The position numbers were made by a program, and so were the translations under genes. 64,000 nucleotides of DNA, from contig JACPKU010000004.1 of NCBI GenBank assembly GCA_016186915.1, positions 67,168 to 131,167 of the forward strand. Reading direction: 5' to 3'. Positions 1 to 64,000 of the stretch are shown here, piece by piece (the stretch's first letter is position 1; every line of letters starts with the position of its first letter). A model generated the notes under the pieces. That model saw nothing but the letters and a program-made list of their open reading frames with translations. It made no database searches and was not told the origin of the DNA. This DNA is from Candidatus Doudnabacteria bacterium (lineage in GTDB: Bacteria > Patescibacteriota > Doudnabacteria > UBA920 > O2-02-FULL-48-8).

Positions 1-407
1 GAATTTACCGTTCTCTTGAAAAACATGAGAAGCTGGTTGAGTTTGCAGAAAAAGCTTGAGTCTTTCATCAGGCAACTCGCAGAGTAATAGAAAAGAGAAG
101 CCAGTAAGAACATCTGTCCTCTTCTATACCTAAAACCCCGGCCGTACTTGGTCGGGGTTTTAGCAAAAGTGCACTATATTCATTTGAGACTTTCGCGTTA
201 ATGGTCTTTGTTTCGGCTTTAGCGCCTAGAGCTTACCGCAGGACTCTTTTAGGTAGAGTGCACTTGCATGACTGGATTAATCATCCGATGCTCTCCTTTC
301 AATTTAAGTCTATTCCTAGGTTATTTTTTCGTCAAGACCAAAGCCTTGAATGTTTGCTGCGGATTTGCTAGGATATAGTGCTAAATAATCAACAAAGATT
401 ATAGATT

Positions 408-2156
408 ATGAACAAGATATTTTCGCTAATCTTAGCCATTTTTGTCCTTACTTTAGCTGCCTTCCCTGCAATTGGCGAGGCGGCCAATGGCTTATTTATC
501 AGTCAAACTTCTGTTAATTTACAAACTGGACAAAGCACGACTTTGAATGTCACTGTGCCGTTTGGAGAAACAGCCAATGTGTTGGGCAATACCAACACGA
601 GTGTGGCTACGGCGTATATTACTGGCAACTTTTTGTTTATCAGCGCATTGAACAACGGCAGTACCACAATTAGGGTCTGCACCAATAGTCTTAACTGCGT
701 GAGTGTCTTTGTTACCGTGAGCGGATCTGGTTCAGGCGGCCAGATCAGCTTTAGTCCAAGCTCGGTTTCTTTGAATGTCGGGGAGAGCCGCGTGGCCACA
801 GTATTTAATAGCACGGGAAACAGTTTGTTTGTTTCCAATAATTCTAATTCCAATGTTGCGAGCGTGTCACTGTCATTCAACAGCATTACTGTGCAGGGCC
901 TAAACAACGGCAGTACCACGATCACAATTTGCGCCAACAGTAACTTTAATAATCAGTGCGGCAGTTTGTTTGTCACAGTGAGTGGCTTTGGCGGCGGCGG
1001 GGATTTAACATTTAGCAACAGCAATCCGTTTCTCAACATCAGCGAGACCAGGACCATCAGCGTGTTCAACACGCAAAGCAACAGTTTATTTATTTCCAGC
1101 AATTCCAACCCAAACGTGGTGTTTGCATCTGTGTCATTCAATACCGTGAATTTGTTTGGCCAAAACAGCGGCACTGCTACGGTCCGAATTTGTGAGAACA
1201 ATTTAAGCCGTTGCGGCAACATTTTTGTCACGGTGGGCACTGGGGGTGGTGGCAATCAAGTCGTGATCAGCCAGGACAGCGTGGTTTTGAACGTTAACCA
1301 GAACATCAACCTTAATATTTTCGGGGCTTTCGGTTCATTCTTTATTTCCAATAATTCCAATTCTAATGTGGCAGACGCCAGTATCTCTGGCAACAACCTT
1401 TGGATTTTTGGCCGCCAGTCAGGGGTTACCACCATCAGGGTTTGCGCACTGAACAACTCTTCTTTCTGCGACACCGTGCTGGTCACCGTGGGCAGTGGCT
1501 CCACCAACCAAATAGTGTTTGAAACCAACAACGTCAACCTGACTGTTGGCGCCACTAAAACCATAAAGGTGTTCGACACGCAGAACAGTAACCAGTCCTT
1601 GTTTGTCTCCAACAATTCCAACACCAATGTGGTAGATGTGTCTGCAGGCGCTGATTATGTCAATTTGTTTGCCAAGCAGAACGGCTCTGCCAACATTATT
1701 ATCTGCCGCTCCTCAACCAGCTACTGCGGCATTCTTGCTGTCACCGTGGGCGGCATTATCTCTGGAAATTTGATTTATCAAAACGGCACACTGGTCAATG
1801 ACAACGGCACAATTTACATCACTTACAAAAATTCCAAAAGCGGCTTTGCGAATTTACCGGCGTTCACAGGCTTGGGCTTCAAACTGTCCAGCGTGATCAG
1901 CGGCTCCACCTCGTCCCTGACTAACACCGGCTATGTGATTAGTAACCCGAACATTGCTCATCCCTGGGGCAGTTGGTTGAAGAGCGGCCAGACCGTTTAC
2001 TTTGTCCACGAGTCAGGCTTAATCCCGATTCCAAGTTTTGACGTGTTTCTGAACAACGGGGGTACAAGCCGTTTGGTAGTGGATGCGAATTTCAGAGATT
2101 TCGCCATTAAATCAATTCTGCCTGTAATGAGCCCCGACGATCAGCGACTGAAATAA
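408..2156 (+). CDS. Secreted repetitive surface protein with five ~85-aa N/S/T-rich Ig-like repeats
   Basis: N-terminal signal peptide (MNKIFSLILAIFVLTLAAFPAIGEA). Five tandem ~85-aa repeats, each with ...LFVSNNSN..V...TTIRVC..N...CG.LFVTV.G plus G-rich linkers. Function unknown. Confidence 0.6.
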   Translation: MNKIFSLILAIFVLTLAAFPAIGEAANGLFISQTSVNLQTGQSTTLNVTVPFGETANVLGNTNTSVATAYITGNFLFISALNNGSTTIRVCTNSLNCVSVFVTVSGSGSGGQISFSPSSVSLNVGESRVATVFNSTGNSLFVSNNSNSNVASVSLSFNSITVQGLNNGSTTITICANSNFNNQCGSLFVTVSGFGGGGDLTFSNSNPFLNISETRTISVFNTQSNSLFISSNSNPNVVFASVSFNTVNLFGQNSGTATVRICENNLSRCGNIFVTVGTGGGGNQVVISQDSVVLNVNQNINLNIFGAFGSFFISNNSNSNVADASISGNNLWIFGRQSGVTTIRVCALNNSSFCDTVLVTVGSGSTNQIVFETNNVNLTVGATKTIKVFDTQNSNQSLFVSNNSNTNVVDVSAGADYVNLFAKQNGSANIIICRSSTSYCGILAVTVGGIISGNLIYQNGTLVNDNGTIYITYKNSKSGFANLPAFTGLGFKLSSVISGSTSSLTNTGYVISNPNIAHPWGSWLKSGQTVYFVHESGLIPIPSFDVFLNNGGTSRLVVDANFRDFAIKSILPVMSPDDQRLK

Positions 2157-2228
2157 AAGTATTTTTGTGCTATATTGATATTGAACAGCTTAAACTTATA
2201 GAAATTCAAGATTTCTTTAAGAAAGGGG

Positions 2229-2489
2229 GTGAATTTGATGGCAGGACATAGCAGAGGTTTACACTTGCTAACTTTTACTTTGTTGGTAATCGGGGGTCTT
2301 AATTGGCTGCTGTTGGCATTGTTTAATTGGGAGGTAGGCAGTTTGTTTGGCGGCATGGATGCCGTAGTATCCAAGATTATTTATATCTTGGTCGGATTGT
2401 CAGCGATTTATGAAGCGGCCACGCACGGTTCAAGATGCCGCGCTTGCAAGCCTGATGGCAGTGCACCAGCAGCGCCAATGAACCAATAA
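2229..2489 (+). CDS. DUF378-family small membrane protein
   Basis: IGGLNWLLLALFNW...LVGLSAIYEA is typical of the DUF378/YuzA family. Start is GTG at 2229 or ATG at 2238. Confidence 0.6.
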   Translation: MNLMAGHSRGLHLLTFTLLVIGGLNWLLLALFNWEVGSLFGGMDAVVSKIIYILVGLSAIYEAATHGSRCRACKPDGSAPAAPMNQ

Positions 2490-2602
2490 TTTTGTTTTCA
2501 GTACAGCCCTCTTTTAAAGATCATCTTTGCAATATGCAAAGATGATCTTTGTAATCTTTAGGCCTTGCATTTATAGGGACTTAACCGTAAACTTAAGTTG
2601 TC

Positions 2603-3358
2603 ATGGAAGAGACGATTAGCAATAAAAAATTGTTAACCACCCAAGAAGCGGTGGATGAACTGGTCGGGGAGCAATTCGTCGAATGGCTTTTCGAGTTTAT
2701 CGTTCACGAATTGCAAACCTGGCCGCCGCTGGAAAAAATCAGCAGCGGCAAATTCAAGCAAGAAAAAATTAGAAAATTTATGATCCAACGATACCTTGAT
2801 TCAAAAGCAGTCTGGGGAGGGACAGGAGAAGATCCGGGTTTTTTGGGTTTTGTGATTGCCAATCTTTCTGAATCAGACGACCCAACAGCTGAAACCGCGC
2901 TGTCTGCCATAGAAGTTAGATACGAAGAAGAAAAGCATGGCCTGTCCCGCGAGCTTTGGGAGAATTTAATGAAAGAGTTGGGGGTGGGAGCCGAAGAATT
3001 GAAGTTGTCGGAGCCGAAGGAGTCGGGCAGAAACTATGTTTCAGATTTGTCGGAGCTATATTCCGCCTCGGAGTGGCAGACCGCAGCGGGTGCTTTGGCT
3101 GCTTACCAGATAATGAACCTTGAGGAAAGCAGGGCGCTGGTGCAGCTGCTCAAAAATAACACCCAAGTTTCTGATCCTGGTTTGCAGGCTTTAAAAATCT
3201 CTGCGGAGCAGGATAATAAGACGGTGATTAATCCGGCCAAAATTTTGGAGAAGATAGTGTTTGATAAAGAGAATAAACAGCTGGTCTGGAATGGTGTTTG
3301 GCGCCATTTGGATGCGCGGAAACTGTATTGCGAAAAAATTATGAAATATTTGGAATAG
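2603..3358 (+). CDS. Hypothetical protein
   Basis: Long ORF in the coding-dense region. No recognisable motif. Confidence 0.4.
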   Translation: MEETISNKKLLTTQEAVDELVGEQFVEWLFEFIVHELQTWPPLEKISSGKFKQEKIRKFMIQRYLDSKAVWGGTGEDPGFLGFVIANLSESDDPTAETALSAIEVRYEEEKHGLSRELWENLMKELGVGAEELKLSEPKESGRNYVSDLSELYSASEWQTAAGALAAYQIMNLEESRALVQLLKNNTQVSDPGLQALKISAEQDNKTVINPAKILEKIVFDKENKQLVWNGVWRHLDARKLYCEKIMKYLE

Positions 3359-3363
3359 CGATA

Positions 3364-4182
3364 ATGCCGGCAAAGATTATTGACAGCAGGCAAATTGCCC
3401 AAACTATTATTGAGCGGTTAAAAACAGAGGTCAGTAAATTAAATTTTCGGCCTTTGTTTTGCGATATTCTGGTGGGGAGCGATCCTGTCTCTCTGTCATT
3501 TGTCAAGCTCAAAGGAAAGAGAGCAGAGGAGATAGGCTTGGATTTTAAGATGATTCAACTTTCAGAAAACACGACCACCGAGCAGTTGATTGAACAGATT
3601 GAGCAACTGGGGCGTGAGCCGAACCTTAGCGGTTTAATTGTGCAGCTGCCTTTGCCTCCCCACATCGACCAAAAAAAAATTTTGGATTCAATTGATCCAA
3701 GCCTTGATGCGGACTGTCTAAGCGGACAGTCAAAACTTGTGCCGCCGACTGCGGGTGCGGTTTTGACCATCCTTGATTCTTTGGGTCTGGACTTGTCCAG
3801 CAAGCAAATTTTAGTGGTTGGGCAAGGAGAGCTGGTTGGCAAGCCTGTGAGCAAATTGTTAAAACAAAGGGGACTAAGCATTATGTCGGCAGACAGGGCC
3901 ACTAAAAATTTATCGAACTTGACCAGATCAGCCGATGTAATAATTTCCGGAGCCGGTCAGCCTGGGCTGATTAAGAAAAACTCAATTAAGGACGGTGCGG
4001 TTTTGATTGATGCGGGTACAGCGGATCAGGCCGGCGGGATTGTGGGGGATATAGATACTGCTTCGGTTTCGGAGAAGGCCTCATATATTTCAGCCACCCC
4101 GGGCGGAGTGGGGCCGGTGACTGTGGCTAAACTCTTGGAAAATGTGGTCAAACTTGCTAAGATGAAAAAGAAGTATGTATGA
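3364..4182 (+). CDS. folD: Bifunctional methylenetetrahydrofolate dehydrogenase/cyclohydrolase
   Basis: MPAKIIDSRQIAQ...ILVGSDPVS...LPLPPHID...ATPGGVGPVTVAKLLEN are FolD hallmarks. Start placed at ATG 3364 inside the listed ORF. Confidence 0.85.
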   Translation: MPAKIIDSRQIAQTIIERLKTEVSKLNFRPLFCDILVGSDPVSLSFVKLKGKRAEEIGLDFKMIQLSENTTTEQLIEQIEQLGREPNLSGLIVQLPLPPHIDQKKILDSIDPSLDADCLSGQSKLVPPTAGAVLTILDSLGLDLSSKQILVVGQGELVGKPVSKLLKQRGLSIMSADRATKNLSNLTRSADVIISGAGQPGLIKKNSIKDGAVLIDAGTADQAGGIVGDIDTASVSEKASYISATPGGVGPVTVAKLLENVVKLAKMKKKYV

Positions 4183-5134
4183 TTTGATAATCGTAGGAGG
4201 GGGAGTGAGCGCGTTTGCCGCCGCCCTGTTCGCTGGACGGCGAGGGCTTACGACCCTGGTGATTGCCAAAGACATCGGCGGGCAGGCAAATTTTACTGAT
4301 CTGATAGAAAACTACCCCGGGGTCAAAAGCATAGGCGGATATGAGCTAGTCAGCAAGATTAGAAAGCAAGCGGAAGAGTACGAGGTGGAAGTGTTGTCAG
4401 CCGAAGTTGGAAGTTTGAAGAGCGCTAATAAGGCGTTTGTCTTGACCGCATACGGCAAGCAATATAAAACTCAAACGGTGGTCTTGGCTTTTGGCAAAAC
4501 GCCGCGGGACCTGTCAGTTCCGGGGGAAGAAGAGTTCAAGGGCCGCGGAGTTTCATATTGTGCGAACTGCGATGCCCCGCTTTTTAAAAATAAGGCGGTA
4601 ACAGTGGCGGGCGTTGGAGATCTGAATTTAGAAGCTTGCTTGCTCTCTGCCAGATTCGCCAAAAAAGTTTACGTGCTATCTAAGACGGACAAGCTGACCG
4701 GACACCCGGCTCTTCTCAAAGCAGTAAAGACCAAGCAAAATATCGAGCTGATACCATTTGTCCAAATTTTGGAAATTCAGGGGCGAGAAAAACTGGAGGC
4801 TTTAAGATTGCAGGATTTGAAAACTGGCAAAGAAAAAGAACTGAAAACCGACGGACTGTTTGTGGAGCTGGGTTATGTGGTTAAATCCCAATTCTTGACA
4901 GGGCTGCTACAATTAGATAAGGAAGGACAAATAGTTGTAAATCAGGATCAATCCACTTCAGTTGCCGGTATTTTTGCCGCCGGCGACTGCACCAACCGGC
5001 CTTACAAACAAGCGGTTATCTCTGCCGGCGAAGGGGCAGCAGCTGGCATGGCGGCCTACGATTGGCTAATGCGCAAGCAAGGAGGCCGGGGCCTAACTTC
5101 TGACTGGACGGAAATAAAACGAGTTAAAAGTTAG
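4175..5134 (+). CDS. Thioredoxin-reductase-like FAD/NAD(P) disulfide oxidoreductase (paralog)
   Basis: N-terminal GxGxxA FAD motif (IIVGGGVSAFAAA) and CANC redox motif. Overall TrxB fold pattern. Confidence 0.65.
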   Translation: MYDLIIVGGGVSAFAAALFAGRRGLTTLVIAKDIGGQANFTDLIENYPGVKSIGGYELVSKIRKQAEEYEVEVLSAEVGSLKSANKAFVLTAYGKQYKTQTVVLAFGKTPRDLSVPGEEEFKGRGVSYCANCDAPLFKNKAVTVAGVGDLNLEACLLSARFAKKVYVLSKTDKLTGHPALLKAVKTKQNIELIPFVQILEIQGREKLEALRLQDLKTGKEKELKTDGLFVELGYVVKSQFLTGLLQLDKEGQIVVNQDQSTSVAGIFAAGDCTNRPYKQAVISAGEGAAAGMAAYDWLMRKQGGRGLTSDWTEIKRVKS

Positions 5135-5200
5135 TAAAGTTCTAAGTTCATAAAGTATAGGACTTTTTAAACTCAGAACTTAGAACCTAGAACTAAATCT

Positions 5201-6154
5201 ATGAATCACCACAAGCTCATTATAATCGGTTCGGGGCCAGCAGGATTGACTGCGGCCTTGTACGCGGCCAGGGCAGAACTCAAGCCTTTGGTTATTGCCG
5301 GTGTCACCTTTGGCGGACAGCTGATGACCACCACTGAGGTGGAAAATTTTCCGGGTTTTCCAGACGGCAGGCAGGGACCGGAACTCATGCAAGATATGGT
5401 TAAACAGGCAGAACGATTTGGCGCCCAGATGATTTATGATGATGCCATTAAGGTTGATTTTTCCGCCAAAGGCGGATCCGCCTCGGGCGGAAAGAATCAA
5501 CCGTTCAAAGTAGCCACTGGTGATAAGGAATTTACTGCCGACTCCGTAATCATTGCCACGGGCGCCACTTACAAATGGCTAGGTTTGCCCTCGGAGACCA
5601 AATATCGAGGCAAAGGAATTTCTGCCTGCGCCACATGCGATGGGTTTTTCTTCAAGGAGAAGGAGATAATCGTGGTGGGCGGCGGGGACGCGGCCATGGA
5701 AGAGGCTTTGTATCTGACCAAGTTTGCCAGTAAGGTTGTGATTCTTAATCGTACAGGAAAGCTTCGCGCGTCAAAAATTATGCAGGATCGGGTCAAGGCC
5801 AACAGCAAGATCAGCATTGAATACAATAAGCAAGTTGAAGAGTTTTTGGGAGGAGAGAAGCTTACCGGCGGCAAGATCAAGGATAGTGTCAGCGGCCAGG
5901 CGGATGAACGAAAATTTGACGGCGCGTTTATTGCCATAGGACACAAACCAAGCTCGGATATTTTCCGAGGCCAGATTGAGCTGGATGAAAAGGGGTTTGT
6001 AATACCGAAGGATCTGACGCGCACCTCGGTGGAGGGGGTGTTTGTAGCAGGCGATGTCCAGGATCACCGCTACCGCCAAGCCGTGACTGCCGCAGGATTG
6101 GGCTGTATGGCGGCTTTGGACGCGGAGAAGTATTTAGAAATGGACCATGGATAA
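5201..6154 (+). CDS. trxB: Thioredoxin reductase
   Basis: IIGSGPAGLTAALYAAR, CATCDGFFF redox-active motif, GGGDAAMEEALYLT NADPH site, AGDVQD. Carries an in-frame palindromic-element insertion encoding KGGSASGGK at 5463-5490. Confidence 0.85.
   Translation: MNHHKLIIIGSGPAGLTAALYAARAELKPLVIAGVTFGGQLMTTTEVENFPGFPDGRQGPELMQDMVKQAERFGAQMIYDDAIKVDFSAKGGSASGGKNQPFKVATGDKEFTADSVIIATGATYKWLGLPSETKYRGKGISACATCDGFFFKEKEIIVVGGGDAAMEEALYLTKFASKVVILNRTGKLRASKIMQDRVKANSKISIEYNKQVEEFLGGEKLTGGKIKDSVSGQADERKFDGAFIAIGHKPSSDIFRGQIELDEKGFVIPKDLTRTSVEGVFVAGDVQDHRYRQAVTAAGLGCMAALDAEKYLEMDHG
5463..5490. repeat. 28-bp GGATCC-centred palindromic element (ccgccaaaggcggatccgcctcgggcgg), in frame within trxB
   Basis: Near-perfect palindrome. 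Family members at 33673, 33744, 43853 and 47351. Confidence 0.8.
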
Positions 6155-6191
6155 AAATAGTAACGAGTAATTAGTAAAGAGGAATAATTTT

Positions 6192-7427
6192 GTGTCCAAG
6201 TTCAACGCTTTCGAAAATGCCATGCAGCAGCTGCGGACTGCGGCTAAAACCGCCAAAATAAGGCCGGATGTGTCGGAACGTCTGAAGCATCCGGATCGGG
6301 TTCTAAGCGTGAGCATTCCCGTGAAGATGGATGACGGCAGGATCAAAGTATTTGTAGGATACAGGTCGCAATACAACAATGCGCGCGGTCCGTACAAAGG
6401 TGGCTTGAGATTTCATCAAGATGTCGACTTAGACGAAGTAAAAGCTTTATCTTTCTGGATGGCCATCAAAAACGCCGTGGTCAATGTACCCTACGGCGGG
6501 GGCAAAGGCGGCATTACAGTTGATCCAAAACAATTATCCAAGCGAGAGTTGGAGCGATTATCCCGCGGATTTATCCAAAAGATTTACCGCAATATCGGCC
6601 CACACCTGGATGTGCCGGCCCCGGACGTAAACACCACGCCAGAAATTATGGCTTGGATGGTGGATGAATATTCCAAACTGGTGGGCAAATCAACCCCTGC
6701 GGTGATTACCGGCAAGCCGCTGAATAAAGGCGGTAGTCAGGGAAGGACAGAAGCCACTGGATACGGCGGGGTGGAGGTATTAAAAGAAGTTATCAAGGGG
6801 CAAGGGTTAAGGGGCAGGGGTCAAGGGGTGCGCGTAGCTATCCAAGGCTTTGGCAACGTTGGTTTGTATTTTGCTTTGTTTGCCCAAGCAGCAGGGTTCA
6901 AGGTAGTGGCTGTGTCTGATTCCAAATCAGGAATTTATAATCCCCAAGGCTTAGATATAAAAAAAATAAGCAAGTGGAAAGAAAAAAACCGCCAGCTGCG
7001 CGGCTTCCCGGGTGCAAAAAATGTTAGCAACGAAAAATTATTGGAATTGCCTGTGGACGTGTTAGTGCCAGCGGCGCTAGAAAATCAAATTCACAAAGCC
7101 AATGCCAGCAAGATCAAAGCCAAACTGATTATAGAAATGGCCAATGGTCCGACCACCCCCGAAGCGGATCTGATTTTGGCAAAACGCAAAATCTCTGTCG
7201 TGCCTGACGTGCTGTCCAACTCCGGCGGGGTTGCCACTTCTTATCTAGAATGGTATCAAAATCTGCATCAGCAAAAATGGAGCAAGGCTAAGGTCTTGAA
7301 ACGGTTGGAGAAGTTTATGGCACATGCATTTCGCGATGTCGCCAAGACTGCCAAGAAACATCGAACCACTTTGCGCAACGCCGCCTTCATCTTGGCTGTC
7401 CAGCGGATTGCCAAAGCCATGAAATAA
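6192..7427 (+). CDS. gdhA: Glutamate dehydrogenase (NAD(P)-specific)
   Basis: KGGLRFHQDVDLDEVKALSFWM...VPYGGGKGGI...GFGNVG are GDH signatures. GTG start. Confidence 0.85.
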   Translation: MSKFNAFENAMQQLRTAAKTAKIRPDVSERLKHPDRVLSVSIPVKMDDGRIKVFVGYRSQYNNARGPYKGGLRFHQDVDLDEVKALSFWMAIKNAVVNVPYGGGKGGITVDPKQLSKRELERLSRGFIQKIYRNIGPHLDVPAPDVNTTPEIMAWMVDEYSKLVGKSTPAVITGKPLNKGGSQGRTEATGYGGVEVLKEVIKGQGLRGRGQGVRVAIQGFGNVGLYFALFAQAAGFKVVAVSDSKSGIYNPQGLDIKKISKWKEKNRQLRGFPGAKNVSNEKLLELPVDVLVPAALENQIHKANASKIKAKLIIEMANGPTTPEADLILAKRKISVVPDVLSNSGGVATSYLEWYQNLHQQKWSKAKVLKRLEKFMAHAFRDVAKTAKKHRTTLRNAAFILAVQRIAKAMK

Positions 7428-7506
7428 TTATGAAATATCTAATCACCATTATCGGACTGATCGGCCTGTTGATTATTTTAGGTTTAGTTTTGAGATGAAA
7501 TATCAG

Positions 7507-7533
7507 CTTAACAAAACCCCGCTGAATCTTGGG
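7507..7533 (+). terminator. Rho-independent terminator-like hairpin (ccccgc..gcgggg + T-run) after gdh
   Basis: GC stem followed by TTTTT on the + strand. Confidence 0.5.
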
Positions 7534-7541
7534 CGGGGTTT

Positions 7542-8111
7542 TTAGTTGGAGCGCTCGACGTAAGTGCCAGACCTGGTGTCTACTCGGATGCTGTCACCTG
7601 CTTTGATGAACAAGGGCACATTGACGGTCAAACCAGTTTCCAGTTTAACTGGCTTGGTCGTGCCGGAAGCGGAGTCACCCTTGATCCCGGGCGGGGCTTC
7701 GATTACCTTCAGATCAATCTTGATCGGTAAATCCAGGCCGATCGACCGGCCTTCATAAGTGATGATAGTTGTTTCCATTCCTTCTTTGAGGTATCCCAAC
7801 TGATCTTCTGCCAAACTTTTAGGCACGGTAATGGTTTCGAAATTTTCTTGGTCCATAAAATGTGCACCTTCGTCGTCAGCGTAGAGAAACTGGACTTTCT
7901 TGCGAGCCACATCCGCTGCTTCCACCTTTTCGCCGTATTTAAACGAATACTCCACGACCTTGCCGCTAATCAGATTTCTTAGCTTAGTTTGGATTACGGG
8001 TTTGCGCTGGGCCGTGCGCATAAAATTCGACCAGATGATCTGGTGCGGTTCATTGTTGTATTTTACTATATGCCCGACTTTTTTTAGCTCGGAAAAGTCC
8101 AGAGTAGCCAT
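7542..8111 (-). CDS. efp: Elongation factor P
   Basis: Full-length EF-P architecture (MATLDFSELKKVGHIV...KPVKLETGLTVNVPLFI). Confidence 0.85.
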   Translation of the reverse strand: MATLDFSELKKVGHIVKYNNEPHQIIWSNFMRTAQRKPVIQTKLRNLISGKVVEYSFKYGEKVEAADVARKKVQFLYADDEGAHFMDQENFETITVPKSLAEDQLGYLKEGMETTIITYEGRSIGLDLPIKIDLKVIEAPPGIKGDSASGTTKPVKLETGLTVNVPLFIKAGDSIRVDTRSGTYVERSN

Positions 8112-8181
8112 AGGTCATGGATCACGTAACACGGAACAAAAATCAGGTGTTCAATGTTCTATGATATGTGTTATGTGATTT

Positions 8182-8403
8182 TTATGTGCTGGTAAATGGG
8201 AGCAGCGCCATGTGACGCCCATGTTTGAGCGCGCGGGTTACCATTCTCTGGTGCTTACCGCAGTTGCCGGTTTTTTTGGCCGACAGAATTTTGGCATGCG
8301 GAGACATAAAGCGGCGCAAAAACTGCGTGTCTTTGTAATCCACGTAGGAAATTTTTTCACTGCAGAACAAGCAGATTTTTTTAGTTTGCTGTTGGATAGC
8401 CAT
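8182..8403 (-). CDS. rpsR: 30S ribosomal protein S18
   Basis: CLFCSEKISYVDYKD...LRRFMS...KTGNCGKHQR is the S18 motif. Confidence 0.85.
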   Translation of the reverse strand: MAIQQQTKKICLFCSEKISYVDYKDTQFLRRFMSPHAKILSAKKTGNCGKHQRMVTRALKHGRHMALLPFTST

Positions 8404-8423
8404 ATTAATCGAATTTCTAATTC

Positions 8424-8846
8424 TTAAAAAGGGATGTCCGAGTCTTCGACCTGGATAGTGGGTTCCTCATTATTTGTGGGCTTGCTTTCCGTTGGCGGGA
8501 CAGTTGCCCCACCACTGCCCTTGCTGTCCAGCATAATCATATTATCAGCCACGATCTCGGTGCGGTTTCTTTTTTGTCCGTCGTTGCCTTCCCAGGTTCT
8601 GGTCTGCAGTCGGCCTTCGATATAAACCTTAGCGCCCTTTTTGAGGTATTGGCCGATGATCTCCGCCAGTTTTCTCCAAGCCACGACATTGTGGAACTCC
8701 ACTTGTTCTTGTTTTTGGCCTTGCTGGTTGGTCCAGGTGAAATTGGTAGCCACGCCGAATGAGGCAACGCTGGCGCCGTTGGGGGTGGTGCGGACTTCTG
8801 GGTCGCGGGTTAAGCGACCGATAATTTGGGCTTTGTTTAAATCCAT
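8424..8846 (-). CDS. ssb: Single-stranded DNA-binding protein
   Basis: OB-fold SSB sequence with acidic C-terminal DIPF tail. Confidence 0.85.
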   Translation of the reverse strand: MDLNKAQIIGRLTRDPEVRTTPNGASVASFGVATNFTWTNQQGQKQEQVEFHNVVAWRKLAEIIGQYLKKGAKVYIEGRLQTRTWEGNDGQKRNRTEIVADNMIMLDSKGSGGATVPPTESKPTNNEEPTIQVEDSDIPF

Positions 8847-8921
8847 AAATCATTCCCATTCCCGCGAAAGCGGGAATCTAATTATTTGACCCCGGATCGT
8901 GGTCCGGGATGACGCTTCGCG

Positions 8922-9377
8922 TCATTTTGTTAAATCCTCTGACTCGAGCGCGGTTTCAATCTTTTTCTCAAGTTCAGTATCAGTGAGCTTAATTTCTTGT
9001 TCAACTACCGGGACAGGTTCAATTTTTTTAGGCTTGCGGGAGAGTTTGAGTTTTTCCTGCAAGGCTTGAGTTTTGGTTTTTTGTCGTTCCATCTCCTCTA
9101 GGTTTACAATGATATAGCGGATGATTTGAGTGATGCTTCTGATTTTGTTGTTCAACGGTTCCAATTTTTCTCCGGCTAAATTAAAGGTCTGGAGAACATA
9201 AAAACCGTTCCGGGTTTTCTTGATGGGATAGGCCAATTTTTTCTTTCCCAGCATTTCTTTGGAAAGAATTGTTGCGTTCTGTTGTTTAAGATACAGTTCA
9301 ATTTCAGCAACCACGTTTGGCACTTCATCGTCGGAAACGGCTGAAGATAAAATATACATCAGCTCATATTTTGGCAT
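8922..9377 (-). CDS. rpsF: 30S ribosomal protein S6
   Basis: MPKYELMYIL...YPIKK..NGFYV is S6. Classical rpsF-ssb-rpsR arrangement. Confidence 0.85.
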   Translation of the reverse strand: MPKYELMYILSSAVSDDEVPNVVAEIELYLKQQNATILSKEMLGKKKLAYPIKKTRNGFYVLQTFNLAGEKLEPLNNKIRSITQIIRYIIVNLEEMERQKTKTQALQEKLKLSRKPKKIEPVPVVEQEIKLTDTELEKKIETALESEDLTK

Positions 9378-9504
9378 AAGGATTGAATCCTCTCGTCCTC
9401 CGAAGCTTTAGCGTAGGAGGATTTATCACCCCTCGACAATGCTTGGGGCGAATAATGAGTTAAATTTTATTGCTCGAGTAGTTTAACAAATTTGACGGTT
9501 AGGG

Positions 9505-10206
9505 TCAAGCCGAAAGTTTTATGACCTCGAAGCATTCGTATTCCAGAAAGAAAGGCCAGATGAGGTCAGGGACGTGTTGGCTCTGGTGCGCTTCCAAGGC
9601 CTTGAGTTTCTGGGCTGCATATTTTTTGATATCAATCTTCGTCAGTCGGCCGTCAGGGACACCTTTTAGATTATTTGCCACATAGTGCAAGTGGTGGACT
9701 TTGCGCTGATCCAAATGTTTACAAAAATCTTCGATCAAAGAACTGGGAATACATGTTCTCCAAATTTCCGACGGTGGCGTGTCGGCTTGCTTGGCTGCTA
9801 GCATCGCGGCTCGGCCTATGGTGATGTGGTCGCGGTGGCCAGAAATACCCTCTTCGCCAAAGGTCAGGATAATTTGCGGTGTTAGAGCGTTGATTTCTTC
9901 GGATAACTGCGAAATTAGTTCTGCGAAATCAGCCTTATCCAGTTGGCCATCACCAAAGTCGAAGATTTTTTTGCAGTCACAACCCAGCACTCGGCAGGCT
10001 TGTTGCAGTTCTTGGGTTCTAATCTCTGCCATTTGCTCTGGAGAGAGTTCTCGGTTTAATCGATCCGGGCCTCTTTCCCCCGTGGTGGCGCAGATCACAG
10101 CGCTTCGCTTTCCTTCTTCAGCCAATTTCAAACAAGTGCCGGCCAGCAGAAATGCCTCGTCGTCCGGATGTGCTAAAATAGCTAACGCGTAAACTCCCTC
10201 TTTCAT
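9505..10206 (-). CDS. PIG-L/LmbE-family N-acetylglucosaminyl deacetylase
   Basis: AILAHPDDEAFLLAGT...TTGERG is the LmbE metal-binding motif. Confidence 0.7.
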   Translation of the reverse strand: MKEGVYALAILAHPDDEAFLLAGTCLKLAEEGKRSAVICATTGERGPDRLNRELSPEQMAEIRTQELQQACRVLGCDCKKIFDFGDGQLDKADFAELISQLSEEINALTPQIILTFGEEGISGHRDHITIGRAAMLAAKQADTPPSEIWRTCIPSSLIEDFCKHLDQRKVHHLHYVANNLKGVPDGRLTKIDIKKYAAQKLKALEAHQSQHVPDLIWPFFLEYECFEVIKLSA

Positions 10207-10215
10207 ATTACCTTA

Positions 10216-11277
10216 TTATATATTGAATCTAAAATGCGCAACATCGCCGTCTTGCATCACGTATTCTTTGCCTTCCAGCCGCAGCCAGCCGCGGTCGCGA
10301 GCACCGGCGTAGCCGCTGGCCTCTAATAATTTATCCCAAGCAATCACTTCCGCTTTGATAAAGCCTTTTTCAAAATCTGTATGAATGGTGCCGGCAGCAG
10401 CAGGGGCTTTGGTGCCTTTCACAATAGTCCAAGCCTTGGTTTCCTTCGGGCCAACGGTTAAGAAAGTGATAAGGTCAAGAAGTTTGTAAGCGGCGCGCGC
10501 CAGCCGGTCCAGTCCGGACTCATTGATGCCCAGCTCTTGCATGTATTCTCTCCGTTCTTCGTCTTTGAGTTCTGCCAATTCCGCTTCAATTTTTACATCC
10601 ATCGGCAAAAATTCCGTTAACATAATCTCATCGGTCGCTAAATTTATGTCATGTGTGTTAGCTACGTATAGCAAGGGTTTCATGGTCAAAAGCTGGAGCT
10701 GTTTGACCAAGCGCAGTTCTTCGTCGCTCAAATTTACAGTTCGCGCCAACTGTCCGGCTTCCAATACAGCTTTTATTTTTTCCAAAGTCGACTTCAAAAC
10801 AACTGCCTCTTTGTCCCCGGATTTCACTTCACGGTTCAGACCCTCCAATCTTTTATCTGCAGTCGCTAGATCCGCTAACATCAGCTCCGTATTGACCACT
10901 TCAATATCCCGTTTCGGATCCACTGAACCGTCCACGTGGATAATGTCTTTGTTGTCGAAAAAGCGCACCACCTGCACAATCGCGTCCACTTCGCGGATGT
11001 GGGACAAGAATTTATTGCCCAAACCTTGTCCTTCTGCCGCCCCTTTGACCAGTCCGGCAATATCCACGAATTCAATGCTGGTTGGCACCAGTTTTTCTGA
11101 TTTTTCCAAAACAGCAAGTCTCTCTATCCGTTCGTCTGGGACATTAATCACGCCAACATTGGGGTCAATGGTGGTGAAGGGAAAGTTCGAGGCTTGGGCC
11201 GCTTGTTTAGTTAAGGCGTTAAATAAGGTGGACTTACCGACATTCGGCAACCCCACAATGCCGACAGAGAAGGACAT
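10216..11277 (-). CDS. ychF: Ribosome-binding ATPase YchF
   Basis: GIVGLPNVGKSTLFNALT...FPFTTIDPNVG...ASGYAGARDRGWLRLEGKEYVMQDGDVAHFRFN (TGS domain). Confidence 0.85.
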   Translation of the reverse strand: MSFSVGIVGLPNVGKSTLFNALTKQAAQASNFPFTTIDPNVGVINVPDERIERLAVLEKSEKLVPTSIEFVDIAGLVKGAAEGQGLGNKFLSHIREVDAIVQVVRFFDNKDIIHVDGSVDPKRDIEVVNTELMLADLATADKRLEGLNREVKSGDKEAVVLKSTLEKIKAVLEAGQLARTVNLSDEELRLVKQLQLLTMKPLLYVANTHDINLATDEIMLTEFLPMDVKIEAELAELKDEERREYMQELGINESGLDRLARAAYKLLDLITFLTVGPKETKAWTIVKGTKAPAAAGTIHTDFEKGFIKAEVIAWDKLLEASGYAGARDRGWLRLEGKEYVMQDGDVAHFRFNI

Positions 11278-11279
11278 AG

Positions 11280-11858
11280 TTAGTGAATATATTTTTTCTT
11301 TTCATCTTCAAACATTACTATTAATTCTTGAATGGCTCTCTGCTCAGTAGGATTTTTTGTCTGAGCCAAATCAAACTTCAGACTATTAATAAATCCATTC
11401 AAAATTTGTATTGTTAATTCCGGATGTCGTTGAAAATCAAAATTATTTAAATCTTTAGGTACACTTTTTCTATCCAAGAATATTAATGCTTTTGGAATCT
11501 TTGGGTCTTGTGGTTTCATCCCCTCAACCCTGACAAACGGTTGATCGGCCAACTCTTTCATTTTTATAGCTTTAGTTTTTGCGGCTTCCGCGGTAGTAAT
11601 TTGAGCCCCGATAATAGGCTTCCCGTCTTTGGAGATTACGGCGTCCACTGCTGGCCCGGATCCTTGATCCTTAACTCCAGAATCTTCTTGCTGAGTAGAA
11701 ATTCTTGCTTCCATTCCTGGAAATTCTGAATTAATAAAAAGCACAACAGCATCTTCACCTAATTCGCTTCGGTTTTGAATTTCAGGATCTGGAGGTCTGT
11801 CTAAACGTTTTATGTATCTGGCTTCTGTGCCTTCTCTCATGTACGACAAGTATAACAT
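11280..11858 (-). CDS. Hypothetical protein
   Basis: ORF tightly packed next to ychF. No motif recognised. Confidence 0.4.
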   Translation of the reverse strand: MLYLSYMREGTEARYIKRLDRPPDPEIQNRSELGEDAVVLFINSEFPGMEARISTQQEDSGVKDQGSGPAVDAVISKDGKPIIGAQITTAEAAKTKAIKMKELADQPFVRVEGMKPQDPKIPKALIFLDRKSVPKDLNNFDFQRHPELTIQILNGFINSLKFDLAQTKNPTEQRAIQELIVMFEDEKKKYIH

Positions 11859-11885
11859 AAAGTGTTTTTATGCTAAAATACTTTT

Positions 11886-12725
11886 ATGAGAATTAGAAAT
11901 CTAAAAAAGCTCCCTAAAAAAGACTTGATTGTGTTTGATCTTGATGGGACCTTGGTCGAGACTAAATCAATAATGGATAAACAGATGTCTAGATTGGTAA
12001 AGCAACTACTTTTTCGCAAACAGGTGGCAGTCATTGGCGGCGGAAAGTACACCCTTTTTCAGTCTCTGTTTTTGCGCCAGCTTAAGGCCCCAAAAAAGTT
12101 ATTTAAAAATCTTTTTTTATTCCCTACCACTTCCACCTCGTTTTACAGATATAAGAATGGCTGGAAGAAAATTTACGCTTTAGAGCTTTCTAAAAAAGAA
12201 AGGGAGAAAATCAAGAAAGCTTTTAAAGACGTGTTTGCAGAAGCAGGTTATGTGGCGCCAAAGAAGACTTATGGCACAGTGATTGAGGATCGACGTACCC
12301 AGATCACTTTTTCTGCACTGGGCCAAGAAGTAGTAAAAGTTTTGGGAAAAAAAGGAGTGGATTTAAAAAAACAATGGCTGATAGAGAACAAACCCATGAA
12401 AATGAAATTAACCCGTCTGTTAGGTAAACGCCTGCCAAGCATGGAAGTTCGCGCTGCCGGATTTACCTCGATCGATGTGACCAGGCGCGGAATTGATAAG
12501 GCCTATGGCATGAAACAAATAAAAAAGCATCTAAAAGTGCCTATATCACGGATGCTTTTTGTGGGTGATGCGATTTTTCCTGGAGGGAATGACTATGCCG
12601 TCGTAAGAACCGGGGTTGATTATTTCTCCGTATCTGGACCCGAAGAAACAAAAAAAATCATTCGGAAATTGATACAAAAAATAAAAAAAGAAGCGTCCGT
12701 GGTTGTAGTTAGCCAGGACGCGTAA
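11886..12725 (+). CDS. HAD-superfamily hydrolase (phosphomannomutase-like HAD-IIB)
   Basis: DLDGTL motif I near the N-terminus. FVGDAIFPGGNDY is the C-terminal HAD motif. Confidence 0.55.
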   Translation: MRIRNLKKLPKKDLIVFDLDGTLVETKSIMDKQMSRLVKQLLFRKQVAVIGGGKYTLFQSLFLRQLKAPKKLFKNLFLFPTTSTSFYRYKNGWKKIYALELSKKEREKIKKAFKDVFAEAGYVAPKKTYGTVIEDRRTQITFSALGQEVVKVLGKKGVDLKKQWLIENKPMKMKLTRLLGKRLPSMEVRAAGFTSIDVTRRGIDKAYGMKQIKKHLKVPISRMLFVGDAIFPGGNDYAVVRTGVDYFSVSGPEETKKIIRKLIQKIKKEASVVVVSQDA

Positions 12726-13014
12726 GGGTAAGGGTGTTGAGAAGCTGCCCACGAATCGAGTCGGTCATCGATTCTGGTTCCGGTAGGGCCAGAACTTCAG
12801 AGATGCCTCCGATCTCATCCACCGGAGCGGCGGTTGAGAGAAGACGCAGGCAACGGTCTCTGTCCTTGTCCGGGATGTCGATGTTGACTGAGTGCTGGTC
12901 GATAGGACTCAAATCTGCCCGAAGCGGCGTTTTGTCATCCAGGGTTCCGGTGATAGCGAACCAGCACAGGAGCAAGGCGTGTTGCTCAGAATTGCAGCGC
13001 ACCCAGATTTGCAT
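12709..13014 (-). CDS. Small GC-rich hypothetical protein
   Basis: About 55% GC islet between convergent genes. Perfect SD (gaggaggaatcATG). Confidence 0.4.
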   Translation of the reverse strand: MQIWVRCNSEQHALLLCWFAITGTLDDKTPLRADLSPIDQHSVNIDIPDKDRDRCLRLLSTAAPVDEIGGISEVLALPEPESMTDSIRGQLLNTLTLTRPG

Positions 13015-13057
13015 GATTCCTCCTCAGATGGGCACAGCGGGGAAGATAGAAAGTGGC

Positions 13058-14029
13058 TTAGATCAATCCGATTTTCGTCTTGACTTCGATCAGAGTAGCT
13101 TGGGCTACTTTCCGGGCTTTGGTGCCTCCTTGTACCAGAATATCTTGAATTTGATCAGGCCTAGCAAGCAGTTGCTGTTTCTTTTTTCGGAAATTAGCAA
13201 AGTGGTCGGCGATGAGTTTTGCCAGCGCGTTTTTCAATTCTGAATATTTGATGGAGTTGTCTTCCTGTTGTCTGCTAAAAGATTTAAATGTTTTTTTGTC
13301 GGCGAAATGCTCGAGTATTAAAAAGAGATTTCCAACTCCAGGGGATTCTTGTTTTGCGTCTGTGGCCGTGGGCGCTTTTTTGAGTTTACGTAAAATTTCG
13401 GCTGGCGAGTCATCCAACATCAAAGCTTCATCTCCCGTTTTGCTCATTTTTTTAGTGGGATCTGAAAGACTCATTATGCGCAGCGGTTTGCGCAGATAAG
13501 TTTTAGGTTCAGGAAAGGTTTTGCCAAAACGGTTGTTGAATTTGCGAGCAATATTGCGGGTGAGTTCTACGTGCTGGGTTTGATCGTCGCCCACCGGCAC
13601 TCCAGTTGGTTTGTAAAGCAAAATATCCGCCGCCATAAGTGTAGGATAAGTCAAAAGTCCGGCATTGATACCTTCTTTATGTTGGTCAGATTTTTCTTTG
13701 AATTGGGTCATGCGATTAAGCTCGCCCAAAGAGGTGAGAGAATTAAAAATCCAAGCCAGTTCTGTATGTTCCAAGACCTGGCTTTGCAAAAAAAACGTGG
13801 ATTTTTTGGGGTCTATGCCAGCGGCTAAATAATCGGCCGCCACTTCTAAAGTATTTTGCGACAATTCCTTTGGCTCAAAAGGTGTAGTTAAAGCATGTAA
13901 ATCCGCAATAAAAAAGAAGCAATTATTGCCTTCATTTTGCAATTCGACAAATTGCTTCAATGCCCCCAAATAATTGCCAATATGCAGTTTTCCTGAAGCC
14001 CTGATGCCCGAGACAATAGTTTCTTTCAT
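13058..14029 (-). CDS. trpS: Tryptophan--tRNA ligase
   Basis: Class I HIGH (KLHIGNYLG) and KMSKT motifs. TrpRS-length protein. Confidence 0.85.
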   Translation of the reverse strand: MKETIVSGIRASGKLHIGNYLGALKQFVELQNEGNNCFFFIADLHALTTPFEPKELSQNTLEVAADYLAAGIDPKKSTFFLQSQVLEHTELAWIFNSLTSLGELNRMTQFKEKSDQHKEGINAGLLTYPTLMAADILLYKPTGVPVGDDQTQHVELTRNIARKFNNRFGKTFPEPKTYLRKPLRIMSLSDPTKKMSKTGDEALMLDDSPAEILRKLKKAPTATDAKQESPGVGNLFLILEHFADKKTFKSFSRQQEDNSIKYSELKNALAKLIADHFANFRKKKQQLLARPDQIQDILVQGGTKARKVAQATLIEVKTKIGLI

Positions 14030-14153
14030 CCCGTTTAGAAGTTTTAATTATATAATTCTAGGCATTGACATTATTCTCCCCATTAGATGCCTCATGTAAC
14101 AAAAACGGGCACATAAACTTCTAACGGGATTCATGGGACTATTATAGCTTATT

Positions 14154-14245
14154 TTTATAACCCCTCCCAGCCTCCCCTTATGTTAAGGGGACGAGATTTT
14201 TTAAACCCCCTCTTAAATAAGAGGGGGTAGGGGGAGTTAAACTTC
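14154..14245. repeat. Modular G-tract/AT-loop hairpin repeat cluster
   Basis: Modules ttataacccctcccagcc, cctccccttatgttaagggga, ccccctcttaaataagaggggg, gggggagttaaacttc. Homologous copies at 19861-19995, 28777-28863, 43513-43635. Confidence 0.6.
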
Positions 14246-14266
14246 AATCACCACAGGCAGGATCAT

Positions 14267-14291
14267 CCGCCTACGCGCGAGGCTTCGGCGG
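14267..14291. repeat. CCGCC..GGCGG hairpin element (intergenic)
   Basis: ccgcctacgcgcgaggcttcggcgg. Same stem as the in-frame palindromic family. Confidence 0.5.
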
Positions 14292-14323
14292 ACAAGAAAC
14301 GTCAGACGTTTCAAGTTGGCCGG

Positions 14324-16081
14324 CTAGACCTCAATCACAACTGGTAATATCATAGGTCTACGCTCGGTTCGTTGAAACAAGAAATCGCCGATTTGGTCGC
14401 GCACCTCGGAACGGATGTAAGCCCAATTTGGTTCTTTGTAGCCTTTGCCGTTTTTGGTTTCCACCACCTTTCGCACTTCATGCTTAACTTCTTTCAGCAA
14501 ATCCTCAGATCCTTTCATATAGATAAAGCCGCGGGAGATAATGTCTGGCTGCTGCGTTAATTTTCCAGTCCTTCTGTCTATAGTCATAATCACCACAAAC
14601 ATGCCATCCTTGCTCATTACTTGTCGGTCGCGCAGTACGACTTCGCCCACATCACCAACACCCAAGCCATCTACAAACACGTAGCCAGTCGGGATTTTGG
14701 CTTCCATGGTTTTGGCGCTGTTGCTGGTTATTTCCAACATCTGGCCGTTGTCCAAAATAAAGACGTTGCTTTCCGGCACCCCGACACTTTTAGCCAAATC
14801 CGCGTGTGCCACCAACATGTGATGCTCGCCGTGAATAGGCATAAAGTTTTTGGGCTTGGTGAGGGCGATCATCAGCTTCAAATCTTCCTGATACGCGTGC
14901 CCGGAAGTATGGATGTCCAGAATTTTTTGATACAACACCCGCGCGCCTTGTCTGGCCAAACTGGAAAGCGTAGACGAGATAGACCGTTCGTTGCCAGGGA
15001 TAGGCGAGGCAGACACAATCACCGTGTCCCCCTTTTTTATGGAGATAGTTTTATGCTCACTGCGTGAGATTCGGGCCAAGGCTGAAAACTCCTCGCCTTG
15101 GGAGCCGGTGGTCAGGATCAAGACTTGATTGTCAGGAAGTTTTCCAGCCTGTTCCATTTTCACAATCATATTTTTCGCCGGCAACCTGAGATAATTGGTG
15201 GACAGGCAGATCTCCACGTTGTTTACAAGACTTCTGCCGGTGACCACTAATTTGCGGTTGTGTTTATGAGCCGCATCGATCAGTTGTTGCAGGCGGCCGA
15301 TTAGGGTGGAGAAGGTGGCAAAGATTACGCGTCCTTTGGCATCCCCCACAATCCGGTCAATGGTTTCACCCAAGGTTTTTTCAGACATGGAGTAGCCAGG
15401 TTTTTCCGCATTGGTGGAATCGCTCATCAAGAGCGCTACCCCCTCGCCGCCGAACTTGGCCAGCTTGTCGAATTCCGTAGGCTTGCCATCCACGGGCGTG
15501 TGGTCAAATTTCCAGTCCGTGGCATAGACCAACAGGCCGGCCGGCGTATTGATTGCCAGGCCGATACTGTCTGGAATATTATGGTTGAGTCGGAAAAAAC
15601 GGATGCGGAAGTTGCCCAGAGTCAAAATGTCGTCTTTGTTGAGTTCGTGAATCTGGGAGCGCCCCATCAGATGAAATTCTTCCAGTCGTTTTTTGATAAA
15701 CTCGCCGGTTAATTTCAGGGTATAAATCGGCGGGTCGCCGATTTTAGGCATGATGTAAGGGATGGCTCCGATGTGGTCCAAATGGCCGTGAGTAATAATC
15801 ACACCCTTGATCTTCTTTTTATTTTCTTCCAAATATTTGGTGTTGGGGATGATGTAATCAATCCCAGGCATGGTTTCGTCAGGGAACCCGAGCCCCATGT
15901 CAATTACCAAAATATCATCACCATATTCAAGTATGGTCATGTTTTCGCCAACTTCCTCAATACCACCCAGAGGGATAACTCTAAGCGAATTTTTGGAAGA
16001 GGATTTTTGCGCTACTGCTGGCGCTGAAGTGGTTGTGCGGCCGCTGTGTCTTGAAGCTGGCCCGCTTTGTTTTCGAATCAT
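14324..16081 (-). CDS. rnj: Ribonuclease J
   Basis: Metallo-beta-lactamase HxHxDH (ITHGHLDHIGAIPY) plus beta-CASP/RMMBL region. 585 aa. Confidence 0.85.
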   Translation of the reverse strand: MIRKQSGPASRHSGRTTTSAPAVAQKSSSKNSLRVIPLGGIEEVGENMTILEYGDDILVIDMGLGFPDETMPGIDYIIPNTKYLEENKKKIKGVIITHGHLDHIGAIPYIMPKIGDPPIYTLKLTGEFIKKRLEEFHLMGRSQIHELNKDDILTLGNFRIRFFRLNHNIPDSIGLAINTPAGLLVYATDWKFDHTPVDGKPTEFDKLAKFGGEGVALLMSDSTNAEKPGYSMSEKTLGETIDRIVGDAKGRVIFATFSTLIGRLQQLIDAAHKHNRKLVVTGRSLVNNVEICLSTNYLRLPAKNMIVKMEQAGKLPDNQVLILTTGSQGEEFSALARISRSEHKTISIKKGDTVIVSASPIPGNERSISSTLSSLARQGARVLYQKILDIHTSGHAYQEDLKLMIALTKPKNFMPIHGEHHMLVAHADLAKSVGVPESNVFILDNGQMLEITSNSAKTMEAKIPTGYVFVDGLGVGDVGEVVLRDRQVMSKDGMFVVIMTIDRRTGKLTQQPDIISRGFIYMKGSEDLLKEVKHEVRKVVETKNGKGYKEPNWAYIRSEVRDQIGDFLFQRTERRPMILPVVIEV

Positions 16082-16418
16082 TTAAGTCCTTTATTAATAA
16101 TAAAAACACACACTCATGTGTTTTTAAACCAAGAAAAATCTATGGCTTGCGAGTCTTTAAACAGGGCTAAACCGCTGGTTTTATTCCGACGCGGGATTAC
16201 CGGTCGGAACCCCGACCAATGGTCGGGGGAAGACCCAATTAACACAAAATAATCAACAAACAGCAGTTATTGGCTATTTTTTATTAACTGTATGAGTTTG
16301 TTTTTGTTTCTGCTTACTAACTTTAAGAGTATCTACATTATACACGAACCTAGGATTTTGTCAAACGGTTTTTTCATGGCCTTGCCCATACGGCCGCTAA
16401 GTTCTGTATTGACGGGTA

Positions 16419-16567
16419 CGGAGAGATTTTCCAGCCTTCGCTAAAGCTTCGGCGGATCCGCCGGAGCCTTGTGCGGAGGCGGAGAACTCTCACGGACTTG
16501 CGTCCACACGCTCCTGCCTGTCCGCCGAAATTTCGATGAAGGCGGAAAGCTGCGCGCCCCGCACTAA
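16419..16567 (-). pseudogene. tRNA-Leu-like copy interrupted by palindromic insertions
   Basis: Aligns to tRNA-Leu(CAG) T-arm, variable arm and the 3' part of the anticodon arm. Has a ~50-nt insertion in the T-loop and a ~34-nt insertion replacing the 5' anticodon stem. Both insertions contain ccgcc/ggcgg hairpins. No matching 5' acceptor strand nearby. Confidence 0.3.
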
Positions 16568-16588
16568 ATTTTGCTTAGGATCATATTC

Positions 16589-16662
16589 TGGTGCTCGAGG
16601 GGAGAGTCGAACTCCCACGGCCTTGCGGCCATACGCTCCTGAAGCGTACGTGCCCCGCACCA
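16589..16662 (-). tRNA. 3' portion of a second type-II tRNA-Leu(CAG)-like gene
   Basis: Intact TACGC-TTCAGGA-GCGTA anticodon arm, GGCC-GCAA-GGCC variable arm, GGGAG-TTCGACT-CTCCC T-arm, acceptor 3' strand CTCGAGC-A-CCA. Lacks acceptor 5' strand and D-arm. The matching GCTCGAG + D-arm lies at 16790-16854, on the far side of the intact tRNA-Leu. Confidence 0.35.
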
Positions 16663-16681
16663 AAAGAGCTTAGTTTTGTCT

Positions 16682-16768
16682 TGGTGGGCACGGAGAGATT
16701 TGAACTCTCACGGGATTGCTCCCACACGCTCCTGAAGCGTGCGCGTATACCAGTTCCGCCACGTACCC
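16682..16768 (-). tRNA. tRNA-Leu (anticodon CAG), type II, 87 nt
   Basis: Manual fold: acceptor GGGTACG/CGTGCCC, D-arm, anticodon arm CACGC-TTCAGGA-GCGTG, long variable arm GGGA-GCAA-TCCC, T-arm GAGAG-TTCAAAT-CTCTC, encoded CCA. Confidence 0.75.
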
Positions 16769-16789
16769 ATGAATCTTTGGTGCGGGGTA

Positions 16790-16854
16790 AATCTGCCAGC
16801 CTGCCCCGTACCTCCCGCCAGGGCGGGATGGTACCGGGGTTCCACCACTCGAGC
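16790..16854 (-). other. tRNA 5'-half-like segment (acceptor GCTCGAG + D-arm) followed by a ggcgg palindrome
   Basis: GCTCGAG-TG-GTGG-AACCCCGGTA-CCAT, then CCCGCCCTGGCGGG, then ...TTTACCCCGCACC. The last piece is complementary to ggtgcgggg preceding the 3' portion at 16589-16662. Confidence 0.3.
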
Positions 16855-16939
16855 ATAGAAAAGAAGATTAGTGCGGGGTAAATCTGCCAGACGCGGCTAG
16901 ATTTATAGGGTATCACTAAATTCGTTTCGCCTCAACTGC

Positions 16940-18718
16940 TCAACGGGTTTTGATGTACCACTTGTTTATATCTAAAAATCGTTCAGAGGGATGGATGATG
17001 GTGGTCAGATCAATGCCTTTAATCTCTTTGGGTACATTGTAGACATAAACGGCGCTGTCCAAAAACACTGCCGGAATCTCGTCAGTTATGATTTCTTGAA
17101 ATTGTTGATAATAAGTGTTGCGAACATTGACGTCATTGGTTTGTCTGGCCTTAGTCAGCAGTTGGTCCACAGTCGCGTTTTTGAACCCAGAGATGTTTAG
17201 TCCCGGGCTCCTGACTTGCGTGGAGTCCCAAAAAGCAAACGGGTCAGGATCAGCCCCGGTGTTTTGAGCAAACAGCAGAGCGTCAAAATCCCTCAGTCTG
17301 ATACTCTGCTGCTGCAGCTCAGTCGGCGAAACTACTATGAGGTTGATTTTAGCGCCAATCTGCTCCCATTGCTTTTTTATAATCTGCGCGGTTTTGACGT
17401 TCAGTACAAGATTGTTGGTGGTAAGATTAAATTCCAATGGTTTGTCATTTTTCACCCTAATGCCAGTGAACTCATCTAAAACCCAATTCCCTCTGTCCAA
17501 AATATCAGCCGCTTCCGTAAGACTGGTGTGCGTACGCTGGGAAATATTCGGGTTATATCCGAGGTTCCCCTCAATGATTGGACCGTAGGCGGCTTGCGCA
17601 TAGCCAAGATAAACTTGTTCGATAATTTCTTGGCGATCCGTGGCAAGCCATAAAGCTTGTCTTACTGCCTTATCCGTAAGCACATTATCTTTGAGGAGAT
17701 TAAAAAATACGGCTTGATATTGCGGAAGGTTGATTTGGTGTTGATTGAATTTTTCTGAAGGCTCCACAAATGTTTTCCGGTCAAAAGGCAGATAGCCCAA
17801 GGAATCGATTTCCCGGGCTTGATAGGCGGTAACCAGTTCTTCTGGATCTTCCAGAAATTTGAAAGTCAGCGAGTTGAGGAAAGGACGGCCGGCATGGTAG
17901 TTTTCATTGGCATCAAGACTGATGGATTTGAGGGTGCCGTCAGAAGTTTTTCGGATCTCTTTGACCACAAAAGGCCCCGAGCCAACGGGCTTCAAATTAA
18001 GGTCAGAAAGCCGGAACTGATTTGGCTCCAGCTCCCCCCAAATATGCTTTGGTAAAATTCCCAACGCAAAATTAATGATGAAAGAGGCGGAAACTTCCCG
18101 CAAAGTGAAGTTAAGCGTCAAATCGTCAATTTTTTCCACGGTCACTCGCTTCCAGTTGGCAGTTAGGGGAGATTCGTATTCGTCGTTTTGGATAGTTTGA
18201 ATGGTAAACAGCACATCGTCAGAGCGGATGGGTTTGCCGTCTTGCCATTTCAGATTGGGTTTAAGTTTTACCGTGTAAGTTTTCTGATCTTCCGAGACCG
18301 TGGGCAAAGACTCTGCAAGATCCGGAACTAAGTTGAGGTCTTTGTCGAATTTAATCAGCTGGGCATAAACGATTCGGGAGAGATCGGAATCCACACTGCT
18401 CGTACCTGCCAAAACCGGATTGATAAACCGCGGCTGTCCGACCAAACCTTCAACCTGTTCTCCGCCACGAGCGGGGAGGTCCGAGGTTCCTTTGGTGGCC
18501 GCTCCGAAAACTAAAAATCCGCCTGCGATGATGAATACCATCGCTGCGGCGGAAAGTTTAACTAACTCTGATTTGCTAAAACTTTCAACTATCAAAGGGA
18601 TGTGTCCGCGACTGAGCCTGGGCGTTAGCTTCAATCCGTTTAAGGCTTCTGCGAACAAACTGCGTAGTAAACTAATTGCGTTTAAAAAAGTTGTGAGTAA
18701 TTTTTTTAATATGTTCAT
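16940..18718 (-). CDS. ABC transporter substrate-binding protein, family 5 (peptide/nickel, OppA-like)
   Basis: N-terminal membrane anchor, then the typical SBP_bac_5 body (...KLKPNLKWQDGKPIRSDDVLFT...). Confidence 0.75.
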   Translation of the reverse strand: MNILKKLLTTFLNAISLLRSLFAEALNGLKLTPRLSRGHIPLIVESFSKSELVKLSAAAMVFIIAGGFLVFGAATKGTSDLPARGGEQVEGLVGQPRFINPVLAGTSSVDSDLSRIVYAQLIKFDKDLNLVPDLAESLPTVSEDQKTYTVKLKPNLKWQDGKPIRSDDVLFTIQTIQNDEYESPLTANWKRVTVEKIDDLTLNFTLREVSASFIINFALGILPKHIWGELEPNQFRLSDLNLKPVGSGPFVVKEIRKTSDGTLKSISLDANENYHAGRPFLNSLTFKFLEDPEELVTAYQAREIDSLGYLPFDRKTFVEPSEKFNQHQINLPQYQAVFFNLLKDNVLTDKAVRQALWLATDRQEIIEQVYLGYAQAAYGPIIEGNLGYNPNISQRTHTSLTEAADILDRGNWVLDEFTGIRVKNDKPLEFNLTTNNLVLNVKTAQIIKKQWEQIGAKINLIVVSPTELQQQSIRLRDFDALLFAQNTGADPDPFAFWDSTQVRSPGLNISGFKNATVDQLLTKARQTNDVNVRNTYYQQFQEIITDEIPAVFLDSAVYVYNVPKEIKGIDLTTIIHPSERFLDINKWYIKTR

Positions 18719-18946
18719 TTAGAGCAAGAATAAGATCGCGATATTTAACGCGACAAATATTACTCCTAAAATGATGGTCATATAATGTAACCCTTTGGCA
18801 AAGCCTCGCCTGGAGCGGTACACGCCGCCTTCGCCGCCGAACACCGTGGACAGTCCGCCTTCTTTTTGCTGCATAAGAATGACTATGACTAAAATTGCGT
18901 CAATTGCTATAAGGCCAAAGAGTAGTATGTTTTCTAGATTATCCAT
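18719..18946 (-). CDS. secG: Preprotein translocase subunit SecG
   Basis: 75-aa, two-TM protein with LMQQKEGGLSTVFGG motif. Confidence 0.7.
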   Translation of the reverse strand: MDNLENILLFGLIAIDAILVIVILMQQKEGGLSTVFGGEGGVYRSRRGFAKGLHYMTIILGVIFVALNIAILFLL

Positions 18947-19000
18947 ATCATTTGATGAAAATTAAATACTATAGTATTTTGCCAGAAAGCAAAGCTTATG

Positions 19001-20959
19001 TCAAAGCTTGGCTTTTATCTTCTCTGCCAAGGAGCGGCCTACTACATTGGAAAGTTCGGTCATGTTAGCAGCTTTTAAAGCCGCGACAGAGCCAAATTTA
19101 CTGAGTAGTTGTTTTTTCTTTTGTGGTCCGATTCCGGGGATAGTGTCCAAGCTGGATAAAAGTAGGGATTGGGATCGGAGTTTGCGGTGGAAGGTTACGG
19201 CGAATCGGTGCGCTTCGTCGCGAATGCGCTGAAGGAGAAACAAAGCAATGGAATTAGGGGGAAGGGTTAAGGGTTTAGGATGCCTAGGCAGAAATATTTC
19301 CTCCAAGCGTTTGGCTAGACCAATGATAGGAATTTTTGTTTTTTTATTGTAAATTGAAAATTGAGATTTGGAAATTGCCGCGATAGCGGCGTTAAGTTGC
19401 CCGCGACCGCCGTCAATGAGGATAAGGTCAGGCAAGGGCCAGGCTTTGTTCCGTGTTCCGTGATCCGTGCCGCCTTTGGCGAGCCTCGCCTCTGGCGGGA
19501 TCCGTGACCTGGAGAATCTCCTTTCCAGCATCTCGCGCATCATAGTGTAATCGTCGGGCGTGTGTTTGCTTCGGATCTTGAATCGCCGATAATCTTGTTT
19601 TTTGGGCCGTCCGTAATCAAATACTACCATTGAGCCGACAGGATTCATCCCTTGAACATTGGAAATATCATAGGCCTCGATTCGACCGGGCAATTTGGAT
19701 AAATTAAGCACGCGTTGCAATTCTTTAAGCGAAGCAAGCAGCCTGGCTTCTTCTAGCAGATTTTTATCACCAGTGCTTTCTAAGTACTGTTTGGCGTTTT
19801 CTGTGCCGAGTTGGATGAGCTTGAGCTTCTGGCCGCGGGATGGAACGAAGATTCGCGGACGTAACTCCCCCTCACCAGCTCTCGGCAGCCGGTGAGGTAG
19901 GGAATTTCCTCTTATACTAAGAGGGGGTTTTTTTGCAGCTACACCTCCCCTTATATTAAGGGGAGGCTGGGAGGGGTTATAACCCTGGGCTGGTAATAGA
20001 ATCTCCCTCGGCCAGCTACTCGCTTCCAAATAATATTTCGGCAGAAATTCATCTAAGATTTCTGCGGGTGTTGCTCCTTTGGTGTTTTTGAGAATAAAGT
20101 TTTCTTTTCTAATCAATTTGCCTTCCCGAATGAGAAATAAATTGATCGAGCCGAGACTGCCCGTAAGATAGAGACTAAAAATATCCTGATCAACTTTTTT
20201 CGGATACACCAGTTTTTGTTTTTCTAATACTCTATTAATAGTAAAGATCTGGTCTCGGATTCGCGCCGCTTTTTCATACTGTCTGTTTCTGCTTAGTTGG
20301 CTCATTTGGGATTTTAAATCGTCGAGCGTTTTTAGCTGCCAGCCGGATAAAAGTTGGACGATCTGATCAATAGCTTTTCGATACTCCGCCAAAGAAATTT
20401 TGCCGATACAGACACCCGGACACTTGCCAATGTGATAATAAAAACATGGCTTGGTGCCAACCTTGGAATTGGAGCAATAAGGAAAAATTTTACGGATCAA
20501 ACGCAAGGTTTGTTTGATGGAATAAGAGGATGTGTAAGGGCCTAAGTAGCGCGCCGATTTACCTGCCCGCCGTAGCTTTAGCGAAGGCGGGTCGGCAATT
20601 TTGCGCTCGAAGTCTATGGTCGGGATTTCGTCCTGGATATTGATTTTTATAAACTGAAAATTTTTGTCGTCTTTCAGCATCATATTGTATTTGGGCTGGA
20701 ATTCCTTGATGAAATTGTTTTCCAAAATCAGGCTTTCGGTTTCATTGTCTGTGATCACATAGCTTAGATCCCGGATTTGGCTGATCATCTGCTGAATCCT
20801 GTTTGATCTTGCTGGGTCGGGCTGGAAATAAGAACGGACTCGGTTTTTAAGCTTGTTGGCCTTGCCCACATACAAAATATCGCCAGCGGCGTTTTTGAAA
20901 ATATAGACGCCAGGTCTGGCTGGTAGTTGTTTGGTTTTTTGAGCCATGCTTTTGCGCAT
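19001..20959 (-). CDS. uvrC: Excinuclease ABC subunit C
   Basis: N-terminal GIY-YIG (PGVYIFKN..GDILYVGKA), UvrBC-interacting region, RNase H-like domain, C-terminal HhH (IPGIGPQKKKQLLSKFGS). Carries in-frame repeat insertions (19460-19489, 19861-19995, 20566-20591). Confidence 0.85.
   Translation of the reverse strand: MRKSMAQKTKQLPARPGVYIFKNAAGDILYVGKANKLKNRVRSYFQPDPARSNRIQQMISQIRDLSYVITDNETESLILENNFIKEFQPKYNMMLKDDKNFQFIKINIQDEIPTIDFERKIADPPSLKLRRAGKSARYLGPYTSSYSIKQTLRLIRKIFPYCSNSKVGTKPCFYYHIGKCPGVCIGKISLAEYRKAIDQIVQLLSGWQLKTLDDLKSQMSQLSRNRQYEKAARIRDQIFTINRVLEKQKLVYPKKVDQDIFSLYLTGSLGSINLFLIREGKLIRKENFILKNTKGATPAEILDEFLPKYYLEASSWPREILLPAQGYNPSQPPLNIRGGVAAKKPPLSIRGNSLPHRLPRAGEGELRPRIFVPSRGQKLKLIQLGTENAKQYLESTGDKNLLEEARLLASLKELQRVLNLSKLPGRIEAYDISNVQGMNPVGSMVVFDYGRPKKQDYRRFKIRSKHTPDDYTMMREMLERRFSRSRIPPEARLAKGGTDHGTRNKAWPLPDLILIDGGRGQLNAAIAAISKSQFSIYNKKTKIPIIGLAKRLEEIFLPRHPKPLTLPPNSIALFLLQRIRDEAHRFAVTFHRKLRSQSLLLSSLDTIPGIGPQKKKQLLSKFGSVAALKAANMTELSNVVGRSLAEKIKAKL
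19460..19489. repeat. CCGCC..GGCGG palindromic element variant in frame in uvrC
   Basis: ccgcctttggcgagcctcgcctctggcgg encodes RLAKGGTDHG in UvrC. Confidence 0.6.
19861..19995. repeat. Modular G-tract hairpin repeat cluster in frame within uvrC
   Basis: cccctcaccagctctcggcagccggtgaggtaggg, cctcttatactaagaggggg, cctccccttatattaaggggagg, gggaggggttataaccc. Encodes ~45 aa (..PPLNIRGGVAAKKPPLSIRGNSLPHRLPRAGEGELRP..) without stops. Confidence 0.65.
20566..20591. repeat. CCCGCC-gtagctttagcgaa-GGCGGG hairpin element in frame in uvrC
   Basis: Encodes PPSLKLRRAG. A related loop motif, gaagctttagcg, occurs at 9399-9422 and 16436-16460. Confidence 0.55.
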
Positions 20960-20977
20960 GAACCTATGCTAACAACC

Positions 20978-21006
20978 CTTGACAAATCCGTCAAAAATGA
21001 CTAGGA
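20978..21006 (+). promoter_or_regulatory. Sigma70-like promoter TTGACA-17-TAGGAT upstream of the GC-rich gene
   Basis: ttgacaaatccgtcaaaaatgactaggatat. Confidence 0.4.
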
Positions 21007-21117
21007 TATGATGTCCTGTAATCAAGGGGACAACTGCGGCTCCGACAGAACTCGGATCCTGGGCCTCGGGATAAGGGGCAAATTGCTCTTCGGGCAAATT
21101 AGCCTGAAGGAGGGATT

Positions 21118-22056
21118 ATGAAACTCATGGATTGGGATCTTTTCGGCAAGTGGACTGGCGATGATCACCGTTCGTTGATCAGCGCTCTCGGTGAGGAGAA
21201 CGCGCGAGCCGTGAAGAGCGGCCAACTCGTTCTCAAGGTCACCAAGCCGGCAACGGAAACCGAGCCGGGAGAGTTCGTGCTGGAAGAGCCGGTCAGGCCG
21301 ATGTTCGACTCACACGGCCGGCGGATTCCGCCTCAAGGCATGAAAGCCAAGGCGGTGGATGCCAACCGCTCGTTCTACCTTGACCAGCCGAAGCTCGACT
21401 TCGGATCACGGCTGGCGCGGTTCGCCGAGCACTTCGGCTGCGGCACGTTCATGTCAGCCGATGAGTTCGAAGGCCGGTTCGTCGAGATTCTGCGGTGGCT
21501 GGCTACGGATCTGCTCACGGCCAACCTACCGATCAACGGCGTTGTGTTGCCGCTGGCCCTGCCGAAAATGCAAATCGACGACCTCGGCCAGTTCACGGAA
21601 GTGAAGCTCCTGGCCGCGGTCAAGCGGGCTTATGAGCAACAGTTCCCCGGGCGGAACTTTAAGAACTACCGCGCCGGCAAACTGGCCAAGCAGGTCAAGG
21701 TCGTGGCCGATAGCCATAACCGGCTGCTGCGGAAGCTGGCCGAAGGCCCGGTCGTGCTGGGCTACTCCCCGAACTGTCTGCAGGGATTCTCCATCCCGGC
21801 AGATCGGGAACAGATGAATACGCTGCCCGATGACTTGCTGCTGTGCGGCGTCATCGAGCCGGCAGCGGCCCTGACCACTTACTCGGACGTCCTGGCGCGT
21901 GATTACCAGACCCCGGGTCTGGATTGCGCCGCAGTCCAGTGGCAGTCGCGGGAGTTCTCGCTCTACTTCAGGGCCTACGACAGTGCGCTTGAGTTCGACC
22001 ACAGGCCTCTGCCTGCCTACGGCAACTCTTCCGGCGGCTTGTCCGTCCTCGGGTAG
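21118..22056 (+). CDS. Hypothetical protein in a GC-rich islet (~60% GC)
   Basis: Strong SD (aaggaggg, then ATG). Composition sharply different from flanks. Followed by a terminator. Confidence 0.5.
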   Translation: MKLMDWDLFGKWTGDDHRSLISALGEENARAVKSGQLVLKVTKPATETEPGEFVLEEPVRPMFDSHGRRIPPQGMKAKAVDANRSFYLDQPKLDFGSRLARFAEHFGCGTFMSADEFEGRFVEILRWLATDLLTANLPINGVVLPLALPKMQIDDLGQFTEVKLLAAVKRAYEQQFPGRNFKNYRAGKLAKQVKVVADSHNRLLRKLAEGPVVLGYSPNCLQGFSIPADREQMNTLPDDLLLCGVIEPAAALTTYSDVLARDYQTPGLDCAAVQWQSREFSLYFRAYDSALEFDHRPLPAYGNSSGGLSVLG

Positions 22057-22105
22057 TTCGTTGGTTTCTCGGTTTTTGGGATTTGGATCCTCGGTCCAAT
22101 CCTGT

Positions 22106-22139
22106 GGGAGCAATCACGTTTGGTTGCTCCCATTTTTTT
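22106..22139 (+). terminator. Rho-independent terminator (gggagcaa..ttgctccc + T7)
   Basis: Stem plus TTTTTTT. Confidence 0.55.
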
Positions 22140-22150
22140 GTCCAAGACCA

Positions 22151-22192
22151 AGCATTCCCTTTTTGCCACATATGTGGCAAAAAGGGAATGCT
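22151..22192. repeat. Perfect 42-bp palindrome centred on CATATG
   Basis: agcattccctttttgccacatatgtggcaaaaagggaatgct. Confidence 0.7.
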
Positions 22193-22333
22193 GTTGAAAG
22201 ATACAAAAGCGGTACCCCCTTGCGCCGGCGATTATTTAAGTGTATACTATCTTAGCTTAAAAAGCCGTTACATTCAACGGCTTTGTCGCCGTATTCATTT
22301 TTGAAACTTCAGGGTAACTATATAAAGGTAGTC

Positions 22334-22402
22334 CTTCGACTACGCTCAGGACGTAATTTTTACGCTCAGGACATAATTTTGATCCCTGAGTAGAATCGAA
22401 GG
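22334..22402. repeat. Hairpin-forming element CCTTCGAC..CTCAGG...CCCTGAGT..GAATCGAAGG with an internal 20-bp direct repeat
   Basis: Direct repeat tacgctcaggac(g/a)taatttt x2. Paralogous element at 62301-62360. Confidence 0.55.
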
Positions 22403-22411
22403 GTCAAAATT

Positions 22412-25279
22412 ATGCAAGAAAAAATTTCCATTCAGGGCGCGCGCGTTCACAATTTAAAAAATATCAATCTTGATATTCCCCGAAACAAGCTGGTGGTCAT
22501 GACCGGGCTTTCCGGATCAGGCAAGTCGTCTTTGGCGTTTGATACGATCTACGCAGAGGGCCAAAGACGTTACGTGGAATCCCTGTCTGCTTATGCCAGA
22601 CAGTTTTTGGGATTGATGGACAAGCCAGATGTGGACAAAATTGAAGGCTTGTCTCCGGCAATTTCCATTGACCAGAAATCCGCCTCACATAATCCTCGGT
22701 CAACCGTGGGCACTGTCACGGAAATTTATGATTATTTAAGATTGCTTTTTGCCAGAGTGGGAGTGCCGCACTGTCATGTTTGCGGCAAGAAAATTACCGG
22801 GCAAACAGTGACCCAGATGACCGATCAGATTATGAGTTATCCTGTGTCCACCAAGATTATGATTTTAGCGCCAACTGTGAAGGATCAAAAAGGCGAGCAC
22901 AAACACCTTCTGGAAGAAGCAAAGAAAAGCGGCTATCAACGAGTGCGGTTTGACGGCACAATCATGGATATTGGCGAGGCCTTGCAATTAAACGTGGATA
23001 AAAAGAAGAAGCATACTTTGGATGTCGTGGTGGACAGGGTTGCCTTGAGCGCTGAGGATCGAGCAAGAGTGGCTGACTCTTTGGAAACCGCTTTGGATCT
23101 AGGCAAGGATTCAGTAGTTATAATCGTAGATGATAAACACGAAATTTTACTTTCGTCCAATTTTGCCTGTCCCGAGGGACATATGAATCTGCCGGAGCTG
23201 AATCCCAGGAATTTTTCCTTCAATTCTCCGCACGGCGCCTGTTCTGATTGCACTGGTTTGGGCACCAGATTGGAGATAGACGAAAATCTGGTTATACCGA
23301 ATCCAAAATTGACTTTGGCCGAAGGGGCGGTGAGGCCATGGAGCAAAACCACCTCCAGACTTACCTGGTACGCTCGAGTGTTGGAGGCTTTAGGCCGCGA
23401 GTACGGATTTTCTGTAAACACGCCGGTGAAAGATCTGCCTGAAAAATTTCTTGATATCGTGTTATACGGCAGCGGCGGCAAGAAACTAAAAATTTCGGAT
23501 GACAGCGGCTATGAACGGTACACTTCTTTTGAGGGCGTGATCCCAAACCTCACCCGCCGATACAAAGAAACTGATTCTGATTATATGCGCGGCGAAATTG
23601 AGCAGTATATGAGAGTGCAAAAATGCCCGACTTGCAAAGGGCGAAGACTCAAACCCGAATTTCTGGCAGTCACCATCCAAGACAAATCCATTATTGACGT
23701 GGCACACTTGTCAATCGACGAAGCGGTGAAGTTTATGGCGGCTTTGCCCAAGAAATTTTCTGAAAAAGACTTGAAAATTTCTCATCAGATTTTAAAGGAA
23801 ATCGTGGCAAGATTGAAATTTTTACTGGATGTGGGTTTGAATTATCTCACCTTGGATCGAGGAGCAGACACTCTTTCTGGCGGCGAAGCGCAGCGGATCC
23901 GTTTGGCCACGCAGATTGGCTCTGGATTAACCGGAGTTTTGTATATTTTAGACGAGCCGTCAATCGGCCTGCACCAGCGGGACAATGCCAGATTATTGCA
24001 AACCCTAAAGAATTTGCGCGATCTTGGCAATACCGTAATCGTGGTCGAACACGACGAGGAAACTATCTGGGCTTCGGATTGGGTGGTGGACATCGGTCCG
24101 GGCGCTGGCAAACACGGCGGCGAGGTGGTGAGCGAAGGCACGCCCGCCCAAGTCTCCAAAGACCAAAAATCACTGACTGGCAAATATCTTTCTGGGCGCG
24201 AATCAATCCCGGTGCCGGCGATGCGCCGAAAAGGCAGTGCGCGGACCATTAAAATAGTCGGAGCCAGCGAGCACAATCTGCAAAATATTGACGTGGAAAT
24301 TCCCCTGGGTAAATTTGTGGCTCTAACCGGCGTATCTGGCAGCGGTAAAAGCACTTTGCTGAATGAGATATTGGCCAAAGCATTATCTGCTTATTTTTAC
24401 AATGCCAAAGAGTCACCCGGCGAGCACAAAAGAATTATGGGGACAGAAAATATTGATAAGGTGATTAATATCGACCAGTCGCCAATTGGCCGCACCCCCC
24501 GATCAAACCCCGCCACCTACACCGGCGTGTTTACCTACATCCGCGATTTATTTGCCGCAACCCCAGAAGCCAGAATGCGCGGCTACAAGGCTGGTCGGTT
24601 CAGCTTTAACGTTAAGGGCGGGCGATGCGAAGTCTGCGGCGGAGACGGGGTGATTAAAATTGAAATGCATTTTTTGGCTGATGTGTACGTCACTTGCGAA
24701 GAGTGCAAAGGCAGACGATACAATAAAGAAGCTTTGGAAATTCACTACAAAGGGAAAACCATTGCTGATGTTTTGGAAATGACCGTGGATGAAGCGCATA
24801 TCTTTTTCAGAAATATTCCCTTGATTGCGCGCAAGCTGGAGACATTGTCATTGGTGGGGTTAGGCTATATGCACTTGGGCCAGCAAGCCACCACGCTTTC
24901 AGGAGGCGAGGCCCAAAGAATCAAGCTGGCCACGGAACTTTCTCGCGCATCCACTGGCCGGACGCTGTATATTTTAGACGAACCGACCACTGGTCTTCAT
25001 TTCGACGATGTGAAAAGATTACTCGGCGTTTTGAACCGATTGGTGGACAAGGGGAATACGGTATTAATCATTGAACATAACTTGGACGTGATAAAAAATT
25101 CCGACTGGGTGATTGATTTAGGTCCCGAAGGCGGGGACAAGGGCGGGGAAGTGGTGGCTGTGGGTACGCCGGAAGAAGTGGCGAAGGTCAGAAAAAGTTA
25201 TACCGGGCAATATTTAGCGCGGGTTCTAAAGAAAGAAAAATCTAAGGTTAGAGAAAGGATTAGTGAAAAAGTTCAATAA
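22412..25279 (+). CDS. uvrA: Excinuclease ABC subunit A
   Basis: Two ABC ATPase modules ([27 protein letters not shown]), zinc-finger cysteines, LSGGEAQR signatures. 955 aa. Confidence 0.9.
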
Positions 25280-25313
25280 AAAAAGACCGACTTCTTCCTC
25301 GAGTCGGCCGGGA

Positions 25314-25763
25314 TCACGGCTTCCGGATCTTTAACGCGATGCTGTCGAGAGTATAGTAGTGATCCACATCATCCCACCGACAGCCAATCCGGAAGTGGAC
25401 CGAGCAGAATGTAAACGCTATGTAAGGCAGAAAAAACCAGGAGTTTTTTCTGATCCTCACCAGGCTGAACTGCCATTGTCCATTGGCCGGGATCGGTTTT
25501 GGCCCCACCTCGCCGGATGTGGCCATAGCTTGAAGATAGTGCCTGCTTCCAAAAATCATGGTCGGCGGCTCAAGTAGGGCCCGGGCGGTCATACTTCGGC
25601 ACATCCAGCTTTGGAGCGGTATGCGGTCAGCGTGCGGTTGGTTGCTCAGGTGTCTTGGGAGACCAGTGGGGATTTTCCCAAATAGAGCAAGCGCATACCC
25701 CAGGCCGATATAACCTCCGATTAGACAGAGGGACAGCTCGAGTATGGCAAGCAAAGAAGTCAT
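25314..25763 (-). CDS. Hypothetical membrane protein
   Basis: ORF with an N-terminal hydrophobic segment. Moderately GC-rich. Bidirectional hairpin at 25282-25313. Weak support. Confidence 0.3.
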   Translation of the reverse strand: MTSLLAILELSLCLIGGYIGLGYALALFGKIPTGLPRHLSNQPHADRIPLQSWMCRSMTARALLEPPTMIFGSRHYLQAMATSGEVGPKPIPANGQWQFSLVRIRKNSWFFLPYIAFTFCSVHFRIGCRWDDVDHYYTLDSIALKIRKP

Positions 25764-25909
25764 GAGTCCTCCTGTGTATTTAGAATAATATAGGTATTTT
25801 ATTAGTTACGTCAATTAAGCGTTAAGACAGGTTGTTTAGCCCTTGACCAAGTGTTTATATCATGCTAGTATGATAACATAGTTTAATAGTAAGGGGATTA
25901 GGATAGTTT

Positions 25910-26221
25910 ATGAATATTGTTCAAGGGTGGCAAAATAAGAATACCACTGCCCTATTTGAGGCGATTTTAAAGCTGAAAACCGTGCCGGAAGCCGAGGCGT
26001 TTTTCCGCGATCTCTTGACTTTGGCCGAGATTAGAGAATTAAGCACCCGACTGAAAATCGCGAAACTATTGAATAATACAGATAAGACTTATTTACAGAT
26101 TGCGAAAGAAGCCAAAACCACCACCGCGACCATTACCCGGGTAGCGCAGTGGCTGAAAAACGGCATGGGTGGGTATAAACTTATTCTCAACCGCTTAGGT
26201 CATCATTCCAACTCTTCTTGA
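25910..26221 (+). CDS. TrpR-related YerC/YecD-family DNA-binding protein
   Basis: ...ELSTRLKIAKLL..TDKTYLQIAKEAKTTTATITRVAQWLKNG matches the YerC/YecD HTH. Confidence 0.7.
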   Translation: MNIVQGWQNKNTTALFEAILKLKTVPEAEAFFRDLLTLAEIRELSTRLKIAKLLNNTDKTYLQIAKEAKTTTATITRVAQWLKNGMGGYKLILNRLGHHSNSS

Positions 26222-26265
26222 AGGGGTTGGTGAGCTTTTGTATTGCTTAATAGAAATTCTCTTCA

Positions 26266-26290
26266 ACCCCTGCAAGTCGCAGGGGTTTTT
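26266..26290 (+). terminator. Rho-independent terminator (acccctgcaagtcgcaggggttttt)
   Basis: GC stem plus T-run. Confidence 0.55.
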
Positions 26291-26304
26291 GTGAAGGAGG
26301 AGAA

Positions 26305-27075
26305 TTGACAGCGATTCATCGGGCATTCGGAGGCACTGGGCCGCACAATGCTGGCGGGATTTCCTCCCGCCGGCATTCCCCAGTTTATCTCAAAGCAGAG
26401 GAGACTGACATGGACGCACGTATTCTGAAACGGGTCAAGGCCGTTGCTAAAGTTACCGGAAAACCGGTCAGGCTGGATGACGCAACCTTGGTGTTTTTCC
26501 TCTGTCCTTGTCTCTCCAGTAAAGGGATCACGGTTCGAAAGGACGGCCTGGGATATTCGGCCAAATACGTCAATCGGCTTAGTATCACGGCAAGAGAGCG
26601 GATAAACAAGACGTTGGCTTTTAGGGCCGCCGCGGCTGACGTGGGCTGGCAGTGCGAACCTGTCGCTGTGTGGGGTTCAGCTGACGCCTTTATACTTTAC
26701 GATCAGACGGACTTTCCGCTCCTGCCCGAGAACATACCGGTCAAAGTAGTGAGTAATTATGAGCCAGTCCAGGCGCGGATTAGCGATTTCTGGTCGTATT
26801 ACGAGTCCCAGCCCTGGTTGCAGGGATGTTTACAGCGGGCCGTGAAGCAAGAACAGCAGCGCCTGCTTTCCCTGCTGCCGAATTCGTGCAGGAGTCTCCG
26901 ACTGGACTTCGTTCGTCGAGTGTTCGCAGGATTCGCATTGGACGGCATGCTCCTGCAACTTGGTACATTTGGTCGCAACCCAATCATTCTCGGCGTGGAA
27001 TCGCCAGGAGTGACCGAGCTCCAGAATGCCGTACTCCCTCCGTTTAATAGGGTACCGGTGATTCAATTGCCGTAG
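26305..27075 (+). CDS. Hypothetical protein in a GC-rich islet
   Basis: About 58% GC. SD aaggagg. Flanked by terminators at 26266-26290 and 27077-27109. The start is uncertain; an in-frame ATG lies further into the ORF. Confidence 0.45.
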   Translation: MTAIHRAFGGTGPHNAGGISSRRHSPVYLKAEETDMDARILKRVKAVAKVTGKPVRLDDATLVFFLCPCLSSKGITVRKDGLGYSAKYVNRLSITARERINKTLAFRAAAADVGWQCEPVAVWGSADAFILYDQTDFPLLPENIPVKVVSNYEPVQARISDFWSYYESQPWLQGCLQRAVKQEQQRLLSLLPNSCRSLRLDFVRRVFAGFALDGMLLQLGTFGRNPIILGVESPGVTELQNAVLPPFNRVPVIQLP

Positions 27076-27143
27076 TAAGGGGTGGAGCTGTTTCTACCCC
27101 TTCGTTTTTATAATTAATTATAATTGATCTTAAGTAAAAAAAT

Positions 27144-27848
27144 ATGATAACTTTTTATAATTGGGAATGCCCGCCTCGCTTTTTGGATATTGATGGAGGA
27201 ATCAGCTATTTAGTTGATTTGGATAAGATATTCAAAGGCCAGAAAATTGATAAATTTACAGAACTACCCAGAGTAGTATCACAATCGAAAAGAGAGATAA
27301 GAATTTTAAAAAAATTAAATTCGTTAGGTCTTAAGTATCGGTTCGTGAAAATTATTGCTGATACTAACGCTTATTATTTGACTCCCGAGAGCTTACAACG
27401 ATACGGCGAACAGAACGTCAAAAGAAAATTTTTGGAGTTTAAAACAAAGATTGAGGGGGGTATCTTAAAGTATCCGGCAAGGACAAAAGTCTTTTTGTTT
27501 ACAGAGTTAATTAAAGATTATCAGCAGTTGTATGACAAATCATTTCAAAAAGCGCTGAAACTTTTAAAACAAGACAAACTCGTATCCAAATGGTGGATAG
27601 CTGAACAATTAAAGAGAACAAAAGAACACGTTGGGATTAATGAGGCTGAAAAATTACAAGAATTTTGTTTCAGGACTATTGCCAGTTACGCTGCTGAAGG
27701 GTTGGTCTTTGGTCGGCTCTCTAAGACAAGATTTTTCGCCAATTGTGTCTGGTTGAACATCGAAGAGGCTGACGAAAGAACCATAACAATTACGAATTCT
27801 CTGAGAATTAAAGAAGGTAAGGACCCCTTGCCAATGCTATTTATGTAA
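27144..27848 (+). CDS. Hypothetical protein
   Basis: AT-rich ORF. No motif recognised. Confidence 0.4.
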   Translation: MITFYNWECPPRFLDIDGGISYLVDLDKIFKGQKIDKFTELPRVVSQSKREIRILKKLNSLGLKYRFVKIIADTNAYYLTPESLQRYGEQNVKRKFLEFKTKIEGGILKYPARTKVFLFTELIKDYQQLYDKSFQKALKLLKQDKLVSKWWIAEQLKRTKEHVGINEAEKLQEFCFRTIASYAAEGLVFGRLSKTRFFANCVWLNIEEADERTITITNSLRIKEGKDPLPMLFM

Positions 27849-27954
27849 TTTTAGCACTTGACCCAGCCTTCGCCCTATGGGCTTCGGCGGGCGGGACTCG
27901 GAATATTTATATCTGATAATTAGCGTTATCTATGGAATTGACTTTAGTTACCTC

Positions 27955-27981
27955 TTAGCACTTGACAGGGTAGAGTGCCAA
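27955..27981. promoter_or_regulatory. CIRCE operator 1 (TTAGCACTT-N9-GAGTGCCAA) overlapping a TTGACA-17-TATAAT promoter
   Basis: Matches the CIRCE consensus TTAGCACTC-N9-GAGTGCTAA. Promoter at 27962-27990. Confidence 0.7.
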
Positions 27982-28001
27982 ATATATAATGTTAAGTACG
28001 G

Positions 28002-28028
28002 TTAGCACTCGGAAGCTTAAAGTGCTAA
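28002..28028. promoter_or_regulatory. CIRCE operator 2 (TTAGCACTC-N9-AAGTGCTAA)
   Basis: Near-consensus HrcA binding site immediately upstream of hrcA. Confidence 0.75.
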
Positions 28029-28036
28029 TAAAATAT

Positions 28037-28774
28037 ATGAATCTAAGCCTCAGACAACAAAAGATTCTGGCCGCCATTATTAAAGAATACGCGGAAACCG
28101 TCTCCCCAGTAGGGTCTAAAGAACTGGCAAATAAGTATAATTTCAAGGAAAGTCCAGCCACGATCCGCAATGATATGGCAACACTTGAAAAATTAGGCTT
28201 TATCACCCAGCCTCATAAATCCGCGGGCCGGGTGCCGACTGACAAGGGTTATCGGTTTTTCGTCAATGAGCTGATGCGCCGGTTCGAGATTTCCGAAAAA
28301 GAGCGCAAGATGCTGAGAGCGCAGCTGCTGAATCTGCAATCAGAATACCAGCAGCTCGGAAGAAAATTAACCACCCTCATTTCTGAAGTTTCAGGACAAG
28401 CGGCCATCGCCTTGCTCCCAGATCAAACCTCGATTACCGGCATGTCATATTTAGTGAGTAATCCCGAGATGAGAGACGATAAGTCTGTCAGACAAGTGGC
28501 GGAATTGTTTGATCATTTAGACCGCTACGCGCCCAAGCTTCTGAAAGGAGCGCCGAATAAAACCGAAACATTTATCGGCGGAGAAACACCCCTGCCCGTG
28601 CCTAAGGATCTCAGCCTTGTAGTTTCCAGCATTAAGCTGAAAGGCAACAAAAAAGGGATGATCGGGATTTTGGGCCCCAAAAGAATGGCCTATGCCAAGA
28701 ATTTATCCTTACTTGAGTATTTGTCGAAGTTGATTTCCGGCACTGCCGTAGTGTTATTGATAATTAAGTTTTAG
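28037..28774 (+). CDS. hrcA: Heat-inducible transcription repressor HrcA
   Basis: N-terminal winged helix (LSLRQQKILAAIIKEYAETVSPVGSKELA). HrcA length. Follows CIRCE. Start at ATG 28037. Confidence 0.85.
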   Translation: MNLSLRQQKILAAIIKEYAETVSPVGSKELANKYNFKESPATIRNDMATLEKLGFITQPHKSAGRVPTDKGYRFFVNELMRRFEISEKERKMLRAQLLNLQSEYQQLGRKLTTLISEVSGQAAIALLPDQTSITGMSYLVSNPEMRDDKSVRQVAELFDHLDRYAPKLLKGAPNKTETFIGGETPLPVPKDLSLVVSSIKLKGNKKGMIGILGPKRMAYAKNLSLLEYLSKLISGTAVVLLIIKF

Positions 28775-28776
28775 TT

Positions 28777-28863
28777 GCCCCCTCTTAGAATAAGAGGGGG
28801 ATAGGGGGAGTTAGATTCAGAGGATTATAACCCCTCCCAACCTCCCCTTATATTAAGGGGAGG
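28777..28863. repeat. Modular G-tract hairpin repeat cluster
   Basis: ccccctcttagaataagaggggg, gggggagttagattc, ttataacccctcccaacc, cctccccttatattaaggggagg. Confidence 0.6.
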
Positions 28864-28874
28864 AGAATACGAAT

Positions 28875-29342
28875 ATGTCAAACGATAATAAGCAAGCACA
28901 AGCAGAAGAATTGACCAACGAGGAGCTTTTAAATAACTGGAAGCGAGCGGCGGCGGATTTGGAGAATTTTAAGAAAAGAAAAGAGACAGAAGGCAAGGAA
29001 ATTTTGGAGTACGCGAAAGAAATGGTGGTGTTGCGGCTCATGCCTTCTTTGCAGAGCTTGGAGCAGGTCCTCTCCTTTGCTCCCAAGGATGAGAAGTATC
29101 AGAAATGGTTGGAAGGATTGCGAGCCACGATTAAGCAGCTGGAAAAGACCATGGAAGGACTGGGGGTAAAAAAGATTGCAACAGAAGGCCGGAAGTTTGA
29201 TCCCCATCAGCACGAAGCTGTGCAGGAAATTGAAGGGAAAGAAGAGGATATGATAGTTGATGAAGTACAGCCGGGATTTACCTTAAATAATAAAGTAATT
29301 ATCCCCGCTAAGGTCGTAGTAGGGAAAACAAGAAAGGAGTAA
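28875..29342 (+). CDS. grpE: Nucleotide exchange factor GrpE
   Basis: ...RAAADLENFKKRKE.E......A....V.RL.P..D.... is the GrpE pattern. 155 aa. Confidence 0.85.
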   Translation: MSNDNKQAQAEELTNEELLNNWKRAAADLENFKKRKETEGKEILEYAKEMVVLRLMPSLQSLEQVLSFAPKDEKYQKWLEGLRATIKQLEKTMEGLGVKKIATEGRKFDPHQHEAVQEIEGKEEDMIVDEVQPGFTLNNKVIIPAKVVVGKTRKE

Positions 29343-29346
29343 ACAT

Positions 29347-29760
29347 ATGACACATTTAGTAAGATGGACGCCATTTCGGGAATTGGATCGTTGGTTTGAG
29401 GATGACTTCTTCTCTCCCATGACCCGTATGTTCAGTCCAGCGGTCAATCTTTATGAGACTGACAATGAAGTCGTGGCCGAAGTAAGCATTCCCGGCATAG
29501 ATCCCAAAAAAGTGAACGTGGAAATTGAGAACAACGTGCTCCATATCCGAGGAGAAGAAACGGTTGAACAAGAAGACAAGGGCAAGGATTATTTCCGCAA
29601 GGAGATCCGGTCCGGCATGTTTGCCCGTTCTCTGCAGCTGCCGGAGGAAGTAGAAGCAGACAAAATTTCTGCGACTTCTGAAAAAGGCATCCTGAAGATC
29701 ATAATGCCGAAAAGCGAAAAAGCAAAACCTAAAAAGGTTGCGATAGAAGTTAAGGAATAA
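29347..29760 (+). CDS. Hsp20/alpha-crystallin small heat-shock protein
   Basis: ACD domain (V.LYETDNEVV..V.IPG....V.VE.EN.VL.I.GE...). 137 aa. Confidence 0.85.
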   Translation: MTHLVRWTPFRELDRWFEDDFFSPMTRMFSPAVNLYETDNEVVAEVSIPGIDPKKVNVEIENNVLHIRGEETVEQEDKGKDYFRKEIRSGMFARSLQLPEEVEADKISATSEKGILKIIMPKSEKAKPKKVAIEVKE

Positions 29761-29794
29761 AAAAACAGGCCGTGAGGGTGGTTAATTCACACCC

Positions 29795-30115
29795 TCACGG
29801 CAAGACAGCAGACCGTTTTGCCTCTTGGATATAAGGCAGGGTAAATCCTAGGGCAATCAGCTGCATACCCACATAGACGTACAAGGACAAAAGTCCTTGG
29901 CAGCTCCAGATCCACGGCTCTCCTTCTGCCAGCATCAGCCAATTAAGACTGAAGCAAAACAACGTGATTCCTGAAACCACCATGGCCATGCAAGTCACAG
30001 GCGGGAGCCGAGGCGCTTGCCGCACAGACCGAAGGTAGCAGATGATCAAGGTGAGGGCGAGGGCGAGGTTAAACAAAAAGGTTCTGCCGCCGAGCAGTTC
30101 AAGTATCAACAGCAT
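29795..30115 (-). CDS. Hypothetical small membrane protein
   Basis: Three predicted TM helices. Bidirectional hairpin at 29770-29802. Confidence 0.35.
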   Translation of the reverse strand: MLLILELLGGRTFLFNLALALTLIICYLRSVRQAPRLPPVTCMAMVVSGITLFCFSLNWLMLAEGEPWIWSCQGLLSLYVYVGMQLIALGFTLPYIQEAKRSAVLP

Positions 30116-30214
30116 GTCTCCCTCCTTATAGGTTAATCCTATTTTAGATTATTACTTAACTTAAGTCTATAAGATTATAGATTTAAGTTAATCAGTAATT
30201 AAAAGGATCAAAAT

Positions 30215-32038
30215 ATGGCAAAAATTATAGGTATTGATTTAGGCACTTCGAACAGTGCGGCGGCCGTGGTGGAGGCTGGCACTGCCATCATTATTCCCTC
30301 GGCAGAAGGGCAGACTGTGGCTGGCAAGGCTTTTCCGTCTTATGTAGCCTTTACTAAAGACGGCCAACTTTTGGTGGGCGAACCAGCCCGCAGGCAGGCG
30401 GTGACCAATCCTGATGGGACCGCGTTTGAATTCAAGCGCAAAATGGGCACGGCGGAAAAATATAAATTAAGTGGCAAAGAATACACGCCAGAACAGCTCT
30501 CTGCGTTCTTGCTGCAAAAAATTAAAAAAGATGCGGAAGCCTTTTTGGGCCAACCGATCAGTAAAGCCGTGATCACGGTGCCGGCTTATTTTGACGACAG
30601 CCAAAGACAGGCCACGAAAAATGCCGGCGAAATCGCGGGACTGGAAGTAGTGCGGGTAATCAATGAACCAACGGCCGCGGCCTTTGCCTATGGCATTGAC
30701 AAGAGCCATCAGGAACAAAAGATCCTAGTATTTGATTTGGGTGGCGGAACTTTGGACGTGACGATTATGGACTTTGGCGAAGCAGACGGCCAAGCGACTT
30801 TCGAAGTTTTGGCCACTTCGGGTGACACGAAGTTGGGGGGGAAGGATATGGATCAAGCGTTGATTGACTATGTCGTTTCGGAATTCAAGCGCGAATCCGG
30901 GGTGGATTTGAGTCAGGATAAAATGGCAATGAACCGGGTCCGCGAAGCAGTGGAGAAAGCCAAGATCGAGCTGTCCACCACTTTGGAAACCGATCTGAAC
31001 CTGCCGTTTATTTCTGCAGATCAGTCAGGCCCGAAGCACCTGAATATGAAAATTACCCGGTCCAAACTGGAAGAGCTGGTCAAGCCGGTGATTGAGAAAA
31101 TGAAGCAGCCAGTGGGGCAGGCTTTGGGTGATGCCAAACTCACAGCCAGTCAGATTGGCAAGATTATTTTAGTCGGCGGTCCGACTCGCATGCCAATTGT
31201 TCAGAAATTTGTCGAGGAATTTATCGGTAAGCAGGTGGAGCGCGGGATTGACCCGATGGAAGCAGTGGCTAAAGGGGCAGCCATCCAAGCCGGAGTGTTG
31301 TCGGGCGATGTTTCCGGCAAAGAGATTTTACTCTTGGACGTTACTCCTTTAACTTTAGGTATTGAAACTTTGGGGAGTGTGGCCACCCCGCTGATTGAGC
31401 GCAACACCACCATCCCAACCTCCAAATCCCAAGTGTTTTCTACGGCCGCTGATAACCAGACTTCTGTGGAGATCCACGTGGTGCAAGGAGAGCGTTCAAT
31501 GGTGGCAGATAATAAATCTCTGGGTCGTTTCCACCTCGATGGTGTCCCACCGGCTCCCCGAGGTGTACCGCAGATTGAGGTCACTTTCGATATCGACGCC
31601 AATGGGATTTTGAAAGTCACGGCCAAAGACAAAGCTTCGGGCAAATCCCAAAATATTACCATCACTGGGTCCAGCAATTTATCCAAAGAAGAAGTGGAGA
31701 GGATGAAGAAGGAAGCAGAAGCACACGCGCAAGAAGACAGGAAAAACAAGGAAGTGGTGGATACCAGAAACCAAGCGGATACTTTGATTGCGGTGAGTGA
31801 GCGGACTTTGAAAGATGCCGGTGAGAAAGTCCAGGACGTGGATAAAAAGAACGTCACTGAAAAGATTGAGGCCTTGAAGACGGTCAAAGACAAGCCGGAA
31901 TTAGAGCCGATTAAAAAGGCGATGGATGAGCTGTCCCAAGCCATTCAGAAGGTCGGGGCGGCGATGTATGAAAATCAGAAAACAGAGAAAGGGCCCGTGG
32001 ACGCGGAGTTCAAAGACGTCAAAGAAGAAAAGAAATAA
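30215..32038 (+). CDS. dnaK: Chaperone DnaK (Hsp70)
   Basis: [18 protein letters not shown], the substrate-binding domain and the lid all conserved. Confidence 0.9.
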
Positions 32039-32153
32039 TTAACGCGATCCGAATATACAAATAAGCATCCGAATGATCCGAATTTAAGAGTTAGTCTATT
32101 CGTGGCATTCGTGTGTCCCATTCGTAATTTCGTCTCGCTATAAACTAAAGCTT

Positions 32154-32450
32154 ATGCCAAGTAATCAAAACATCAATGTCAAAATTCCCGACGACGTGCT
32201 GAAAGGGAGTTACGCCAACAATATGCTGGTGTCGCACAGCAAAGAGGAATTTATCATAGATTTCATTAATGTGTCTATGTTTCCGCCTCCAGGGCAAGGC
32301 ATTGCCACGGCCAAGATCATCACCAGTCCGGGGCACATGAAGAGGATTGTCTCAGCACTGACAGAAAATCTCAAAAAATACGAAGATCAGTTCGGCAAGA
32401 TTGAACAAGCCCAAGCCCCAGGCAGTTCAGAGATGGGTTTTAGGACATAA
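32154..32450 (+). CDS. DUF3467-family protein
   Basis: ...P..L.GSYAN...V.HS..EF..DF.... Confidence 0.6.
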   Translation: MPSNQNINVKIPDDVLKGSYANNMLVSHSKEEFIIDFINVSMFPPPGQGIATAKIITSPGHMKRIVSALTENLKKYEDQFGKIEQAQAPGSSEMGFRT

Positions 32451-32459
32451 AAAAGACTA

Positions 32460-33425
32460 ATGACAGAAAAGAACCAACACAGAATTTTTCCCGAGGGTTG
32501 GAATTTGCCTTATTCCAATCCTGCGTACACAGTTAAAATTATCAGTCTGGCTATAGCCACGACTGTGTTACTGACGCTAGACTGGTGGCTGATTAATCTG
32601 GCCTTAAACACCAATCAGGCTTTGGATTTTTGGATCTGGCCAGTAGCGGTCACCATGCTTTGGATTATTGCCTTGAGTTTTTTCTCTCTGACTAATCGTA
32701 ATCGGCCATTGTATGCGCTGGTAAACCTCATCCCCTTTCTCGCCTATTTGTTCATCATGCCCAATGATCTTTTGGTGATCGCGGGCGGTGCTCTGTTCAT
32801 TCCTTTGGCAATGTGGTTTCAAGCCAGAATCCGTACGGAAGAGAAAAACTACCTACATTTTTCCATTGTCAGGATCCTCAACAGTGGCATCGGGATTATG
32901 ATTTACGCCTTGCTGATTGTCTTGGGGTTCAATATTTATTTCACCACTAACCAGGATTTTAAAAATAACCCAGATGCTTATTACGATCGGTTAGGCGCTT
33001 CTGCTTTGAAAAGCATCCGTTTGGGGTCTGGCTTGGCAGAGGACGATGGTCAATTCGATTTAAATCAAACCCTGGATGACTATTTGGCTAGACAAATAAA
33101 CTCTCAGGATTTGAAACAGTTTGATTTAAGCCAGGCCAGAGAGGAGATTTTGCGCAATCTAAATGTTTCCGCTGTCGGCAGTGAAACGTTGGCAGAGGTA
33201 TTAAGTAAGGTGGTCGTTGATCAAATGAAAGAACTAGTATCTAAGTATGACAAATTTTTTCCTTTAATCTTTACTTTGATTGTCATTGCTCTGCTTCGTA
33301 TGTTTGCCTTTTTGTTCAAATGGACAAGTTTGTTGGTCATGTGGCTTTTATATAAAGTTCTGTTAGGATTTGGTTTTTTAAAACTCACTAAAGTTGTAGT
33401 GGAAGTGGAGCAATTGGAAATTTAA
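32460..33425 (+). CDS. Hypothetical multi-pass membrane protein
   Basis: Several hydrophobic helices. No known motif. Confidence 0.45.
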   Translation: MTEKNQHRIFPEGWNLPYSNPAYTVKIISLAIATTVLLTLDWWLINLALNTNQALDFWIWPVAVTMLWIIALSFFSLTNRNRPLYALVNLIPFLAYLFIMPNDLLVIAGGALFIPLAMWFQARIRTEEKNYLHFSIVRILNSGIGIMIYALLIVLGFNIYFTTNQDFKNNPDAYYDRLGASALKSIRLGSGLAEDDGQFDLNQTLDDYLARQINSQDLKQFDLSQAREEILRNLNVSAVGSETLAEVLSKVVVDQMKELVSKYDKFFPLIFTLIVIALLRMFAFLFKWTSLLVMWLLYKVLLGFGFLKLTKVVVEVEQLEI

Positions 33426-33428
33426 TTT

Positions 33429-34613
33429 ATGGCTGAGGACTATTATTCAATTTTGGGTGTTGCCAAAACCGCAACCGCAGAAGAGATTAAGAAAGCTTAC
33501 AGAAAATTGGCACACAAGCATCATCCGGACAAAGGTCAAGGCGGGGATCCTGAAAAATTCAAACAGGCCAGTGAAGCTTATCAGGTTTTATCCAACGCAG
33601 AGACGCGGGGCCAGTATGACCAGTTTGGCACGACTTTCGAACAGGCTCGCAGGCAAGGTTACGGTGGTTTTTCCGCCAAAGGCGGACCAGCCTCTGGCTG
33701 GGATTTTTCTGATTTTATGCGCGGCTTCGATTTTGGCGATTTTTCCGCCGGAGGCGGATCCGCCTTTGGCGGAGAAGATGCCTTTGATATTTTTTCCGGG
33801 ATTTTTGGCGGCCAAGCTACGGGCAGACGACCGCGCAGAGCGCGGGGCGTGGATCTGGAGATGGAGCTGGATATTACTTTTGACGAGGCAGTATTTGGCG
33901 TGGCAAAAAAGATTAAGCTTGAAAAAAAAGACAAATGCTCCGCTTGCGAAGGGTCTGGAGCAAGGCCTGGGAGCAAGATTGTTACTTGTGCCAGATGTCA
34001 CGGCACCGGACAAATCCGAACGCATCGTCGAACAATTCTTGGACAAATTGCCCAAGTCAGTGTATGTGACCAATGCGATGGCAGCGGCAAGGTGGCCGAA
34101 GAAGCATGTCAGGAGTGTGACGGGAGCGGCATAGTCAGAAAAGAGAAAACACTGGAGGTGAAAATTCCGGCTGGGGTGGATAATGGTACCAGAATCAGAA
34201 TCAGCAACGAGGGCGAGGCTGGATACAAAGGGTCAAGTCCCGGCGATTTGTATTTACGGCTTAATGTGGCGCCGCATCCGGAATTCAAACGGGAAGGCCA
34301 AGATATCTATTTGGAAATTCCCATCAGTTTTTACCAGGCCGCGCTTGGCACCACCATTGAGGTGCCAACCATTGATGGCAGAGTTAGTTTGAAGATCCCG
34401 GCCGGCACGCAATCCGGCAAGGTTTTCCGGCTGAAAAATAAAGGAGTGGTAAAAGTGAACGGGTCTTCTCGCGGCGAGCAATATGTAACGGCCAATGTCG
34501 TTACCCCGGCCAAGCTTACCAAGAAAGAAAAAGAATTGTTCAAACAACTGGCAGAAGAAAACGGCGAGACTGTCGACGTGGATGAGAGTCTCTGGTCTAA
34601 ATTCACAAGCTAA
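33429..34613 (+). CDS. dnaJ: Chaperone DnaJ
   Basis: J domain (HPD: KHHPDK), G/F region, four CxxCxGxG zinc-finger repeats, C-terminal substrate-binding domain. G/F region contains two copies of the 28-bp palindromic element. Confidence 0.85.
33673..33701. repeat. 28-bp palindromic element (degenerate copy) in frame in dnaJ
   Basis: ccgccaaaggcggaccagcctctggctgg. Confidence 0.6.
33744..33771. repeat. 28-bp palindromic element in frame in dnaJ
   Basis: ccgccggaggcggatccgcctttggcgg encodes [11 protein letters not shown]. Confidence 0.8.
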
Positions 34614-34738
34614 ACGTATGTTCTCCCTCTGGCCCGATTTGGGATCTAAATTTTTAGTTGAGCATTTTCAGCGATCGCTGATTTTATTCAATATGATGTT
34701 ATCAGGTAAAAAAAGAGACCTGAGGTCGCAAGGCATCC

Positions 34739-35104
34739 TCAGGCTTGAGCAGGTACATTTGTGTGCACTTCATACGTTTCCTCTGTCGGTGCTGGGCCTG
34801 CAAGTTGCGTGACCAACTCTCCGACACTTATTCCCGGCCTTATCAGGACGGGTTGCGCTTTCCCTTGGAAGGTTACGATCAGGAAACGGTAAGTGCCAGT
34901 GCCGATTGAGCGACCGAGTTGGCCGAGGTCAGTTAGCGTCTCGTTGAGAGTAAGCGCCGAAGGAAGGTGAGCGAGCACTGCCTCTAAGGCAGCTCGCGCT
35001 CCTTCTCGATCAGCCAGTCTTTGCAGCTTGGCTTGTTCCCTGAATATGTCGATAGGCCGCCGACCGTCTGGGCCAGGCAGGTAGAGGTCCGAGTAGTGAG
35101 GCAT
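34739..35104 (-). CDS. Small GC-rich hypothetical protein
   Basis: About 60% GC. Perfect SD (aggaggaaacATG). Lies on the 3' side of tRNA-Lys. Confidence 0.4.
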   Translation of the reverse strand: MPHYSDLYLPGPDGRRPIDIFREQAKLQRLADREGARAALEAVLAHLPSALTLNETLTDLGQLGRSIGTGTYRFLIVTFQGKAQPVLIRPGISVGELVTQLAGPAPTEETYEVHTNVPAQA

Positions 35105-35244
35105 GTTTCCTCCTTCAAACAGAAAACCGAGTTATCCGACTCGGTTCGAATCTTTAGTCAGTTTGTTCAGTTGTCGTAATTCATGCTGCATTTTGGTTAA
35201 TATTATTATTCTGTTTGGTGTTTGTCAAATTCGGTTTTCGAAAA

Positions 35245-35270
35245 ATAAAAAACAGCGTAAGCTGTTTTTT
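35245..35270. terminator. Bidirectional terminator hairpin (aaaaaacagcgtaagctgtttttt)
   Basis: Perfect stem flanked by A- and T-runs. Confidence 0.55.
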
Positions 35271-35274
35271 ATTT

Positions 35275-35351
35275 TGGTGGGTGCAGCAGGATTCGAACCT
35301 GCGACCCTCTGCTTAAAAGGCAGGTGCTCTACCAGGCTGAGCTATGCACCC
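35275..35351 (-). tRNA. tRNA-Lys (anticodon TTT), 77 nt
   Basis: Manual fold: GGGTGCA-TA-GCTC-AGCCTGGTA-GAGC-A-CCTGC-CTTTTAA-GCAGG-AGGGTC-GCAGG-TTCGAAT-CCTGC-TGCACCC-A-CCA. Confidence 0.8.
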
Positions 35352-35586
35352 TAAATTATTATGGCTTGTTTATTATATATATTTTTTTGCTAACTTTCAA
35401 GAGAAAAAGAAAAGGCCATAGCGGAATGGAGATTCAGGGATTGAACCGTGATAGCACTATAGGTGCATGACGTACCAATTGGGACTTTTATTAAAGATGA
35501 CCTTGGAACAATGCTATTCCTAATCGCCAAATCCGCCTTTGTGAGCTTGGGCGGACAAGAGGGCGATTTTTTGGTATGATGGAGTT

Positions 35587-36459
35587 ATGTTAGAGCCTAA
35601 ATTGATTCAAATTAAAACCCAAGACAAGTTGATTCTGCCCGGGCTTCTGTTCGAAGCCAAGAAATCCCAAAAAATAGCTATCCACCTTCATGGCAATGGC
35701 AGTAGTTCAGTTTTTTATCATGATGATATCCGCCCAGAGAAGGCGGAGGCATTAGTAAGGAATGGGATTTCATTTTTTCAATTTAACAACCGAGGAGCGA
35801 ATTATATCAAAAAACTCAATTCGGCGCGTTTCGGCATGGCTTATGAAAAAATAAAAGAATGCATTCATGATATTGAAGCCGTGCTTGGAGCATTCAAAAG
35901 ATCCGGTTATAAAGAATTTTATCTCATCGGCGAATCAACTGGAGCCAATAAGATTTGTGTTTACGATTTTTATCGGACAAAAAATTTTGTTTCTAAATAT
36001 GTGCTTTTGGGCGGTGGCGATGATGTAGGAATTTATTATGACTTACTTAAGAAAAAGAAATTCAGCCGTTTATTAAGTGAAGCCAAGAAGAAAATCAGAG
36101 CAAGAAAAGGAGCAGAGATTATTTTAGAGCTTCTTCCAGATATAGTTTTTTCCTATCAAGGCTTTTACGACATCGCCAATCCTGATGGAGATTATAATAT
36201 ATTTCCTTTTTATGAGGTGATCAGAAAAGTTAAATTATCTAAGAAGCCCTTGTTCCGTCACTTCAAAGCTTTGAAAAAGTCGACCTTGGTGGTTTATGGC
36301 AGTGAAGACAAATACAATTGGGGAGATACATCCAGAGTCGTCCAAATTTTAAAAGAGCAAAGGCCTGATTTGGACTATAATATTATTAAAGGCGCGGACC
36401 ATAGTTTTTCTAAGCATCAAATTAAACTTTCTAAAATGATAGCAAAATTTTTGAGATGA
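35587..36459 (+). CDS. Alpha/beta-hydrolase-fold protein
   Basis: GESTG nucleophile elbow (GxSxG). Length and spacing typical of an esterase. Confidence 0.5.
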   Translation: MLEPKLIQIKTQDKLILPGLLFEAKKSQKIAIHLHGNGSSSVFYHDDIRPEKAEALVRNGISFFQFNNRGANYIKKLNSARFGMAYEKIKECIHDIEAVLGAFKRSGYKEFYLIGESTGANKICVYDFYRTKNFVSKYVLLGGGDDVGIYYDLLKKKKFSRLLSEAKKKIRARKGAEIILELLPDIVFSYQGFYDIANPDGDYNIFPFYEVIRKVKLSKKPLFRHFKALKKSTLVVYGSEDKYNWGDTSRVVQILKEQRPDLDYNIIKGADHSFSKHQIKLSKMIAKFLR

Positions 36460-36923
36460 GGATTTTGAGTGAGACGAGGAGAGAAGAATTGGTGAAACAG
36501 TTCGGCAGCCACCGAGATTTTAAGTATTTTGGCAAGTCTTACAAACACTGTTATTTGGCGGCTTTGACTAAAGAAGAATACGAAAATTTGGGTATGAATT
36601 CTTCCCCGGAAAATCCTTTTCCAGAAAAAGGGTATTTTCCGAAAATGAAGGAAAGTGTGGCGCAGTTTCTGCAGCATCCCAAATATCTGGAAAAGTCTCA
36701 TCCGGATCGCGGCATCAGCGGCATCACGGTTAAAAGATATTTGCAAGAATTTCAAAAGGGATTAAAGCTTCGAGATTGTTTTATCACTGACGATGTGCCA
36801 GCCAACGCTTATTATATTTGCGAAGGCATGCACCGACTGACTGCTTATGGAGTGTTTAAGGAGTTGGATATAAAGGATTACGATGTGCAAGTTTATTATC
36901 ATACTAATAAAAATTTTAATTAA
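36456..36923 (+). CDS. Hypothetical protein
   Basis: ORF. No motif recognised. Confidence 0.35.
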   Translation: MRILSETRREELVKQFGSHRDFKYFGKSYKHCYLAALTKEEYENLGMNSSPENPFPEKGYFPKMKESVAQFLQHPKYLEKSHPDRGISGITVKRYLQEFQKGLKLRDCFITDDVPANAYYICEGMHRLTAYGVFKELDIKDYDVQVYYHTNKNFN

Positions 36924-37020
36924 GCAAGACAACTACCCACCTATCGCTCAATAGTTGTCTAACAGAACCTTGACTGGTTGTCTGTTTAATGATACATTAG
37001 GCTGCTTAATACCACCATCT

Positions 37021-37740
37021 ATGAAAATTGTGGAACTCAATCAACTAAATAAGATTTACAATCCCGGCAAAGAGAATGAGCTGGTGGCTTTGAAAGACAT
37101 CAACCTGACCATTTGGGAAGGTGATTTCGTGGCTATTATGGGGCCTTCGGGCAGCGGCAAATCCACGCTCATGAATATTATCGGGCTGCTGGATTTGCCC
37201 ACCCAGGGTGAATATTTATTCAAAGGGCAAAAGGTTCAGGAGTTAAAACAAGAGGAGTTAGCCCGGCTGCGCTCGGACGAATTGGGCTTTGTATTTCAAA
37301 ATTTTAATTTACTGTCCAGAACCACGGTCTTTGAAAACGTCAGTTTGCCGCTTCTTTACAACCAAGCCAAATCCAACGAAGACGTGGGCCGGGTACTTAC
37401 TGAAGTGGGGTTGGCGGATAAAATAGCCAGCAAACCTAACCAACTTTCCGGCGGGCAAATGCAGCGCGTGGCCATCGCCCGAGCCTTGATCAATCGCCCC
37501 AGTCTGATCTTAGCTGATGAACCCACTGGCAATTTGGACTCCAAAACGGGTTTGGAGATTATGCGACTACTTTCCGAATTTAACGAACAGGGGCAAACCG
37601 TGATTATGGTGACGCATGACCGCAACATTGCCAATTTCGCGCACCGCATTATTCATTTGACTGACGGACAGATTGTCCGGGAGGAACAGCGCATCCACAT
37701 CAATTTCCACAAGCACTACGTTTCTTATGAATCCCGTTAG
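37021..37740 (+). CDS. ABC transporter ATP-binding protein (MacB/LolD/FtsE-like)
   Basis: Walker [25 protein letters not shown] signature, Walker [12 protein letters not shown]. Start at ATG 37021. Confidence 0.8.
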
Positions 37741-37847
37741 AAATAGATATACCCCTGGTTTTAACAATGCCAATATGCAAAAAGACTTAGTTAAAATTAA
37801 TCGCCTCTTGCTTTATTTCTGTTTGGGCGCAAGCAATTTCTAACGGG

Positions 37848-39059
37848 ATGAACCCTCAAGACTATCTTAAATTAGCGGCCACGAGCTTGCTGACCAATAA
37901 AATCCGTTCCAGCTTGACCATGTTGGGCGTGATTATCGGCGTGTTTTCGGTCATCACTTTTTTAGCCATTGGCGAAGGGTTGCGCGCGGAAATTTCCGGC
38001 CAGTTTGAGCAGCTGGGCAGCAATTTGCTGATTGTGCTGCCGGGCAAAGTGGAAGGCCTTGAATCTTTCACCGGCACGATTGGCGCCTCCACTTTGAGTT
38101 TAAAAGACTTGGAGACCATCAAAACGCAAAGTCCTTTGACCGAGTCCGCCTCGCCCGTGATGTTAGTATCCGGCGTGATTACGGTCGCGGGCGAAACTGT
38201 CACTGGCCCGTTTGTGGTGGGCACAGATGAAGCGCAGGATGATATCCAGAAAATGGAGCTGGCCGCCGGCAGTTTTTTTTCAGCCGCGCAAGTAGCAAAC
38301 CAAGCCCGAGTCATGGTGTTAGGCCATAACGCGGAAACCCGGATGTTTGGTGAAACCAATAATGTCGTGGGCAGACGAGTGAGCATCTTGGGCCAAGAAT
38401 TTGAAATTATCGGCTTGGTGAAAAAATCAGAAAGCGCGTTCACTTTCGGGGACTCGTTTGATAATTTAGTGTATATCCCTATCACTACGGCCCAAACCCT
38501 TACCAATTCCGCCCAAGTGGCCCGGATCATGGTAAAAGTCCGGGATCCGGAAAAAGTGGATGAGGCGAGGGAGGAACTTACCAAGCTGGTGCGGTTAAAC
38601 CATGGCGGTTCCGATGATTTCACCGTGCTCAAACAGGAAGAAGTCTTGGAGATCTTTAATGATGTGTTTGGTCAGCTGACGCTGGCTGTTTCCGGCATTG
38701 GCGCTATCTCATTGTTTGTCGCCGGCATTGGCATTATGAATATTATGTTTGTGTCCGTGACCGAACGGACGCGCGAGATTGGCCTGCGGAAAGCGGTGGG
38801 TGCGACCAACAACAATATCTTGATGCAATTTTTGGCTGAAGCCTCCCTGTTGTCTTTATTGGGCGGAGGTTTGGGCGTGTTGTTGGCTTTTATTTTGACC
38901 GTGATTTTGAAAAGCAGTGTGGGGTTGCCGGCGACAGTGACTTGGCAAGCCGTGTTGTTGGCGGCGGGGATTTCCATTGCCGTGGGGGTCATCTTCGGCA
39001 TCGTGCCAGCCATTCGGGCCGCCAGAAAAAACCCGATCGACGCGCTGCGTTATGAGTAA
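37848..39059 (+). CDS. ABC transporter permease (FtsX/MacB family)
   Basis: N-terminal TM, large periplasmic domain, C-terminal four-TM FtsX-like region. Confidence 0.8.
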   Translation: MNPQDYLKLAATSLLTNKIRSSLTMLGVIIGVFSVITFLAIGEGLRAEISGQFEQLGSNLLIVLPGKVEGLESFTGTIGASTLSLKDLETIKTQSPLTESASPVMLVSGVITVAGETVTGPFVVGTDEAQDDIQKMELAAGSFFSAAQVANQARVMVLGHNAETRMFGETNNVVGRRVSILGQEFEIIGLVKKSESAFTFGDSFDNLVYIPITTAQTLTNSAQVARIMVKVRDPEKVDEAREELTKLVRLNHGGSDDFTVLKQEEVLEIFNDVFGQLTLAVSGIGAISLFVAGIGIMNIMFVSVTERTREIGLRKAVGATNNNILMQFLAEASLLSLLGGGLGVLLAFILTVILKSSVGLPATVTWQAVLLAAGISIAVGVIFGIVPAIRAARKNPIDALRYE

Positions 39060-39128
39060 TTCAAAATGCAAAAGTCAAAAGGCAAAATGACAAAGTAAAA
39101 TTTAAAATTACGCTCTTTGCATTTGTAA

Positions 39129-39707
39129 TTACAGTTTGATTTTTGATGCTTGATTTTTGATTTCTATAATCGTTCTTTTCACGGTATCATAAATCACAGG
39201 CAATTCCAGATAATCGATAAGGATGGCCAGCCAGGCCACGGCCGCGTGCCACTGAAAGATCCCTTCGTATTGCGTAAAATGCTCGATGACGACTTCATCC
39301 GTAATCCAGAGAATATGCAGCCATTGGATATTGATAAACAAAAGGTAAAGAAAATTTTTCGCAGTAAATTTTTCGCGCAAAAAGTGGAGGTATAATATAG
39401 AGGTGCTGATAATGGCCGGGATTTCGCTGTAATCAAGGAACGTAGAAACCGCGCCCCAAAAAGACGGGAACACGAAATAGCTGGTTCCGGTCAGACGAAG
39501 CAGAACTACGTCGGTAAACAGCCAATAAAGGTGGAAAATTTGAATAAAAAATAAAAGTGTGGTTGCAGTGAGCACCAGCGTATAATTATTTTGATACCAA
39601 GCCCAGAATTTTTGGAACATCAAGTTTTTTAACAGATCGTCACTCCGCCTGAGGCGGATCGCGATGGTTATAACTAATATCATCATACCATGAAAGAGCG
39701 TCTGCAA
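39129..39707 (-). CDS. Hypothetical membrane protein
   Basis: Multi-TM ORF. Contains a 13-bp ccgcctgaggcgg palindrome near its 5' end. Confidence 0.4.
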   Translation of the reverse strand: MQTLFHGMMILVITIAIRLRRSDDLLKNLMFQKFWAWYQNNYTLVLTATTLLFFIQIFHLYWLFTDVVLLRLTGTSYFVFPSFWGAVSTFLDYSEIPAIISTSILYLHFLREKFTAKNFLYLLFINIQWLHILWITDEVVIEHFTQYEGIFQWHAAVAWLAILIDYLELPVIYDTVKRTIIEIKNQASKIKL

Positions 39708-40373
39708 AAATTTATCTCCAATGCCGGCATAACTTCTCGCAGAAATGCGGAGAAATTGATTGTTGCTGGTAAAATTAAGGTAAACGGTCAGGTTGTCACT
39801 GAATTGGGGAGCAAGGTAGATCCAAGCGCGGACCAGGTGGAAGTAGAAGGCAAAAAAATTACACTGCAGAGAAAAATATATCTGGTATTGAACAAGCCGA
39901 AAAAATACGTCACCACCCGAAAAGATAAATTAAATCGCAAAACGGTTTATGATTTATTGCCGGCAATATATAGAAATCTCGTCTGGCCAGTGGGCAGACT
40001 AGATTATACTACTGAAGGGTTGCTAATTTTTACTAATGATGGAGAATTAACGCAAACACTCACCCACCCCTCAAAAGAGCACGAAAAAGAATACGAAGTA
40101 GTGTTGGACAAAGCCTTATCCGCTGGGCGTGCGGATAAAATCAGGAACGGAATGATGCTAGACGGCAAGAAAACTTCTCCGGCAAAACTGCAAGTAAACG
40201 GCAAAACCGTGCGTTTAACTATTCATGAAGGGTGGAATCGGCAGATCAAGCGGATGTTCGCAGCTTTCGGTTTGACAGTACGCAGCATTAAACGAATCCG
40301 AATTGGCAAATTACAATTATCTGGGTTAGAATTAGGACAAAGTAAAATAATTCAACGCAAGGATATAATTTAA
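39690..40373 (+). CDS. Pseudouridine synthase, RsuA/RluB family
   Basis: S4 domain (KFISNAGITSRRNAEKLI..GKIKVNG). Catalytic RLDYTTEGLLIFTNDG motif with Asp. Confidence 0.8.
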   Translation: MKERLQKFISNAGITSRRNAEKLIVAGKIKVNGQVVTELGSKVDPSADQVEVEGKKITLQRKIYLVLNKPKKYVTTRKDKLNRKTVYDLLPAIYRNLVWPVGRLDYTTEGLLIFTNDGELTQTLTHPSKEHEKEYEVVLDKALSAGRADKIRNGMMLDGKKTSPAKLQVNGKTVRLTIHEGWNRQIKRMFAAFGLTVRSIKRIRIGKLQLSGLELGQSKIIQRKDII

Positions 40374-41011
40374 TGAGAGAAAGACGCAGCAACGTAGTTA
40401 CAGGATCGGAAACTGAAGATCTAGAAACAAAAATTACCAGACTTGAACAAGAGAACGAAAAGCTTAAGTTTGAAAATGAACTATTATTGAGCCGGGCCAC
40501 CAAAGATCCTCTGACTGATTTGAACAATCGTCGCGGTTTACAAGAGGCGGTCCAACTACTAAGGCCAGGCAGTAGTTCTGGAGAAAAAAGGGAGAGTGAC
40601 AATAAAGAAAAGAGCCGTAGACCAATGTCGGTACTATTTTTGGATGTTGATAATTTTAAAGTGATAAATGATGCTTACGGTCACGAGGCTGGCGACCAAG
40701 TACTAAAAGAGATCGCCCAGCATCTCCAGGGGACTATAAGAGGCGGGGATGTTGTAGGGCGCTGGGGCGGAGAGGAGTTTGTTGTGGTGTTTAACAACGC
40801 CTCACCGGACCAAATTCAACAGAAGTATTATAATAAAAATCAACAACGCGCTTTGCTAGAAATCAAAACCTCGCAAGGGGTTATAACTTTCAGCGGAGGC
40901 GTAACCGAATTGGAACCAGATGAAAGTTTGGAACAGGCAGAAGAAAGAGCAGACCGAGCTATGTATGAAGCCAAGCAATCGGGGAAAAACCGAATTGTGT
41001 CTGTGGTATAA
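40373..41011 (+). CDS. GGDEF-domain diguanylate cyclase with N-terminal coiled coil
   Basis: LTDLNNRRG...LFLDVDNFKVINDAYGHEAGD...GRWGGEEFVVV. Confidence 0.8.
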   Translation: MRERRSNVVTGSETEDLETKITRLEQENEKLKFENELLLSRATKDPLTDLNNRRGLQEAVQLLRPGSSSGEKRESDNKEKSRRPMSVLFLDVDNFKVINDAYGHEAGDQVLKEIAQHLQGTIRGGDVVGRWGGEEFVVVFNNASPDQIQQKYYNKNQQRALLEIKTSQGVITFSGGVTELEPDESLEQAEERADRAMYEAKQSGKNRIVSVV

Positions 41012-41025
41012 TATAGATAGTTTTT

Positions 41026-42273
41026 ATGCCTAACCAGAAACAAACACTAAAAGAAAAAAAACATATTGTGATTTTGGGCGGCGGGTTTGCCGGCGTGCGC
41101 GCCGCTTTGGATTTGGGAGAGTATTTTAAGCGTGATGATGCGTATGAAATAATTCTTATAGATAAAAAAGACTATCATCTTTACCATGCCGCACTCTATG
41201 AAGCGGCCACCGCGCAGCACGGATTGGTGGAAGCCAGCCAGGTGAAGCGGGCGGTGGTGATCCCTTTTGGCTCCATTTTGAAACGGAGCAAAGTTAAGCA
41301 TTTCAAAGCTTTTATCGATCACGTCGACCTGGACGATGGCAAGGTCGTGACAGATTCGAGGATTGTTTATTTTGATTATTTAGTGACTGCGATGGGCAGT
41401 GTCAGCGATTATTATGGGATTCAGGGAATGGACAAATATGCTTTCACCTTGAAAAGCCTGGATGACGCGATCATGATACGCAATAGGATTGAAGAGTTGG
41501 TAAGCAAGAAAGACAAAGGAGATATTGTTATCGGGGGCGGCGGGTTTGCCGGCGTGGAATTTGCCGGCGAGGTTTACAATTTACTTAAGCATGAGTGCGA
41601 ATACCATAAGAAAGATTTAGCAAAATTTTCTGTAACAATTTTGGAAGGGTCGAGCAATTATTTGCCTGGCTTGTCAGAAAAAGTTTCGAAATTAGCAGCG
41701 GAGAGACTTGCTAAACAAAATGTGCAGGGAAAATTTTCTTCCATAATCACTGAAGTTGGCAGCAATTACGTTGTGCTCAACGAAAAAGACAGGATTGATT
41801 TCGATTTACTGATCTGGACCGGTGGGGTGCGATCCTGTGTCCTACCCTTTAGTGAAAAATTGGAACAGGACAAGAAAGGCCGGACAGTGGTTAACGAATT
41901 TTTGAACATCAGAAAATATCCAAATGTTTTTATTGTAGGCGATAATGTCTGTTTTATCGACAAATTGACGAAGAGTCCAGCGCCCCAGACTGCGCAAGAA
42001 GCTATCCGGCAAGGGCGGCTGGCCGCGAAAAATATTTACCGATTAGTTCGGGGTAAGGAACTGCTGCCCTACCATGCCGGCCCCAGCAGATATGTGATTC
42101 CGGTTTCCGGCAAATATGCCATCATGTACACAAAAAATTTAATTATCGCAGGTTTTTTTGGCTGGATGATCAGAAGGTTTGTAGATTTGAGATATTTTGT
42201 TTCAGTTTTGACATTTATCAAGGCTTTGAAATTGTGGCTTTCCGAAACAAGCGTATTTATGAAAAATGACTAG
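41026..42273 (+). CDS. Type II NADH dehydrogenase-like FAD-dependent oxidoreductase
   Basis: Two Rossmann GxGxxG motifs (ILGGGFAGV, VIGGGGFAGVEFAGE). NDH-2 family organisation. Confidence 0.65.
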   Translation: MPNQKQTLKEKKHIVILGGGFAGVRAALDLGEYFKRDDAYEIILIDKKDYHLYHAALYEAATAQHGLVEASQVKRAVVIPFGSILKRSKVKHFKAFIDHVDLDDGKVVTDSRIVYFDYLVTAMGSVSDYYGIQGMDKYAFTLKSLDDAIMIRNRIEELVSKKDKGDIVIGGGGFAGVEFAGEVYNLLKHECEYHKKDLAKFSVTILEGSSNYLPGLSEKVSKLAAERLAKQNVQGKFSSIITEVGSNYVVLNEKDRIDFDLLIWTGGVRSCVLPFSEKLEQDKKGRTVVNEFLNIRKYPNVFIVGDNVCFIDKLTKSPAPQTAQEAIRQGRLAAKNIYRLVRGKELLPYHAGPSRYVIPVSGKYAIMYTKNLIIAGFFGWMIRRFVDLRYFVSVLTFIKALKLWLSETSVFMKND

Positions 42274-42850
42274 ACCCAGAAGGTCCACCTCGTTTAAGAC
42301 AGATCGCCGCAAGGCGACCGTAAAAAGAGACCGGACGCGGCGGTCTCTAACGGGGTTTACTCTGATAGAGTTGCTTGTAGTTATTGCAATCATCGGGGTT
42401 TTAGCAGCAGTGATTCTAGGCAACATCCGCCGATCCAAAGAACAAGCGTATTATGCCCGGGCCGCGGGCGAGGCCAAAAGCATTGCCGCTGCCATCCAGT
42501 TGTATATCAGTGATAATGGCGACTACCCGGCTGACGCCAACCGCAATCTTCCTCCTGGTCTGGAAGCATATCTGCCCGCAGGCGAGTGGCCCAAAGGTCC
42601 TTGGCCTGGCAGTGTGTATGATTGGGATAATTGGCAGGACCCAGATAATCAATGGCAGCGGATTTACCAAATCAGCATTCGATTTTGCGAAATTGGCGCG
42701 CCTGAAACCTGCCAGTTTCCCAACATTGAGTGGGCAGAGGACTTTGCGGTAAACAGCAGTGTTTATTATTGTTTGGAAGGGGCGTGCCGGCCGCATATCG
42801 GCGAGCCAATTGGTTATCCGGGGAAGTGCATTAATTGTGGCGGTTCTTAG
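42266..42850 (+). CDS. Type IV pilin-like/pseudopilin with N-terminal methylation motif
   Basis: G|FTLIELLVVIAIIGVLAAV class III signal. Cys-rich C-terminus. Unusually long (~29 aa) basic leader. Confidence 0.65.
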   Translation: MTRPRRSTSFKTDRRKATVKRDRTRRSLTGFTLIELLVVIAIIGVLAAVILGNIRRSKEQAYYARAAGEAKSIAAAIQLYISDNGDYPADANRNLPPGLEAYLPAGEWPKGPWPGSVYDWDNWQDPDNQWQRIYQISIRFCEIGAPETCQFPNIEWAEDFAVNSSVYYCLEGACRPHIGEPIGYPGKCINCGGS

Positions 42851-42918
42851 AAGGGGAGATTAAAGCTTTTGGTACAAGGGTTTTTTTGTTTGGGTAAATT
42901 TGCTAAGATTCACAAGCT

Positions 42919-44034
42919 ATGAATCGAGGATTTTGGGATAAGTTAACTAAACCAATAATGATTTTGGCGCCTATGGCCAATGTCACTGATTTTGCATTTC
43001 GTAAAATGATTGCGCAATACGGCAAGCCAGATGTAATGTGGACAGAGTTTGTGTCAGTTGATGGCTTGTGTTCGCCAGGCAAGGAGAGGCTGATGATTGA
43101 TTTGAAATATTCAGAAATTGAACGGCCAATTGTCGCCCAATTTTTTGGGAGCAAACCAGAAAATTTTTATAAGTGTGCTCAACTTGCACAAGAACTTAAA
43201 TTTGACGGCATAGATATCAATATGGGTTGCCCTGACAAGTCAGTGGAAAAGCAAGGCGCTGGGGCGGCACTGATGAAAAACCCAAAATTAGCTAAAGAGA
43301 TAATTTTAGCTACTCAAGAAGGTGCGGGAGAGTTGCCAGTTTCTGTCAAAACACGTCTTGGATACAACAAGATTGATTTTGAAGACTGGCTACCGACATT
43401 GTTTGAGGCCAAACCTGCAGCCGTAATTTTTCATCTGCGAACGCGCAAAGAGATGTCTAAGGTGCCGGCGCATTGGGAAGTGATGCCGGAAATAATGAGC
43501 CTTATTGGGGCTTCCCCCCTTGAAACAAGGGGGGAAAGAGGGGGGTTAGAGGCAAAGCCCTCTGATCTAACTCCCCCTACCCAGCTCTCGGCAGCTGGTG
43601 AGGTAGGGGACTTCTCTTATTCTAAGAGGGGGTTTAGCGCTCCATTGATTCTTGGCAATGGGGATGTGATGAGTTTGCAGCAAGGAATAGAAAAATGCGC
43701 GCAGACAGGTGCAGACGGCGTAATGTTTGGCAGAGGGATTTTTGGCAATCCGTGGTTGTTTAACAGAGAGATTAGGGTTGAGGGATTAGAGATTAGAGAC
43801 AAACTCAAGGTCATGATTGAGCATACCAAGCTGTTCGAAAAGACTTTTATATCCGCCAGAGGCGGACCCGCCTCTGGCGGGAAGAGCTTTGAAGTGATGA
43901 AGAAGCACTACAAAGCCTATGTCAACAATTTCGAGGGCGCGAAGGAATTGCGGGCGGAGTTGATGGAAGGAGCGTCCACAGCCCAAGACGTAGAAAGAAT
44001 AGTCAAGAATTTTTTACTTGCGGATCAAAAGTAG
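42919..44034 (+). CDS. dus: tRNA-dihydrouridine synthase
   Basis: ILAPMANVTDFAFR...IDINMGCP TIM-barrel Dus motifs. Contains a ~40-aa repeat-derived insertion (43513-43635) and a palindromic element (43853-43880). Confidence 0.8.
   Translation: MNRGFWDKLTKPIMILAPMANVTDFAFRKMIAQYGKPDVMWTEFVSVDGLCSPGKERLMIDLKYSEIERPIVAQFFGSKPENFYKCAQLAQELKFDGIDINMGCPDKSVEKQGAGAALMKNPKLAKEIILATQEGAGELPVSVKTRLGYNKIDFEDWLPTLFEAKPAAVIFHLRTRKEMSKVPAHWEVMPEIMSLIGASPLETRGERGGLEAKPSDLTPPTQLSAAGEVGDFSYSKRGFSAPLILGNGDVMSLQQGIEKCAQTGADGVMFGRGIFGNPWLFNREIRVEGLEIRDKLKVMIEHTKLFEKTFISARGGPASGGKSFEVMKKHYKAYVNNFEGAKELRAELMEGASTAQDVERIVKNFLLADQK
43513..43635. repeat. Modular G-tract hairpin repeat cluster in frame within dus
   Basis: cccccttgaaacaagggggg, ggggggttagag..ctctgatctaactcccc, ctacccagctctcggcagctggtgaggtagggg, ctcttattctaagaggggg. 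Confidence 0.65.
43853..43880. repeat. 28-bp palindromic element in frame in dus
   Basis: ccgccagaggcggacccgcctctggcgg encodes SARGGPASGGK. Confidence 0.8.
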
Positions 44035-45279
44035 AAGGTCTGAAACATTGGCTTGAGTTTGTCCGGTCATGAGCGTATAGCCCAACTTTTCGGCTAGTCC
44101 GTATCCATCAAAGCTGGCTACATAATCCTGAATATTGAGTCCAAGTTCTTGGGCTTTTTGTTTGACTTGATAATCTACTATCCCGCCTGCAGCCTCGGAG
44201 TTATCCAAGCCATCAGAAGCCAGAAACAGGAAGGTATCTTTTTTTGAAACTTTATTTATGGCCCGCATGGACATATTTAAGTTTCTTCCTCCAGTGCCGC
44301 CGGGCTTGTTAACCACGAGTCCCGGCTCCCCGCCAACCAGAATCACTGAATTGTCAGTGGCCGCCTCAAGCATTTTTTGGACGACGGTATCCATATCGTC
44401 GTACATTTCGTCGCTTAAAATGTGCGTGGTGTAGCCTAATTTTTCGCTTTCCTGTTTCATTGCGTCGAGTGCTAAATGATTGGAAACCAGCACGATGTTG
44501 TGGACCTTCTCGAAATATTTGTCGTCCTTTGGCGTTTCCGTGAGTTTATAATCGCTCAATTTGTATTTCTCAATGATCTTTTTTACATCCTTTATCGTGG
44601 AGTTGTCTTTATAGGTCGGCCCGGAAGCAATCAGATCGTAGTTATCGCCTGGGACATCGGAAAAAATTAATCCGATCACGGTGGCGGGATAAAGCAGACG
44701 GGCCAGGCCTCCGCCCTTAAGCTGTGAAATATGCTTGCGCAGAGTGTTGAGTTCCCGAATACTGCCGCCTGTGGCTAGAAATTCTTCATAGAGCTTTCGG
44801 CCCTGATCACATTCTTCCTTGGGCCAGCAAAGCAGAGCTGATCCCCCACCCGAAACAATCACGATTATCAAATCATCTGCGGTTGAGCCTTGACTCATTT
44901 CATACACATTTCTGGACAGCTTGACGTTTTCGTCGCTGGGCCTGGGGTGAGAGCCTTTATACATTTTTATGTTTTCGCAGGCGATCGGTTGGATGCCAAT
45001 GGCGATTCCCGTATTGATTCTTTTGCCCAAGATTTGGTCCAAAGCAAAAGCCGCCTTGCAGGAAGCCTTGCCAAAGCCGATGACTTTGATGGTTTTGAAA
45101 TTTTTAAGCTCAATTTTTTGATCTTTTACTACCAATGTATCGCCCTGCTCAATCCGAACGTTCTGCATAACTACGTCTTCGGAATCAATCGCGGACAAAC
45201 CGGCATTGGCGATGGTGAGTGCATCTTTGCGGGCTGGGGTGGTAGCAAGCGGGATGAAATTTTGAAACCAATTTTTCAT
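44014..45279 (-). CDS. Glycerate 2-kinase (MOFRL family)
   Basis: DUF4147 + MOFRL architecture (VSGGGSALL, LKGGGLARL). Confidence 0.65.
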   Translation of the reverse strand: MKNWFQNFIPLATTPARKDALTIANAGLSAIDSEDVVMQNVRIEQGDTLVVKDQKIELKNFKTIKVIGFGKASCKAAFALDQILGKRINTGIAIGIQPIACENIKMYKGSHPRPSDENVKLSRNVYEMSQGSTADDLIIVIVSGGGSALLCWPKEECDQGRKLYEEFLATGGSIRELNTLRKHISQLKGGGLARLLYPATVIGLIFSDVPGDNYDLIASGPTYKDNSTIKDVKKIIEKYKLSDYKLTETPKDDKYFEKVHNIVLVSNHLALDAMKQESEKLGYTTHILSDEMYDDMDTVVQKMLEAATDNSVILVGGEPGLVVNKPGGTGGRNLNMSMRAINKVSKKDTFLFLASDGLDNSEAAGGIVDYQVKQKAQELGLNIQDYVASFDGYGLAEKLGYTLMTGQTQANVSDLLLLIRK

Positions 45280-45327
45280 AAAACTGATTATATGGTAACA
45301 TTAGTTTACTTAATTAACCAGAAATTT

Positions 45328-46068
45328 ATGTTGCAATTTATTATCATCGTCATTGCCGCAATAATTTTAATCAGCATTCGCCAAGTCAACCAATACCAGC
45401 GGGGAGTGATGTTTACTTTAGGAAGGTTTACGGGAATCAAGGATCCTGGCTGGAGACTGGTGTTCCCCATATTCCAAAGCATGCGCAAAGTGGACATTCG
45501 CGTCAAAGCCGTGGACGTGCCGGATCAAAAAGCCATTACCAAAGACAATATTTCCGTGGGCGTGAATGCCGTGATTTATTACAAAGTTTCAGACGCGGGC
45601 AAAGCGATTTTGGAAGTGGAAGATTTTTTCTTTGCCGTGTCCCAGCTTGCCCAAACCACCATGCGCAACGTGGTCGGCGAAGTTGAACTGGACGAACTAT
45701 TGGCGCAAAGAAATAAAATTTCTGAACGGATAAGAGAAATTATTGATGAAGCATCTGATCCTTGGGGGATTAAAGTGGATAATGTGGAACTCAAAGACGT
45801 GGTGTTGCCGGCGGACATGGAAAGAACAATTGCCAAACAGGCCGAAGCAGAGCGGGAAAAGCGGGCAGTGATTATCAAAGCCCAAGGAGAAGTAGAAGCA
45901 GCAGAAAATATGGCCAAGGCCGCCCAAATGCTTTCCAGCCAAGCCGGGGCTTTGCACCTGCGCACTTTGCAAACCTTGAATGATTTAAGTTCAGACCAAT
46001 CAAACACGGTGGTGTTTGCCGTGCCCTTGGAAATCCTGCGGGCTTTTGAGCGAATGAATAAGAAATAA
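45328..46068 (+). CDS. SPFH/band-7 (stomatin-like) protein
   Basis: N-terminal TM, then band-7 domain (..VD.RV......Q...TKDN..V.V.AV.YY.V.D...A...V.D). Start at ATG 45328. The longer track ORF is a frame artefact. Confidence 0.75.
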   Translation: MLQFIIIVIAAIILISIRQVNQYQRGVMFTLGRFTGIKDPGWRLVFPIFQSMRKVDIRVKAVDVPDQKAITKDNISVGVNAVIYYKVSDAGKAILEVEDFFFAVSQLAQTTMRNVVGEVELDELLAQRNKISERIREIIDEASDPWGIKVDNVELKDVVLPADMERTIAKQAEAEREKRAVIIKAQGEVEAAENMAKAAQMLSSQAGALHLRTLQTLNDLSSDQSNTVVFAVPLEILRAFERMNKK

Positions 46069-46086
46069 GCAGCAAGCATTGGAAGG

Positions 46087-46116
46087 CAAAAAAACCAGGG
46101 AATCACCCTGGTTTTT
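46087..46116. terminator. Bidirectional terminator (aaaaaaccagggaatcaccctggttttt)
   Basis: Perfect stem flanked by an A-run and a T-run. Confidence 0.55.
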
Positions 46117-46335
46117 CTTTATGCTGCTTCGGATTCTTGATCGTGGTTTCCTATCAGCATTTCTAGCTGTTCTTTCCTGGCCCACAAACTGTTATATTTT
46201 TTCGTACCCCTTTTACCCTTGGCGTCTAGGTTGATGATCTGTTGGTTTATCTCTTCCAGTTCTCCTTGGAGCGCTTCGGGTGAAAATTCGTTTTCTCTCA
46301 TATTTTTTAGAGATTACTAATTGTTTATAGTATAA

Positions 46336-48600
46336 TCATTCTTTTGTAAAATCACAATCTTTATTACTGCATTTGATAACCCCGTCTTTGGCAAAGATTA
46401 ATAGATCGCCAGACTTCGGGCATTTTTCGCCCGTGGGTTTAGTGGGCAAACTGAATTTACATTTTGGATAGCGAGAGCAGGAATAAAAGATGCCGCGCTT
46501 GCTTCTTCGCTCCACCAGCTCGCCTTCTCCGCAAACCGGGCAAGCAACGCCTGTGGTTTTTTCAATTTTTTTGATGTTCTTGCATTCCGGATAGCCGGTG
46601 CAGCCGAGGAAAGACCCGAACCGGCCAAACTTTACGGCCATGGGGCGGCCGCATTTGTCGCAAACCTCGCCTTTGTTCTCATCAATGATTTTTTGCTCCT
46701 CTGGCATGGGCCTGGTGAACTTGCATTCCGGATAGTTGGAGCAGGCAATGAATTTGCCAAACCGCCCGAATTTTATAACCAGCGGATGCCCGGAGTCTGG
46801 GCATTTTTCATCCAGGGTTTCCACGTGTTTTTCCACGGTTGTTTCTTTTTGCTTTAGGTTCTCATGAAAAGGGCTATAAAATTCTTTTATCACCGGCACC
46901 CATTGCTTGTTGCCTGCGGCAATTTCGTCCAAGCTCTCTTCCATGCCTGCGGTAAATTGGTAATCTACGATTTTGGGAAAATGCTCCACCAAAATATCAT
47001 TGACGATGAATCCCATTTCCGAAGGATGAAATTTTTTGTCAATCTTATGCACGTAGTCGCGGTCCTGGATGGTGCTGATTGTCGGCGCATAAGTGGAAGG
47101 CCGGCCAATGCCATATTCTTCCATTGTCTTAATTAAGCTTGCATCAGTGAACCTTGGGGGCGGCTGGGTAAAATGCTGTTTGGGCAAAATCTTGACCACT
47201 TTGGGTTTATCGCCTTTATTAAGTTGGGGCAATAATCCCTCTTCCTCCTCTTCGCCATTTTCTTCGTCTTTGCCTTCCAGATAGACTTTCATAAAGCCGT
47301 CAAATTTTATAATCTGCCCAGTGGAGCGGAAAATGTAAGCTTTTTCTTTCCCGCCGGAGGCGGGTCCGCCTTTGGCGGATATTTCCGTGTCCACTGAAGT
47401 TGCGTCAAACAAAGCCTCAGGCATTTGCGTGGCGATTGTTCGTTTCCAGATAAGCTCATAAAGCCGATATTGATTGCGGTCCAAATACTGTTTTATGCTT
47501 TCCGGATCCCGAGTTAGATCTGTGGGCCGGATGGCTTCGTGGGCTTCCTGGGCGTTTTTGCTTTTCGATGCGAACTGGCGCGGCCGGTCCAAAAGATAAT
47601 CCTTGCCATAACGCTGACTGATCGCAGACTTGGCTGATTGCAGGGCAAAGTCAGAAAGATTAACTGAATCAGTACGCATATAGGTAATTAAGCCCGTGGC
47701 TTCATCTTCCCCCAATTCCACGCCTTCGTAGAGTTGCTGGGCGTACATCATGGTTTGTTTGGCACTAAAGCCCAATTTACGGGCGGCTTCCTGCTGCATG
47801 GTGGAGGTGATAAAAGGCGCGGCCGGCGTTCTTTTGACTTCTTTTTTGTTGACCTCAACTACTTGGGCAGGATAGCTGGCAAGATCGGATAAAATCTTTT
47901 TGGCTTGGATCTCGTTTTTGATTGCCAGTTTGTCCAAATTTTTTCCATCAACTTTCGCAAGCTTGCCTAAGAAATTGCTGTCTTTATGGAAAGTGGCGAT
48001 AATGCTCCAGTATTCTTCAGGCTTGAATTTTTGGATTTCTTTTTCGCGTTCTACAATTAAGCGCACTGCCACTGACTGCACGCGGCCAGCGGAAAGCCCG
48101 CGTTTGACTTTTTTCCACAAGAAAGGCGAGAGTTCATAGCCGACTAATCGATCAAGCACGCGCCTTGCTTGCTGGGCATCCACCAAGTGCAGATCTAACT
48201 CACGCGGATTTTTTAAAGCCTCCTCAATCGCCGACTTAGTAATTTCGTGAAAAGCAATGCGTTTTATTTTGGGATTTGGGATTTGGGATTTGGGATTTTC
48301 CAAGCCGAGTGCTTGGATAAGGTGCCACGCGATGGCTTCGCCTTCGCGGTCTTCGTCTGTGGCGAGGATTATTTCTGGCGCGTCTTTAGCTAATTTTTTA
48401 AGCTCTGCGATTTTCTTTTTGGCTTTGGGCGGGACCAGGTAAGTCGGTTCAAAATCATGCTCAATATCAATCCCCATTTTGCTGGTGGGCAAATCGCGGA
48501 TATGGCCAAACGAGGCCTCCACCTTGTATTGACCATCCAGAAAACGCGAAATGGTTTTCGCCTTGGTGGGAGATTCAACGATGACTAAAGATTTAGGCAT
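46336..48600 (-). CDS. topA: DNA topoisomerase I
   Basis: TOPRIM N-terminus (SLVIVESPTKAKTI), catalytic region, multiple C-terminal C4 zinc ribbons. Carries an in-frame palindromic element (47351-47378) and a tandem heptamer tract (48271-48298). Confidence 0.9.
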   Translation of the reverse strand: MPKSLVIVESPTKAKTISRFLDGQYKVEASFGHIRDLPTSKMGIDIEHDFEPTYLVPPKAKKKIAELKKLAKDAPEIILATDEDREGEAIAWHLIQALGLENPKSQIPNPKIKRIAFHEITKSAIEEALKNPRELDLHLVDAQQARRVLDRLVGYELSPFLWKKVKRGLSAGRVQSVAVRLIVEREKEIQKFKPEEYWSIIATFHKDSNFLGKLAKVDGKNLDKLAIKNEIQAKKILSDLASYPAQVVEVNKKEVKRTPAAPFITSTMQQEAARKLGFSAKQTMMYAQQLYEGVELGEDEATGLITYMRTDSVNLSDFALQSAKSAISQRYGKDYLLDRPRQFASKSKNAQEAHEAIRPTDLTRDPESIKQYLDRNQYRLYELIWKRTIATQMPEALFDATSVDTEISAKGGPASGGKEKAYIFRSTGQIIKFDGFMKVYLEGKDEENGEEEEEGLLPQLNKGDKPKVVKILPKQHFTQPPPRFTDASLIKTMEEYGIGRPSTYAPTISTIQDRDYVHKIDKKFHPSEMGFIVNDILVEHFPKIVDYQFTAGMEESLDEIAAGNKQWVPVIKEFYSPFHENLKQKETTVEKHVETLDEKCPDSGHPLVIKFGRFGKFIACSNYPECKFTRPMPEEQKIIDENKGEVCDKCGRPMAVKFGRFGSFLGCTGYPECKNIKKIEKTTGVACPVCGEGELVERRSKRGIFYSCSRYPKCKFSLPTKPTGEKCPKSGDLLIFAKDGVIKCSNKDCDFTKE
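47351..47378. repeat. 28-bp palindromic element in frame in topA
   Basis: ccgccggaggcgggtccgcctttggcgg encodes [10 protein letters not shown]. Confidence 0.8.
48271..48298. repeat. Perfect tandem heptanucleotide repeat (gggattt)x4 inside topA
   Basis: Read directly. Encodes PKSQIPNPK on the coding strand. Confidence 0.85.
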
Positions 48601-48731
48601 AAATCCGAATATCTAATATCGAAATCCGAAACAATATCTAAATTCAAAGCACAAATATCTAAACGTTTTGAATTTTGTATTTTGAAATTCGAATTTGTTT
48701 CGTGCTTCGAATTTCGTGCTTCGGATTTAAC

Positions 48732-49880
48732 TTAATCATTCTTATCTAAAAGAATAACACTTGTCAAACCTAGTTTCCCTAAAATCGCCAAAGTTTCTGT
48801 TTCAGTTGCCCACCTTGGACAGCAATAATTATCAATGATTACAGGTTTTAATTCGATTTTTTTAATTTCCGGTCCAGTCATTGTCCCGCCTATCTCTGAT
48901 GGGCGAGGCTCGCCCACATTCGTGGGCGGCATCGTCATAGTTATCGTTACGGTTAAGCCTTCCCTTGTATCAATGCTCCACATTTGGTCAAATACGAAAT
49001 TGCCTAAAGAATAAAAGATCCATTTGCCTTGGTACTGTTCAATGGTCTGGATCCAATGGGGGTGGTGGCCAATGACAAGGTCAGCGCCGGCATCTATGGC
49101 ACCATGGGCAAAGTCAATTTGTTTTTGGTTCGGTTCCCTGGTATATTCAGCGCCGGCATGCATGCTGACAATTACGATATCAGCATAGTGCCCTTTTATA
49201 TCTAAAATATCTTGCCTTAGTCGATCTAAATTATTGAAGTCCGAAATTTGCGTGTGTGTGCTTCTGCCTGCCTCGCCGGCAGGCGGGCCGCCGTCGTTGT
49301 GAGCGGCGTAACTGTAGGAAAGAAAGCCAAACACAATCCCATTTTTCTCTATAATTGCTGCGGCGTGTTCAGTCGCAGGTTTTTTGGTGCCAGATGCTTG
49401 GATATTGTATTGATTCAAAAGATCAATAGTGTATTCTAGGCTTTCAATGCCATAATCCAAGGAATGATTGTTAGCAGTTGAGAGCACGTCAAAGCCAGCA
49501 AACGATAATCCACGTGCTACGTCTGGATGTGCGCCAAATACCAAGCCTTGCCTGGCTCGGATAGCATTTTGTGCAAACTGGGACTCTAAATTAGCAAACG
49601 CGATATCAGCTTGCTGGACCTGCGAGGCAACATTTAGGAACGGCAGATTAGGGTTATTGGCTTTCAAGATTTCTTGGTCCACGTTGCGCGAGAGCATAAT
49701 GTCGCCGGCGAAAAACAGGGTGGTAGGTTTTGACGGTGCGATCTGGTTAAATGTCTGCTGGATTTCGGGACTAGTTTGTTGTGGCCTTGATACAATGACG
49801 ATAACGATGACAATGACCGCTGCAATCAAAATTCCAGAAAATGTTTTTAATATTTTTGTTCGGTCAATAGTCATTGTCAT
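48732..49880 (-). CDS. CapA/PgsA-family metallophosphatase-like protein
   Basis: N-terminal TM. CapA motifs (FANLESQF, LSTANNHSLDYG, GHHPH). Confidence 0.7.
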   Translation of the reverse strand: MTMTIDRTKILKTFSGILIAAVIVIVIVIVSRPQQTSPEIQQTFNQIAPSKPTTLFFAGDIMLSRNVDQEILKANNPNLPFLNVASQVQQADIAFANLESQFAQNAIRARQGLVFGAHPDVARGLSFAGFDVLSTANNHSLDYGIESLEYTIDLLNQYNIQASGTKKPATEHAAAIIEKNGIVFGFLSYSYAAHNDGGPPAGEAGRSTHTQISDFNNLDRLRQDILDIKGHYADIVIVSMHAGAEYTREPNQKQIDFAHGAIDAGADLVIGHHPHWIQTIEQYQGKWIFYSLGNFVFDQMWSIDTREGLTVTITMTMPPTNVGEPRPSEIGGTMTGPEIKKIELKPVIIDNYCCPRWATETETLAILGKLGLTSVILLDKND

Positions 49881-49884
49881 TTAG

Positions 49885-50976
49885 TCATCGTATCTTAACA
49901 TATTTGGCGCCGCCTAAATTTTTTACGCGGCCCTTTAATTCCAACAAGCTTAAGGTAGCATTGATTTCGCTAACGGGCAATTTTACTTGTTTGACCAGAT
50001 CGTCAATGTGGATTGGCTCGCGCGTTAAATTCAAGAGCAGTTGGCTTTCCTGATCCGTGGTTGCCAGCGGCTCGGTTTCAGTAAGAACCTGAACATCCAA
50101 ATTCAGCTCTTCAAAAATGTCCTGCGCCGTACTGACTAGTTTTGCCCCTTGTTTAATGAGTTTGTTAGTGCCGCGGCTGGTCGGTGAAAAGATCGAGCCG
50201 GGAATGGCGAACACTTCTCGGCCTTGTTCCAGAGCATAGTTGGCTGTGATAAGTGCGCCGCTTTCTTCATCCGCTTCGATTACCAAGACGCCAATGCTTA
50301 AACCAGAAATCAGCCGGTTGCGGATCGGGAAGTTTTGTTTTTGGACATTTGAATTCAGCGCGTATTCAGAAACCAGACAGCCTTTTTCGGCAACTTCCTG
50401 GGCAAGATTGAAATTTGATCTAGGCGAGATGCTGTTATCCTGTAAATCAGAAGCCAGGATGGCCACTGGTTTGGCACCTGCATTGAGGCAGGCGTGTAAA
50501 GAGAAAGCATCCACGCCAAAAGCCAGACCGGAAATAATGTTGAGGCGGCTTTGTGCCAGGGCTGTCACAATCTCTTCGATTGCCTGTCTGCCGTATTGAC
50601 TGATTTTTCTGCTTCCCACCACTGCAATCCCGGTTTTAGACAAAACTTTTTTATCACCTCTTACATATAACAACGGTGGCGGAGTTGTGATTTCTTTCAG
50701 CAGGGCAGGATATTCAGATTCTAAAATGGTAACCATTTCTATCTTTTGTATCAATAGATCTTCCCAAGCTTTTCCCGGATTGATTCCGGGTTGTTTGGAC
50801 TTGACCGCGTCAATGGTTTTTTGATCGAGCTGGGCCTGGTTCAATTCAAAAGCTGAAGCTTCCCACGCAGTTTTATAATCTCCGAAATAATTTAATAAGC
50901 GCGTGAGTTTAACAGCACCCAGTTCAGGGATGAGGTTCAGGGCGTTGCCGTAGATTTTGTTCTTTGTTTCTGGCAT
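49885..50976 (-). CDS. dprA: DNA-processing protein DprA (Smf)
   Basis: Rossmann-like DprA core (IAVVGSRKISQYG...GLAFGVDAFSLHACLNAG..VAILASDL). C-terminal winged helix. Confidence 0.85.
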   Translation of the reverse strand: MPETKNKIYGNALNLIPELGAVKLTRLLNYFGDYKTAWEASAFELNQAQLDQKTIDAVKSKQPGINPGKAWEDLLIQKIEMVTILESEYPALLKEITTPPPLLYVRGDKKVLSKTGIAVVGSRKISQYGRQAIEEIVTALAQSRLNIISGLAFGVDAFSLHACLNAGAKPVAILASDLQDNSISPRSNFNLAQEVAEKGCLVSEYALNSNVQKQNFPIRNRLISGLSIGVLVIEADEESGALITANYALEQGREVFAIPGSIFSPTSRGTNKLIKQGAKLVSTAQDIFEELNLDVQVLTETEPLATTDQESQLLLNLTREPIHIDDLVKQVKLPVSEINATLSLLELKGRVKNLGGAKYVKIR

Positions 50977-51008
50977 TTAATTTGTGAGGGAGGTTGATAA
51001 GGAGCTGT

Positions 51009-51038
51009 TGACAAAAGGCCCCAAGTTTGCTAGAATGC
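51009..51038 (+). promoter_or_regulatory. Strong sigma70-like promoter TTGACA-17-TAGAAT
   Basis: ttgacaaaaggccccaagtttgctagaatgc. Confidence 0.5.
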
Positions 51039-51039
51039 A

Positions 51040-51480
51040 ATGTTTCCTTTATATTATTAGTTAGATCTTTAAAGTTTACAAGTGAGTTAGTATTTTCCAC
51101 CCTACTCTGCGAGCGGCGAAAGTGAGCAGCATCCCTCCTATTGTTCGCGAGTAACCTTAAGCTAAGGTCGAGATGGTTTTCCATTTTTACCTTACGCTCG
51201 TAGGTAGGGTTGAGAATGGTAAGCTCGGCACAGGCCGCAAAATTACCAGCTGTCAGGTTTCGCTCGAGTAGCCGGAAAATTATCGGCTGTCATCCCGCCT
51301 CGTGGGAACTTCGGCGGGATGCAGCCTACTTTCTCAGCCGGACGAACCGGCTTCCGAAGGTTAATTTTCCGGCTACTCTCGCTGCAAGTGTAAGTATGGA
51401 TACTACTTGCTCACGCCGGAGTTCTGGCGTAGGTTAATTTTGCGTCTATGCCTCGCTTGGAAAAAAAAAGGGGGGGGGAG
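51040..51480 (+). ncRNA. Candidate structured non-coding RNA or long leader with nested long-range inverted repeats, ending in an A9G9 tract
   Basis: No credible ORF. 17-bp inverted repeat cgagtagccggaaaatt / aattttccggctactcg (51270-51287 / 51363-51380). Outer complementarity between 51104-51130 and 51375-51420. Internal cccgcc..ggcggg hairpin. Not assignable to a known RNA family by eye. Confidence 0.3.
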
Positions 51481-51577
51481 GAGGAAGGTAAGCGTGCTGG
51501 ATTCTGGATAGTAACGAAAAGTTAGTGAACAGAGTTTAGTGCGTAATTGTCAAGTTACGGATCCAGAAGGAGGAGCT

Positions 51578-51709
51578 ATGGAAGACACTGAATCGGGGGA
51601 CTTCCCATCCGTGTTGGGTATGATCGTCCTCCTTGTCCTCGTCGTCCTCGCCGAATGCGTCATTTGGTTTTTTGAGGTCCGGGATTTTATCCTGGGCTGG
51701 CGTCGGTAA
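51578..51709 (+). CDS. Small hydrophobic protein (43 aa) in a GC-rich cassette
   Basis: Perfect SD aggagg 6 nt upstream. GC-rich. Confidence 0.3.
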   Translation: MEDTESGDFPSVLGMIVLLVLVVLAECVIWFFEVRDFILGWRR

Positions 51710-51740
51710 CCCAATCACAATCACCGGTGAGGAGAACACG

Positions 51741-52049
51741 ATGCCTTATAACGCATGGCAAGACCAGGTCGCCGGTGTTGCGGTCGGTTTCGCTGTTGTG
51801 GCGGCTGCCGCTGGCCTGGCATTCGGACCGTCCGAAACAAGCGGGGCTCTGCTCAGCTTGCTCGGCAAGGCTCTTGCTGTAGGCGCTGTGTTGCTCATCT
51901 GCCTGGCAATCTGCGCCCGTTTGGCCTGGCGACTGAAGAGAAGAAGAACTGGGAGCCTCCCGTTCGGTGAGGAAATGTACGACTCTCACGGAGGACTGCC
52001 TGGCTCAGAAAGGGAGGTGGCCCGGATGTCTCACGAGGGGCGCTAACGT
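51741..52049 (+). CDS. Small membrane protein (~102 aa) in a GC-rich cassette
   Basis: SD ggtgaggag. Ala/Gly/Val-rich TM segments, basic RLKRRR. Confidence 0.35.
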
Positions 52050-52121
52050 TGGCGTCGTTGTCGCAGCTGCGGAGGTCCCGCGGCTAAACTACAACGTCTG
52101 CTGTCGTTCGGAGGGAACGAG

Positions 52122-52325
52122 ATGCATCGTCGCGTCAGCTCGTTCGTACCGTCGCCTCCACCGGATCTGTCGGCGGAGGCTCCACTGGTCAAGGCCCTCC
52201 TCGGAGTACAGCTCTCGTCTGACGAGGCTGCTTCACTCCCGTTGAGCGCCGATCTCGGCAGCGTTCAGGACTGGAGACAGGTCATAGCGAGAAGCAACAG
52301 GCTCGCCGGCCTGGAGGAGTCCTGA
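52122..52325 (+). CDS. Small hypothetical protein (67 aa) in a GC-rich cassette
   Basis: SD ggaggg. GC-rich. Confidence 0.3.
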   Translation: MHRRVSSFVPSPPPDLSAEAPLVKALLGVQLSSDEAASLPLSADLGSVQDWRQVIARSNRLAGLEES

Positions 52326-52327
52326 CC

Positions 52328-52546
52328 ATGTCCCGCAGTCGTTGGACTGTAGGGGCTAGGTTCGTCCGGTCCCAGCGGGTCAGTCCGCCAGGACCGGCTT
52401 CACGGGGAGTCACGAGTCCTCTGCCGTCTCTCCCGAGGCAGCAGCCGAAGGCGGTCGAACCGCCACCGAGTGCAACCAAGGAAGAGCAGCGAGAGTGGGC
52501 TCGCAAGATTTTTGACGGCATGTTCCTACCATCCCGCCAGTAAGAC
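52328..52546 (+). CDS. Small hypothetical protein (71 aa) in a GC-rich cassette
   Basis: SD ggagg. Followed by a terminator at 52583-52620. Confidence 0.3.
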
Positions 52547-52582
52547 CGATACCCTGATCCCAGCCAGGGTGCCAAAGCAACA

Positions 52583-52620
52583 AGGCTCGTCGTTTCCTTA
52601 AACGACGAGCCTCTTTTTTT
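52583..52620 (+). terminator. Rho-independent terminator (ggctcgtcgtttccttaaacgacgagcc + T7)
   Basis: Long perfect stem plus TTTTTTT. Confidence 0.6.
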
Positions 52621-52814
52621 GTAGTGGTTATCTTCAATAAGTTCTCATCCTGTTTACCATCGCGAGCGAGGATAAGCACAGTTCATTGGGAGCGTGTTGG
52701 TCTGTTAAGAAGATTGCTTTGTCTGCTAAACTTAACGCTATCCCTCCTCGCAATGGTAACCGCACTAGAACCATCGCGAGCGAGGGAACGTCAGATGTTC
52801 CGGAGCGAAGCGAT

Positions 52815-53153
52815 CTAATCTAAGTCGTTATATAGATCTCTCCAATCTTTGTTATTAGTTTCGATAAGTTTAATTTTCTTTTTTCTAGAACCTGCCTTGA
52901 TTTGTTTTTCTCTTGCCAAAACAGCATCATAGTCGTCTCCGATCTCAAAATACACCAGCTTAGTGATATTGTATTTTTTAGTAAATCCATGAACGAGTTT
53001 GTTTTTGTGTTCCCAGACCCGAGCTTTTAAAGGTTTGCTAGTAAACCCAGTATAAAGTGTAGTATTTGTCGGGTTCGTCATGATATAAACAAAATACTGC
53101 TCGTCTTGCATATATATAAAGATTGCTTCACCCCGCCAAGGCGGGGTTCGCAA
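52815..53153 (-). CDS. GIY-YIG-family nuclease (COG2827-like)
   Basis: YFVYIMTN..NTTLYTGFTSKPLKARVWEHK....GFTKKY....LVYFE..DDYD.AVLAREKQIK. Confidence 0.7.
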   Translation of the reverse strand: MRTPPWRGEAIFIYMQDEQYFVYIMTNPTNTTLYTGFTSKPLKARVWEHKNKLVHGFTKKYNITKLVYFEIGDDYDAVLAREKQIKAGSRKKKIKLIETNNKDWRDLYNDLD

Positions 53154-53189
53154 TGGTATAAAAATAAAGAGTTAAGTTGAATTACTATA

Positions 53190-53768
53190 TCATCCATTGA
53201 ACCTTGATTGTGCTGCTTCCAGCCCTTCTGTTTGGAGCACTTCCAAAGCCTCCAACGCCTTGCTTAACATTTCTTTCACTATCGGGTTTTCGTCGTCAGT
53301 GAAATTTTTTAGTACATATTCATCTCCAGGAATTGACATATAACCGTCTGAGGTAGGTCGTCTTCTGGTTTTAGGGTTGCTAACCCCCAGTCTCACCCGA
53401 ATAAAATCCTGTGTGCCTAATTCGTCTATAATGTTCTGCACGCCGTTATGCCCGGCCGCGGAAATGCCTTTTTGAACACGAATAGATCCTAATAGTAAAT
53501 CAAGATCATCGTGCACGATAATCATTTCTGCGGCTGGATAATATTTCAGGATTTGTTTTACCGCCTTGCCAGAGTTGTTCATAAACGTCTGGGGTTTTAC
53601 CAAAATAATGTCATTGAGCTTTAAAAACAAACTATCGTATTTTCCTTCCCAGCCGCCTTCGCCGAGGCTCCGGCGCCCGGCCAACAAATCTAAAACCTTA
53701 AATCCGAGATTGTGTCGAGTAAGTTCGTATTTTTTGCCTGGATTGCCGAGACCGATTATAATTGTCAT
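53190..53768 (-). CDS. pth: Peptidyl-tRNA hydrolase
   Basis: IIGLGNPG..Y..TRHNLGF...HDDLD...GHNG. Confidence 0.85.
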   Translation of the reverse strand: MTIIIGLGNPGKKYELTRHNLGFKVLDLLAGRRSLGEGGWEGKYDSLFLKLNDIILVKPQTFMNNSGKAVKQILKYYPAAEMIIVHDDLDLLLGSIRVQKGISAAGHNGVQNIIDELGTQDFIRVRLGVSNPKTRRRPTSDGYMSIPGDEYVLKNFTDDENPIVKEMLSKALEALEVLQTEGLEAAQSRFNG

Positions 53769-55081
53769 ATTCGTTTGTGATACCTAATTATTATAGGGCT
53801 GCCTTCAAAGCCGAAGCGCAAACGGAACTGTTTTTCCAGTAAATTTTTCCAAGCCGGAGCAAACGCATTAGGGAAATTTACCGCAAGCTCGAAGATTGGC
53901 GGGTTGGTCCTTATTTGGGTGAGGCCATAAATTTTTGGGGCGCGCTGGTCATCCATTTTGCCGGGGAAATTTTCGTTGAGAAGTTTACCTAAGAAACCGT
54001 CCAGTTCTTCTTGTGGGATTTGGACCAAAGCTTTTTCCACCACCTCTTGGACTAATTGTAGCATTTTTTTCAACCCTTCTTGAGTTTTAGCGGAGACGTA
54101 GACTACTGGCGCAAACCAAAGCTTGGGAAGATAGTGGGGCAGTTTGTCTAGAAATTTTTCCCTTTCAGTTGCCGCCAGCATATCAATTTTGTTCAAAAGC
54201 ACCAGAACTTTTTTATTTGATTCCAAAATTTTAGTGGCGATAGCCTGGTCCTGAATGGTAATTTCCGCGGCGGCGTCGAGGACGAACAGCACCACATCAA
54301 CCCGGGCCAAGGTATTGATCGACTGCATGGCTGCGGCAGCTGAAACATCATCATCACTCTTCCATTTTTTCTTTATCCCAGCAGTATCAAGCAGGAGAAA
54401 CTTTTGGTCATCAAATTGAAAAGGAATTTCCACCGTGGATCTGGTTGTCCCGGGTTTATTGTCAACCAAAAGCCGTTCTTGTTTGATCAGGGCGTTGACT
54501 AAAGATGACTTGCCGACGTTCGGCTTGCCGATAAACGCAATTTTTAACCGAAGGTCACCTTCGTCAACGAAGGTGACCTTCGGAAATTTAGTAACCACTG
54601 CGTCCAACAAATCGCCCATGCCCGAGCCGTTGGCAGAAGAAATGAGAAAGGGCCTGCCCAAGCCTAACTTTTGGAAGTTGCGGGCGATGACTTCCGATTT
54701 CTGATTGCGAACATCGATCTTGTTGACTGCTAAGACTTTTGGTTTTTTGGCCCGGTTAAGCTGGGCGGCCACTGCCAAATCTTTGGCTGAAACCTGTGAC
54801 TTGCCGTCAACCATCAAAAGAATTAGATCCGCCTCTTCGATGGCAATCGCTGTTTGTTTCTGGACATTTTTTTCCAGTTCAGAGTCTGGTTTGTTGTTGA
54901 TTCCTGCTGTATCAATCAAATAAAAATCAAACCCATTCCAGGAAGTCAGGCCGTAATGCCGGTCCCTGGTAGTGCCCTCTTCGGGGAAAGTCAGGGCTTT
55001 GTAGGTTCTGAGGACCTTGTTAAAAAAAGTTGATTTGCCGCTGTTGGGAAGACCCACAATCGCGACTAAAGGGGTGTTCAT
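53765..55081 (-). CDS. der: GTPase Der (EngA)
   Basis: Two G domains (GLPNSGKSTFFN, GKPNVGKSSLVN) plus KH-like C-terminus. Start set at MNTPLVAIVG. Confidence 0.85.
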   Translation of the reverse strand: MNTPLVAIVGLPNSGKSTFFNKVLRTYKALTFPEEGTTRDRHYGLTSWNGFDFYLIDTAGINNKPDSELEKNVQKQTAIAIEEADLILLMVDGKSQVSAKDLAVAAQLNRAKKPKVLAVNKIDVRNQKSEVIARNFQKLGLGRPFLISSANGSGMGDLLDAVVTKFPKVTFVDEGDLRLKIAFIGKPNVGKSSLVNALIKQERLLVDNKPGTTRSTVEIPFQFDDQKFLLLDTAGIKKKWKSDDDVSAAAAMQSINTLARVDVVLFVLDAAAEITIQDQAIATKILESNKKVLVLLNKIDMLAATEREKFLDKLPHYLPKLWFAPVVYVSAKTQEGLKKMLQLVQEVVEKALVQIPQEELDGFLGKLLNENFPGKMDDQRAPKIYGLTQIRTNPPIFELAVNFPNAFAPAWKNLLEKQFRLRFGFEGSPIIIRYHKRI

Positions 55082-55156
55082 AAGTTTAGAATATAGAATG
55101 TAGAATATAGAATGTAGAGTTATGCCATATTCCACATTCGACATTCCACATGCTGA

Positions 55157-56548
55157 TTACAACGCGTCTTGGCCGATGATAATGACAAAATCCGCATTGG
55201 AGTTATTGAACGGCAGGTCTGCGACAGTCAGATCAAAATTTTCTTCCAAGTATTTGCGGGTCTCGGGTTTCAGGTTGCCGGAGTTGTCGTAGAGGATTGT
55301 CCGGCTGAATTTGTTCGATTGCAGGAAGGGCCGGAAATTGACTTCCATTCCAAGATTGTTCAAAGCGCGGAAAGGACCCAAAACATAAGCTTGCTGCGTG
55401 CTGTTCTGCACCTCCACCTCTGCCGCCTCTTTGCTTAGTTTGGCAAGCTTGCTGGCATTGGCGATGTAGTTGTGAACATCGGTTAGGGTTTTGCCTTCAC
55501 AAGGCTGGACCACGTAAGCCCGATTCTCGTAGTCCCCAATAATGCCGTTGCAGATCAGCACATTATCCGGCTCCAGCGAGAGAGAAAAAGCATGTTCGTT
55601 ATCAATATCTTTTCCGAGTTCTATCAGCCGTTGCAATTGGTATGGTTCGAGATTGGTCCGGAAGTTATCAGTAAATACTGACAGCAGGTTGTTAATGGTA
55701 CGAAGATCGGTAATCCCAAGTTTAACTACTTTGTCTTTGAAAGCTTGAATGACTTTTTTTTGTCGCTCGCTTCGGGCGAAATCCGAGCCTTCGTTATTCG
55801 TGCCTTTTCGGGATCTGGCAAAAATCAAAGCCCTTTCTCCGTCCATATGCTCGGAGCCCGCGGTGAAGGTCACGGGCGCCAAAAATCCATACCGCTCATC
55901 CGGATAGCTGGAATCAGTAAAGGTTCTGTCAATCACAACGTCAACCCCGCCTACCTGGTTAATGGCTTTGACAAAGCCTTGAAAATCTATGGCGGCATAG
56001 TAAGGAATCTCAAGGCCTGTGAGTTTACTTGCCGCGTCAACCGCGGCTTCCCCGGCGCTGTTCGGATCGTTATCGTCGCGGAAGAAGGCGTAAGCAGAAT
56101 TAATTTTTCTAAAACCAAGACCTGGAAGTTGAACCACAAAGTCCCGCGGGATGGATACTAAAACCACTTCGTCTGTTTCCATGTCTAGGCTGGCTACGAT
56201 AATCGTATCAGTGAGGTACGGCCCGTCATGGCCTGGTCCGCCGTAGCCGAGAAGCAGAACATTGACTTGTCCGTCATCTTCACCAATCAGTTTTTTATCG
56301 CCTCCCACAAACAGCTGCCCCACCCTTTGGAAGACGTTTTTATCACCTGTGAAAATTCGATTGGTTTTCGAAAGCAGGTTGGATGCTCCCCAGACAAGCA
56401 ACCCGCTCAGGATCAAAATAACCACTAAAAGAAAACAGCCGTATCGCCGTTTTGGTCTTTGCTTTCTCAAGCGCACGTCGTTATATGAACTATTCTGGTT
56501 TGGGTTGATGGCGTCTATCGACTTCATGTTTTTCAAGATTAGCCACAT
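55157..56548 (-). CDS. LytR-CpsA-Psr (LCP) family protein
   Basis: N-terminal TM. LCP core (DTIIVASLD....VVLVSIPRD..V..PG....KINSAYA). Confidence 0.75.
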   Translation of the reverse strand: MWLILKNMKSIDAINPNQNSSYNDVRLRKQRPKRRYGCFLLVVILILSGLLVWGASNLLSKTNRIFTGDKNVFQRVGQLFVGGDKKLIGEDDGQVNVLLLGYGGPGHDGPYLTDTIIVASLDMETDEVVLVSIPRDFVVQLPGLGFRKINSAYAFFRDDNDPNSAGEAAVDAASKLTGLEIPYYAAIDFQGFVKAINQVGGVDVVIDRTFTDSSYPDERYGFLAPVTFTAGSEHMDGERALIFARSRKGTNNEGSDFARSERQKKVIQAFKDKVVKLGITDLRTINNLLSVFTDNFRTNLEPYQLQRLIELGKDIDNEHAFSLSLEPDNVLICNGIIGDYENRAYVVQPCEGKTLTDVHNYIANASKLAKLSKEAAEVEVQNSTQQAYVLGPFRALNNLGMEVNFRPFLQSNKFSRTILYDNSGNLKPETRKYLEENFDLTVADLPFNNSNADFVIIIGQDAL

Positions 56549-56659
56549 AATTATAATGGAAAACTTGCTAGCTGGCCATAGTTTTGTAAGGCTTGACCCG
56601 GTAGGGGAACTCAGATATGATTAAATTTACTAATGGACGATTAACTTCCGCTTTCGCTT

Positions 56660-56697
56660 GGGCGATTAGCTCAGCGGTTAGAGCGCTGCATTTTCAC
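56660..56697 (+). tRNA. tRNA 5' half A (acceptor-D arm-anticodon stem/loop, anticodon UUC)
   Basis: GGGCGAT-TA-GCTC-AGCGGTTA-GAGC-G-CTGCA-TTTTCAC. Its acceptor complements 3' half Y (ATTGCCC). Confidence 0.45.
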
Positions 56698-56788
56698 TCC
56701 GTTAGATTTTCTCGGACGGTTAGCTCACCCCGACGCTTTACCGGTCGGGATCCCGATATCGCAATGCGATTGTCGGGATTGGTTTTCT

Positions 56789-56825
56789 GGGCGGTTAGCT
56801 CAGCGGTAGAGCATTGCATTTTTAC
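56789..56825 (+). tRNA. tRNA 5' half B (anticodon UUU)
   Basis: GGGCGGT-TA-GCTC-AGCGGTA-GAGC-A-TTGCA-TTTTTAC. Its acceptor is the perfect complement of 3' half X (ACCGCCC). Confidence 0.45.
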
Positions 56826-56841
56826 CCCGTTAGATTTTCTT

Positions 56842-56918
56842 GGACGGTTAGCTCAGTTGGTTAGAGCGCGCCGTTCACATCGGCGAGGTCACTGGTTCGA
56901 GTCCAGTACCGTCCACCA
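56842..56918 (+). tRNA. tRNA-Val (anticodon CAC), 77 nt
   Basis: GGACGGT-TA-GCTC-AGTTGGTTA-GAGC-G-CGCCG-TTCACAT-CGGCG-AGGTC-ACTGG-TTCGAGT-CCAGT-ACCGTCC-A-CCA. Confidence 0.8.
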
Positions 56919-56949
56919 GGAAAATCTAAAAATCTAACGGGGCAGGCAT

Positions 56950-56987
56950 TGCAGGGGCCACAGGTTCGAATCCTGTACCGCCCACCA
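56950..56987 (+). tRNA. tRNA 3' half X (anticodon stem 3' strand, variable loop, T-arm, acceptor, CCA)
   Basis: TGCAG-GGGCC-ACAGG-TTCGAAT-CCTGT-ACCGCCC-A-CCA. Pairs with 5' half B. Confidence 0.45.
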
Positions 56988-57021
56988 GTAAAAAGCACTC
57001 AAAATCTAACGGGGCAGGCAT

Positions 57022-57059
57022 TGCAGAAGTCGGCGGTTCGAATCCACCATTGCCCACCA
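57022..57059 (+). tRNA. tRNA 3' half Y
   Basis: TGCAG-AAGTC-GGCGG-TTCGAAT-CCACC-ATTGCCC-A-CCA. Pairs with 5' half A (one G-U). Confidence 0.45.
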
Positions 57060-57080
57060 TTAAGAAACTAATATATTACC

Positions 57081-57710
57081 ATGCAAGAACTAGGACAGTT
57101 CAGCGCACCTCAACCGGAAAAAAGCGGCTTTTCTCACATCATGTTATTTATCTGGGATTTTTTGAAAGTGATCTTGATTGCCTTGGCTGTCATTATCCCG
57201 ATCAGATATTTTTTGTTCCAGCCGTTTATTGTTTCTGGTTCTTCTATGGAGCCAAATTTTTCCAATGGCCAGTACTTGATTATTGACGAAATATCCTATC
57301 GTTTTCGACAGCCGCAAAGAGGAGAAGTTCTAGTGATTAGGTTTCCAGAAGACCGCAAGCAGTTTTTCATCAAGCGCGTGCTAGGCTTGCCCGGTGAGCA
57401 GGTAAAAATTGAAAACGGCAGAGTTATAATTTTCAACACCGAACATCCCAACGGTGCGGTGGTGGAGGAAGTTTATCTGTCCAATCAAGGACTGACCTTT
57501 CCGCACAACACGTCTTTGGTTGGGGGAAAAAATGTTTTGACGCTTAAGGAAGACCAGTATTTTATGTTGGGGGACAACCGTTTGGCTTCATCAGACTCCA
57601 GGGATTGGGGCATTTTGAAGGAGCAAGACATTGTCGGCAGAGTCTTCCTCCGCGCTCTTCCCATAACCACTTTTGATTTGTTTGACAGTCCGGAATACAC
57701 TTTTAATTAA
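57081..57710 (+). CDS. lepB: Signal peptidase I
   Basis: N-terminal TM. Catalytic SGSSMEPNF (Ser), RGEVLVIRF, GDNRLASSDSRDWG box E. Confidence 0.85.
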   Translation: MQELGQFSAPQPEKSGFSHIMLFIWDFLKVILIALAVIIPIRYFLFQPFIVSGSSMEPNFSNGQYLIIDEISYRFRQPQRGEVLVIRFPEDRKQFFIKRVLGLPGEQVKIENGRVIIFNTEHPNGAVVEEVYLSNQGLTFPHNTSLVGGKNVLTLKEDQYFMLGDNRLASSDSRDWGILKEQDIVGRVFLRALPITTFDLFDSPEYTFN

Positions 57711-57715
57711 ACTTT

Positions 57716-58996
57716 ATGGGCCGTCCCAAAAAAATTACCCCCGCAGTTGAAAAAGCCCCGAGCAGGTTGGAGGGAAGCATTGATCTGCTGTCCGAACATC
57801 ATTCCTGCTGGAATTTTTTTGTCGATCGATTGAATAATTTGTCTCAAACATTTAGCTACTCCAAATTAGACACGCCAATGTTGGAGGATGCGAAGTTGTT
57901 CAAATTTTGGACGGAGGCCGGTCCGGAACAGCTGTTGTTTTTTACGGACCATAAAGGGGTGCGCATGGCTGTCAAACCTACAAATTTATTTGGTGTGGCC
58001 CGCGCCTATCTCGAACATAAATTTTTTGAGAGAGAAAAAGTCACTAAATGGTTTTATCTTTCGCCAGTGGCTCATATTACTTCAGAGCAAAAAGTCAAGC
58101 AGCTTCATGAGTACGGCTTCCAGGTTTTTGGAGACACAGCCGGGATTGCGGACGCCCAGATTATCAACTTATTGATCAGATTGTTTAAAGAGGTGGGGCT
58201 GACCGGGGTGGGATTGCATATCAACAATATTGGCTGTCTGGAATGCCGGCCAATATTCAAAGAAGTTTTGAAGAATTTTTTCAAGGATAAAAAATATGAT
58301 CTTTGTGAAAGTTGTGTCGAATATTCGGACTCCAATCCGCTCAAGATTCTGGCTTGCAAAAATCTCTCATGTAACACGGTGATTGCCGAAGCGCCGGTGG
58401 GGGTTGATTATTTATGTGAAAATTGCCGCCGACACTTTATCGATGTTTTAGAGGGATTGGAAGAATTAAACATCCCGTTTAATCTGAATCAAAAAGTGAT
58501 CGGCTACCCTTGGTCCAGAAAAACCGTGTTTGAGCTCAGATCGCAGGATAGCAATCAAGAAATAAAATTAGGCGAGGGCGGACATGCCGACGATTTGATC
58601 CAAAGCCTGGGCGGCCCGGCAACTGTCGCGCTTGGTTTTGCCGGCACCATCCAAAGCGTTCTGGAGGCGCTGGAGCTTGCCAACATCAAATATTCCTCTC
58701 GCAGTAAAGTTGACGTGTTTTTAGTGCCACTGGGCGAACTGGCCGCCAAAAAGACCCTGCGCTTGTTTACTGATCTTTGGAACCATAATATCATGGCTTC
58801 AGAGTTTATCGGTCCAGCTTCAATTAAAACCCAGCTGAAATTGGCCGAATCAAACAAAGTGAGCATCGCACTGATCGTCGGCCAAAAAGAAGCCCGGGAT
58901 GGCACAGTGATTTTGCGCGACGTGCGCTCCGGCATGCAGGAATTGTTTACAGTTGAGCGGATTATAGAAGAAGTGAAGAAAAGATTGGGAAAGTAG
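57716..58996 (+). CDS. hisS: Histidyl-tRNA synthetase-like class II aaRS (divergent, with a Cys-cluster insertion)
   Basis: Motif-2-like LHEYGFQVFGDTAG, motif-3-like LGEGGHADDLIQSLGGPATVALGFA, C-terminal HGTP anticodon-binding domain. Extra C..C / C..C / C..C cluster. Confidence 0.55.
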   Translation: MGRPKKITPAVEKAPSRLEGSIDLLSEHHSCWNFFVDRLNNLSQTFSYSKLDTPMLEDAKLFKFWTEAGPEQLLFFTDHKGVRMAVKPTNLFGVARAYLEHKFFEREKVTKWFYLSPVAHITSEQKVKQLHEYGFQVFGDTAGIADAQIINLLIRLFKEVGLTGVGLHINNIGCLECRPIFKEVLKNFFKDKKYDLCESCVEYSDSNPLKILACKNLSCNTVIAEAPVGVDYLCENCRRHFIDVLEGLEELNIPFNLNQKVIGYPWSRKTVFELRSQDSNQEIKLGEGGHADDLIQSLGGPATVALGFAGTIQSVLEALELANIKYSSRSKVDVFLVPLGELAAKKTLRLFTDLWNHNIMASEFIGPASIKTQLKLAESNKVSIALIVGQKEARDGTVILRDVRSGMQELFTVERIIEEVKKRLGK

Positions 58997-59113
58997 GGCG
59001 CTTGTCCTATAGTTTGGGTAGAAGGCCCAAGCTTTTATTTTGACTTATTGACTATTTTGTGCTATATATAAGGAAGCTATATAAAGATTTTTTTAAGGAA
59101 GGGGTGAACTTCG

Positions 59114-59356
59114 TTGGTTGAAGTAAAAAAGAAAGAAGGAGAATCGTTTGAAAGTCTCCTGAGACGTTTTAACCGCAAGATTCAGCAAAGCGGTGTTTTG
59201 ATTCGCGCTCGAAAAATCAGATTCTATACGCCGAACAAATCACGCAATTTGCTTCGGGTTGATGCGGCCAGAAGAGCTGAGAACCGGGAAAAAAGGGAAG
59301 AGTTGAAAAAACTTGGCAAACTGCCGCTTTTCAGCCGCCGCAATAAACGAAAGTAA
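59114..59356 (+). CDS. rpsU: 30S ribosomal protein S21
   Basis: ESFE.LLRRF.R...Q.GVL...R...FY..P...R. Confidence 0.8.
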   Translation: MVEVKKKEGESFESLLRRFNRKIQQSGVLIRARKIRFYTPNKSRNLLRVDAARRAENREKREELKKLGKLPLFSRRNKRK

Positions 59357-59363
59357 GAAAAAA

Positions 59364-59801
59364 ATGATTGAAGAAAAAATCGAAGCGGATTTAAAGAAGG
59401 CTATGAAAGAAAAAAACGCGCTGGTGCTTTCCGCGCTTCGAAATCTGAAAGCCGAGATGAAGAATGTTGCGATTGCCAAGGGTCAAAAGCTTGCGGATGA
59501 AGAAGTGATACAGGTCGTGAACAAAAAAGTGAGGCAGCACAAGGATTCGATTGAAAGCTTTAAGGCAGGAGGCAGGGCAGATCTGGAAAAACTAGAACAG
59601 GAGCAGATGACGGTGTTGCAGCAATATTTACCTAAACCACTTTCCGAGGACGAGGTGCAGGACTTGGTCAAAAAAGTTATTAGTGAGCTTGTTGCCCAGC
59701 CCCAAGATTTTGGCAAAGTTATGAAAGAAGTTTTAAGCCGGGCTGGTGGGCGGACTGACGGGAGCATCGTTTCTAAAATCGTCAAAGAAGAATTAAAGTA
59801 A
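59364..59801 (+). CDS. GatB/YqeY-domain protein
   Basis: LKKAMKEKNALVLSALRNLKAE is YqeY-like. Start at ATG 59364. Confidence 0.65.
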   Translation: MIEEKIEADLKKAMKEKNALVLSALRNLKAEMKNVAIAKGQKLADEEVIQVVNKKVRQHKDSIESFKAGGRADLEKLEQEQMTVLQQYLPKPLSEDEVQDLVKKVISELVAQPQDFGKVMKEVLSRAGGRTDGSIVSKIVKEELK

Positions 59802-59886
59802 AGGCAACGAATTAAAAACGAATTTAAAGCGATCCGAATATGACGAATATGTATTTGTAGATTAGTATCGCGATAAACAAAAGCGA

Positions 59887-61134
59887 ATGGCAAAGGAACA
59901 AATTTTTATTGGTCTTGATATTGGCTCGTCCACCATCCGAGTGATAGTCGGCAAGCAAGAATCCGAACTGGGCAATCCCAGTATCATTGGGGTCGGGGAA
60001 GCGCATTCAGCCGGGATCCGTCGTGGGGTGATTGTGGATATAGACGAAGCGGTGTCCAGCATTTCCGAAGCTTTGGAAAAAGCCGAGCGCATGACAGGCC
60101 TTAGTTTGGATCACGCGGTGGTGTCAGTTGGGGGCGCGCAAATTACTTCTCATGAGAGCCACGGGGTGATTGCGGTATCGAGAGCAGACGGCGAGATTAC
60201 AGAAAATGACGTGGTTCGGGTAGTGGACGCCTCTCAAGCGATTTCAATTCCAGCCAACAGAGAGATCCTGCATGTGATTCCGAAGACTTTTACAGTGGAC
60301 GGGCAAACCGGGATAAAAGATCCGGTGGGCATGTCCGGCATCAGGCTGGAGGTGGACACAGAGATTATTCAGGCTGCCGTGCCATTTATTAAAAATTTGA
60401 CCAAGTGTATAATGCAGGCCGGGCTTGAGATTGATGATTTGGTGCTGGCTCCCTTGGCCGCTGCCCAGGCCGTGCTCACCAAAAAACAGAAGGAATTGGG
60501 AGTGGTGGTGATTGAGCTTGGTGGCGGCACCACGGGTATGGTAGTATTTGAAGAGGCCAACTTAGTGGCGGCTAATATTCTGCCTGTGGGCGCCATGCAT
60601 ATTACCAATGATCTGGCCATTGGGCTGAGAACCTCCGTGGAGACCGCGGAAAAAATCAAACTTCAGTATTCTTCCGCGGAATCAAAGAAGCTGAAAAAAG
60701 ATTCAGAGCTTGATCTGTCCAAGATAGACAAACAGGAAGAAGGCCGAGTTTCACTTAAGCACATCGTGGAAATCACAGAAGCTCGTCTGGAAGAAATTTT
60801 TGATTTAGTAAACAAAGAACTGCGAGCGATCAACAAAGACGGGCAATTGCCTTCGGGCGCTGTTTTAACCGGCGGCGGAGCAAACTTGCCAGGCGTGGTG
60901 GATCTGGCCAAAAAGCAGCTGCGTCTCCCGGTAAGCCTCGGCCTTCCCAGCTCGGTGGCCACTGTGATTGACCGGGTTAATGATCCGGCATTTGCCACCG
61001 GCGTGGGATTAGTGATGTGGGGCAATGAATTTTTGCTGGGCTCTTCTCATGCCATCAATAAATTTGCCAGAAGCGTTTTAGAAAATGACTCGGTGGCCAA
61101 ATTAAGGAAATGGTTTAAATCGTTTTTGCCATAA
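59887..61134 (+). CDS. ftsA: Cell division protein FtsA
   Basis: Actin-like ATPase ([28 protein letters not shown]). Position immediately upstream of ftsZ. Confidence 0.85.
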
Positions 61135-61153
61135 ATTAATTTTCTCTTTTATT

Positions 61154-62299
61154 ATGACGAAATTTAAATCTTCGGAGGTGAAGCCAAAAATAGAGACCTT
61201 TGCCCGCATCAAAGTTATCGGCGTGGGAGGTTCAGGACACAACGCTATCCACCGGATGATGGAAACCGGAATCAGAGGGGTGGAATTTGTGGCGATCAAC
61301 ACTGATGCGCAGGCGCTGCATCACTCGCAGGCTGATCAAAAAATTCATATTGGCAGAAATTTGACTCGGGGGTTGGGAGCGGGCATGAACCCGGAGATCG
61401 GCCGGGCGGCGGCGGAAGAAGGCAAGGCTGAGATTTTGGATGTGATCAAAAATGCTGACATGATTTTTATCACTTGCGGTCTCGGCGGCGGTACGGGCAC
61501 GGGTGCGGCGCCGGTGGTGGCGGAGTTGGCCAAGAAAAACGGCATTCTGACTGTGGCGGTGGTGACCAGACCTTTTACTTTTGAAGGTGTAAAGCGCCGA
61601 GAGATTGCGGACAAAGGCGTGGCTGAGCTCAAACAGCAGGTGGATACGATTATTATTATTCCCAATGATCGAATTTTGCAGTTGGTAGACAAGAAGACTT
61701 CTCTTCTGGACGCATTTAAAACCGTGGATGATGTGCTGCGCCAAGGCGTGGCCGGGATTTCGGACTTAATCACCATCCCAGGCATGATCAATGTGGACTT
61801 TGCGGATGTAAAAGCCATAATGCAAAACGCCGGCTCGGCCTTGATGGGAATCGGCCGAGGCACGGGCGAGAACCGAGCGCAGGATGCCGCACGCATGGCT
61901 GTGGATTCACCGCTTTTGGGCCTGTCCATCGAGGGCGCAAAAGGGGTGCTGTTCAATGTTACGGGTGGGAAAGATCTGGGAATGTTTGAAGTGGATGAGG
62001 CGGCCAAATTCATCACCAAATCAGCTGACCCAGATGCAAAGGTCATCTTTGGGGCAGTGATTGACCAAGAAATGGACGAGGAAGTGAAGATCACGGTGAT
62101 TGCCACTGGGTTTTCCTCTGACGGTGGATCTTTCTCCGGCACAGACGGGGCATTGAGCAGAGAAGAGCCGACATATGAGCCAGCACCTGCCACTGCTTTC
62201 CGACCCAAGTCGATTGACGACGACGACGATCACAAACCAGACGACGATGATCAGGACGAATTGGAAATCCCGGCGTTTATAAGAAAGAAGATAAAGTAA
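61154..62299 (+). CDS. ftsZ: Cell division protein FtsZ
   Basis: Tubulin signature [17 protein letters not shown]. Acidic C-terminal tail. Confidence 0.9.
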
Positions 62300-62300
62300 G

Positions 62301-62360
62301 CCTTCGACAAGCTCAGGCATCAAGGTTGCTCCCTGAGTGAAGCGAAGCGGAATCGAAGGG
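62301..62360. repeat. Paralog of the 22334-22402 hairpin element (ccttcgac..gctcagg...ccctgagt..gaatcgaaggg)
   Basis: Shared terminal motifs in inverted arrangement. Confidence 0.5.
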
Positions 62361-62361
62361 T

Positions 62362-62613
62362 ATGCTCAGCAAACCTCTGGTATTTACCGCCCTATTATTC
62401 CAAATCATCGGTTTGGTTTGGGATTTAGTGGTGCACTTTCAGGCCGGAAGATTAAGCGAATTTTTTGAAGCGCCTCATTGGCCGATATTTTTGGGATTTG
62501 TTTTGCTTCTTGTAGCTGTCTTACAATCTGGAAACACTAGCCAGAGGAACATCGAAAAAGAAACAGACCAAGAGCCAACACCTCCCAACCCAGAAGAACA
62601 TAATCAGATATAG
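62362..62613 (+). CDS. Small hypothetical membrane protein
   Basis: Two hydrophobic helices. Terminator at 62617-62650. Confidence 0.35.
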   Translation: MLSKPLVFTALLFQIIGLVWDLVVHFQAGRLSEFFEAPHWPIFLGFVLLLVAVLQSGNTSQRNIEKETDQEPTPPNPEEHNQI

Positions 62614-62738
62614 AAAATGCCACTGCCCTGTCATACGGACAGGGCTTTTTTTATTTGTATAAAAACCAATATTTCCAAATTTAATGGTATTTGCTATGCT
62701 GGAGTGATTCGTACACTTCGTTTTCGAACCGGAGGAGA

Positions 62739-64000
62739 TGATGTCCAATTTAATGCTTCCGGGTAACCCCCGGTATCAGCCCAGGCAGCTGCTCGAGATC
62801 TTTGGCTACGACAACCTCGTACGCACCTTGTACGAGGTCGAGTTGGCTGGGCTCGATGTGCTCGCGGAAATCGCGTTGATCCCGAGTGGCGACTACTCGC
62901 TTCTGACCCCTGACATTCGTGGCCGGATTCTTGCAATTCAGACCACGGCCGTCGACGAGCTGGAACGGAAGGTCACCAAGCATGATGTGCGCGCTGCGGT
63001 GCGTCTCATGCAGGATCTTCTACCCCTTCCGTTGCGACGTTGGGTTCACATCCCCTACACCAGCTACGACCCGTTGGATACTGGCCGTTCGCTTCAGTTT
63101 ATCCGCGCTCAGCGGCAGGTCATGGCTCCTTCACTCGTCAAAGCGGCCAAGCAGATGGCCGAGTTTACACGAGAGTTCGCTGGCCAAGTCCAGATCGGCC
63201 GGACCCACGGTCAGCACGCCCTACCTATCACGGTCGGGTTCTGGTTCGCCACGATTCTCAACCGGGTGCTCGACAATCTTCAGGAGATGGATACCCGAGC
63301 AGGTCAGCTCGTGGGCAAGATCTCGGGTGCTGTGGGTGCGTACAACGCGCAGGTTCATCTGGGCATTGCAGAGCGGTGCGGTTCGTTGAGCTTCGAGGCG
63401 CGAGTGCTTCAGAAGCTCGGTCTGAAGCCAGCGGCAATCAGTACTCAGATCCTACCGCCGGAACCGCTGGCGCACTACCTCTTTGCGGTCTTGTTGCAGA
63501 CCGCGGCGTTCGCCCAGCTCGGTCGCGACTGCCGTCATCTCATGCGCACTGAAATCGGGGAAGTTGCGGAAGGTTTTTCTAAAGACCAAGTCGGTTCCTC
63601 GACCATGGGCCACAAGCGTAACCCAATCAACTTCGAACAGTTGGAAGGCATGCTCAAGAAGAACATCGGTGAATTCGTGAAGGTCTTGCTGACGTTCATC
63701 AGTGAGCACCAGCGGGACCTGACGGACAGCGCGGTTTTTCGGGACTTCCCGATCCTCGTGGTCAATCTCGCCAACCAACTCAACACGCTGCTGCGGGCCG
63801 ATCCGGAAAGCGGGCAAACATTCCTGCAGCGCGTGACCGTCGATCGGCAAGCATGCTGGCGGAATTTTCAGATGTCGGCCAATGTCATTTTGGCCGAGCC
63901 GCTCTACATCGCGCTGCAGATGTCAGGATACGAGGGCGATGCCCATGAGCTCGTCAATCGCTACCTTGTGCCAGCGGCCAAGGCGAGCGAGCGGCTGCTC
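62739..64000 (+). CDS. purB: Adenylosuccinate-lyase-like fumarate-lyase-family protein (3' end outside window); GC-rich
   Basis: Open frame from ATG 62739 to the window end, so absent from the complete-ORF track. GRTHGQHALPITVGFWFA...GKISGAVGAYNAQ and GSSTMGHKRNPINFEQLEG match B. subtilis-type PurB signatures (GSSxMPHKxNP). About 60% GC. SD ggaggag. Confidence 0.65.

Follow-up and report, generated by a model that had tools for sequence, protein, structure and literature searches.

A 30-bp, GC-rich double-hairpin repeat occurs five times, in frame, within trxB, dnaJ, dus and topA of the 64-kb stretch of DNA analysed here (hereafter, the window), and, on comparison with orthologous sequences, these copies are insertions into housekeeping genes. 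The repeat is far more widespread than one genome. We consider it probable that it represents a miniature, non-autonomous double-hairpin repeat that behaves similarly to Rickettsia palindromic elements (RPEs) and REP sequences and is kept in genes as a flexible surface loop. A preliminary description of this DNA had supposed such behaviour to be undocumented, and we likewise found no published description of the repeat in the searchable literature, where matches to the core sequence came from cloning primers alone.

Copies and hairpins in the window

A search of the window with CCGCCNNNGGCGGNNCCGCCNNNGGCGG, allowing up to 3 mismatches, returned five 28-bp matches, at 5463-5490, 33673-33700 (2 mismatches), 33745-33772, 43853-43880 and 47351-47378, versus 0 expected, as none of 100 dinucleotide-preserving shuffles of the window gave a match. 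The chance-level count that the preliminary description had named as grounds for abandoning its proposal was thus not borne out in the window (5 versus 0 in shuffles). That description had placed the same five in-gene copies with an error of no more than 1 nt (its 33744-33771 in dnaJ should read 33745-33772) and had described them as in-frame elements encoding Gly/Ser/Ala-rich peptides; the peptides it quoted are present in the translations, and Pfam confirms the host genes. All five copies are translated as S-A-x-G-G-S/P-A-x-G-G, and the antisense ORFs at 5180-5500, 33588-34073 and 43786-43986, which had been attributed to the repeat, do read it as SA.GGSA.GG. A position-weight-matrix scan of the window for weaker copies recovered the same five and nothing further. 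Copy density is approximately 1 per 13 kb (5 in 64 kb), and the window copies showed no consistent placement with respect to genes or operons. The relevant features are as follows.

5201..6154, plus strand: trxB (thioredoxin reductase, 317 aa), Pfam Pyr_redox_2, E = 4e-48
5462..5491, unstranded: trxB copy, TCCGCCAAAGGCGGATCCGCCTCGGGCGGA, aa 88-97, exact pattern match
16451..16462, unstranded: repeat core GGCGGATCCGCC in an intergenic CCGCC/GGCGG hairpin cluster adjoining tRNA-like copies
19470..19498, unstranded: variant palindrome CCGCCTTTGGCGAGCCTCGCCTCTGGCGG, 29 bp, in uvrC, part of the 18-aa insert PEARLAKGGTDHGTRNKA
33429..34613, plus strand: dnaJ (394 aa), Pfam DnaJ, DnaJ_CXXCXGXG and DnaJ_C
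33672..33701, unstranded: degenerate dnaJ copy, G/F region, 2 mismatches to the pattern
33744..33773, unstranded: intact dnaJ copy, G/F region, exact pattern match
39645..39657, unstranded: lone single hairpin CCGCCTGAGGCGG, possible half-element
42919..44034, plus strand: dus (tRNA-dihydrouridine synthase, 371 aa), Pfam Dus
43852..43881, unstranded: dus copy, intact, exact match, encodes SARGGPASGG
46336..48600, minus strand: topA (topoisomerase I, 754 aa), Pfam Toprim, Topoisom_bac and Zn_ribbon_Top1
47350..47379, unstranded (gene on minus strand): topA copy, intact, exact match, aa 408-417

The repeat core is CCGCC-NNN-GGCGG-RY-CCGCC-NNN-GGCGG, and the conserved unit spans 30 bp (T, the 28-bp core and A), usually preceded by T-rich sequence on its 5' side and followed by A-rich sequence on its 3' side (consensus tTtT-CCGCC..GGCGG-AaAa). 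This unit consists of two inverted 13-nt hairpins, with a single long hairpin as the alternative fold. Calculated hairpin energies range from -12 to -17 kcal/mol as DNA and from -20 to -28 kcal/mol as RNA (z-scores -3.4 to -5.8), the most stable RNA hairpin reaching -27.6 kcal/mol. In most copies the two 3-nt loops are non-complementary, which gives the repeat a polarity, and the assumption of a perfect palindrome was accordingly rejected; in the dus copy the arms are complementary throughout, loops included. The long-hairpin model was also rejected, as the loops show no covariation (a mean of 1.55 complementary positions observed versus 1.64 in permutations). Double changes within the repeat match small-hairpin pairing in 4 Watson-Crick cases and 1 G-T case, and the long hairpin in none. 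In the degenerate dnaJ copy the second hairpin, CAGCC/GGCTG, is a compensatory double change, and both 6-bp hairpins still fold. The DNA of the intact dnaJ copy agrees with the family at 20/20 fixed positions.

Shorter relatives of the repeat had been proposed in the preliminary description. Hairpins with a CCGCC/GGCGG stem and a loop of 6-20 nt are indeed enriched in the window (13 versus 0.98 expected), including those at 14267, 16458, 16522, 35533 and 51295, and are candidate relatives, but the sequence at 27873-27900 does not fit; only the hairpin around 16451 has the GGCGGATCCGCC core in common with the 30-bp repeat. The variant palindrome in uvrC probably belongs to the repeat family, and the insert that contains it is missing from T. 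maritima UvrC. Rfam identified three tRNAs and no other family in the entire window. A CRISPR repeat was discounted, as the window copies are solitary and the sole close pair, 72 bp apart, lies within the dnaJ coding sequence. We also noticed that dus holds a second, unrelated repeat insert of ~70 nt at 43568-43635 (repeat families D14 and D18); its product is 371 aa in the window compared to 323-336 aa in most relatives.

Insertion sites in relatives and distribution across genomes

The clearest evidence for insertion derives from trxB, the product of which has a 100% identical counterpart in a Candidatus Doudnabacteria metagenome-assembled genome. In the closest relative (L121) the site reads GATTTT|AAAACG, compared to GATTTT-[30 bp]-AAGAAT in the window, representing an exact 30-bp insertion (TCCGCC..GGCGGA) with no target duplication. 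This was the only empty and filled pair that could be resolved unambiguously at the nucleotide level. Among the 120 closest TrxB homologs, 70 are 307 aa in length, 10 aa shorter than the 317-aa window protein, and one homolog (P0079) carries an insert at another codon, after ..TEIF, on peptide-level evidence. Two syntenic relatives, L122 and L124, lack the topA and dnaJ copies (topA in both, the degenerate dnaJ copy in L124). Each window copy is lacking in related orthologs, a comparison that the preliminary description had proposed. DnaJ of L124 is 9 aa shorter at the intact dnaJ copy, although the alignment there is ambiguous because the native region is already Gly/Phe-rich. The topA insert is missing at this codon in 119 of the 120 closest homologs, and the TopA homolog P0161 carries the same DNA palindrome within that hairpin loop but shifted downstream by 3-4 residues.

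Most relatives are uninserted at the dus site (..GEHKNF..). An intact palindrome is present at the same codon as in the window in L122, L123 and L131, a half-element of the same single-hairpin form as the lone window hairpin at 39645..39657 in L124, and a 6-aa single-hairpin remnant in a subclade of Dus relatives; another Dus homolog (P0310) carries the same DNA palindrome near its N-terminus. A decay series was seen at both the dus and topA sites. From these independent insertions at other codons we infer that the repeat is mobile. Scans of metagenome contigs returned no match to either the empty or the filled trxB junction, and neither an excision product nor within-population polymorphism for presence or absence of the repeat was found. 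The preliminary description had also proposed mapping the inserts onto structures to look for surface loops, and two of them fall in gaps against solved structures, a 10-aa gap for trxB against thioredoxin reductases and a gap of ~10 aa for topA against topoisomerase I. In the AlphaFold2 model of TrxB the insert forms a low-confidence coil flanked by strands 82-86 and 102-106, and pLDDT drops under 50 over residues 91-98.

A scan of one genome per species detected the repeat in at least 120 DNA stretches. By the labels in their records, those listed belong to CPR, Omnitrophota, PVC, Chloroflexota, Ignavibacteria/Bacteroidota and other groups. The carriers originate from many laboratories and span over 100 independent assemblies, among them a single-cell genome (L007) and 1.6 Mb contigs (L045 and L109). 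Host genes outside the window, named from ORF translations rather than domain searches, include UvrA, AspRS, ComEC, PGK, DnaE, RecG, NifS/IscS and proteins with type IX secretion tails. A phage vector was rejected, as just 4 matches were found among 2.9 million viral contigs.

The reading frames of 116 copies from other genomes, with AT, AC or GT at the centre, were compared among the matches listed; high-GC matches (Actinomycetota and similar, with other centres) were set aside as chance matches. Among these listed matches, the Ala-x-Gly-Gly (AxGG) frame accounted for 42 of the 48 copies in ORFs of at least 900 nt, with 2 in the PPxA and 4 in the RxxR frame, and frames were called even in ORFs shorter than 600 nt, which are probably non-coding (22 AxGG, 15 PPxA and 17 RxxR). 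CPR copies among the matches listed were in long ORFs in 33 of 53 cases, 30 of these 33 being AxGG, and PVC and Omnitrophota copies among the same matches were mostly in short, probably non-coding ORFs. In window genes no more than roughly one target motif in two coincides with a codon boundary, and target availability alone was rejected as the source of the frame bias, with 42/48 being higher than expected (p = 1e-7). Real genes do hold PPxA or RxxR copies, recG of L033 and nifS/iscS of L092 being examples named from ORF translations.

Coding copies among the matches listed also favoured the K/E..S over the G/R..F orientation (27 versus 10, p = 0.008), which argues that the insert peptide is made. 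We infer that the insert is translated and nearly neutral. Inserts were always a multiple of three in length and contained no stop codons, and with a unit of 30 nt the reading frame is never shifted. Moreover, the AxGG frame is self-mirroring, so that either orientation yields the same peptide backbone. The orientation independence put forward in the preliminary description therefore stands with respect to the backbone, but the palindrome on which it was founded is imperfect and has a polarity.

Origin and maintenance of the repeat

No transposase was identified by Pfam in the 26 window ORFs scanned, nor was a RAYT. The search for neighbouring genes covered up to 8 kb around each listed copy; when the 1320 ORFs of the 120 listed loci were clustered all against all, no recurrent neighbour family emerged, RAYT or otherwise, the largest cluster spanning 4 loci. 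A pair of twin copies in L009 that might have formed a composite transposon proved to be two copies of a larger, ~180-bp intergenic repeat. In place of a transposase, the Pfam-scanned window ORFs yielded just a small GIY-YIG protein (52815-53153).

Under the explanation that we consider probable, the repeat would enter A/T-rich sites (TTT|AAR or ATA|AAR) without target duplication, through an enzyme encoded elsewhere than beside the copies. Insertion between codons, in either orientation, would add a flexible Gly/Ser/Ala linker, and other insertions would be purged by selection. In compact, mostly coding CPR genomes, survivors would be those in the AxGG frame, in surface loops or hairpin turns; in larger genomes, such as those of PVC and Omnitrophota, copies would persist chiefly in short, probably non-coding ORFs. 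Ageing copies would change by substitution or by a deletion of ~15-18 nt, plausibly slippage between internal direct repeats, leaving a single hairpin that might end as an ordinary protein loop.

The conservation of the stems fits less well. Across four dus lineages with ~63-75% protein identity, GCC/GGC codons are kept at every stem position, a constancy with a chance of ~1e-8 given codon usage elsewhere in the same genes; four-fold degenerate stem positions are invariant, while background third-position identity is 0.34-0.49. A purely selfish, neutral repeat should decay at synonymous sites, and this counts against our preferred explanation. Such perfect dus stems require recurrent hot-spot insertion, gene conversion, or selection on a DNA or RNA hairpin. 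There are 118 perfect copies and just 19 degenerate ones, at loci that were ascertained through a perfect copy. In addition, unless machinery has spread horizontally or a function is shared, it is difficult to see why 28 bp should be identical across phyla, and the occurrence of this sequence in many labelled phyla with no linked gene points to an unrecognised mechanism of mobilisation or maintenance.

In a second account, which we regard as rather unlikely, the repeat would be more than selfish DNA: a cross-phylum cis-element written by an unrecognised trans-acting system, maintained by hairpin selection or by copy-correction from other copies, and evolved to have a self-mirroring frame. CPR, Omnitrophota, PVC and further uncultivated lineages would have this trans-acting system in common, with a hairpin-specific nuclease or ligase, or competence- or recombination-linked machinery, as candidates, and the Gly/Ser frame would let the repeat colonise essential genes of gene-dense genomes.

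Less likely still is that the repeat is a functional cis-acting site under selection, its benign frame making its presence in genes tolerable. Such a site could be a DNA-uptake signal for the competence machinery that CPR bacteria rely on, the target of a conserved dimeric DNA-binding protein, or an RNA hairpin that influences mRNA processing. The invariance of four-fold degenerate stem positions in four diverged dus lineages, the predominance of perfect copies and the double changes that fit the small hairpins (4 Watson-Crick and 1 G-T, versus 0 for the long hairpin) are consistent with this idea, as is a single sequence common to many phyla; parS and CIRCE are conserved protein-binding sites that recur across many phyla. 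Also in keeping with it, one window product is pilin-like and bears an N-terminal methylation motif, and a putative DprA gene lies at 49885-50976, by synteny with L122 and L124 (where Pfam detects DNA_processg_A). However, the copies originate as 30-bp insertions rather than substitutions, their presence is lineage-specific even between close orthologs, and they follow no positional pattern relative to window genes or operons. Their density of ~1 per 13 kb is also well under the ~1 per kb of known uptake sequences, which are confined to a species or family, unlike this repeat.

Selection for the Gly/Ser/Ala decapeptide itself, as a hinge or a modification or recognition site, with the DNA palindrome incidental, appears very unlikely. 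It would account for the strong frame and orientation biases and for the repeated hits on the same TopA and Dus loops. However, selection at the protein level would not fix particular synonymous codons, and the hosts are functionally unrelated proteins; furthermore, many copies, chiefly from PVC and Omnitrophota, lie in short, probably non-coding ORFs with no frame preference, others are intergenic, and the PPxA and RxxR copies of recG (L033) and nifS/iscS (L092) would not encode it.

We find it harder yet to credit that the 30 nt are untranslated, being excised from the transcript or skipped during decoding, in the manner of the GC-rich byp inserts of Magnusiomyces mitochondria or the T4 gene 60 hop. 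Although the RNA hairpin is highly stable (to -27.6 kcal/mol) and the byps derived from mitochondrial GC clusters offer a precedent, skipping would render frame and orientation irrelevant, so the frame bias (42/48) and the preference for the hydrophilic orientation (27 versus 10) among the matches listed oppose it, as do lengths that are always a multiple of three, the lack of stop codons, and decayed remnants that remain as ordinary codons. Finally, the view that there is no real feature, only look-alike native loops, cloning contamination from Gly-Ser linkers and BamHI sites, or assembly error, draws on the presence of GGCGGATCCGCC in published cloning primers and linkers and on the Gly/Phe-rich native G/F region of DnaJ, but is effectively refuted by 0 matches expected by chance, by unrelated genes that share identical DNA at loop positions where orthologs have none, by recovery from over 100 independent assemblies (single-cell L007 and the 1.6 Mb contigs L045 and L109 among them), and by consistently in-frame insertions and decay intermediates.

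If the repeat is a mobile double-hairpin element tolerated as a loop, it may give a concrete origin, in DNA, to a part of the short inserts that are specific to lineages of CPR proteins, with a life cycle, from insertion through single-hairpin remnant to ordinary loop, by which selfish DNA yields new loops in conserved enzymes. It would amount to a natural linker cassette that works in either orientation and leaves the frame intact, and the sites where it sits may show where essential enzymes (TrxB, TopA, Dus, UvrA, DnaE and others) can accommodate 10 additional residues. The repeat also explains recurrent annotation noise, including spurious antisense ORFs and 'hypothetical proteins' with SA.GGSA.GG, PPxADPPxA or RxRRIRLxR strings.

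Comparison with known systems

DNA uptake sequences (the DUS of Neisseria and USS of Pasteurellaceae) are 9-12 bp long and specific to a lineage; they occur at ~1 per kb and originate through substitutions. Like the repeat, they are over-represented short motifs that also occur in coding sequence in frames giving tolerated peptides, and dependence on DNA uptake is supposed for the host lineage of the repeat; in contrast, the repeat is a 30-bp insertion found at ~1 per 13 kb and common to many phyla. Mitochondrial GC clusters, Allomyces double-hairpin elements and Magnusiomyces byps, compared here by description, are also short GC-rich palindromic or double-hairpin units, and they occupy A/T-rich insertion sites, including coding regions, by a mobility mechanism that is not known. 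However, these are organellar. Ribosomes skip byps during decoding, whereas for the repeat the frame and orientation biases are indirect evidence of translation. A MITE was rejected, given the lack of duplication at the resolved trxB site and a unit of 30 bp; MITEs are 50-500 bp, with IS-derived terminal inverted repeats and a target-site duplication.

REP and REPIN sequences are mobilised by RAYT tyrosine transposases, which are related to IS200/IS605. The repeat is a stem-loop-forming, GC-rich imperfect palindrome of their 20-40 bp class, and it shares with them the frequent arrangement as inverted doublets and the lack of target duplication. Certain REPs are reported within genes, those for replication and repair in particular (PMC3733652). 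The repeat differs in lacking a GTAG or CGTC terminal tetranucleotide and in having a doublet of just 28 bp. REPs are predominantly extragenic; among the matches listed, CPR copies of the repeat lie mostly in long ORFs (33 of 53) and PVC and Omnitrophota copies mostly in short ones. RAYT genes are often flanked by REPs, and no RAYT was found in the 26 window ORFs scanned or around the 120 listed loci.

RPEs are roughly 100-150 bp with palindromic ends and are confined to Rickettsia; they were reportedly described by Ogata et al. in 2000. Both they and the repeat are dispersed palindromic repeats, found intergenically and in frame within functional protein-coding genes, at tolerated parts of proteins, with orthologs that do or do not carry the insert and no known transposase. 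In-frame insertion into functional ORFs, lacking in orthologs, was likewise found for the repeat. RPEs bear a CGTC tag (PMC3733652). No CGTC was found at either end of any of the 5 window copies, and the repeat further differs in being a 30-bp double hairpin present in many phyla, compared to ~100-150 bp in Rickettsia only, and in that a single self-mirroring frame accounts for its orientation-independent coding. The likeness to RPEs drawn in the preliminary description thus holds for the behaviour of a dispersed in-frame palindrome, but fails for length and the CGTC tag: the repeat works like an RPE and is not a member of that family, being set apart by these two features.

In-frame copies of the element and evidence for their insertion

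Five matches to CCGCCNNNGGCGGNNCCGCCNNNGGCGG were detected in the 64-kb window with up to three mismatches allowed, and none in 100 dinucleotide-preserving shuffles of the window. All five lie in genes identified with Pfam, upholding the preliminary description of in-frame palindrome copies in trxB, dnaJ, dus and topA.

Element copies (pattern matches) and their host ORFs (Pfam)
5201-6154, plus strand: thioredoxin reductase (trxB)
5463-5490: element copy in trxB
33429-34613, plus strand: DnaJ
33673-33700: element copy 1 in dnaJ, 2 mismatches
33745-33772: element copy 2 in dnaJ
42919-44034, plus strand: tRNA-dihydrouridine synthase (dus)
43853-43880: element copy in dus
46336-48600, minus strand: topoisomerase I (topA)
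47351-47378: element copy in topA

The element is a real, clearly non-random feature, read in every host gene as S-A-x-G-G-S/P-A-x-G-G. This AxGG frame is its own reverse complement, and the three antisense ORFs named earlier give the same reading, as their translations confirmed. The window's TrxB and Dus match proteins of a Candidatus Doudnabacteria MAG (CPR/Patescibacteria), encoded on a 134,948-bp contig, with 100% identity.

Comparison with orthologs and known structures indicated that the copies in trxB, topA, dnaJ and dus are insertions, given that relatives lack the element at these sites. TrxB is 307 aa long in 70 of the 120 nearest homologs versus 317 aa in the window, and the closest homolog (80% identity), from the syntenic locus L121, has the junction GTAGATTTT/AAAACGAAG where the window reads GTTGATTTT-TCCGCCAAAGGCGGATCCGCCTCGGGCGGA-AAGAATCAA, an exact 30-bp insertion without target duplication. 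Solved TrxR structures have a 10-residue alignment gap opposite the trxB copy, and in the AlphaFold model the insert is a coil, predicted with low confidence, that connects strands 82-86 and 102-106. The topA copy likewise lies in a gap relative to solved topoisomerase I structures; L122 and L124, both syntenic relatives, lack it, and no other close homolog carries it at the same codon. Both dnaJ copies are absent from L124, and the dus site is a short loop (..GEHKNF..) in most relatives.

In other lineages, the element has inserted independently at other positions of the same genes: in TrxB P0079 (SAKGGSGSAGK after ..TEIF, peptide level only), in TopA P0161 (TCCGCCAAAGGCGGATCCGCCTCCGGCGGA, within the same hairpin loop but shifted 3-4 residues downstream) and close to the N-terminus of Dus P0310. 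Relatives of P0161 retain 5-7-residue remnants (e.g., SAKSG, SAKGG, AASGGAG), while a large Dus subclade has HLPLGGK at the dus site, encoded in L124 by the single hairpin CTGCCC-CTG-GGCGG. The alignment places this state 18 nt shorter, as would result if a deletion had run from one internal direct repeat of the element to the other. These TopA remnants and HLPLGGK are decay products of the element. Additionally, the TrxB homolog P0012, from another lineage, carries a different 14-aa insert, LPAPEAAGNGGQAS, in the same beta-hairpin turn (window 5462-5491), a loop in which inserts land recurrently.

Distribution, target site and reading frame

One genome per species was scanned with the element centre left unconstrained, and the pattern matched at least 120 stretches of DNA, whose lineages were assigned from record titles. 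The matches listed include CPR (Kaiser-, Lipton-, Magasanik-, Moran-, Campbell-, Doudna-, Saccharibacteria and others), Omnitrophota (one a single-cell genome), Kiritimatiellae, Planctomycetota, Verrucomicrobiota, Lentisphaerae, Ignavibacteria and Bacteroidota (including 1.6 Mb contigs), Chloroflexota, and MAGs labelled Gammaproteobacteria; viral contigs almost lack the element (4 matches). The centre is AT (GGATCC) in 87 of the 127 copies among these matches and AC or GT in 29. The 11 with other centres, nearly all from genomes of 60-78% G+C, look like chance matches and were set aside.

In Ignavibacteria/Bacteroidota, the element lies within sequences that read as type IX secretion C-terminal sorting domains (L045 6022, L065 391, L109 2839; also L060 1103), and three of these genomes share its position (SA.GGSA.GG between [VI][QE]F and [DN]), suggesting that it either passed from one paralogous domain to another or met a target hot spot. 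In the Kiritimatiellae MAG L009, the palindrome lies within an intergenic repeat of ~180 bp (4569-4752 and 6390-6572, two copies 1821 bp apart) that also holds a CATTCCGAGCGTAG.. hairpin motif.

The element's flanks are T-rich 5' and A-rich 3' (consensus tTtT and AaAa), in agreement with the pre-existing TTTT/AAAA at the empty trxB site, and therefore represent a target preference outside the insert. Among the 116 listed copies with AT, AC or GT centres, the AxGG, PPxA and RxxR frames are used by 42, 2 and 4 copies in ORFs of at least 900 nt, and by 22, 15 and 17 in ORFs below 600 nt. Among the matches listed, the majority of CPR copies are in long ORFs (30 of 33 in the AxGG frame), and the majority of PVC and Omnitrophota copies in short, probably non-coding ORFs with no frame preference. 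The AxGG excess is real, since target-like motifs in window genes fall at codon boundaries in only about half of cases (excess over target availability, p = 1e-7). Coding copies in other frames are rare (recG in L033, nifS/iscS in L092; genes named from ORF translations). In the Omnitrophota recG (L033, ~3667-3731) two copies are adjacent; the first has one mismatch and uses the PPxA frame, the second uses AxGG (..SPPKAGPPTAEVVPAEGGSAYGG..).

The common loop pairs AGA/TTC, AAA/TCC and AAA/TCT are not complementary at the middle position, which rules out a perfect palindrome and means that copies have polarity. In genes, the K/E..S orientation outnumbers G/R..F (27 versus 10, p = 0.008). The frame and orientation biases are as expected from selection on a translated peptide, and they disfavour removal or bypass of the insert.

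Folding, proposed mobility and the dus palindrome

Each copy has two alternative folds, one 12-15 bp hairpin or two 6-bp hairpins, with folding energies between -12 and -17 kcal/mol for DNA and between -20 and -28 kcal/mol for RNA (z-scores -3.4 to -5.8). No covariation was found between the two loops. In degenerate copies, double changes restoring Watson-Crick pairs, small in number, were seen four times for the small hairpins, including the window dnaJ copy (CAGCC/GGCTG), and never for the long hairpin.

A Pfam scan of 26 window ORFs detected no transposase, no protein family recurred within up to 8 kb around copies, and the element bears no GTAG or CGTC tag; with target duplication also lacking, the element is therefore non-autonomous. 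The only nuclease-like ORF without an assigned role among the window ORFs scanned encodes a small stand-alone GIY-YIG nuclease-domain protein (52815-53153, minus strand, 112 aa), and no association with the element was seen. In the best-supported account, the element would be mobilised by a factor acting in trans and would enter A/T-rich sites, where its length of 30 nt prevents a frameshift; copies would persist only where the Gly/Ser/Ala reading falls in a tolerant loop, and would then slowly decay.

At the dus site, a perfect palindrome is kept in four lineages (window, L122, L123 and L131; ~63-75% protein identity). The preceding Ile codon varies (ATA, ATC, ATC, ATT), identity at the other four-fold sites of the dus genes is only 34-49%, and outside the element no more than 20-52% of their Ala and Gly residues are encoded by the stem codons GCC and GGC, so that perfect stems in all four would occur by chance about once in 1e8. 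Either a hot-spot codon is hit repeatedly, or copies correct one another, or selection acts on the hairpins. A functional reading of the element, which we consider improbable, is kept alive by this palindrome. Its wide distribution and its maintained hairpins deserve further pursuit.

Other repeats of the window and comparison with known elements

Further features of the window
14267, 16458, 16522, 20567, 21328, 35533, 51295: CCGCC/GGCGG hairpins (stem plus 6-20 nt loop)
16682-16768, minus strand: tRNA-Leu
19001-20959, minus strand: uvrC

Several other repeat-derived in-frame inserts were observed in uvrC. Its 18-aa insert PEARLAKGGTDHGTRNKA, missing in T. maritima UvrC, comprises a 29-bp variant palindrome (19470-19498) and GGATCACGGAACACGGAACAAA (19445-19469), which occurs between genes as well (8116-8140). 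A CCTCCCCTTATATTAAGGGGAGG unit (19928-19986) recurs intergenically at 14155-14196 and 28821-28866, and the hairpin at 20567-20590 matches that at 16431-16455. A ~70-nt unit, TAACTCCCCCT..CAGCTCTCGGCAGC..GGTGAGGTAGGG..CTCTTAT.CTAAGAGGGGGTTT, lies in frame in uvrC (19862-19930) and dus (43568-43635), with 89-95% identity, and is a second intragenic repeat family unrelated to the 30-bp element. CCGCC/GGCGG-stem hairpins with 6-20 nt loops are ~13-fold enriched in the window (13 observed versus 0.98 expected) and may form one superfamily with the element; ACAAG follows those at 14267 and 35533.

After tRNA-Leu lie a degenerate tRNA-like copy (16592-16669; 26.8 bits, under Rfam's gathering score) and a third, partial copy (16484-16516) flanked by GGCGGATCCGCC-type hairpins, and partial duplicated copies adjoin tRNA-Val (56842-56918; region 56680-57066). 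The copies by tRNA-Leu (16430-16900) and tRNA-Val could be remnants of integration events. A gene-free stretch of ~650 nt (50977-51632) has many hairpins and a terminal A9G9 run, and Rfam gave no match to it even with E values as high as 1 allowed. The CIRCE-like inverted repeat TTAGCACTTGAC-N-GAGTGCCAA (27850-27990), upstream of hrcA-grpE-hsp20-dnaK (named from ORF translations), is an ordinary heat-shock operator.

No published description of the element or its core sequence was found in the literature searched, which covers few subscription journals, and an earlier description in print is possible. The lack of target duplication and the size set the element apart from MITEs, its low density and lack of lineage specificity from uptake sequences, and the missing GTAG tag from REP/RAYT systems, no RAYT having been seen among the 26 scanned window ORFs or around the copies. 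The earlier interpretation of dispersed in-frame palindromic insertions behaving like Rickettsia palindromic elements (RPEs) proved essentially right; the likeness holds for behaviour, but does not extend to length or to the CGTC tag of RPEs. An organellar resemblance is provided by mitochondrial GC clusters and double-hairpin elements, and in behaviour the element is most like RPEs and REPs lying inside genes (PMC3733652).

Follow-up and report, generated by a model that had tools for sequence, protein, structure and literature searches.

Nested tRNA-Leu genes in a Doudnabacteria genome, probable relics of serial insertions by hairpin-armed cassettes carrying a replacement tRNA

Split tRNA genes occur in Nanoarchaeum equitans and Caldivirga maquilingensis, and archaea also have tRNA introns at non-canonical positions. 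The halves of the archaeal split tRNAs lie at separate loci and are the sole source of the tRNA concerned; a bulge-helix-bulge (BHB) motif, a splicing endonuclease and a ligase are involved. To our knowledge, archaea and a few algae are so far the only groups for which the fragmentation of tRNA genes has been discussed. Here we describe a tRNA-Leu locus in a 64-kb stretch of DNA from Candidatus Doudnabacteria bacterium (contig JACPKU010000004.1, hereafter the window), which shares with the archaeal genes the presence of 5′ and 3′ parts, GC-rich complementary flanks and breaks in or near loops, including the D arm. On the other hand, the bacterial halves are devoid of a BHB motif, are arranged around an unbroken gene for the same tRNA, and decay.

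Other described systems resemble this locus in different respects. At the Caldiarchaeum tRNA-Thr locus, a 5′ fragment has been displaced by a mobile element (PMC3293823). As in that case and with elements of the SSV1/pNOB8 type, a resident tRNA is disrupted, a working gene is kept with the displaced fragment alongside, and close relatives are heterogeneous. However, SSV1/pNOB8-type elements are kb-sized, encode an integrase and duplicate no more of the tRNA than matches attP, leaving one direct repeat, whereas here a gene-less cassette of ~130 bp with a whole tRNA lies inside the old gene, both halves of which are left, and the nesting is up to 3–4 deep. With REP/REPIN sequences and MITEs the locus has in common short, GC-rich, multicopy hairpin repeats without ORFs, and with the Rickettsia palindromic elements the presence of copies within genes (here uvrC, at 20562–20600). 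REPs have a conserved GTAG adjacent to the stem; the corresponding tetranucleotide is CAGG here. In contrast to REPs and MITEs, no target duplication is seen and no RAYT or transposase adjoins the loci, and we know of no REP or MITE that has a complete tRNA as passenger and targets the gene for that same tRNA. Group I introns in tRNAs of the same phylum are likewise loop insertions missed by standard finders, but they consist of anticodon-loop ribozymes several hundred nucleotides long, which are spliced out to restore the host tRNA, while here Rfam finds no ribozyme core and the host gene is replaced, not restored. Finally, homing involves introns or free-standing endonuclease genes, such as segB in the tRNA gene region of T4. 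The constant position of insertion within a conserved gene, the existence of both filled and empty alleles, mosaic flanks suggestive of co-conversion, and stand-alone HNH or GIY-YIG genes beside some tRNA loci (L066 and L180; L-numbers denote related Doudnabacteria loci and W the window's own) are all reminiscent of homing elements; unlike these, the window cassettes have no endonuclease ORF inside or beside them.

Genes for SBP_bac_5, UvrC, RNase J and TrpRS neighbour the locus, the minus strand of which encodes an intact tRNA-Leu(CAG) of the allele 'GGGTACG' (16768–16682) between the 5′ part (nt 1–21) and the 3′ part (nt 22–76 plus CCA) of a second tRNA-Leu(CAG), of the allele 'GCTCGAG', which is broken precisely at the D-loop/D-stem junction. 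A first-pass annotation made from the letters alone had already placed the intact gene between two tRNA-Leu pieces, and this arrangement is borne out by an ARAGORN call and a Rfam tRNA score of 53.7 bits; the limits of the pieces, on the other hand, had to be adjusted. The 5′ piece, given there as 16790–16854, comprises 16792–16854 (GCTCGAG-TG-GTG-GAA..CTGGCAGA). Similarly, the 3′ piece, given as 16589–16662, has its anticodon, variable and T arms complete and its acceptor strand CTCGAGC as described, but its tRNA part, from C22 to CCA, covers 16589–16652 and is preceded by an arm at 16661–16653. This piece scores 48 bits with nhmmer and a tRNA-Leu profile, and 26.8 bits with Rfam, below the threshold of 29 bits. 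The acceptor strands of the two pieces pair at 7 of 7 positions, in line with the perfect complementarity reported for them. Between the pieces lie, in the sense of transcription, TTTA with the left arm CCCCGCACC (16779–16791), a leader of 10 nt (16769–16778), the intact tRNA, and a segment at 16653–16681 made of a 20-nt trailer (16681–16662) and the right arm GGTGCGGGG (16661–16653). The arm-to-arm insert thus measures about 133–139 nt, 87 nt of which are tRNA. The arms pair 9/9, or over ~14 bp if one bulge is allowed, which agrees with the bracketing helix of ~10 bp proposed previously. All stems of the GCTCGAG outer copy are intact, the exception to its integrity being a compound palindrome of 40 nt with a CAGG tail (16800–16839, minus strand) inserted in the D-loop of the 5′ piece at GAA|CTGG. 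When this palindrome and the insert are removed, the joined pieces yield a perfect 87-nt tRNA-Leu(CAG) by ARAGORN. ARAGORN in intron mode did not recover the split genes and gave spurious calls alone at relaxed thresholds.

Remains of an older layer are found on both sides. Following the GCTCGAG 3′ piece, a trailer and the right arm GTGCGGGG (16564–16557) occupy 16557–16588 of the minus strand; they are homologous to the corresponding parts of L009 and L015 and would belong to the cassette that carried the GCTCGAG tRNA. Next to them lies a decayed 3′ piece (16410–16556, minus strand; 20 bits with nhmmer) of a GGGTACG-like allele, whose acceptor strand CGTACCC matches the 5′ strand of the intact gene. 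It has lost 1 nt in the anticodon stem, and contains a palindrome with CAGG after U33 (16546–16517) and a cluster of palindromes in the T-loop (16483–16431); even its cleaned copy is rejected by ARAGORN. This third tRNA-Leu copy had been recognised earlier at 16419–16567, but it extends, arm included, from 16564 to 16410, and of the two interruptions attributed to it the one in the T-loop stands, while the other is situated in the anticodon loop and not at the 5′ anticodon stem. On the opposite side, the D-loop end CTGGCAGA followed by the left arm TTTACCCCGCAC (16871–16890, minus strand) forms an exact 20-nt direct repeat of 16780–16799. This remnant, whose upstream acceptor and D-stem part are gone, is homologous to the junction preceding the GCTCGAG tRNA in L009, L015 and L061, and accounts for the motif recurrence noted at 16871, CTGGCAGATTTACCCCGCAC being found again at 16890–16871. 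The exact 9-mer TTTACCCCG has three copies in the window, each at a tRNA junction: two at the Leu locus and one at a tRNA-Val locus. This distribution and the nhmmer scores of the pieces speak against a chance resemblance.

The latter locus (56660–57059, plus strand) is likewise nested, so that the common architecture suspected for the two loci is real. Three to four nesting levels can be distinguished: 5′ piece A (56660–56692), an arm, 5′ piece B (56714–56788), 5′ piece C (56789–56820) and the arm TTTACCCCGTTAGATTTTC precede a live tRNA-Val(CAC) (56842–56918), which is followed by the arm AAAATCTAACGGGG with CAGG, 3′ piece C (to 56987), a further arm and 3′ piece A (to 57059). Intact copies of alleles C and A are found in L177 and L080, respectively. 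The live tRNA-Val of L080 is framed by the halves of a dispersed palindrome, CCCGCCTTCGCT and AGCTTCGGCGGA plus CAGG, the whole being inserted at 21|22 of another tRNA-Val. Pieces of tRNA-Val are present also in L181 and L184. A HisRS-based metagenome scan for Val loci returned one locus, and the other Val loci were gathered singly.

Overall, the survey covered the 64-kb window and about 90 loci. Pieces were found in about 20 of 58 syntenic tRNA-Leu loci of Doudnabacteria, about 38 having a single plain gene, and no related locus with pieces lacks an intact gene. In 11 loci, 5′ and 3′ pieces with complementary acceptors surround a live gene, and 10 loci have in common the arm TTYA-CCCCG[C/T]AC at position 21|22, the position used also in the Val locus L080. 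One position of the arm covaries, CGCAC/GTGCG being replaced by CGTAC/GTACG in L015 and L032. Empty counterparts of the filled sites are available as well. For instance, the GCTCGAG allele is intact in L009, L015, L026, L041 and L048, and in L009/L015 it runs unbroken (..CTGGTATA|CACG..) through exactly the bond at which W contains the cassette; the GGGCACG allele is unbroken in L010, L011, L014 and L018 and split at the same 21|22 bond in L009; allele C in L177 is the empty form for Val. Comparison of filled and empty sites reveals nothing duplicated or lost between nt 21 and 22, and thus no target-site duplication. A duplication of 5 bp (GCATT or TTCAT) was considered and does not fit the tRNA junctions. 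Arms derived from duplicated D-stem strands were likewise ruled out, the D stems of L009/L015 being GCG/CGC as compared to CAC/GTG or TAC/GTA in the arms.

We consider it probable that the Leu locus is a 'Russian doll' produced by serial insertions of hairpin-armed cassettes, each with a complete replacement tRNA, into loops of the resident gene. A cassette of about 130 bp would consist of complementary arms (TT[T/C]A-CCCCG[C/T]AC.. / ..GT[G/A]CGGGG) that enclose a single complete tRNA-Leu(CAG) with a short leader and trailer. It would insert precisely at the 21|22 bond of the resident tRNA-Leu(CAG), with no duplication or loss of target, and a single insertion would at once split the resident gene and supply a working substitute. 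According to this scheme, a GGGTACG-type gene would have been split first by a cassette with the GCTCGAG allele, a state still found in L009 and L015, and the GCTCGAG allele would then have been split by a GGGTACG-type cassette, whose cargo is the present live gene. Judging from the sequence, only the innermost gene appears to be functional, with RNase P and 3′ trimming presumably freeing its tRNA from a read-through precursor. In the best reading, the outer halves are relics of replaced genes and not a split tRNA awaiting splicing; such relics would decay and then be colonised by dispersed small palindromes with a 3′ CAGG tail. Since an essential and probably single-copy gene would be destroyed and replaced in the same step, subsequent loss of the cassette should be impossible. 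Spread from strain to strain would most likely take place by homing-like recombination in the flanking tRNA halves after DNA uptake; the window encodes DprA and a type IV pilin. The mosaic nature of both the junction modules and the cargo tRNAs indicates that recombination has occurred. Because identical arms are associated with different cargo alleles, capture of a tRNA at the apex of a pre-existing hairpin, exchange of cargo, and movement of loaded cassettes would all fit. Several observations weigh against the scheme: neither the Leu nor the Val locus of the window has a transposase, integrase or nuclease gene linked to it, no target-site duplication is seen, about 1 Mb of related DNA contains no abutted arm-arm junction, and the GCTCGAG outer copy retains all its stems.

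Comparisons among relatives favour serial insertion. The live and split alleles of W are swapped in L015/L009, and such inside-out exchanges are found between genomes whose RNase J is 95–97% identical, as in L032 versus L057 (95%). The identity of the tRNA is uncoupled from genome relatedness (Spearman 0.19): the tRNAs of L002 and L006 are 61% identical with RNase J at 95%, while those of L020 and L025 are 100% identical with RNase J at 67%. A few classes of alleles persist over divergent genomes, the live tRNAs combine acceptor/T-arm and anticodon-arm modules in a mosaic fashion, and the same allele recurs at two nesting levels both in the Leu (GGGTACG) and in the Val locus (GGACGGT). These features could also be expected from a programmed or selected switching system, in which the silent halves serve as a pilS-like reservoir to rebuild tRNA-Leu alleles by recombination, for example to evade toxins or nucleases that target tRNA. 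We regard such a system as unlikely, however, considering that the nested states are not interconvertible by simple recombination without an external donor, that the locus has neither a recombinase nor an invertase linked to it and that plain loci are the majority. Furthermore, lesions build up in the silent copies: the orthologous outer pieces of W, L009, L015 and L061 are each disabled differently, W by palindromes and a deletion, L009 by mutation of the anticodon loop, and L061 by absence of the anticodon arm and a broken T stem.

The scars of integrative elements offer another, rather improbable, origin for the pieces: islands with a tyrosine integrase would have duplicated part of the tRNA-Leu at attL/attR, and the body of the island would later have been deleted. 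Tyrosine integrases prefer anticodon and T loops as crossover sites, and the break points indeed lie within tRNA loops. Moreover, the islet that separates tRNA-Leu from RNase J is variable, with 0–4 unrelated genes and, in L015, an IS1595 transposase, and in L066 77-nt copies of the tRNA 3′ part with 100% identity enclose a cassette with an HNH gene; homologues of this HNH gene form a separate cassette 3′ of tRNA-Ser genes. Some of the lone 3′ pieces in relatives may well have arisen in this manner. The window pieces, on the contrary, derive from another allele than the live gene, and the 5′ and 3′ pieces of one gene bracket a complete second one. The insert of about 133–139 bp has complementary arms and no target repeat, the precise 21|22 junction recurs with the same arms in 10 loci, no integrase lies nearby, and no direct repeat of the same gene bounds an element of kb size.

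A functional split tRNA was also considered. The halves would be co-transcribed, the inner tRNA excised by RNase P and RNase Z, and the halves either ligated or used as a two-piece tRNA-Leu(CAG); the first-pass annotation had similarly suggested, as one option, a processed intervening sequence shared by the Leu and Val loci. The acceptor strands are perfectly complementary and every GCTCGAG stem is intact; the 9-bp pairing of CCCCGCACC with GGTGCGGGG, extendable to about 14 bp, resembles the complementary sequences that join the split-tRNA halves of Nanoarchaeum; the minimum-energy fold of the whole segment is a cloverleaf within a cloverleaf (z = −5.0); and in several relatives the leader pairs with CCA and the trailer, which could be a feature of RNA processing. 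Nevertheless, we judge this interpretation very unlikely, and the suggestion of a processed intervening sequence is not supported. The junctions have no BHB motif: at its 3′ side the helix meets the D stem directly, at its 5′ side it faces an unpaired loop of 15 nt, and there are no 3-nt bulges around a 4-bp helix. No ribozyme was detected, as Rfam returns tRNA alone at both loci even at E ≤ 10. The joined product would duplicate the anticodon of the live gene, and would not be the cell's source of this tRNA; an intact tRNA with this anticodon accompanies the pieces in every case, live and split roles are reversed between close relatives, and a single plain gene suffices in about 38 related loci. 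Finally, the D-loop of the 5′ half holds the 40-nt palindrome, the older outer copies are clearly dead with orthologous copies decaying in different ways, and the Val junctions have no usable anticodon loop.

The chance that a metagenome mis-assembly interleaved tRNA alleles from co-existing strains is practically negligible: short-read contigs do stop within the repeated anticodon-arm region, but Logan contigs from other sequencing runs, in the range SRR12113385–SRR12113430, match window positions 19497–16740 and 16719–10324 with 0 mismatches, their breaks being confined to that region, and independent assemblies cross both junctions of W, also with 0 mismatches, while exactly complementary non-tRNA arms sit at the junctions and the same architecture is found in RIFCSP-series scaffolds as well as in k141_- and NODE_-named contigs of unrelated projects, names that by convention suggest different assemblers.

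Returning to the replacement of resident genes by tRNA-carrying cassettes, a broader proposal is that these represent a class of selfish 'replacement cassettes' not described before, which carry nothing but a complete tRNA gene, home into a loop of the gene for that same tRNA, become indispensable upon landing and overwrite one another. We advance this proposal tentatively, as a serious possibility that falls somewhat short of being probable. No description of nested tRNA genes or of tRNA-carrying palindromic cassettes was found in the full-text literature searched. If the insertion scheme is correct, an essential and probably single-copy gene is repeatedly overwritten by an element that provides its own copy, a form of gene-replacement drive that needs neither splicing nor a linked integrase, and the presence of very different tRNA-Leu and tRNA-Val alleles in close Doudnabacteria relatives would be explained. 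Phylogenies of CPR bacteria based on tRNA could then mislead, as could calls of 'pseudo' or 'missing' tRNAs. The locus would also be a concrete bacterial case for the origin of fragmented tRNA genes and of halves with complementary flanks, and nested relics, which order successive events, would make rates of invasion and decay measurable. Should the class itself be real, CPR bacteria would be expected to contain fossil genes in nested order, to turn over their tRNA alleles rapidly and to show trans-specific polymorphism in them, and a bacterial route to tRNA genes in pieces would exist.

As for enzymes that might mobilise the cassettes, 79 Leu loci were searched for endonuclease homologues. 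An HNH endonuclease was rejected as general driver, an HNH_5 ORF being present in L066 alone among the 79 loci and the window, and so was a GIY-YIG enzyme, of which no homologues occur across the 79 Leu loci. The window has a GIY-YIG ORF at 52815–53153, distant from the cassettes, and another adjoins tRNA-Val in L180; together with the HNH_5 ORF these are the sole leads to an endonuclease. A phage origin was also rejected: a viral scan with the Leu arms gave 81 matches, all in GC-rich contigs without a tRNA between the arms and consistent with chance, and a scan with Val-type arms gave no matches. Abutted arm-arm junctions of the transposon-circle type were absent from about 1 Mb of related DNA, and repeats of the HIP1 type were discarded, GCGATCGC not being enriched. 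A cyanobacterial origin was likewise set aside, the relatives of RNase J assigning the window to Candidatus Doudnabacteria.

The palindrome families that comprise the CAGG-tailed elements also include the arms of the cassettes. The cassettes are similar in build to MITEs and REPs, with arms of 9–14 bp, a length of about 130–190 bp and a tRNA as sole coding content. The involvement of GGCGG-type palindromes, postulated in the first-pass annotation, is confirmed in two ways, as they interrupt dead tRNA pieces and, in the Val locus L080, palindrome halves form the arms around the live tRNA. Its view of tRNA genes as favoured targets of these palindromes is, on the other hand, only half correct, given that the decisive insertions bring a complete replacement tRNA. 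D-loop palindromes at the same site as in W are present in L009, L015, L061, L032 and L048. 'Empty' hairpins, CCCCGCACC..GGTGCGGGG followed by CAAG, occur at non-tRNA sites (L014:8500, L023:6168 and L061:7748). The CCGCC family, CCCGCCTTCGC..GGCGGG plus CAGG, is found at many sites, including the copy inside uvrC, and pairs of CCCGTTAGAAAT are located at 37733–37847 of the window and at L015:10857.

Both ARAGORN and Rfam identify three tRNA genes in the window, namely an intact tRNA-Leu(CAG) (16682-16768, minus strand), tRNA-Lys(UUU) (35275-35351) and tRNA-Val(CAC) (56842-56918); the tRNA-Lys locus is plain, without any nesting. Read along the minus strand, the Leu locus opens with the element CTGGCAGA-TTTACCCCGCAC (16890-16871) and, after a 16-nt spacer, a 5′ piece (16854-16792) corresponding to tRNA nucleotides 1-21, GCTCGAG-TG-GTG-GAA[40-nt palindrome+CAGG]CTGGCAGA. 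There follow the left arm TTTA-CCCCGCACC (16791-16779), a 10-nt leader (16778-16769), the live tRNA-Leu (16768-16682), a 20-nt trailer (16681-16662), the right arm GGTGCGGGG (16661-16653) and a 3′ piece (16652-16589) made of CAC-G, the anticodon, variable and T arms, and CTCGAGC-A-CCA. A 24-nt spacer (16588-16565) and GTGCGGGG (16564-16557) lead to a third, 3′ copy (16556-16410), which has lost 1 nt from its anticodon stem and is interrupted by a palindrome+CAGG behind U33 (16546-16517) and by a cluster of palindromes in the T loop (16483-16431); all these elements lie on the minus strand. The first-pass annotation, made from the sequence alone, had this order of elements and pieces right; the corrections concern where one palindrome sits and how far the third copy extends at its 3′ end.

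When the 5′ and 3′ pieces are joined, with the D-loop palindrome and the inter-arm DNA removed, ARAGORN recognizes a flawless 87-nt tRNA-Leu(CAG). The Rfam tRNA model gives the 3′ piece alone 26.8 bits, short of the 29-bit threshold. In the fold of the whole segment, one cloverleaf encloses another (-127 kcal/mol, z = -5.0). Independent Logan contigs, built from other sequencing runs, agree with window positions 19497-16740 and 16719-10324 with 0 mismatches and end only within the repeated anticodon-arm segment; these contigs exclude mis-assembly as the source of the nesting.

The tRNA-Val locus (56660-57059) shares this architecture of pieces and arms around a live gene, as had been proposed from the sequence, and the 9-mer TTTACCCCG has three exact occurrences in the 64 kb, always at junctions of the nested Leu and Val tRNAs. 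Here the nesting reaches three to four levels, in the order 5′ pieces of alleles A, B and C, live gene, 3′ pieces of C and A, with A pairing with A and C with C; the arms are TT[T/C]AC[C/T]CCGTTAGATTTTC and AAAATCTAACGGGG+CAGG. Allele C is a plain live gene in the related locus L177 (anticodon loop TTCACAT), and allele A is live in L080, the most informative Val relative. The live tRNA-Val of L080 sits between CCCGCCTTCGCT and AGCTTCGGCGGA+CAGG, the two halves of one palindrome that occurs "empty", without a tRNA, at many places in these genomes, and the entire unit is inserted at the bond between nucleotides 21 and 22 (21|22) of another tRNA-Val. Other relatives have a 3′ Val piece with a palindrome in its T loop (L181), two 5′ Val pieces both ending at C36 (L184) or plain loci (L179, L180 and L182). 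In L178, whose HisRS is 80% identical, no tRNA-Val is found in the LytR-signal peptidase spacer (1712-1791), which measures just 79 nt, indicating that the gene has left this otherwise conserved locus.

The gene order UvrC, SBP, tRNA-Leu(CAG), variable islet, RNase J, TrpRS is kept in 58 of 79 related loci. The live tRNA-Leu genes differ widely in their acceptor stems (GGGCGTG, GCCGCGG, GCTCGAG, GGGCACG, GGGTACG, GCCCAGG and others), far beyond the variation of the genomes, and the identity of the tRNAs hardly follows that of RNase J (Spearman 0.19): L002 and L006 share 95% of RNase J and only 61% of the tRNA; L020 and L025 have 100% identical tRNAs and 67% identical RNase J. Extra tRNA-Leu pieces occur at about 20 of the 58 syntenic loci. 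At 11 loci, the window's own (W), L006, L007, L009, L015, L025, L026, L040, L054, L061 and L066, the live gene is bracketed by 5′ and 3′ pieces with complementary acceptor strands, and at ten loci the arms TTYA-CCCCG[C/T]AC / GT[G/A]CGGGG lie exactly at the 21|22 bond. Filled and empty sites are seen for the same alleles, and their comparison reveals neither target duplication nor deletion. Complete, arm-flanked tRNA genes have been inserted precisely and in nested order, at loop positions of a homologous resident gene, repeatedly in many genomes and in two tRNA families.

Live and split roles are also exchanged. The GCTCGAG allele is intact in L009 and L015, inside split GGG[C/T]ACG genes; in W it is itself split by a GGGTACG-type gene, with an older GGGTACG-type relic outside. 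L061 took the same first step as W and then a different second cassette. In L032 and L057 (RNase J 95% identical), GCCGCGG and GCCCAGG have traded roles. Alleles turn over and outer halves decay: orthologous outer pieces carry palindromes and a deletion in W, a mutated anticodon loop in L009, and a lost anticodon arm and broken T stem in L061, while that of L015 is nearly intact. Such differing damage is what pseudogenes should show. A functional tRNA assembled from the outer halves is unlikely, since the locus lacks both a BHB motif and a ribozyme, the product would repeat the anticodon of the live gene, the D-loop of the 5′ piece holds a palindrome and older copies have decayed. The same points speak against the processed-intervening-sequence mechanism that the first-pass annotation had offered beside a targeting of tRNA genes by palindromes; its interpretation is partly supported and its underlying observation confirmed. 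Classical att scars would account for some lone 3′ pieces in relatives and for the downstream variable islet; however, they leave unexplained a 133-bp insert that carries a complete gene of a different allele and separates the two halves of the old gene. Programmed allele switching is suggested by the return of one allele at two nesting levels and by the role swaps among near-identical genomes; we retain it as a minority reading.

We rate the locus as a mobile-element disruption of tRNA genes with a self-supplied replacement. The cassette (arms plus tRNA) would insert already loaded, since disrupting an essential, single-copy tRNA without supplying another would kill the cell; once in, it could not be lost, and only the inner tRNA would mature. 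L025, L054 and L040 have near-identical junction modules, differ in the rest of the outer gene and carry mosaic cargo tRNAs, which suggests that cassettes spread between strains by recombination in the flanking tRNA halves. The window encodes DprA (DNA_processg_A, E = 1.3e-72; 49885-50976) and a type IV pilin-like protein (42266-42850) whose N-terminus bears a methylation motif, as would fit an organism that takes up and recombines DNA. W would be the exact outcome if a genome in the L015 state had recombined with a donor whose GCTCGAG gene was split by a GGGTACG cassette. Alternatively, the hairpin may have come first and captured a tRNA at its apex later.

Five known kinds of system come nearest: tRNA genes of archaea that are split or carry introns; integrative elements by which a tRNA gene is disrupted and restored, the tRNA-Thr of Caldiarchaeum among them (PMC3293823); Patescibacteria tRNAs with group I introns (PMC13011429); endonuclease homing; and REP/MITE repeats. 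The locus somewhat resembles integrative elements in its working, as the target is restored, and homing in its spread, but it falls outside each of the five on a defining test. The full-text literature searched holds no report of nested tRNA genes or of tRNA-carrying palindromic cassettes. That the locus represents a new class of selfish gene-replacement cassette is a serious possibility, somewhat short of probable.

The same arms and hairpins occur away from tRNAs, so the arms belong to palindromic repeat families independent of them. Hairpins with Leu-type arms (CCCCGCACC..GGTGCGGGG+CAAG) stand empty at non-tRNA sites in L014, L023 and L061. The intergenic inverted pair CCCGTTAGAAAT..ATTTCTAACGGG (window 37733-37847; L015 10857-10955), preceded by TTCAT and followed by ATTCAT, brackets AT-rich DNA of about 75-90 nt that contains no tRNA; at its ends it is similar to the arms of the tRNA-Val cassette and to the left arm in L041, and its right copy in the window abuts the start codon of an ORF (37848-39059). 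A hairpin census further revealed a dispersed family, (C)CCGCC..GGCGG(G)+CAGG. One copy of this family, which also interrupts the dead tRNA pieces, is CCCGCCTTCGCTAAAGCTACGGCGGG+CAGG (20562-20600, minus strand); it lies within the uvrC reading frame (19001-20959) near residues 120-132, in the stretch separating the GIY-YIG domain from the UVR domain, and looks like an in-frame insertion in a protein-coding gene. Dead pieces are invaded by these families in the D-loop at GAA|CTGG, in the anticodon loop after U33 and in the T loop. The hairpin-plus-tetranucleotide layout resembles REP elements, which we take to be a likeness and not membership. A hairpin TGGGAGCAATCACG..TTGCTCCCA (22105-22132) is bordered by T-runs on either side and, on the minus strand, followed by CAGG; 11 of its nucleotides (TGGGAGCAATC) recur in the variable arm of the live tRNA-Leu, and the hairpin is possibly a terminator that arose from the same repeat family.

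No transposase or integrase linked to the nested loci was found in the window, and no abutted arm-arm junction in about 1 Mb of related DNA. As leads only for the enzyme of primary insertion, we name three candidates. The window encodes a stand-alone small GIY-YIG nuclease (52815-53153, minus strand; Pfam E = 5.6e-13) with a CCCCGCC..GGCGGGG hairpin at its 5′ end, which has no homologue in the 79 tRNA-Leu loci. A GIY-YIG ORF 39% identical to it lies directly downstream of tRNA-Val in L180 (1538-1807). Finally, a gene for a 271-aa HNH_5 endonuclease is found just downstream of the type-II tRNA genes Leu(CAG), Ser(GGA) and Ser(TGA) (L066 3850-5230; L166 1400-3320; L175 1460-3320), preceded by a conserved module, tRNA 3′ end + GCA..AAAGTATCGG..GAGT. 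It duplicates tRNA 3′ ends at all three loci, being flanked in L066 by 77-nt copies of the 3′ part of tRNA-Leu that are 100% identical, and appears to be a separate gene cassette targeting tRNA 3′ ends.

The neighbours of the Leu locus in the window are housekeeping genes (TrpRS, RNase J, an SBP_bac_5 protein and UvrC), and the relatives of RNase J place the genome in Candidatus Doudnabacteria, within Patescibacteria/CPR. A perfect (12/12) sigma-70-type promoter, TTGACA-16-TATAAT (16337-16364, minus strand), is placed downstream of the tRNA array and in front of RNase J; none comparable was found upstream of the array, and the window's tRNAs may therefore be read through from the SBP gene. Across loci L002-L075, the islet between tRNA-Leu and RNase J is variable, with 0-4 unrelated genes (F420 ligase-like, Mur ligase, sodium:solute symporter, deoxyhypusine synthase, DUF2339), and includes an IS1595 transposase in L015; the orientation of tRNA-Leu is reversed in eight close relatives. 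The 5′ leader of the live tRNA-Leu is often complementary to the encoded CCA plus trailer (L007, L061, L049, L038 and L030; for example GCAGTTGG / CCAACTGC). This pairing lengthens the acceptor helix by 8-19 bp, even where outer pieces are lacking (L030), and could either signal RNA processing or be a trace of the way in which cassettes arise.

Follow-up and report, generated by a model that had tools for sequence, protein, structure and literature searches.

The uvrC gene of a Candidatus Doudnabacteria genome holds, at three places, DNA that recurs elsewhere between and within unrelated genes, and its reading frame nevertheless stays open. How did these segments enter the gene, and what, if anything, do they do there? 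Here the gene, its orthologs and the wider distribution of the repeats are examined, starting from the window, i.e. the whole stretch of 64,000 nucleotides that was analysed.

The host gene

The open reading frame at 19001-20959 on the minus strand is the complete UvrC of Candidatus Doudnabacteria (Patescibacteria/CPR). An ORF check found the frame open throughout, with a maximal length of 652 aa, and the deposited protein P0001, named excinuclease ABC subunit C, is 100% identical to the window ORF and has 648 aa; the real start is therefore probably the second ATG, at 20947. Pfam domains in the ORF comprised GIY-YIG, UVR, two RNase H-like domains and HhH (E-values 1e-7 to 1e-51), such that the GIY-YIG nuclease, UVR motif, RNase H-like endonuclease and C-terminal (HhH)2 that define the family are all present, and UvrC fragments in the PDB align to the product with E-values of 1e-45 to 1e-17. 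Residues invariant in 24 UvrC orthologs include, among others, Y19, Y30, R40, E80, N92, D431, D516 and H584. The source genome is a metagenome-assembled genome (MAG).

Three insertion sites and four modules

The first-pass annotation had proposed that uvrC contains repeat-derived in-frame insertions. Alignment of orthologs (comparison set of 114) bears this out, as the three segments are missing from most orthologs, rather than being matched there by segments of the same length without repeat DNA, and every segment matches dispersed repeats in the window and in other genomes. The proposed number of three is right for the sites but not for the insertions themselves, since the sites hold four modules in total.

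Insertion 1 (20561-20590, minus strand) is 30 nt long and encodes PPSLKLRRAG, residues 124-133, in the stretch that separates the GIY-YIG domain from the Cys-rich region. It is missing in 22 of 23 close UvrC orthologs, and at the DNA level, in comparison with the orthologous loci L001, L002 and L004, its position is precisely the junction of gac and aaa. The hairpin CCCGCC-ttcgctaaagctac-GGCGGG at 20566-20591 was already recognized in the first pass; the segment absent from orthologs is 20561-20590. Folding gives a 6-bp GC stem that is no better than in shuffled sequences (z = -1.1). The exact 24-mer CCGCCTTCGCTAAAGCTACGGCGG occurred 14 times among the first 127 metagenome matches listed, and the 12-mer core has 3 matches in the window against 0.5 expected, a count reached in 1 of 100 shuffles. 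Two further copies of the loop motif, likewise named in the first pass, proved real: one in a degenerate tRNA-Leu-like repeat (16431-16455, plus strand; 92% over 25 nt) and one in the intergenic hairpin variant CCTCCGAAGCTTTAGCGTAGGAGG (9399-9422, plus strand; fold z = -3.4), where 9404-9415 matches with 1 mismatch.

Insertion 2 (19862-19979, minus strand) is a 118-nt element (39 codons plus 1 nt) that encodes NPSQPPLNIRGGVAAKKPPLSIRGNSLPHRLPRAGEGEL (NPSQPPL...GEL), about residues 327-365. A block of about 135 bp at 19861-19995 had been reported here; it is indeed made of repeats, with boundaries that had to be redrawn. The ends are inverted, TAACCCCTCCC (19969-19979) and GGGGGAGTTA (19862-19871), and enclose three hairpins, with a fold energy z of -5.8. 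Stops interrupt five of the six frames of the element, and the open one is in phase with uvrC. In UvrC orthologs the native linker at this site is about 8 to 17 aa, a range that would allow either an addition to the window's own linker or its replacement by the element.

The modules of insertion 2 match window positions 14158-14239, 28778-28866 and 43568-43635, with chance expectations of 0.00-0.02. Hairpin h1, CCTCCCCTTA-TAT-TAAGGGGAGG (19944-19966, minus strand), has window copies at 14171, 19944 and 28841 (0.00 expected), and h2, CCCCTCTTAGTATAAGAGGAA, with one arm decayed (19906-19926, minus strand), has copies at 19906, 28779 and 43611 (0.02 expected). The third hairpin module, CCTCACCGGCTGCCGAGAGCTGGTGAGG (19872-19905, minus strand), whose fold was computed, is common to the element in dus (43568-43614, 47 nt at 89%). 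All three matched regions lie on the plus strand, and include a full-length intergenic copy of 82 nt between trpS and the RNase J gene (14158-14239), two partial copies, right half then left half, between hrcA and grpE (28778-28866), and a copy that contributes to an insertion of about 46 aa in the dus ORF (43568-43635). Terminal inverted repeats of the form TAACyCCyCC...GGrGGrGTTA were found in the site-2 family only (pairs 14158/14230 and 19862/19970, L002 and L004).

Site 3 (19445-19498; 54 nt, 18 codons, PPEARLAKGGTDHGTRNK) consists of two modules joined. An insertion had been correctly placed here, but the boundaries first given, 19460-19489, cut across both modules. Insertion 3a (19470-19498, minus strand) is a degenerate double hairpin, CCGCCAGAGGCGA-GGC-TCGCCAAAGGCGG, that encodes PPEARLAKGG, with 0 matches expected by chance; four canonical 28-nt relatives lie in other ORFs, at 5463, 33745, 43853 and 47351. 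Insertion 3b (19445-19469, minus strand) is heptamer-rich, (C)ACGGATCACGGAACACGGAACAAA, encodes TDHGTRNK, and corresponds to an arm of an intergenic palindrome at about 8116-8185, with a 25-nt copy at 92% upstream of efp (8116-8140, plus strand; 2 matches, 0 expected). The joint fold of 3a and 3b is a nested hairpin (z = -3.0), and query residues 489-506 lack an equivalent in the T. maritima structure 2nrt.

Insertions of this kind are not peculiar to uvrC. The repeat families of the window occupy both intergenic DNA and unrelated genes (dus, trxB, topA and dnaJ, as well as ychF in L004 and further enzymes of other genomes), and UvrC orthologs across Doudnabacteria are also affected. The 30-nt double hairpin is present in trxB, dnaJ (twice), dus and topA, and always reads SAxGG(S/P)AxGG, with all three frames open in either orientation. 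The insertions in trxB and dus were confirmed against solved homologs; in dus, the Pfam Dus match is split in two stretches and the alignment with 1vhn has nearly no counterpart for query residues 191-246. The window has about 3.5 times as many perfect GC-rich hairpins as Markov shuffles of it (87 versus 17-30). Rfam yielded only tRNAs and noise, both for the whole window at the gathering threshold and for 19400-20650 at a permissive threshold.

Recurrent insertion at the same loops

The same three UvrC loops are indel hot spots across Doudnabacteria, with elements and orientations that differ among orthologs, suggesting that insertion happened repeatedly. At the site-2 loop, the window and L002 carry the element in the same orientation, L004 has it inverted and with other modules inside, and L001 is occupied by a different palindrome. 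The window and L001 have different hairpins at one identical codon boundary, which could reflect a single ancient insertion and later turnover, not two separate insertions. Within L004, the uvrC and ychF copies have 38 identical nt in common, in host genes with about 61% protein identity to those of the window, and the element in YchF is no clean addition, as it replaces about 12 native residues. Lengths of in-ORF elements are not uniformly 0 or 1 modulo 3 (118, 126, 67, 61, 84 and 83). These observations accord equally well with transposition and with gene conversion or templated break repair. Identity is 100% within each pair of contigs, L004/L005 and L002/L003, and a single contig is on record for the window's protein, leaving no differences among strains that could inform on presence or absence of the segments.

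A check proposed in the first pass was whether the insertions fall in interdomain linkers. Sites 2 and 3 do not; they lie in predicted loops within the two RNase H-like domains. In AF2 models both are low-confidence coil between regular elements, with pLDDT below 50 at 330-364 (between strands 319-321 and 369-371) and at 495-503. The site-1 region is poorly predicted as a whole; with a shallow alignment, low confidence extends over the entire 95-190 region.

The site-2 family in other phyla

The site-2 family was found in at least 119 genomic stretches, and its carriers include Desulfuromonadota, Nitrospirota and several Patescibacteria. Compared from end to end, the intergenic copy at 14158-14239 shares 82-87% identity with copies in Desulfuromonadaceae and Geobacteraceae genomes. 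The element of about 81 nt consists of two related halves, inverted, and starts with TAAC and ends with GTTA. Its stems and full 81-nt architecture are conserved at 82-87% across phyla and its loops and spacers are variable. Copies within long ORFs account for 9 of 13 in Patescibacteria versus 8 of 76 elsewhere (Fisher p = 2e-5). With the exception of L006, the in-ORF copies (16 of 17) read NSPxPPLxLRGG or its opposite-strand equivalent.

The sole recurrent neighbour gene in the 119 loci encodes a DUF559 protein (PF04480, E = 9e-36). In non-CPR genomes this conserved gene lies between two elements in 5 of 6 loci, and in further independent loci it is flanked by elements on both sides in 4 of 6, among them the locus of the isolate Geotalea uraniireducens Rf4 (CP000698.1, gene at positions 4777109-4777486); L273 and L279 have element ends on just one side of the gene. 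The gene sits between two whole elements, not within one. Neither the 64-kb window nor the 13 Patescibacteria loci yielded a transposase, a DUF559 gene or a Y1 transposase, and among the window and the 119 loci there was no transposase-encoding parent insertion sequence with matching ends. The flanks of 23 complete copies contained no target-site duplication, and no common or duplicated bases beyond TAAC/GTTA. Matches in viral contigs numbered 6 and 13; most were in contigs of high GC content or lay outside long ORFs, and they lend no support to a phage vector. A RAYT/Y1 transposase was considered as the mover of these families and rejected: the Y1_Tnp gene of L004 is flanked by another hairpin, CAAGGGGAGTCCTTG, and the window lacks a homolog. 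That Y1_Tnp gene occupies the place of the window's intergenic element.

Origin and fate of the insertions

We consider it likely, with a probability of roughly 80%, that small non-autonomous hairpin repeats of at least three families, copied in trans, invaded uvrC at three putative surface loops, an explanation whose weakest step is the part assigned to DUF559. Invasion is favoured because copies of the inserted DNA are dispersed through this and other genomes, the segments are missing from orthologs, the same loops hold other elements in other orientations elsewhere in Doudnabacteria, and the frame is free of stops. A factor acting in trans would copy elements into new sites, and intragenic copies would survive only where the total was restored to a multiple of three, the phase was free of stops and the loop tolerated extra residues. 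Being palindromes built of G and C tracts, the elements encode Pro/Gly/Leu/Arg-rich or Ser/Ala/Gly-rich peptides in both orientations (PPLxLRGG, SAxGGSAxGG). Judging from the open frame, the inserts would be translated and extruded as flexible loops, and UvrC would stay functional. Peptides predicted to span the junctions of UvrC are IADPPSLK, QGYNPSQPPLNIR and GGTDHGTR. Most probably the insertions are passengers with a neutral or slightly deleterious effect, and do not bring new functions.

For the site-2 family, the DUF559 nuclease (PD-(D/E)XK, Vsr-like) is the best candidate for a mobilising or maintaining enzyme, by parallel with REP-RAYT. This link is one that we infer; it was not seen in the window. 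A broader proposal, which we put forward tentatively and consider doubtful in its full form, is that the site-2 element may belong to a partnership, so far undescribed and spanning phyla, in which a double-hairpin repeat of about 81 nt (TAACCCCTCCC-h1-h2-GGGGGGAGTTA) is paired with a highly conserved DUF559 nuclease, REP/RAYT-like but built on another enzyme. Such a partnership would have spread horizontally among subsurface Desulfuromonadota, Nitrospirota and Patescibacteria, and in the gene-dense Patescibacteria would be mainly intragenic, writing loops of the NSPxPPLxLRGG type time and again into housekeeping proteins.

The segments might instead be filler DNA, copied from other repeat copies by gene conversion, templated double-strand-break repair or template switching rather than transposed. 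This is the strongest of the alternatives and still an unlikely one. The absence of target-site duplications and of a transposase in the window agrees with it, as do the substitution of native residues in YchF of L004 and the shuffling of modules, seen in the separated halves at 28778-28866, the third hairpin in uvrC, and the differing inner hairpins of L002 and L004. Conservation of stems and of the 81-nt architecture across phyla, however, points to sequence-specific recognition by a conserved factor, and the tight, phased association with DUF559 suggests a dedicated partner. Somewhat less probable again is that the insertions are kept for use, as flexible, positively charged loops that alter contacts with UvrB or DNA or as mRNA hairpins that regulate translation or stability. 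Repeated hits on the same three loops in Doudnabacteria UvrC, the double hairpin always lying in one of three open frames, and the preferentially intragenic copies of Patescibacteria would all fit such a role. Yet peptides at one loop vary in family, length and orientation among orthologs, many orthologs have none, the same peptides occur in unrelated enzymes, and the segments are predicted to be disordered (AF2); structural permissiveness explains the recurrence equally well.

Two further explanations concern whether the segments reach the protein, or exist, at all. Removal before the mature protein, by RNA excision, ribosomal bypassing or protein splicing, has in its favour the stable hairpins, a feature of bypass elements; the 'byp' elements of Magnusiomyces mitochondria are an example of ribosomal bypassing. 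We regard removal as highly improbable here, as all four modules preserve the reading frame and contain no stops, the single open frame among six of the 118-nt element is the one used, and the near-uniform PPLxLRGG or opposite-strand reading (L006 again excepted) would be unexpected if the copies were skipped. Moreover, Pfam and Rfam gave no sign of an intein or an intron, and no splicing domains or catalytic RNA. An artefact, whether misassembly at short repeats or a uvrC pseudogene in decay, is the least probable explanation of all, scarcely to be expected even though short repeats mislead assemblers and the genome is a MAG. Across the four modules the frame is kept and catalytic-type residues are intact, equivalent insertions occur in independently assembled contigs (NCBI, Logan, JGI and ENA) that are mutually 100% identical, and the element family is also present in the complete genome of a cultured isolate.

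Implications

If invasion by hairpin repeats is correct, part of the unusual variation in CPR protein length and part of the lineage-specific loops are due to selfish hairpin DNA and not to adaptation, which would matter for annotation, alignment, phylogenomics and structure prediction in the CPR, a large group of uncultured bacteria. The recurrent sites would form a natural map of insertion tolerance for UvrC and other essential enzymes. The DUF559 association and the cross-phylum spread offer a testable lead to the function of DUF559 and to a possible new repeat-nuclease partnership, for which Geotalea uraniireducens is a cultured carrier open to experiment. If the cross-phylum partnership holds, near-identical shared elements could, furthermore, mark physical or host association between CPR cells and the other carrier phyla, and shared elements might also trace gene flow from or into CPR bacteria among their neighbours or hosts.

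Comparison with known repeat systems

A literature search found no account of such elements in CPR, nor of DUF559 paired with repeats. Several described systems resemble the elements in part. REP/REPIN sequences with their RAYT gene (Bertels and Rainey 2011, PMC3116915; PMC3733652) are likewise short, GC-rich, non-autonomous and abundant hairpins with a small single-copy-type gene between repeats, and a REPIN resembles the 81-nt element in being made of two related, oppositely oriented halves. REPs, however, are extragenic and carry GTAG/CGTC tags, whereas the elements described here run from TAAC to GTTA and often lie within genes, and the REP partner is a Y1 transposase rather than a PD-(D/E)XK nuclease of the DUF559 type. 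Repeats with GTAG/CGTC tags around a Y1 RAYT gene were not found for these families. One conserved gene consistently flanked by repeats was found in non-CPR genomes, namely DUF559, and none was seen in Patescibacteria.

Geobacter genomes contain multicopy nucleotide sequences inserted in genes, including a heptanucleotide-repeat family reported within genes (Aklujkar et al., PMC2996986 section 21; PMC2700814). These organisms are the same as carriers of the site-2 family, and the accounts describe no link to Patescibacteria or DUF559; site-2 motifs were absent from the G. bemidjiensis supplements examined. [quoted passage not shown] They differ in that, for the present elements, neither a target-site duplication nor a parent insertion sequence with matching ends was found and, apart from the hairpin, no module at sites 1 and 3 carries terminal inverted repeats. 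The mobile GC clusters of yeast mitochondria are GC-rich palindromes in a compact genome that occur in frame in var1 and are translated; they are organellar and belong to different sequence families, in contrast to the bacterial repeats studied here.

The closest known analogue is the Rickettsia palindromic elements (RPEs), which are dispersed palindromic repeats present both between genes and in frame in unrelated housekeeping genes, with an added peptide presumed compatible with the protein fold, and with reduced host genomes (Ogata et al. 2000 Science 290:347, as summarised in PMC10969869). The features in common are dispersed palindromes between genes and in frame in unrelated genes, intact ORFs and reduced genomes. 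In the present case, a dispersed family lies in several unrelated genes, a hairpin is predicted (weak at site 1, as its z of -1.1 indicates), and the segments are in frame, free of stops and absent from orthologs. The hosts do not overlap taxonomically, being Rickettsia on the one hand and Patescibacteria and other phyla on the other, and RPEs are about 100-150 bp, whereas the modules here are 25-118 nt and built from G/C-tract hairpins. Given these differences in taxon, length and composition, the elements are described separately, as an analogue of the RPEs and not as a member of that group. RPEs are also restricted to a genus, whereas at least two of the families described here are common to several phyla and one has a candidate partner in DUF559. 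In-frame repeats of this type thus resemble the RPEs, yet the families found at the uvrC sites extend to several other bacterial phyla.

The uvrC gene and its inserts

The uvrC ORF (19001-20959, minus strand) comprises 652 open codons, bearing out the first-pass annotation on this point: it has no stop and encodes all UvrC domains, with Pfam matches for GIY-YIG (residues 16-92), UVR (212-239), RNase H-like PF22920 (257-325), endonuclease PF08459 (415-588), and HhH (603-651), and with hits to UvrC fragments of solved structure (E = 1e-45 to 1e-17). A deposited 648-aa protein, named excinuclease ABC subunit C of Candidatus Doudnabacteria bacterium, is 100% identical to it, indicating that the window derives from a Patescibacteria (CPR) metagenome-assembled genome; given the length of this protein, uvrC probably starts at the ATG at 20947. 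Residues invariant across 24 orthologs include the tyrosines, Arg, Glu, and Asn that we take, from T. maritima structures, to be catalytic in GIY-YIG and the Asp, Asp, and His presumably serving the C-terminal nuclease, and on this basis the gene looks functional. Relatives keep the gene order uvrA, small ORF, uvrC, secG, solute-binding protein, RNase J, and trpS, and Doudnabacteria UvrC orthologs are 580-656 aa long, many of them about 589-599 aa. Between uvrA and uvrC, relatives have just one unknown ORF of 135-168 aa, versus a 312-aa ORF in the window (21118-22056, divergent from uvrC) with no Pfam match and a local G+C of 0.51 vs about 0.46.

Three repeat-derived in-frame insertions had been proposed for uvrC. 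Alignment with 23 and then 114 orthologs, together with codon-level comparison with three orthologous loci, delimited extra residues at three places, and the proposal is real and was correctly interpreted, with its boundaries corrected. Site 1, whose hairpin (20566-20591) had been placed correctly, spans 30 nt (20561-20590, minus strand) precisely between codons gac and aaa, encodes PPSLKLRRAG, and is empty in 22 of 23 close orthologs. Site 2 is a 118-nt element (19862-19979, minus strand) whose boundaries fall at the third base of a Tyr codon and at a Leu codon and which encodes NPSQPPLNIRGGVAAKKPPLSIRGNSLPHRLPRAGEGEL; the repeat insertion stands, at an extent somewhat shorter than the original 19861-19995. 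Site 3 comprises 54 nt (19445-19498, minus strand) encoding PPEARLAKGGTDHGTRNK, and T. maritima structure 2nrt offers nothing to match residues 489-506 of the window protein; this site too is a repeat insertion, and the range first assigned, 19460-19489, cuts across its two adjacent modules, 3a and 3b.

Repeat identity of the inserted DNA

The site-2 element terminates in imperfect inverted repeats (TAACCCCTCCC...GGGGGAGTTA) and contains three hairpins (fold z = -5.8). Its family recurs in the window as a complete 82-nt intergenic copy (14158-14239), two half copies (28778-28866), and a copy inside the dus ORF (43568-43635), with 0.00-0.02 matches expected by chance. Module 3a (19470-19498) is a version, one base longer and with compensatory mutations, of a double hairpin of 28-30 nt (CCGCCnnnGGCGG twice); this family has four canonical window copies, with 0 expected by chance. 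Module 3b (19445-19469) corresponds to a single arm of a palindrome in the intergenic DNA preceding efp (8116-8140), also with 0 expected.

Judged on window sequence, site 1 is the weakest case for repeat identity. Its motif does recur intergenically and in a tRNA-Leu-like copy, as had been noted, with a variant at 9399-9422 and 92% identity over 25 nt at 16431-16455; its core had three matches in the window vs 0.5 expected, a count reached in 1 of 100 shuffles. The repeat identity of site 1 was settled by a metagenome scan for this core, which returned at least 120 stretches: the first 127 matches listed include 14 occurrences of the exact uvrC 24-mer, and among the matches listed the outer stem of the hairpin covaries (CCGCC/GGCGG, CCTCC/GGAGG, CCACC/GGTGG). 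Across the window, GC-rich perfect hairpins are enriched about 3.5-fold.

The site-1 hairpin family often adjoins tRNA genes in metagenomes (L148, L160, L171, L172). In the window, such hairpin repeats (16431-16470) precede a tRNA-Leu fragment (16484-16516), the third tRNA-Leu sequence of a region (16380-16920) that also holds a good tRNA-Leu(CAG) copy (16682-16768), a second copy (16592-16669) that is degenerate, scoring a subthreshold 26.8 bits and having a mismatched acceptor stem, and a 23-nt direct repeat at 16777 and 16868. Near tRNA-Val(CAC) (56842-56918) are tRNA-like repeats at 56926-56994 and 56998-57066 (80% alike) and at 56679-56727 and 56807-56855 (90% alike), none of them called as tRNAs.

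Insertions in other genes of the window

In-frame repeat insertion in the window is not peculiar to uvrC. Copies of the double hairpin sit within trxB (5463; region 5456-5491), twice in the G/F region of dnaJ (33673 and 33745; regions 33666-33701 and 33738-33773), inside dus (43853; region 43846-43881), and inside topA (47351; region 47344-47379). Every one of these copies is read as S-A-x-G-G-(S/P)-A-x-G-G, although none of the six frames contains a stop. Comparison with solved homologs confirmed an 11-residue insertion in thioredoxin reductase and two insertions, one of about 46 residues and one smaller, in Dus, whose Pfam match is broken into two stretches and whose repeat insertion region (43490-43640) contains the site-2 family copy.

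A perfect palindrome with a 16-bp stem, ccgaaggtcaccttcg TCAA cgaaggtgaccttcgg (54548-54583; 36 nt, 12 codons), inside a der/engA-like ORF (53765-55144) is probably a further in-frame hairpin insertion. GC hairpins inside a capA-like ORF (49266-49284) and pth (53648-53675) encode GGPPAGEAGRS and RRSLGEGGW, respectively, and are possible additional insertions of 'LPAGRQA'-type families, which are present also in UvrC orthologs. Between topA and the capA-like gene lies a 130-nt imperfect palindrome (48600-48729) with 65-nt arms, 72% complementary and without a spacer.

Reading frame and predicted structure

Five of the six frames of the 118-nt site-2 element contain stops; the one open frame is that in phase with uvrC. 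In other genomes, 16 of 17 in-ORF copies of the family read NSPxPPLxLRGG, or SPSPPLxLRGG from the other strand (L006 being the exception), a bias that looks like the signature of a selective filter on the translated sequence. The insert segments could alternatively be removed at the RNA level or skipped by ribosomal bypass; the use of the single open frame and the near-uniform reading of in-ORF copies, with the filter they suggest, argue against this. We infer that the uvrC inserts are translated.

In an AlphaFold2 model of UvrC (mean pLDDT 71.7), site 2 forms a coil with pLDDT<50 (330-364), set in the first RNase H-like domain between strands 319-321 and 369-371. In the endonuclease domain, site 3 forms a short helix and low-confidence coil (489-503) bounded by helix 470-485 and strand 512-516; the entire region around site 1 (95-190) is poorly predicted. 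Interdomain linkers had been considered as the location of the inserts; sites 2 and 3 are instead predicted to be loops inside domains.

Recurrent insertion in Doudnabacteria UvrC

In a 115-sequence alignment, insertions of at least 5 residues concentrate at sites 1, 2, and 3 (16, about 31, and 35 sequences, respectively), and rarer insertion sites carry peptides recognisably of the same repeats, among them AKQSQ...EIAS...RND. At site 2, the window holds the TAAC...GTTA element with three hairpins, L002 a 126-nt family member in the same orientation with other inner hairpins, L004 a 67-nt member in inverted orientation, and L001 an unrelated palindrome. Site 1, a CCCGCC...GGCGGG hairpin in the window, is empty in L002 and L004, and L001 carries another hairpin (ACCTGCCT...AGGCAGGT) at the very codon boundary used in the window. 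Site 3 holds modules 3a and 3b in the window, a different hairpin in L002, an (ATCGGGA)x3 tandem repeat in L004, and AT-rich low-complexity sequence without a hairpin in L001. The L004 genome, whose UvrC is only about 61% identical to that of the window, has 38 identical nucleotides common to its uvrC and ychF element copies, and in its YchF about 12 native residues are replaced by the element peptide. Taken together, these sequence comparisons point to repeated, relatively recent insertion events, not one ancient insertion.

The tandem repeat of L004 lies at 11330-11360, and the same loop in the window contains (CACGGAA)x2 (19445-19466). These recall the intragenic heptanucleotide-repeat family of Geobacter metallireducens, as far as it is described in PMC2700814.

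Distribution of the site-2 family and its association with DUF559

A scan for the left end plus internal hairpin h2, using one genome per species, yielded at least 119 stretches. Those listed include Geobacteraceae/Desulfuromonadales, Nitrospirota/Thermodesulfovibrionia, other Deltaproteobacteria, KSB1, Syntrophorhabdus, and several Patescibacteria lineages (Doudna-, Uhr-, Zambryski-, and Saccharibacteria). In its canonical form the element measures about 81 nt, TAACCCCTCCC-nn-CCTCCCCTTAnnnTAAGGGGAGG-spacer-CCCCCTCTTAnnnTAAGAGGGGG-n-GGGGGGAGTTA, with conserved ends and stems and variable spacer and loops; aligned along its entire length with Desulfuromonadota copies, the window intergenic copy shows 82-87% identity. 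Long ORFs contain 9 of 13 Patescibacteria copies vs 8 of 76 copies from other phyla (L006-L085; Fisher p = 2e-5), and host genes, with flanking peptides judged by eye, include aminoacyl-tRNA synthetases and a TatD-like DNase.

When all ORFs of the scan loci were clustered, only one family proved both recurrent and non-trivial; its protein, about 125 aa long, was identified as DUF559 (PF04480, E = 9e-36), a Vsr-like PD-(D/E)XK nuclease. Whole elements lie on both sides of its gene, within 100 nt, in five of six loci. Among six further independent loci, drawn from four close homologs and including the cultured isolate Geotalea uraniireducens (CP000698.1) as well as a Nitrospira contig, element modules occupy both sides in four, and L273 and L279 showed element ends on just one side. 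The arrangement with whole TAAC...GTTA elements on both sides is found at L264:1340-1960 (Geotalea uraniireducens) and also in L118, L009, L080, L081, L084, L265, L269, and L274. The right end of the element (...GGGGGAGTTATG) reaches the DUF559 start codon or stops 9-60 nt before it, and the TAAC of the next element is at, or just ahead of, the DUF559 stop. This highly conserved subfamily numbers about 2000 proteins at E<=1e-10; across phyla they are 70-86% identical, and many are on very short contigs, a pattern of multicopy mobile genes. No DUF559 homolog was found in the 64-kb window or in the 13 Patescibacteria loci, and a role of DUF559 in the window organism is therefore conjecture; how the uvrC repeats are mobilised is something we infer.

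Four tandem 220-nt units occur at L009:2700-3450, each consisting of a 91-nt element and a DUF559 5'-end remnant fused to an hsdS-like 3' end, suggesting repeated recombination at the element.

Comparison with known systems

The uvrC repeat elements have neither the target-site duplication nor the parent IS of MITEs, and neither the Y1 transposase nor the GTAG tag of REP/RAYT systems. The element-DUF559 arrangement is like that of REP and RAYT, with a different enzyme. Separately, L004, a Doudnabacteria relative, shows a RAYT-like arrangement at 16270-16980, where the RNase J gene and trpS enclose an IS200-like Y1 transposase gene (PF01797) with perfect hairpins of its own (CAAGGGGAGTCCTTG...) on its flanks; the syntenic spot in the window holds the 82-nt element. 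Searches of the open-access literature by motif, peptide, CPR with MITE or REPIN, and DUF559 with repeats found no published description of these repeats or of the DUF559-repeat link.

In-frame palindromic repeats inside housekeeping genes are described as a hallmark of Rickettsia palindromic elements (RPE; PMC10969869, citing Ogata et al. 2000), and Geobacter genomes as having multicopy sequences inside genes that cause no frameshift (PMC2996986 section 21; PMC2700814). The uvrC repeats work like both, as these passages present them, and one gene with RPE-like insertions, taken alone, is an already known kind of event. The added value is that insertions are pervasive in the window's CPR lineage, that the same loops were struck repeatedly, that repeat families are common to this lineage and unrelated subsurface phyla, and that one family has an undescribed DUF559 association. 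Compared with the RPE and Geobacter cases as those passages describe them, the uvrC repeats differ in taxon, architecture, cross-phylum sharing, and candidate partner.
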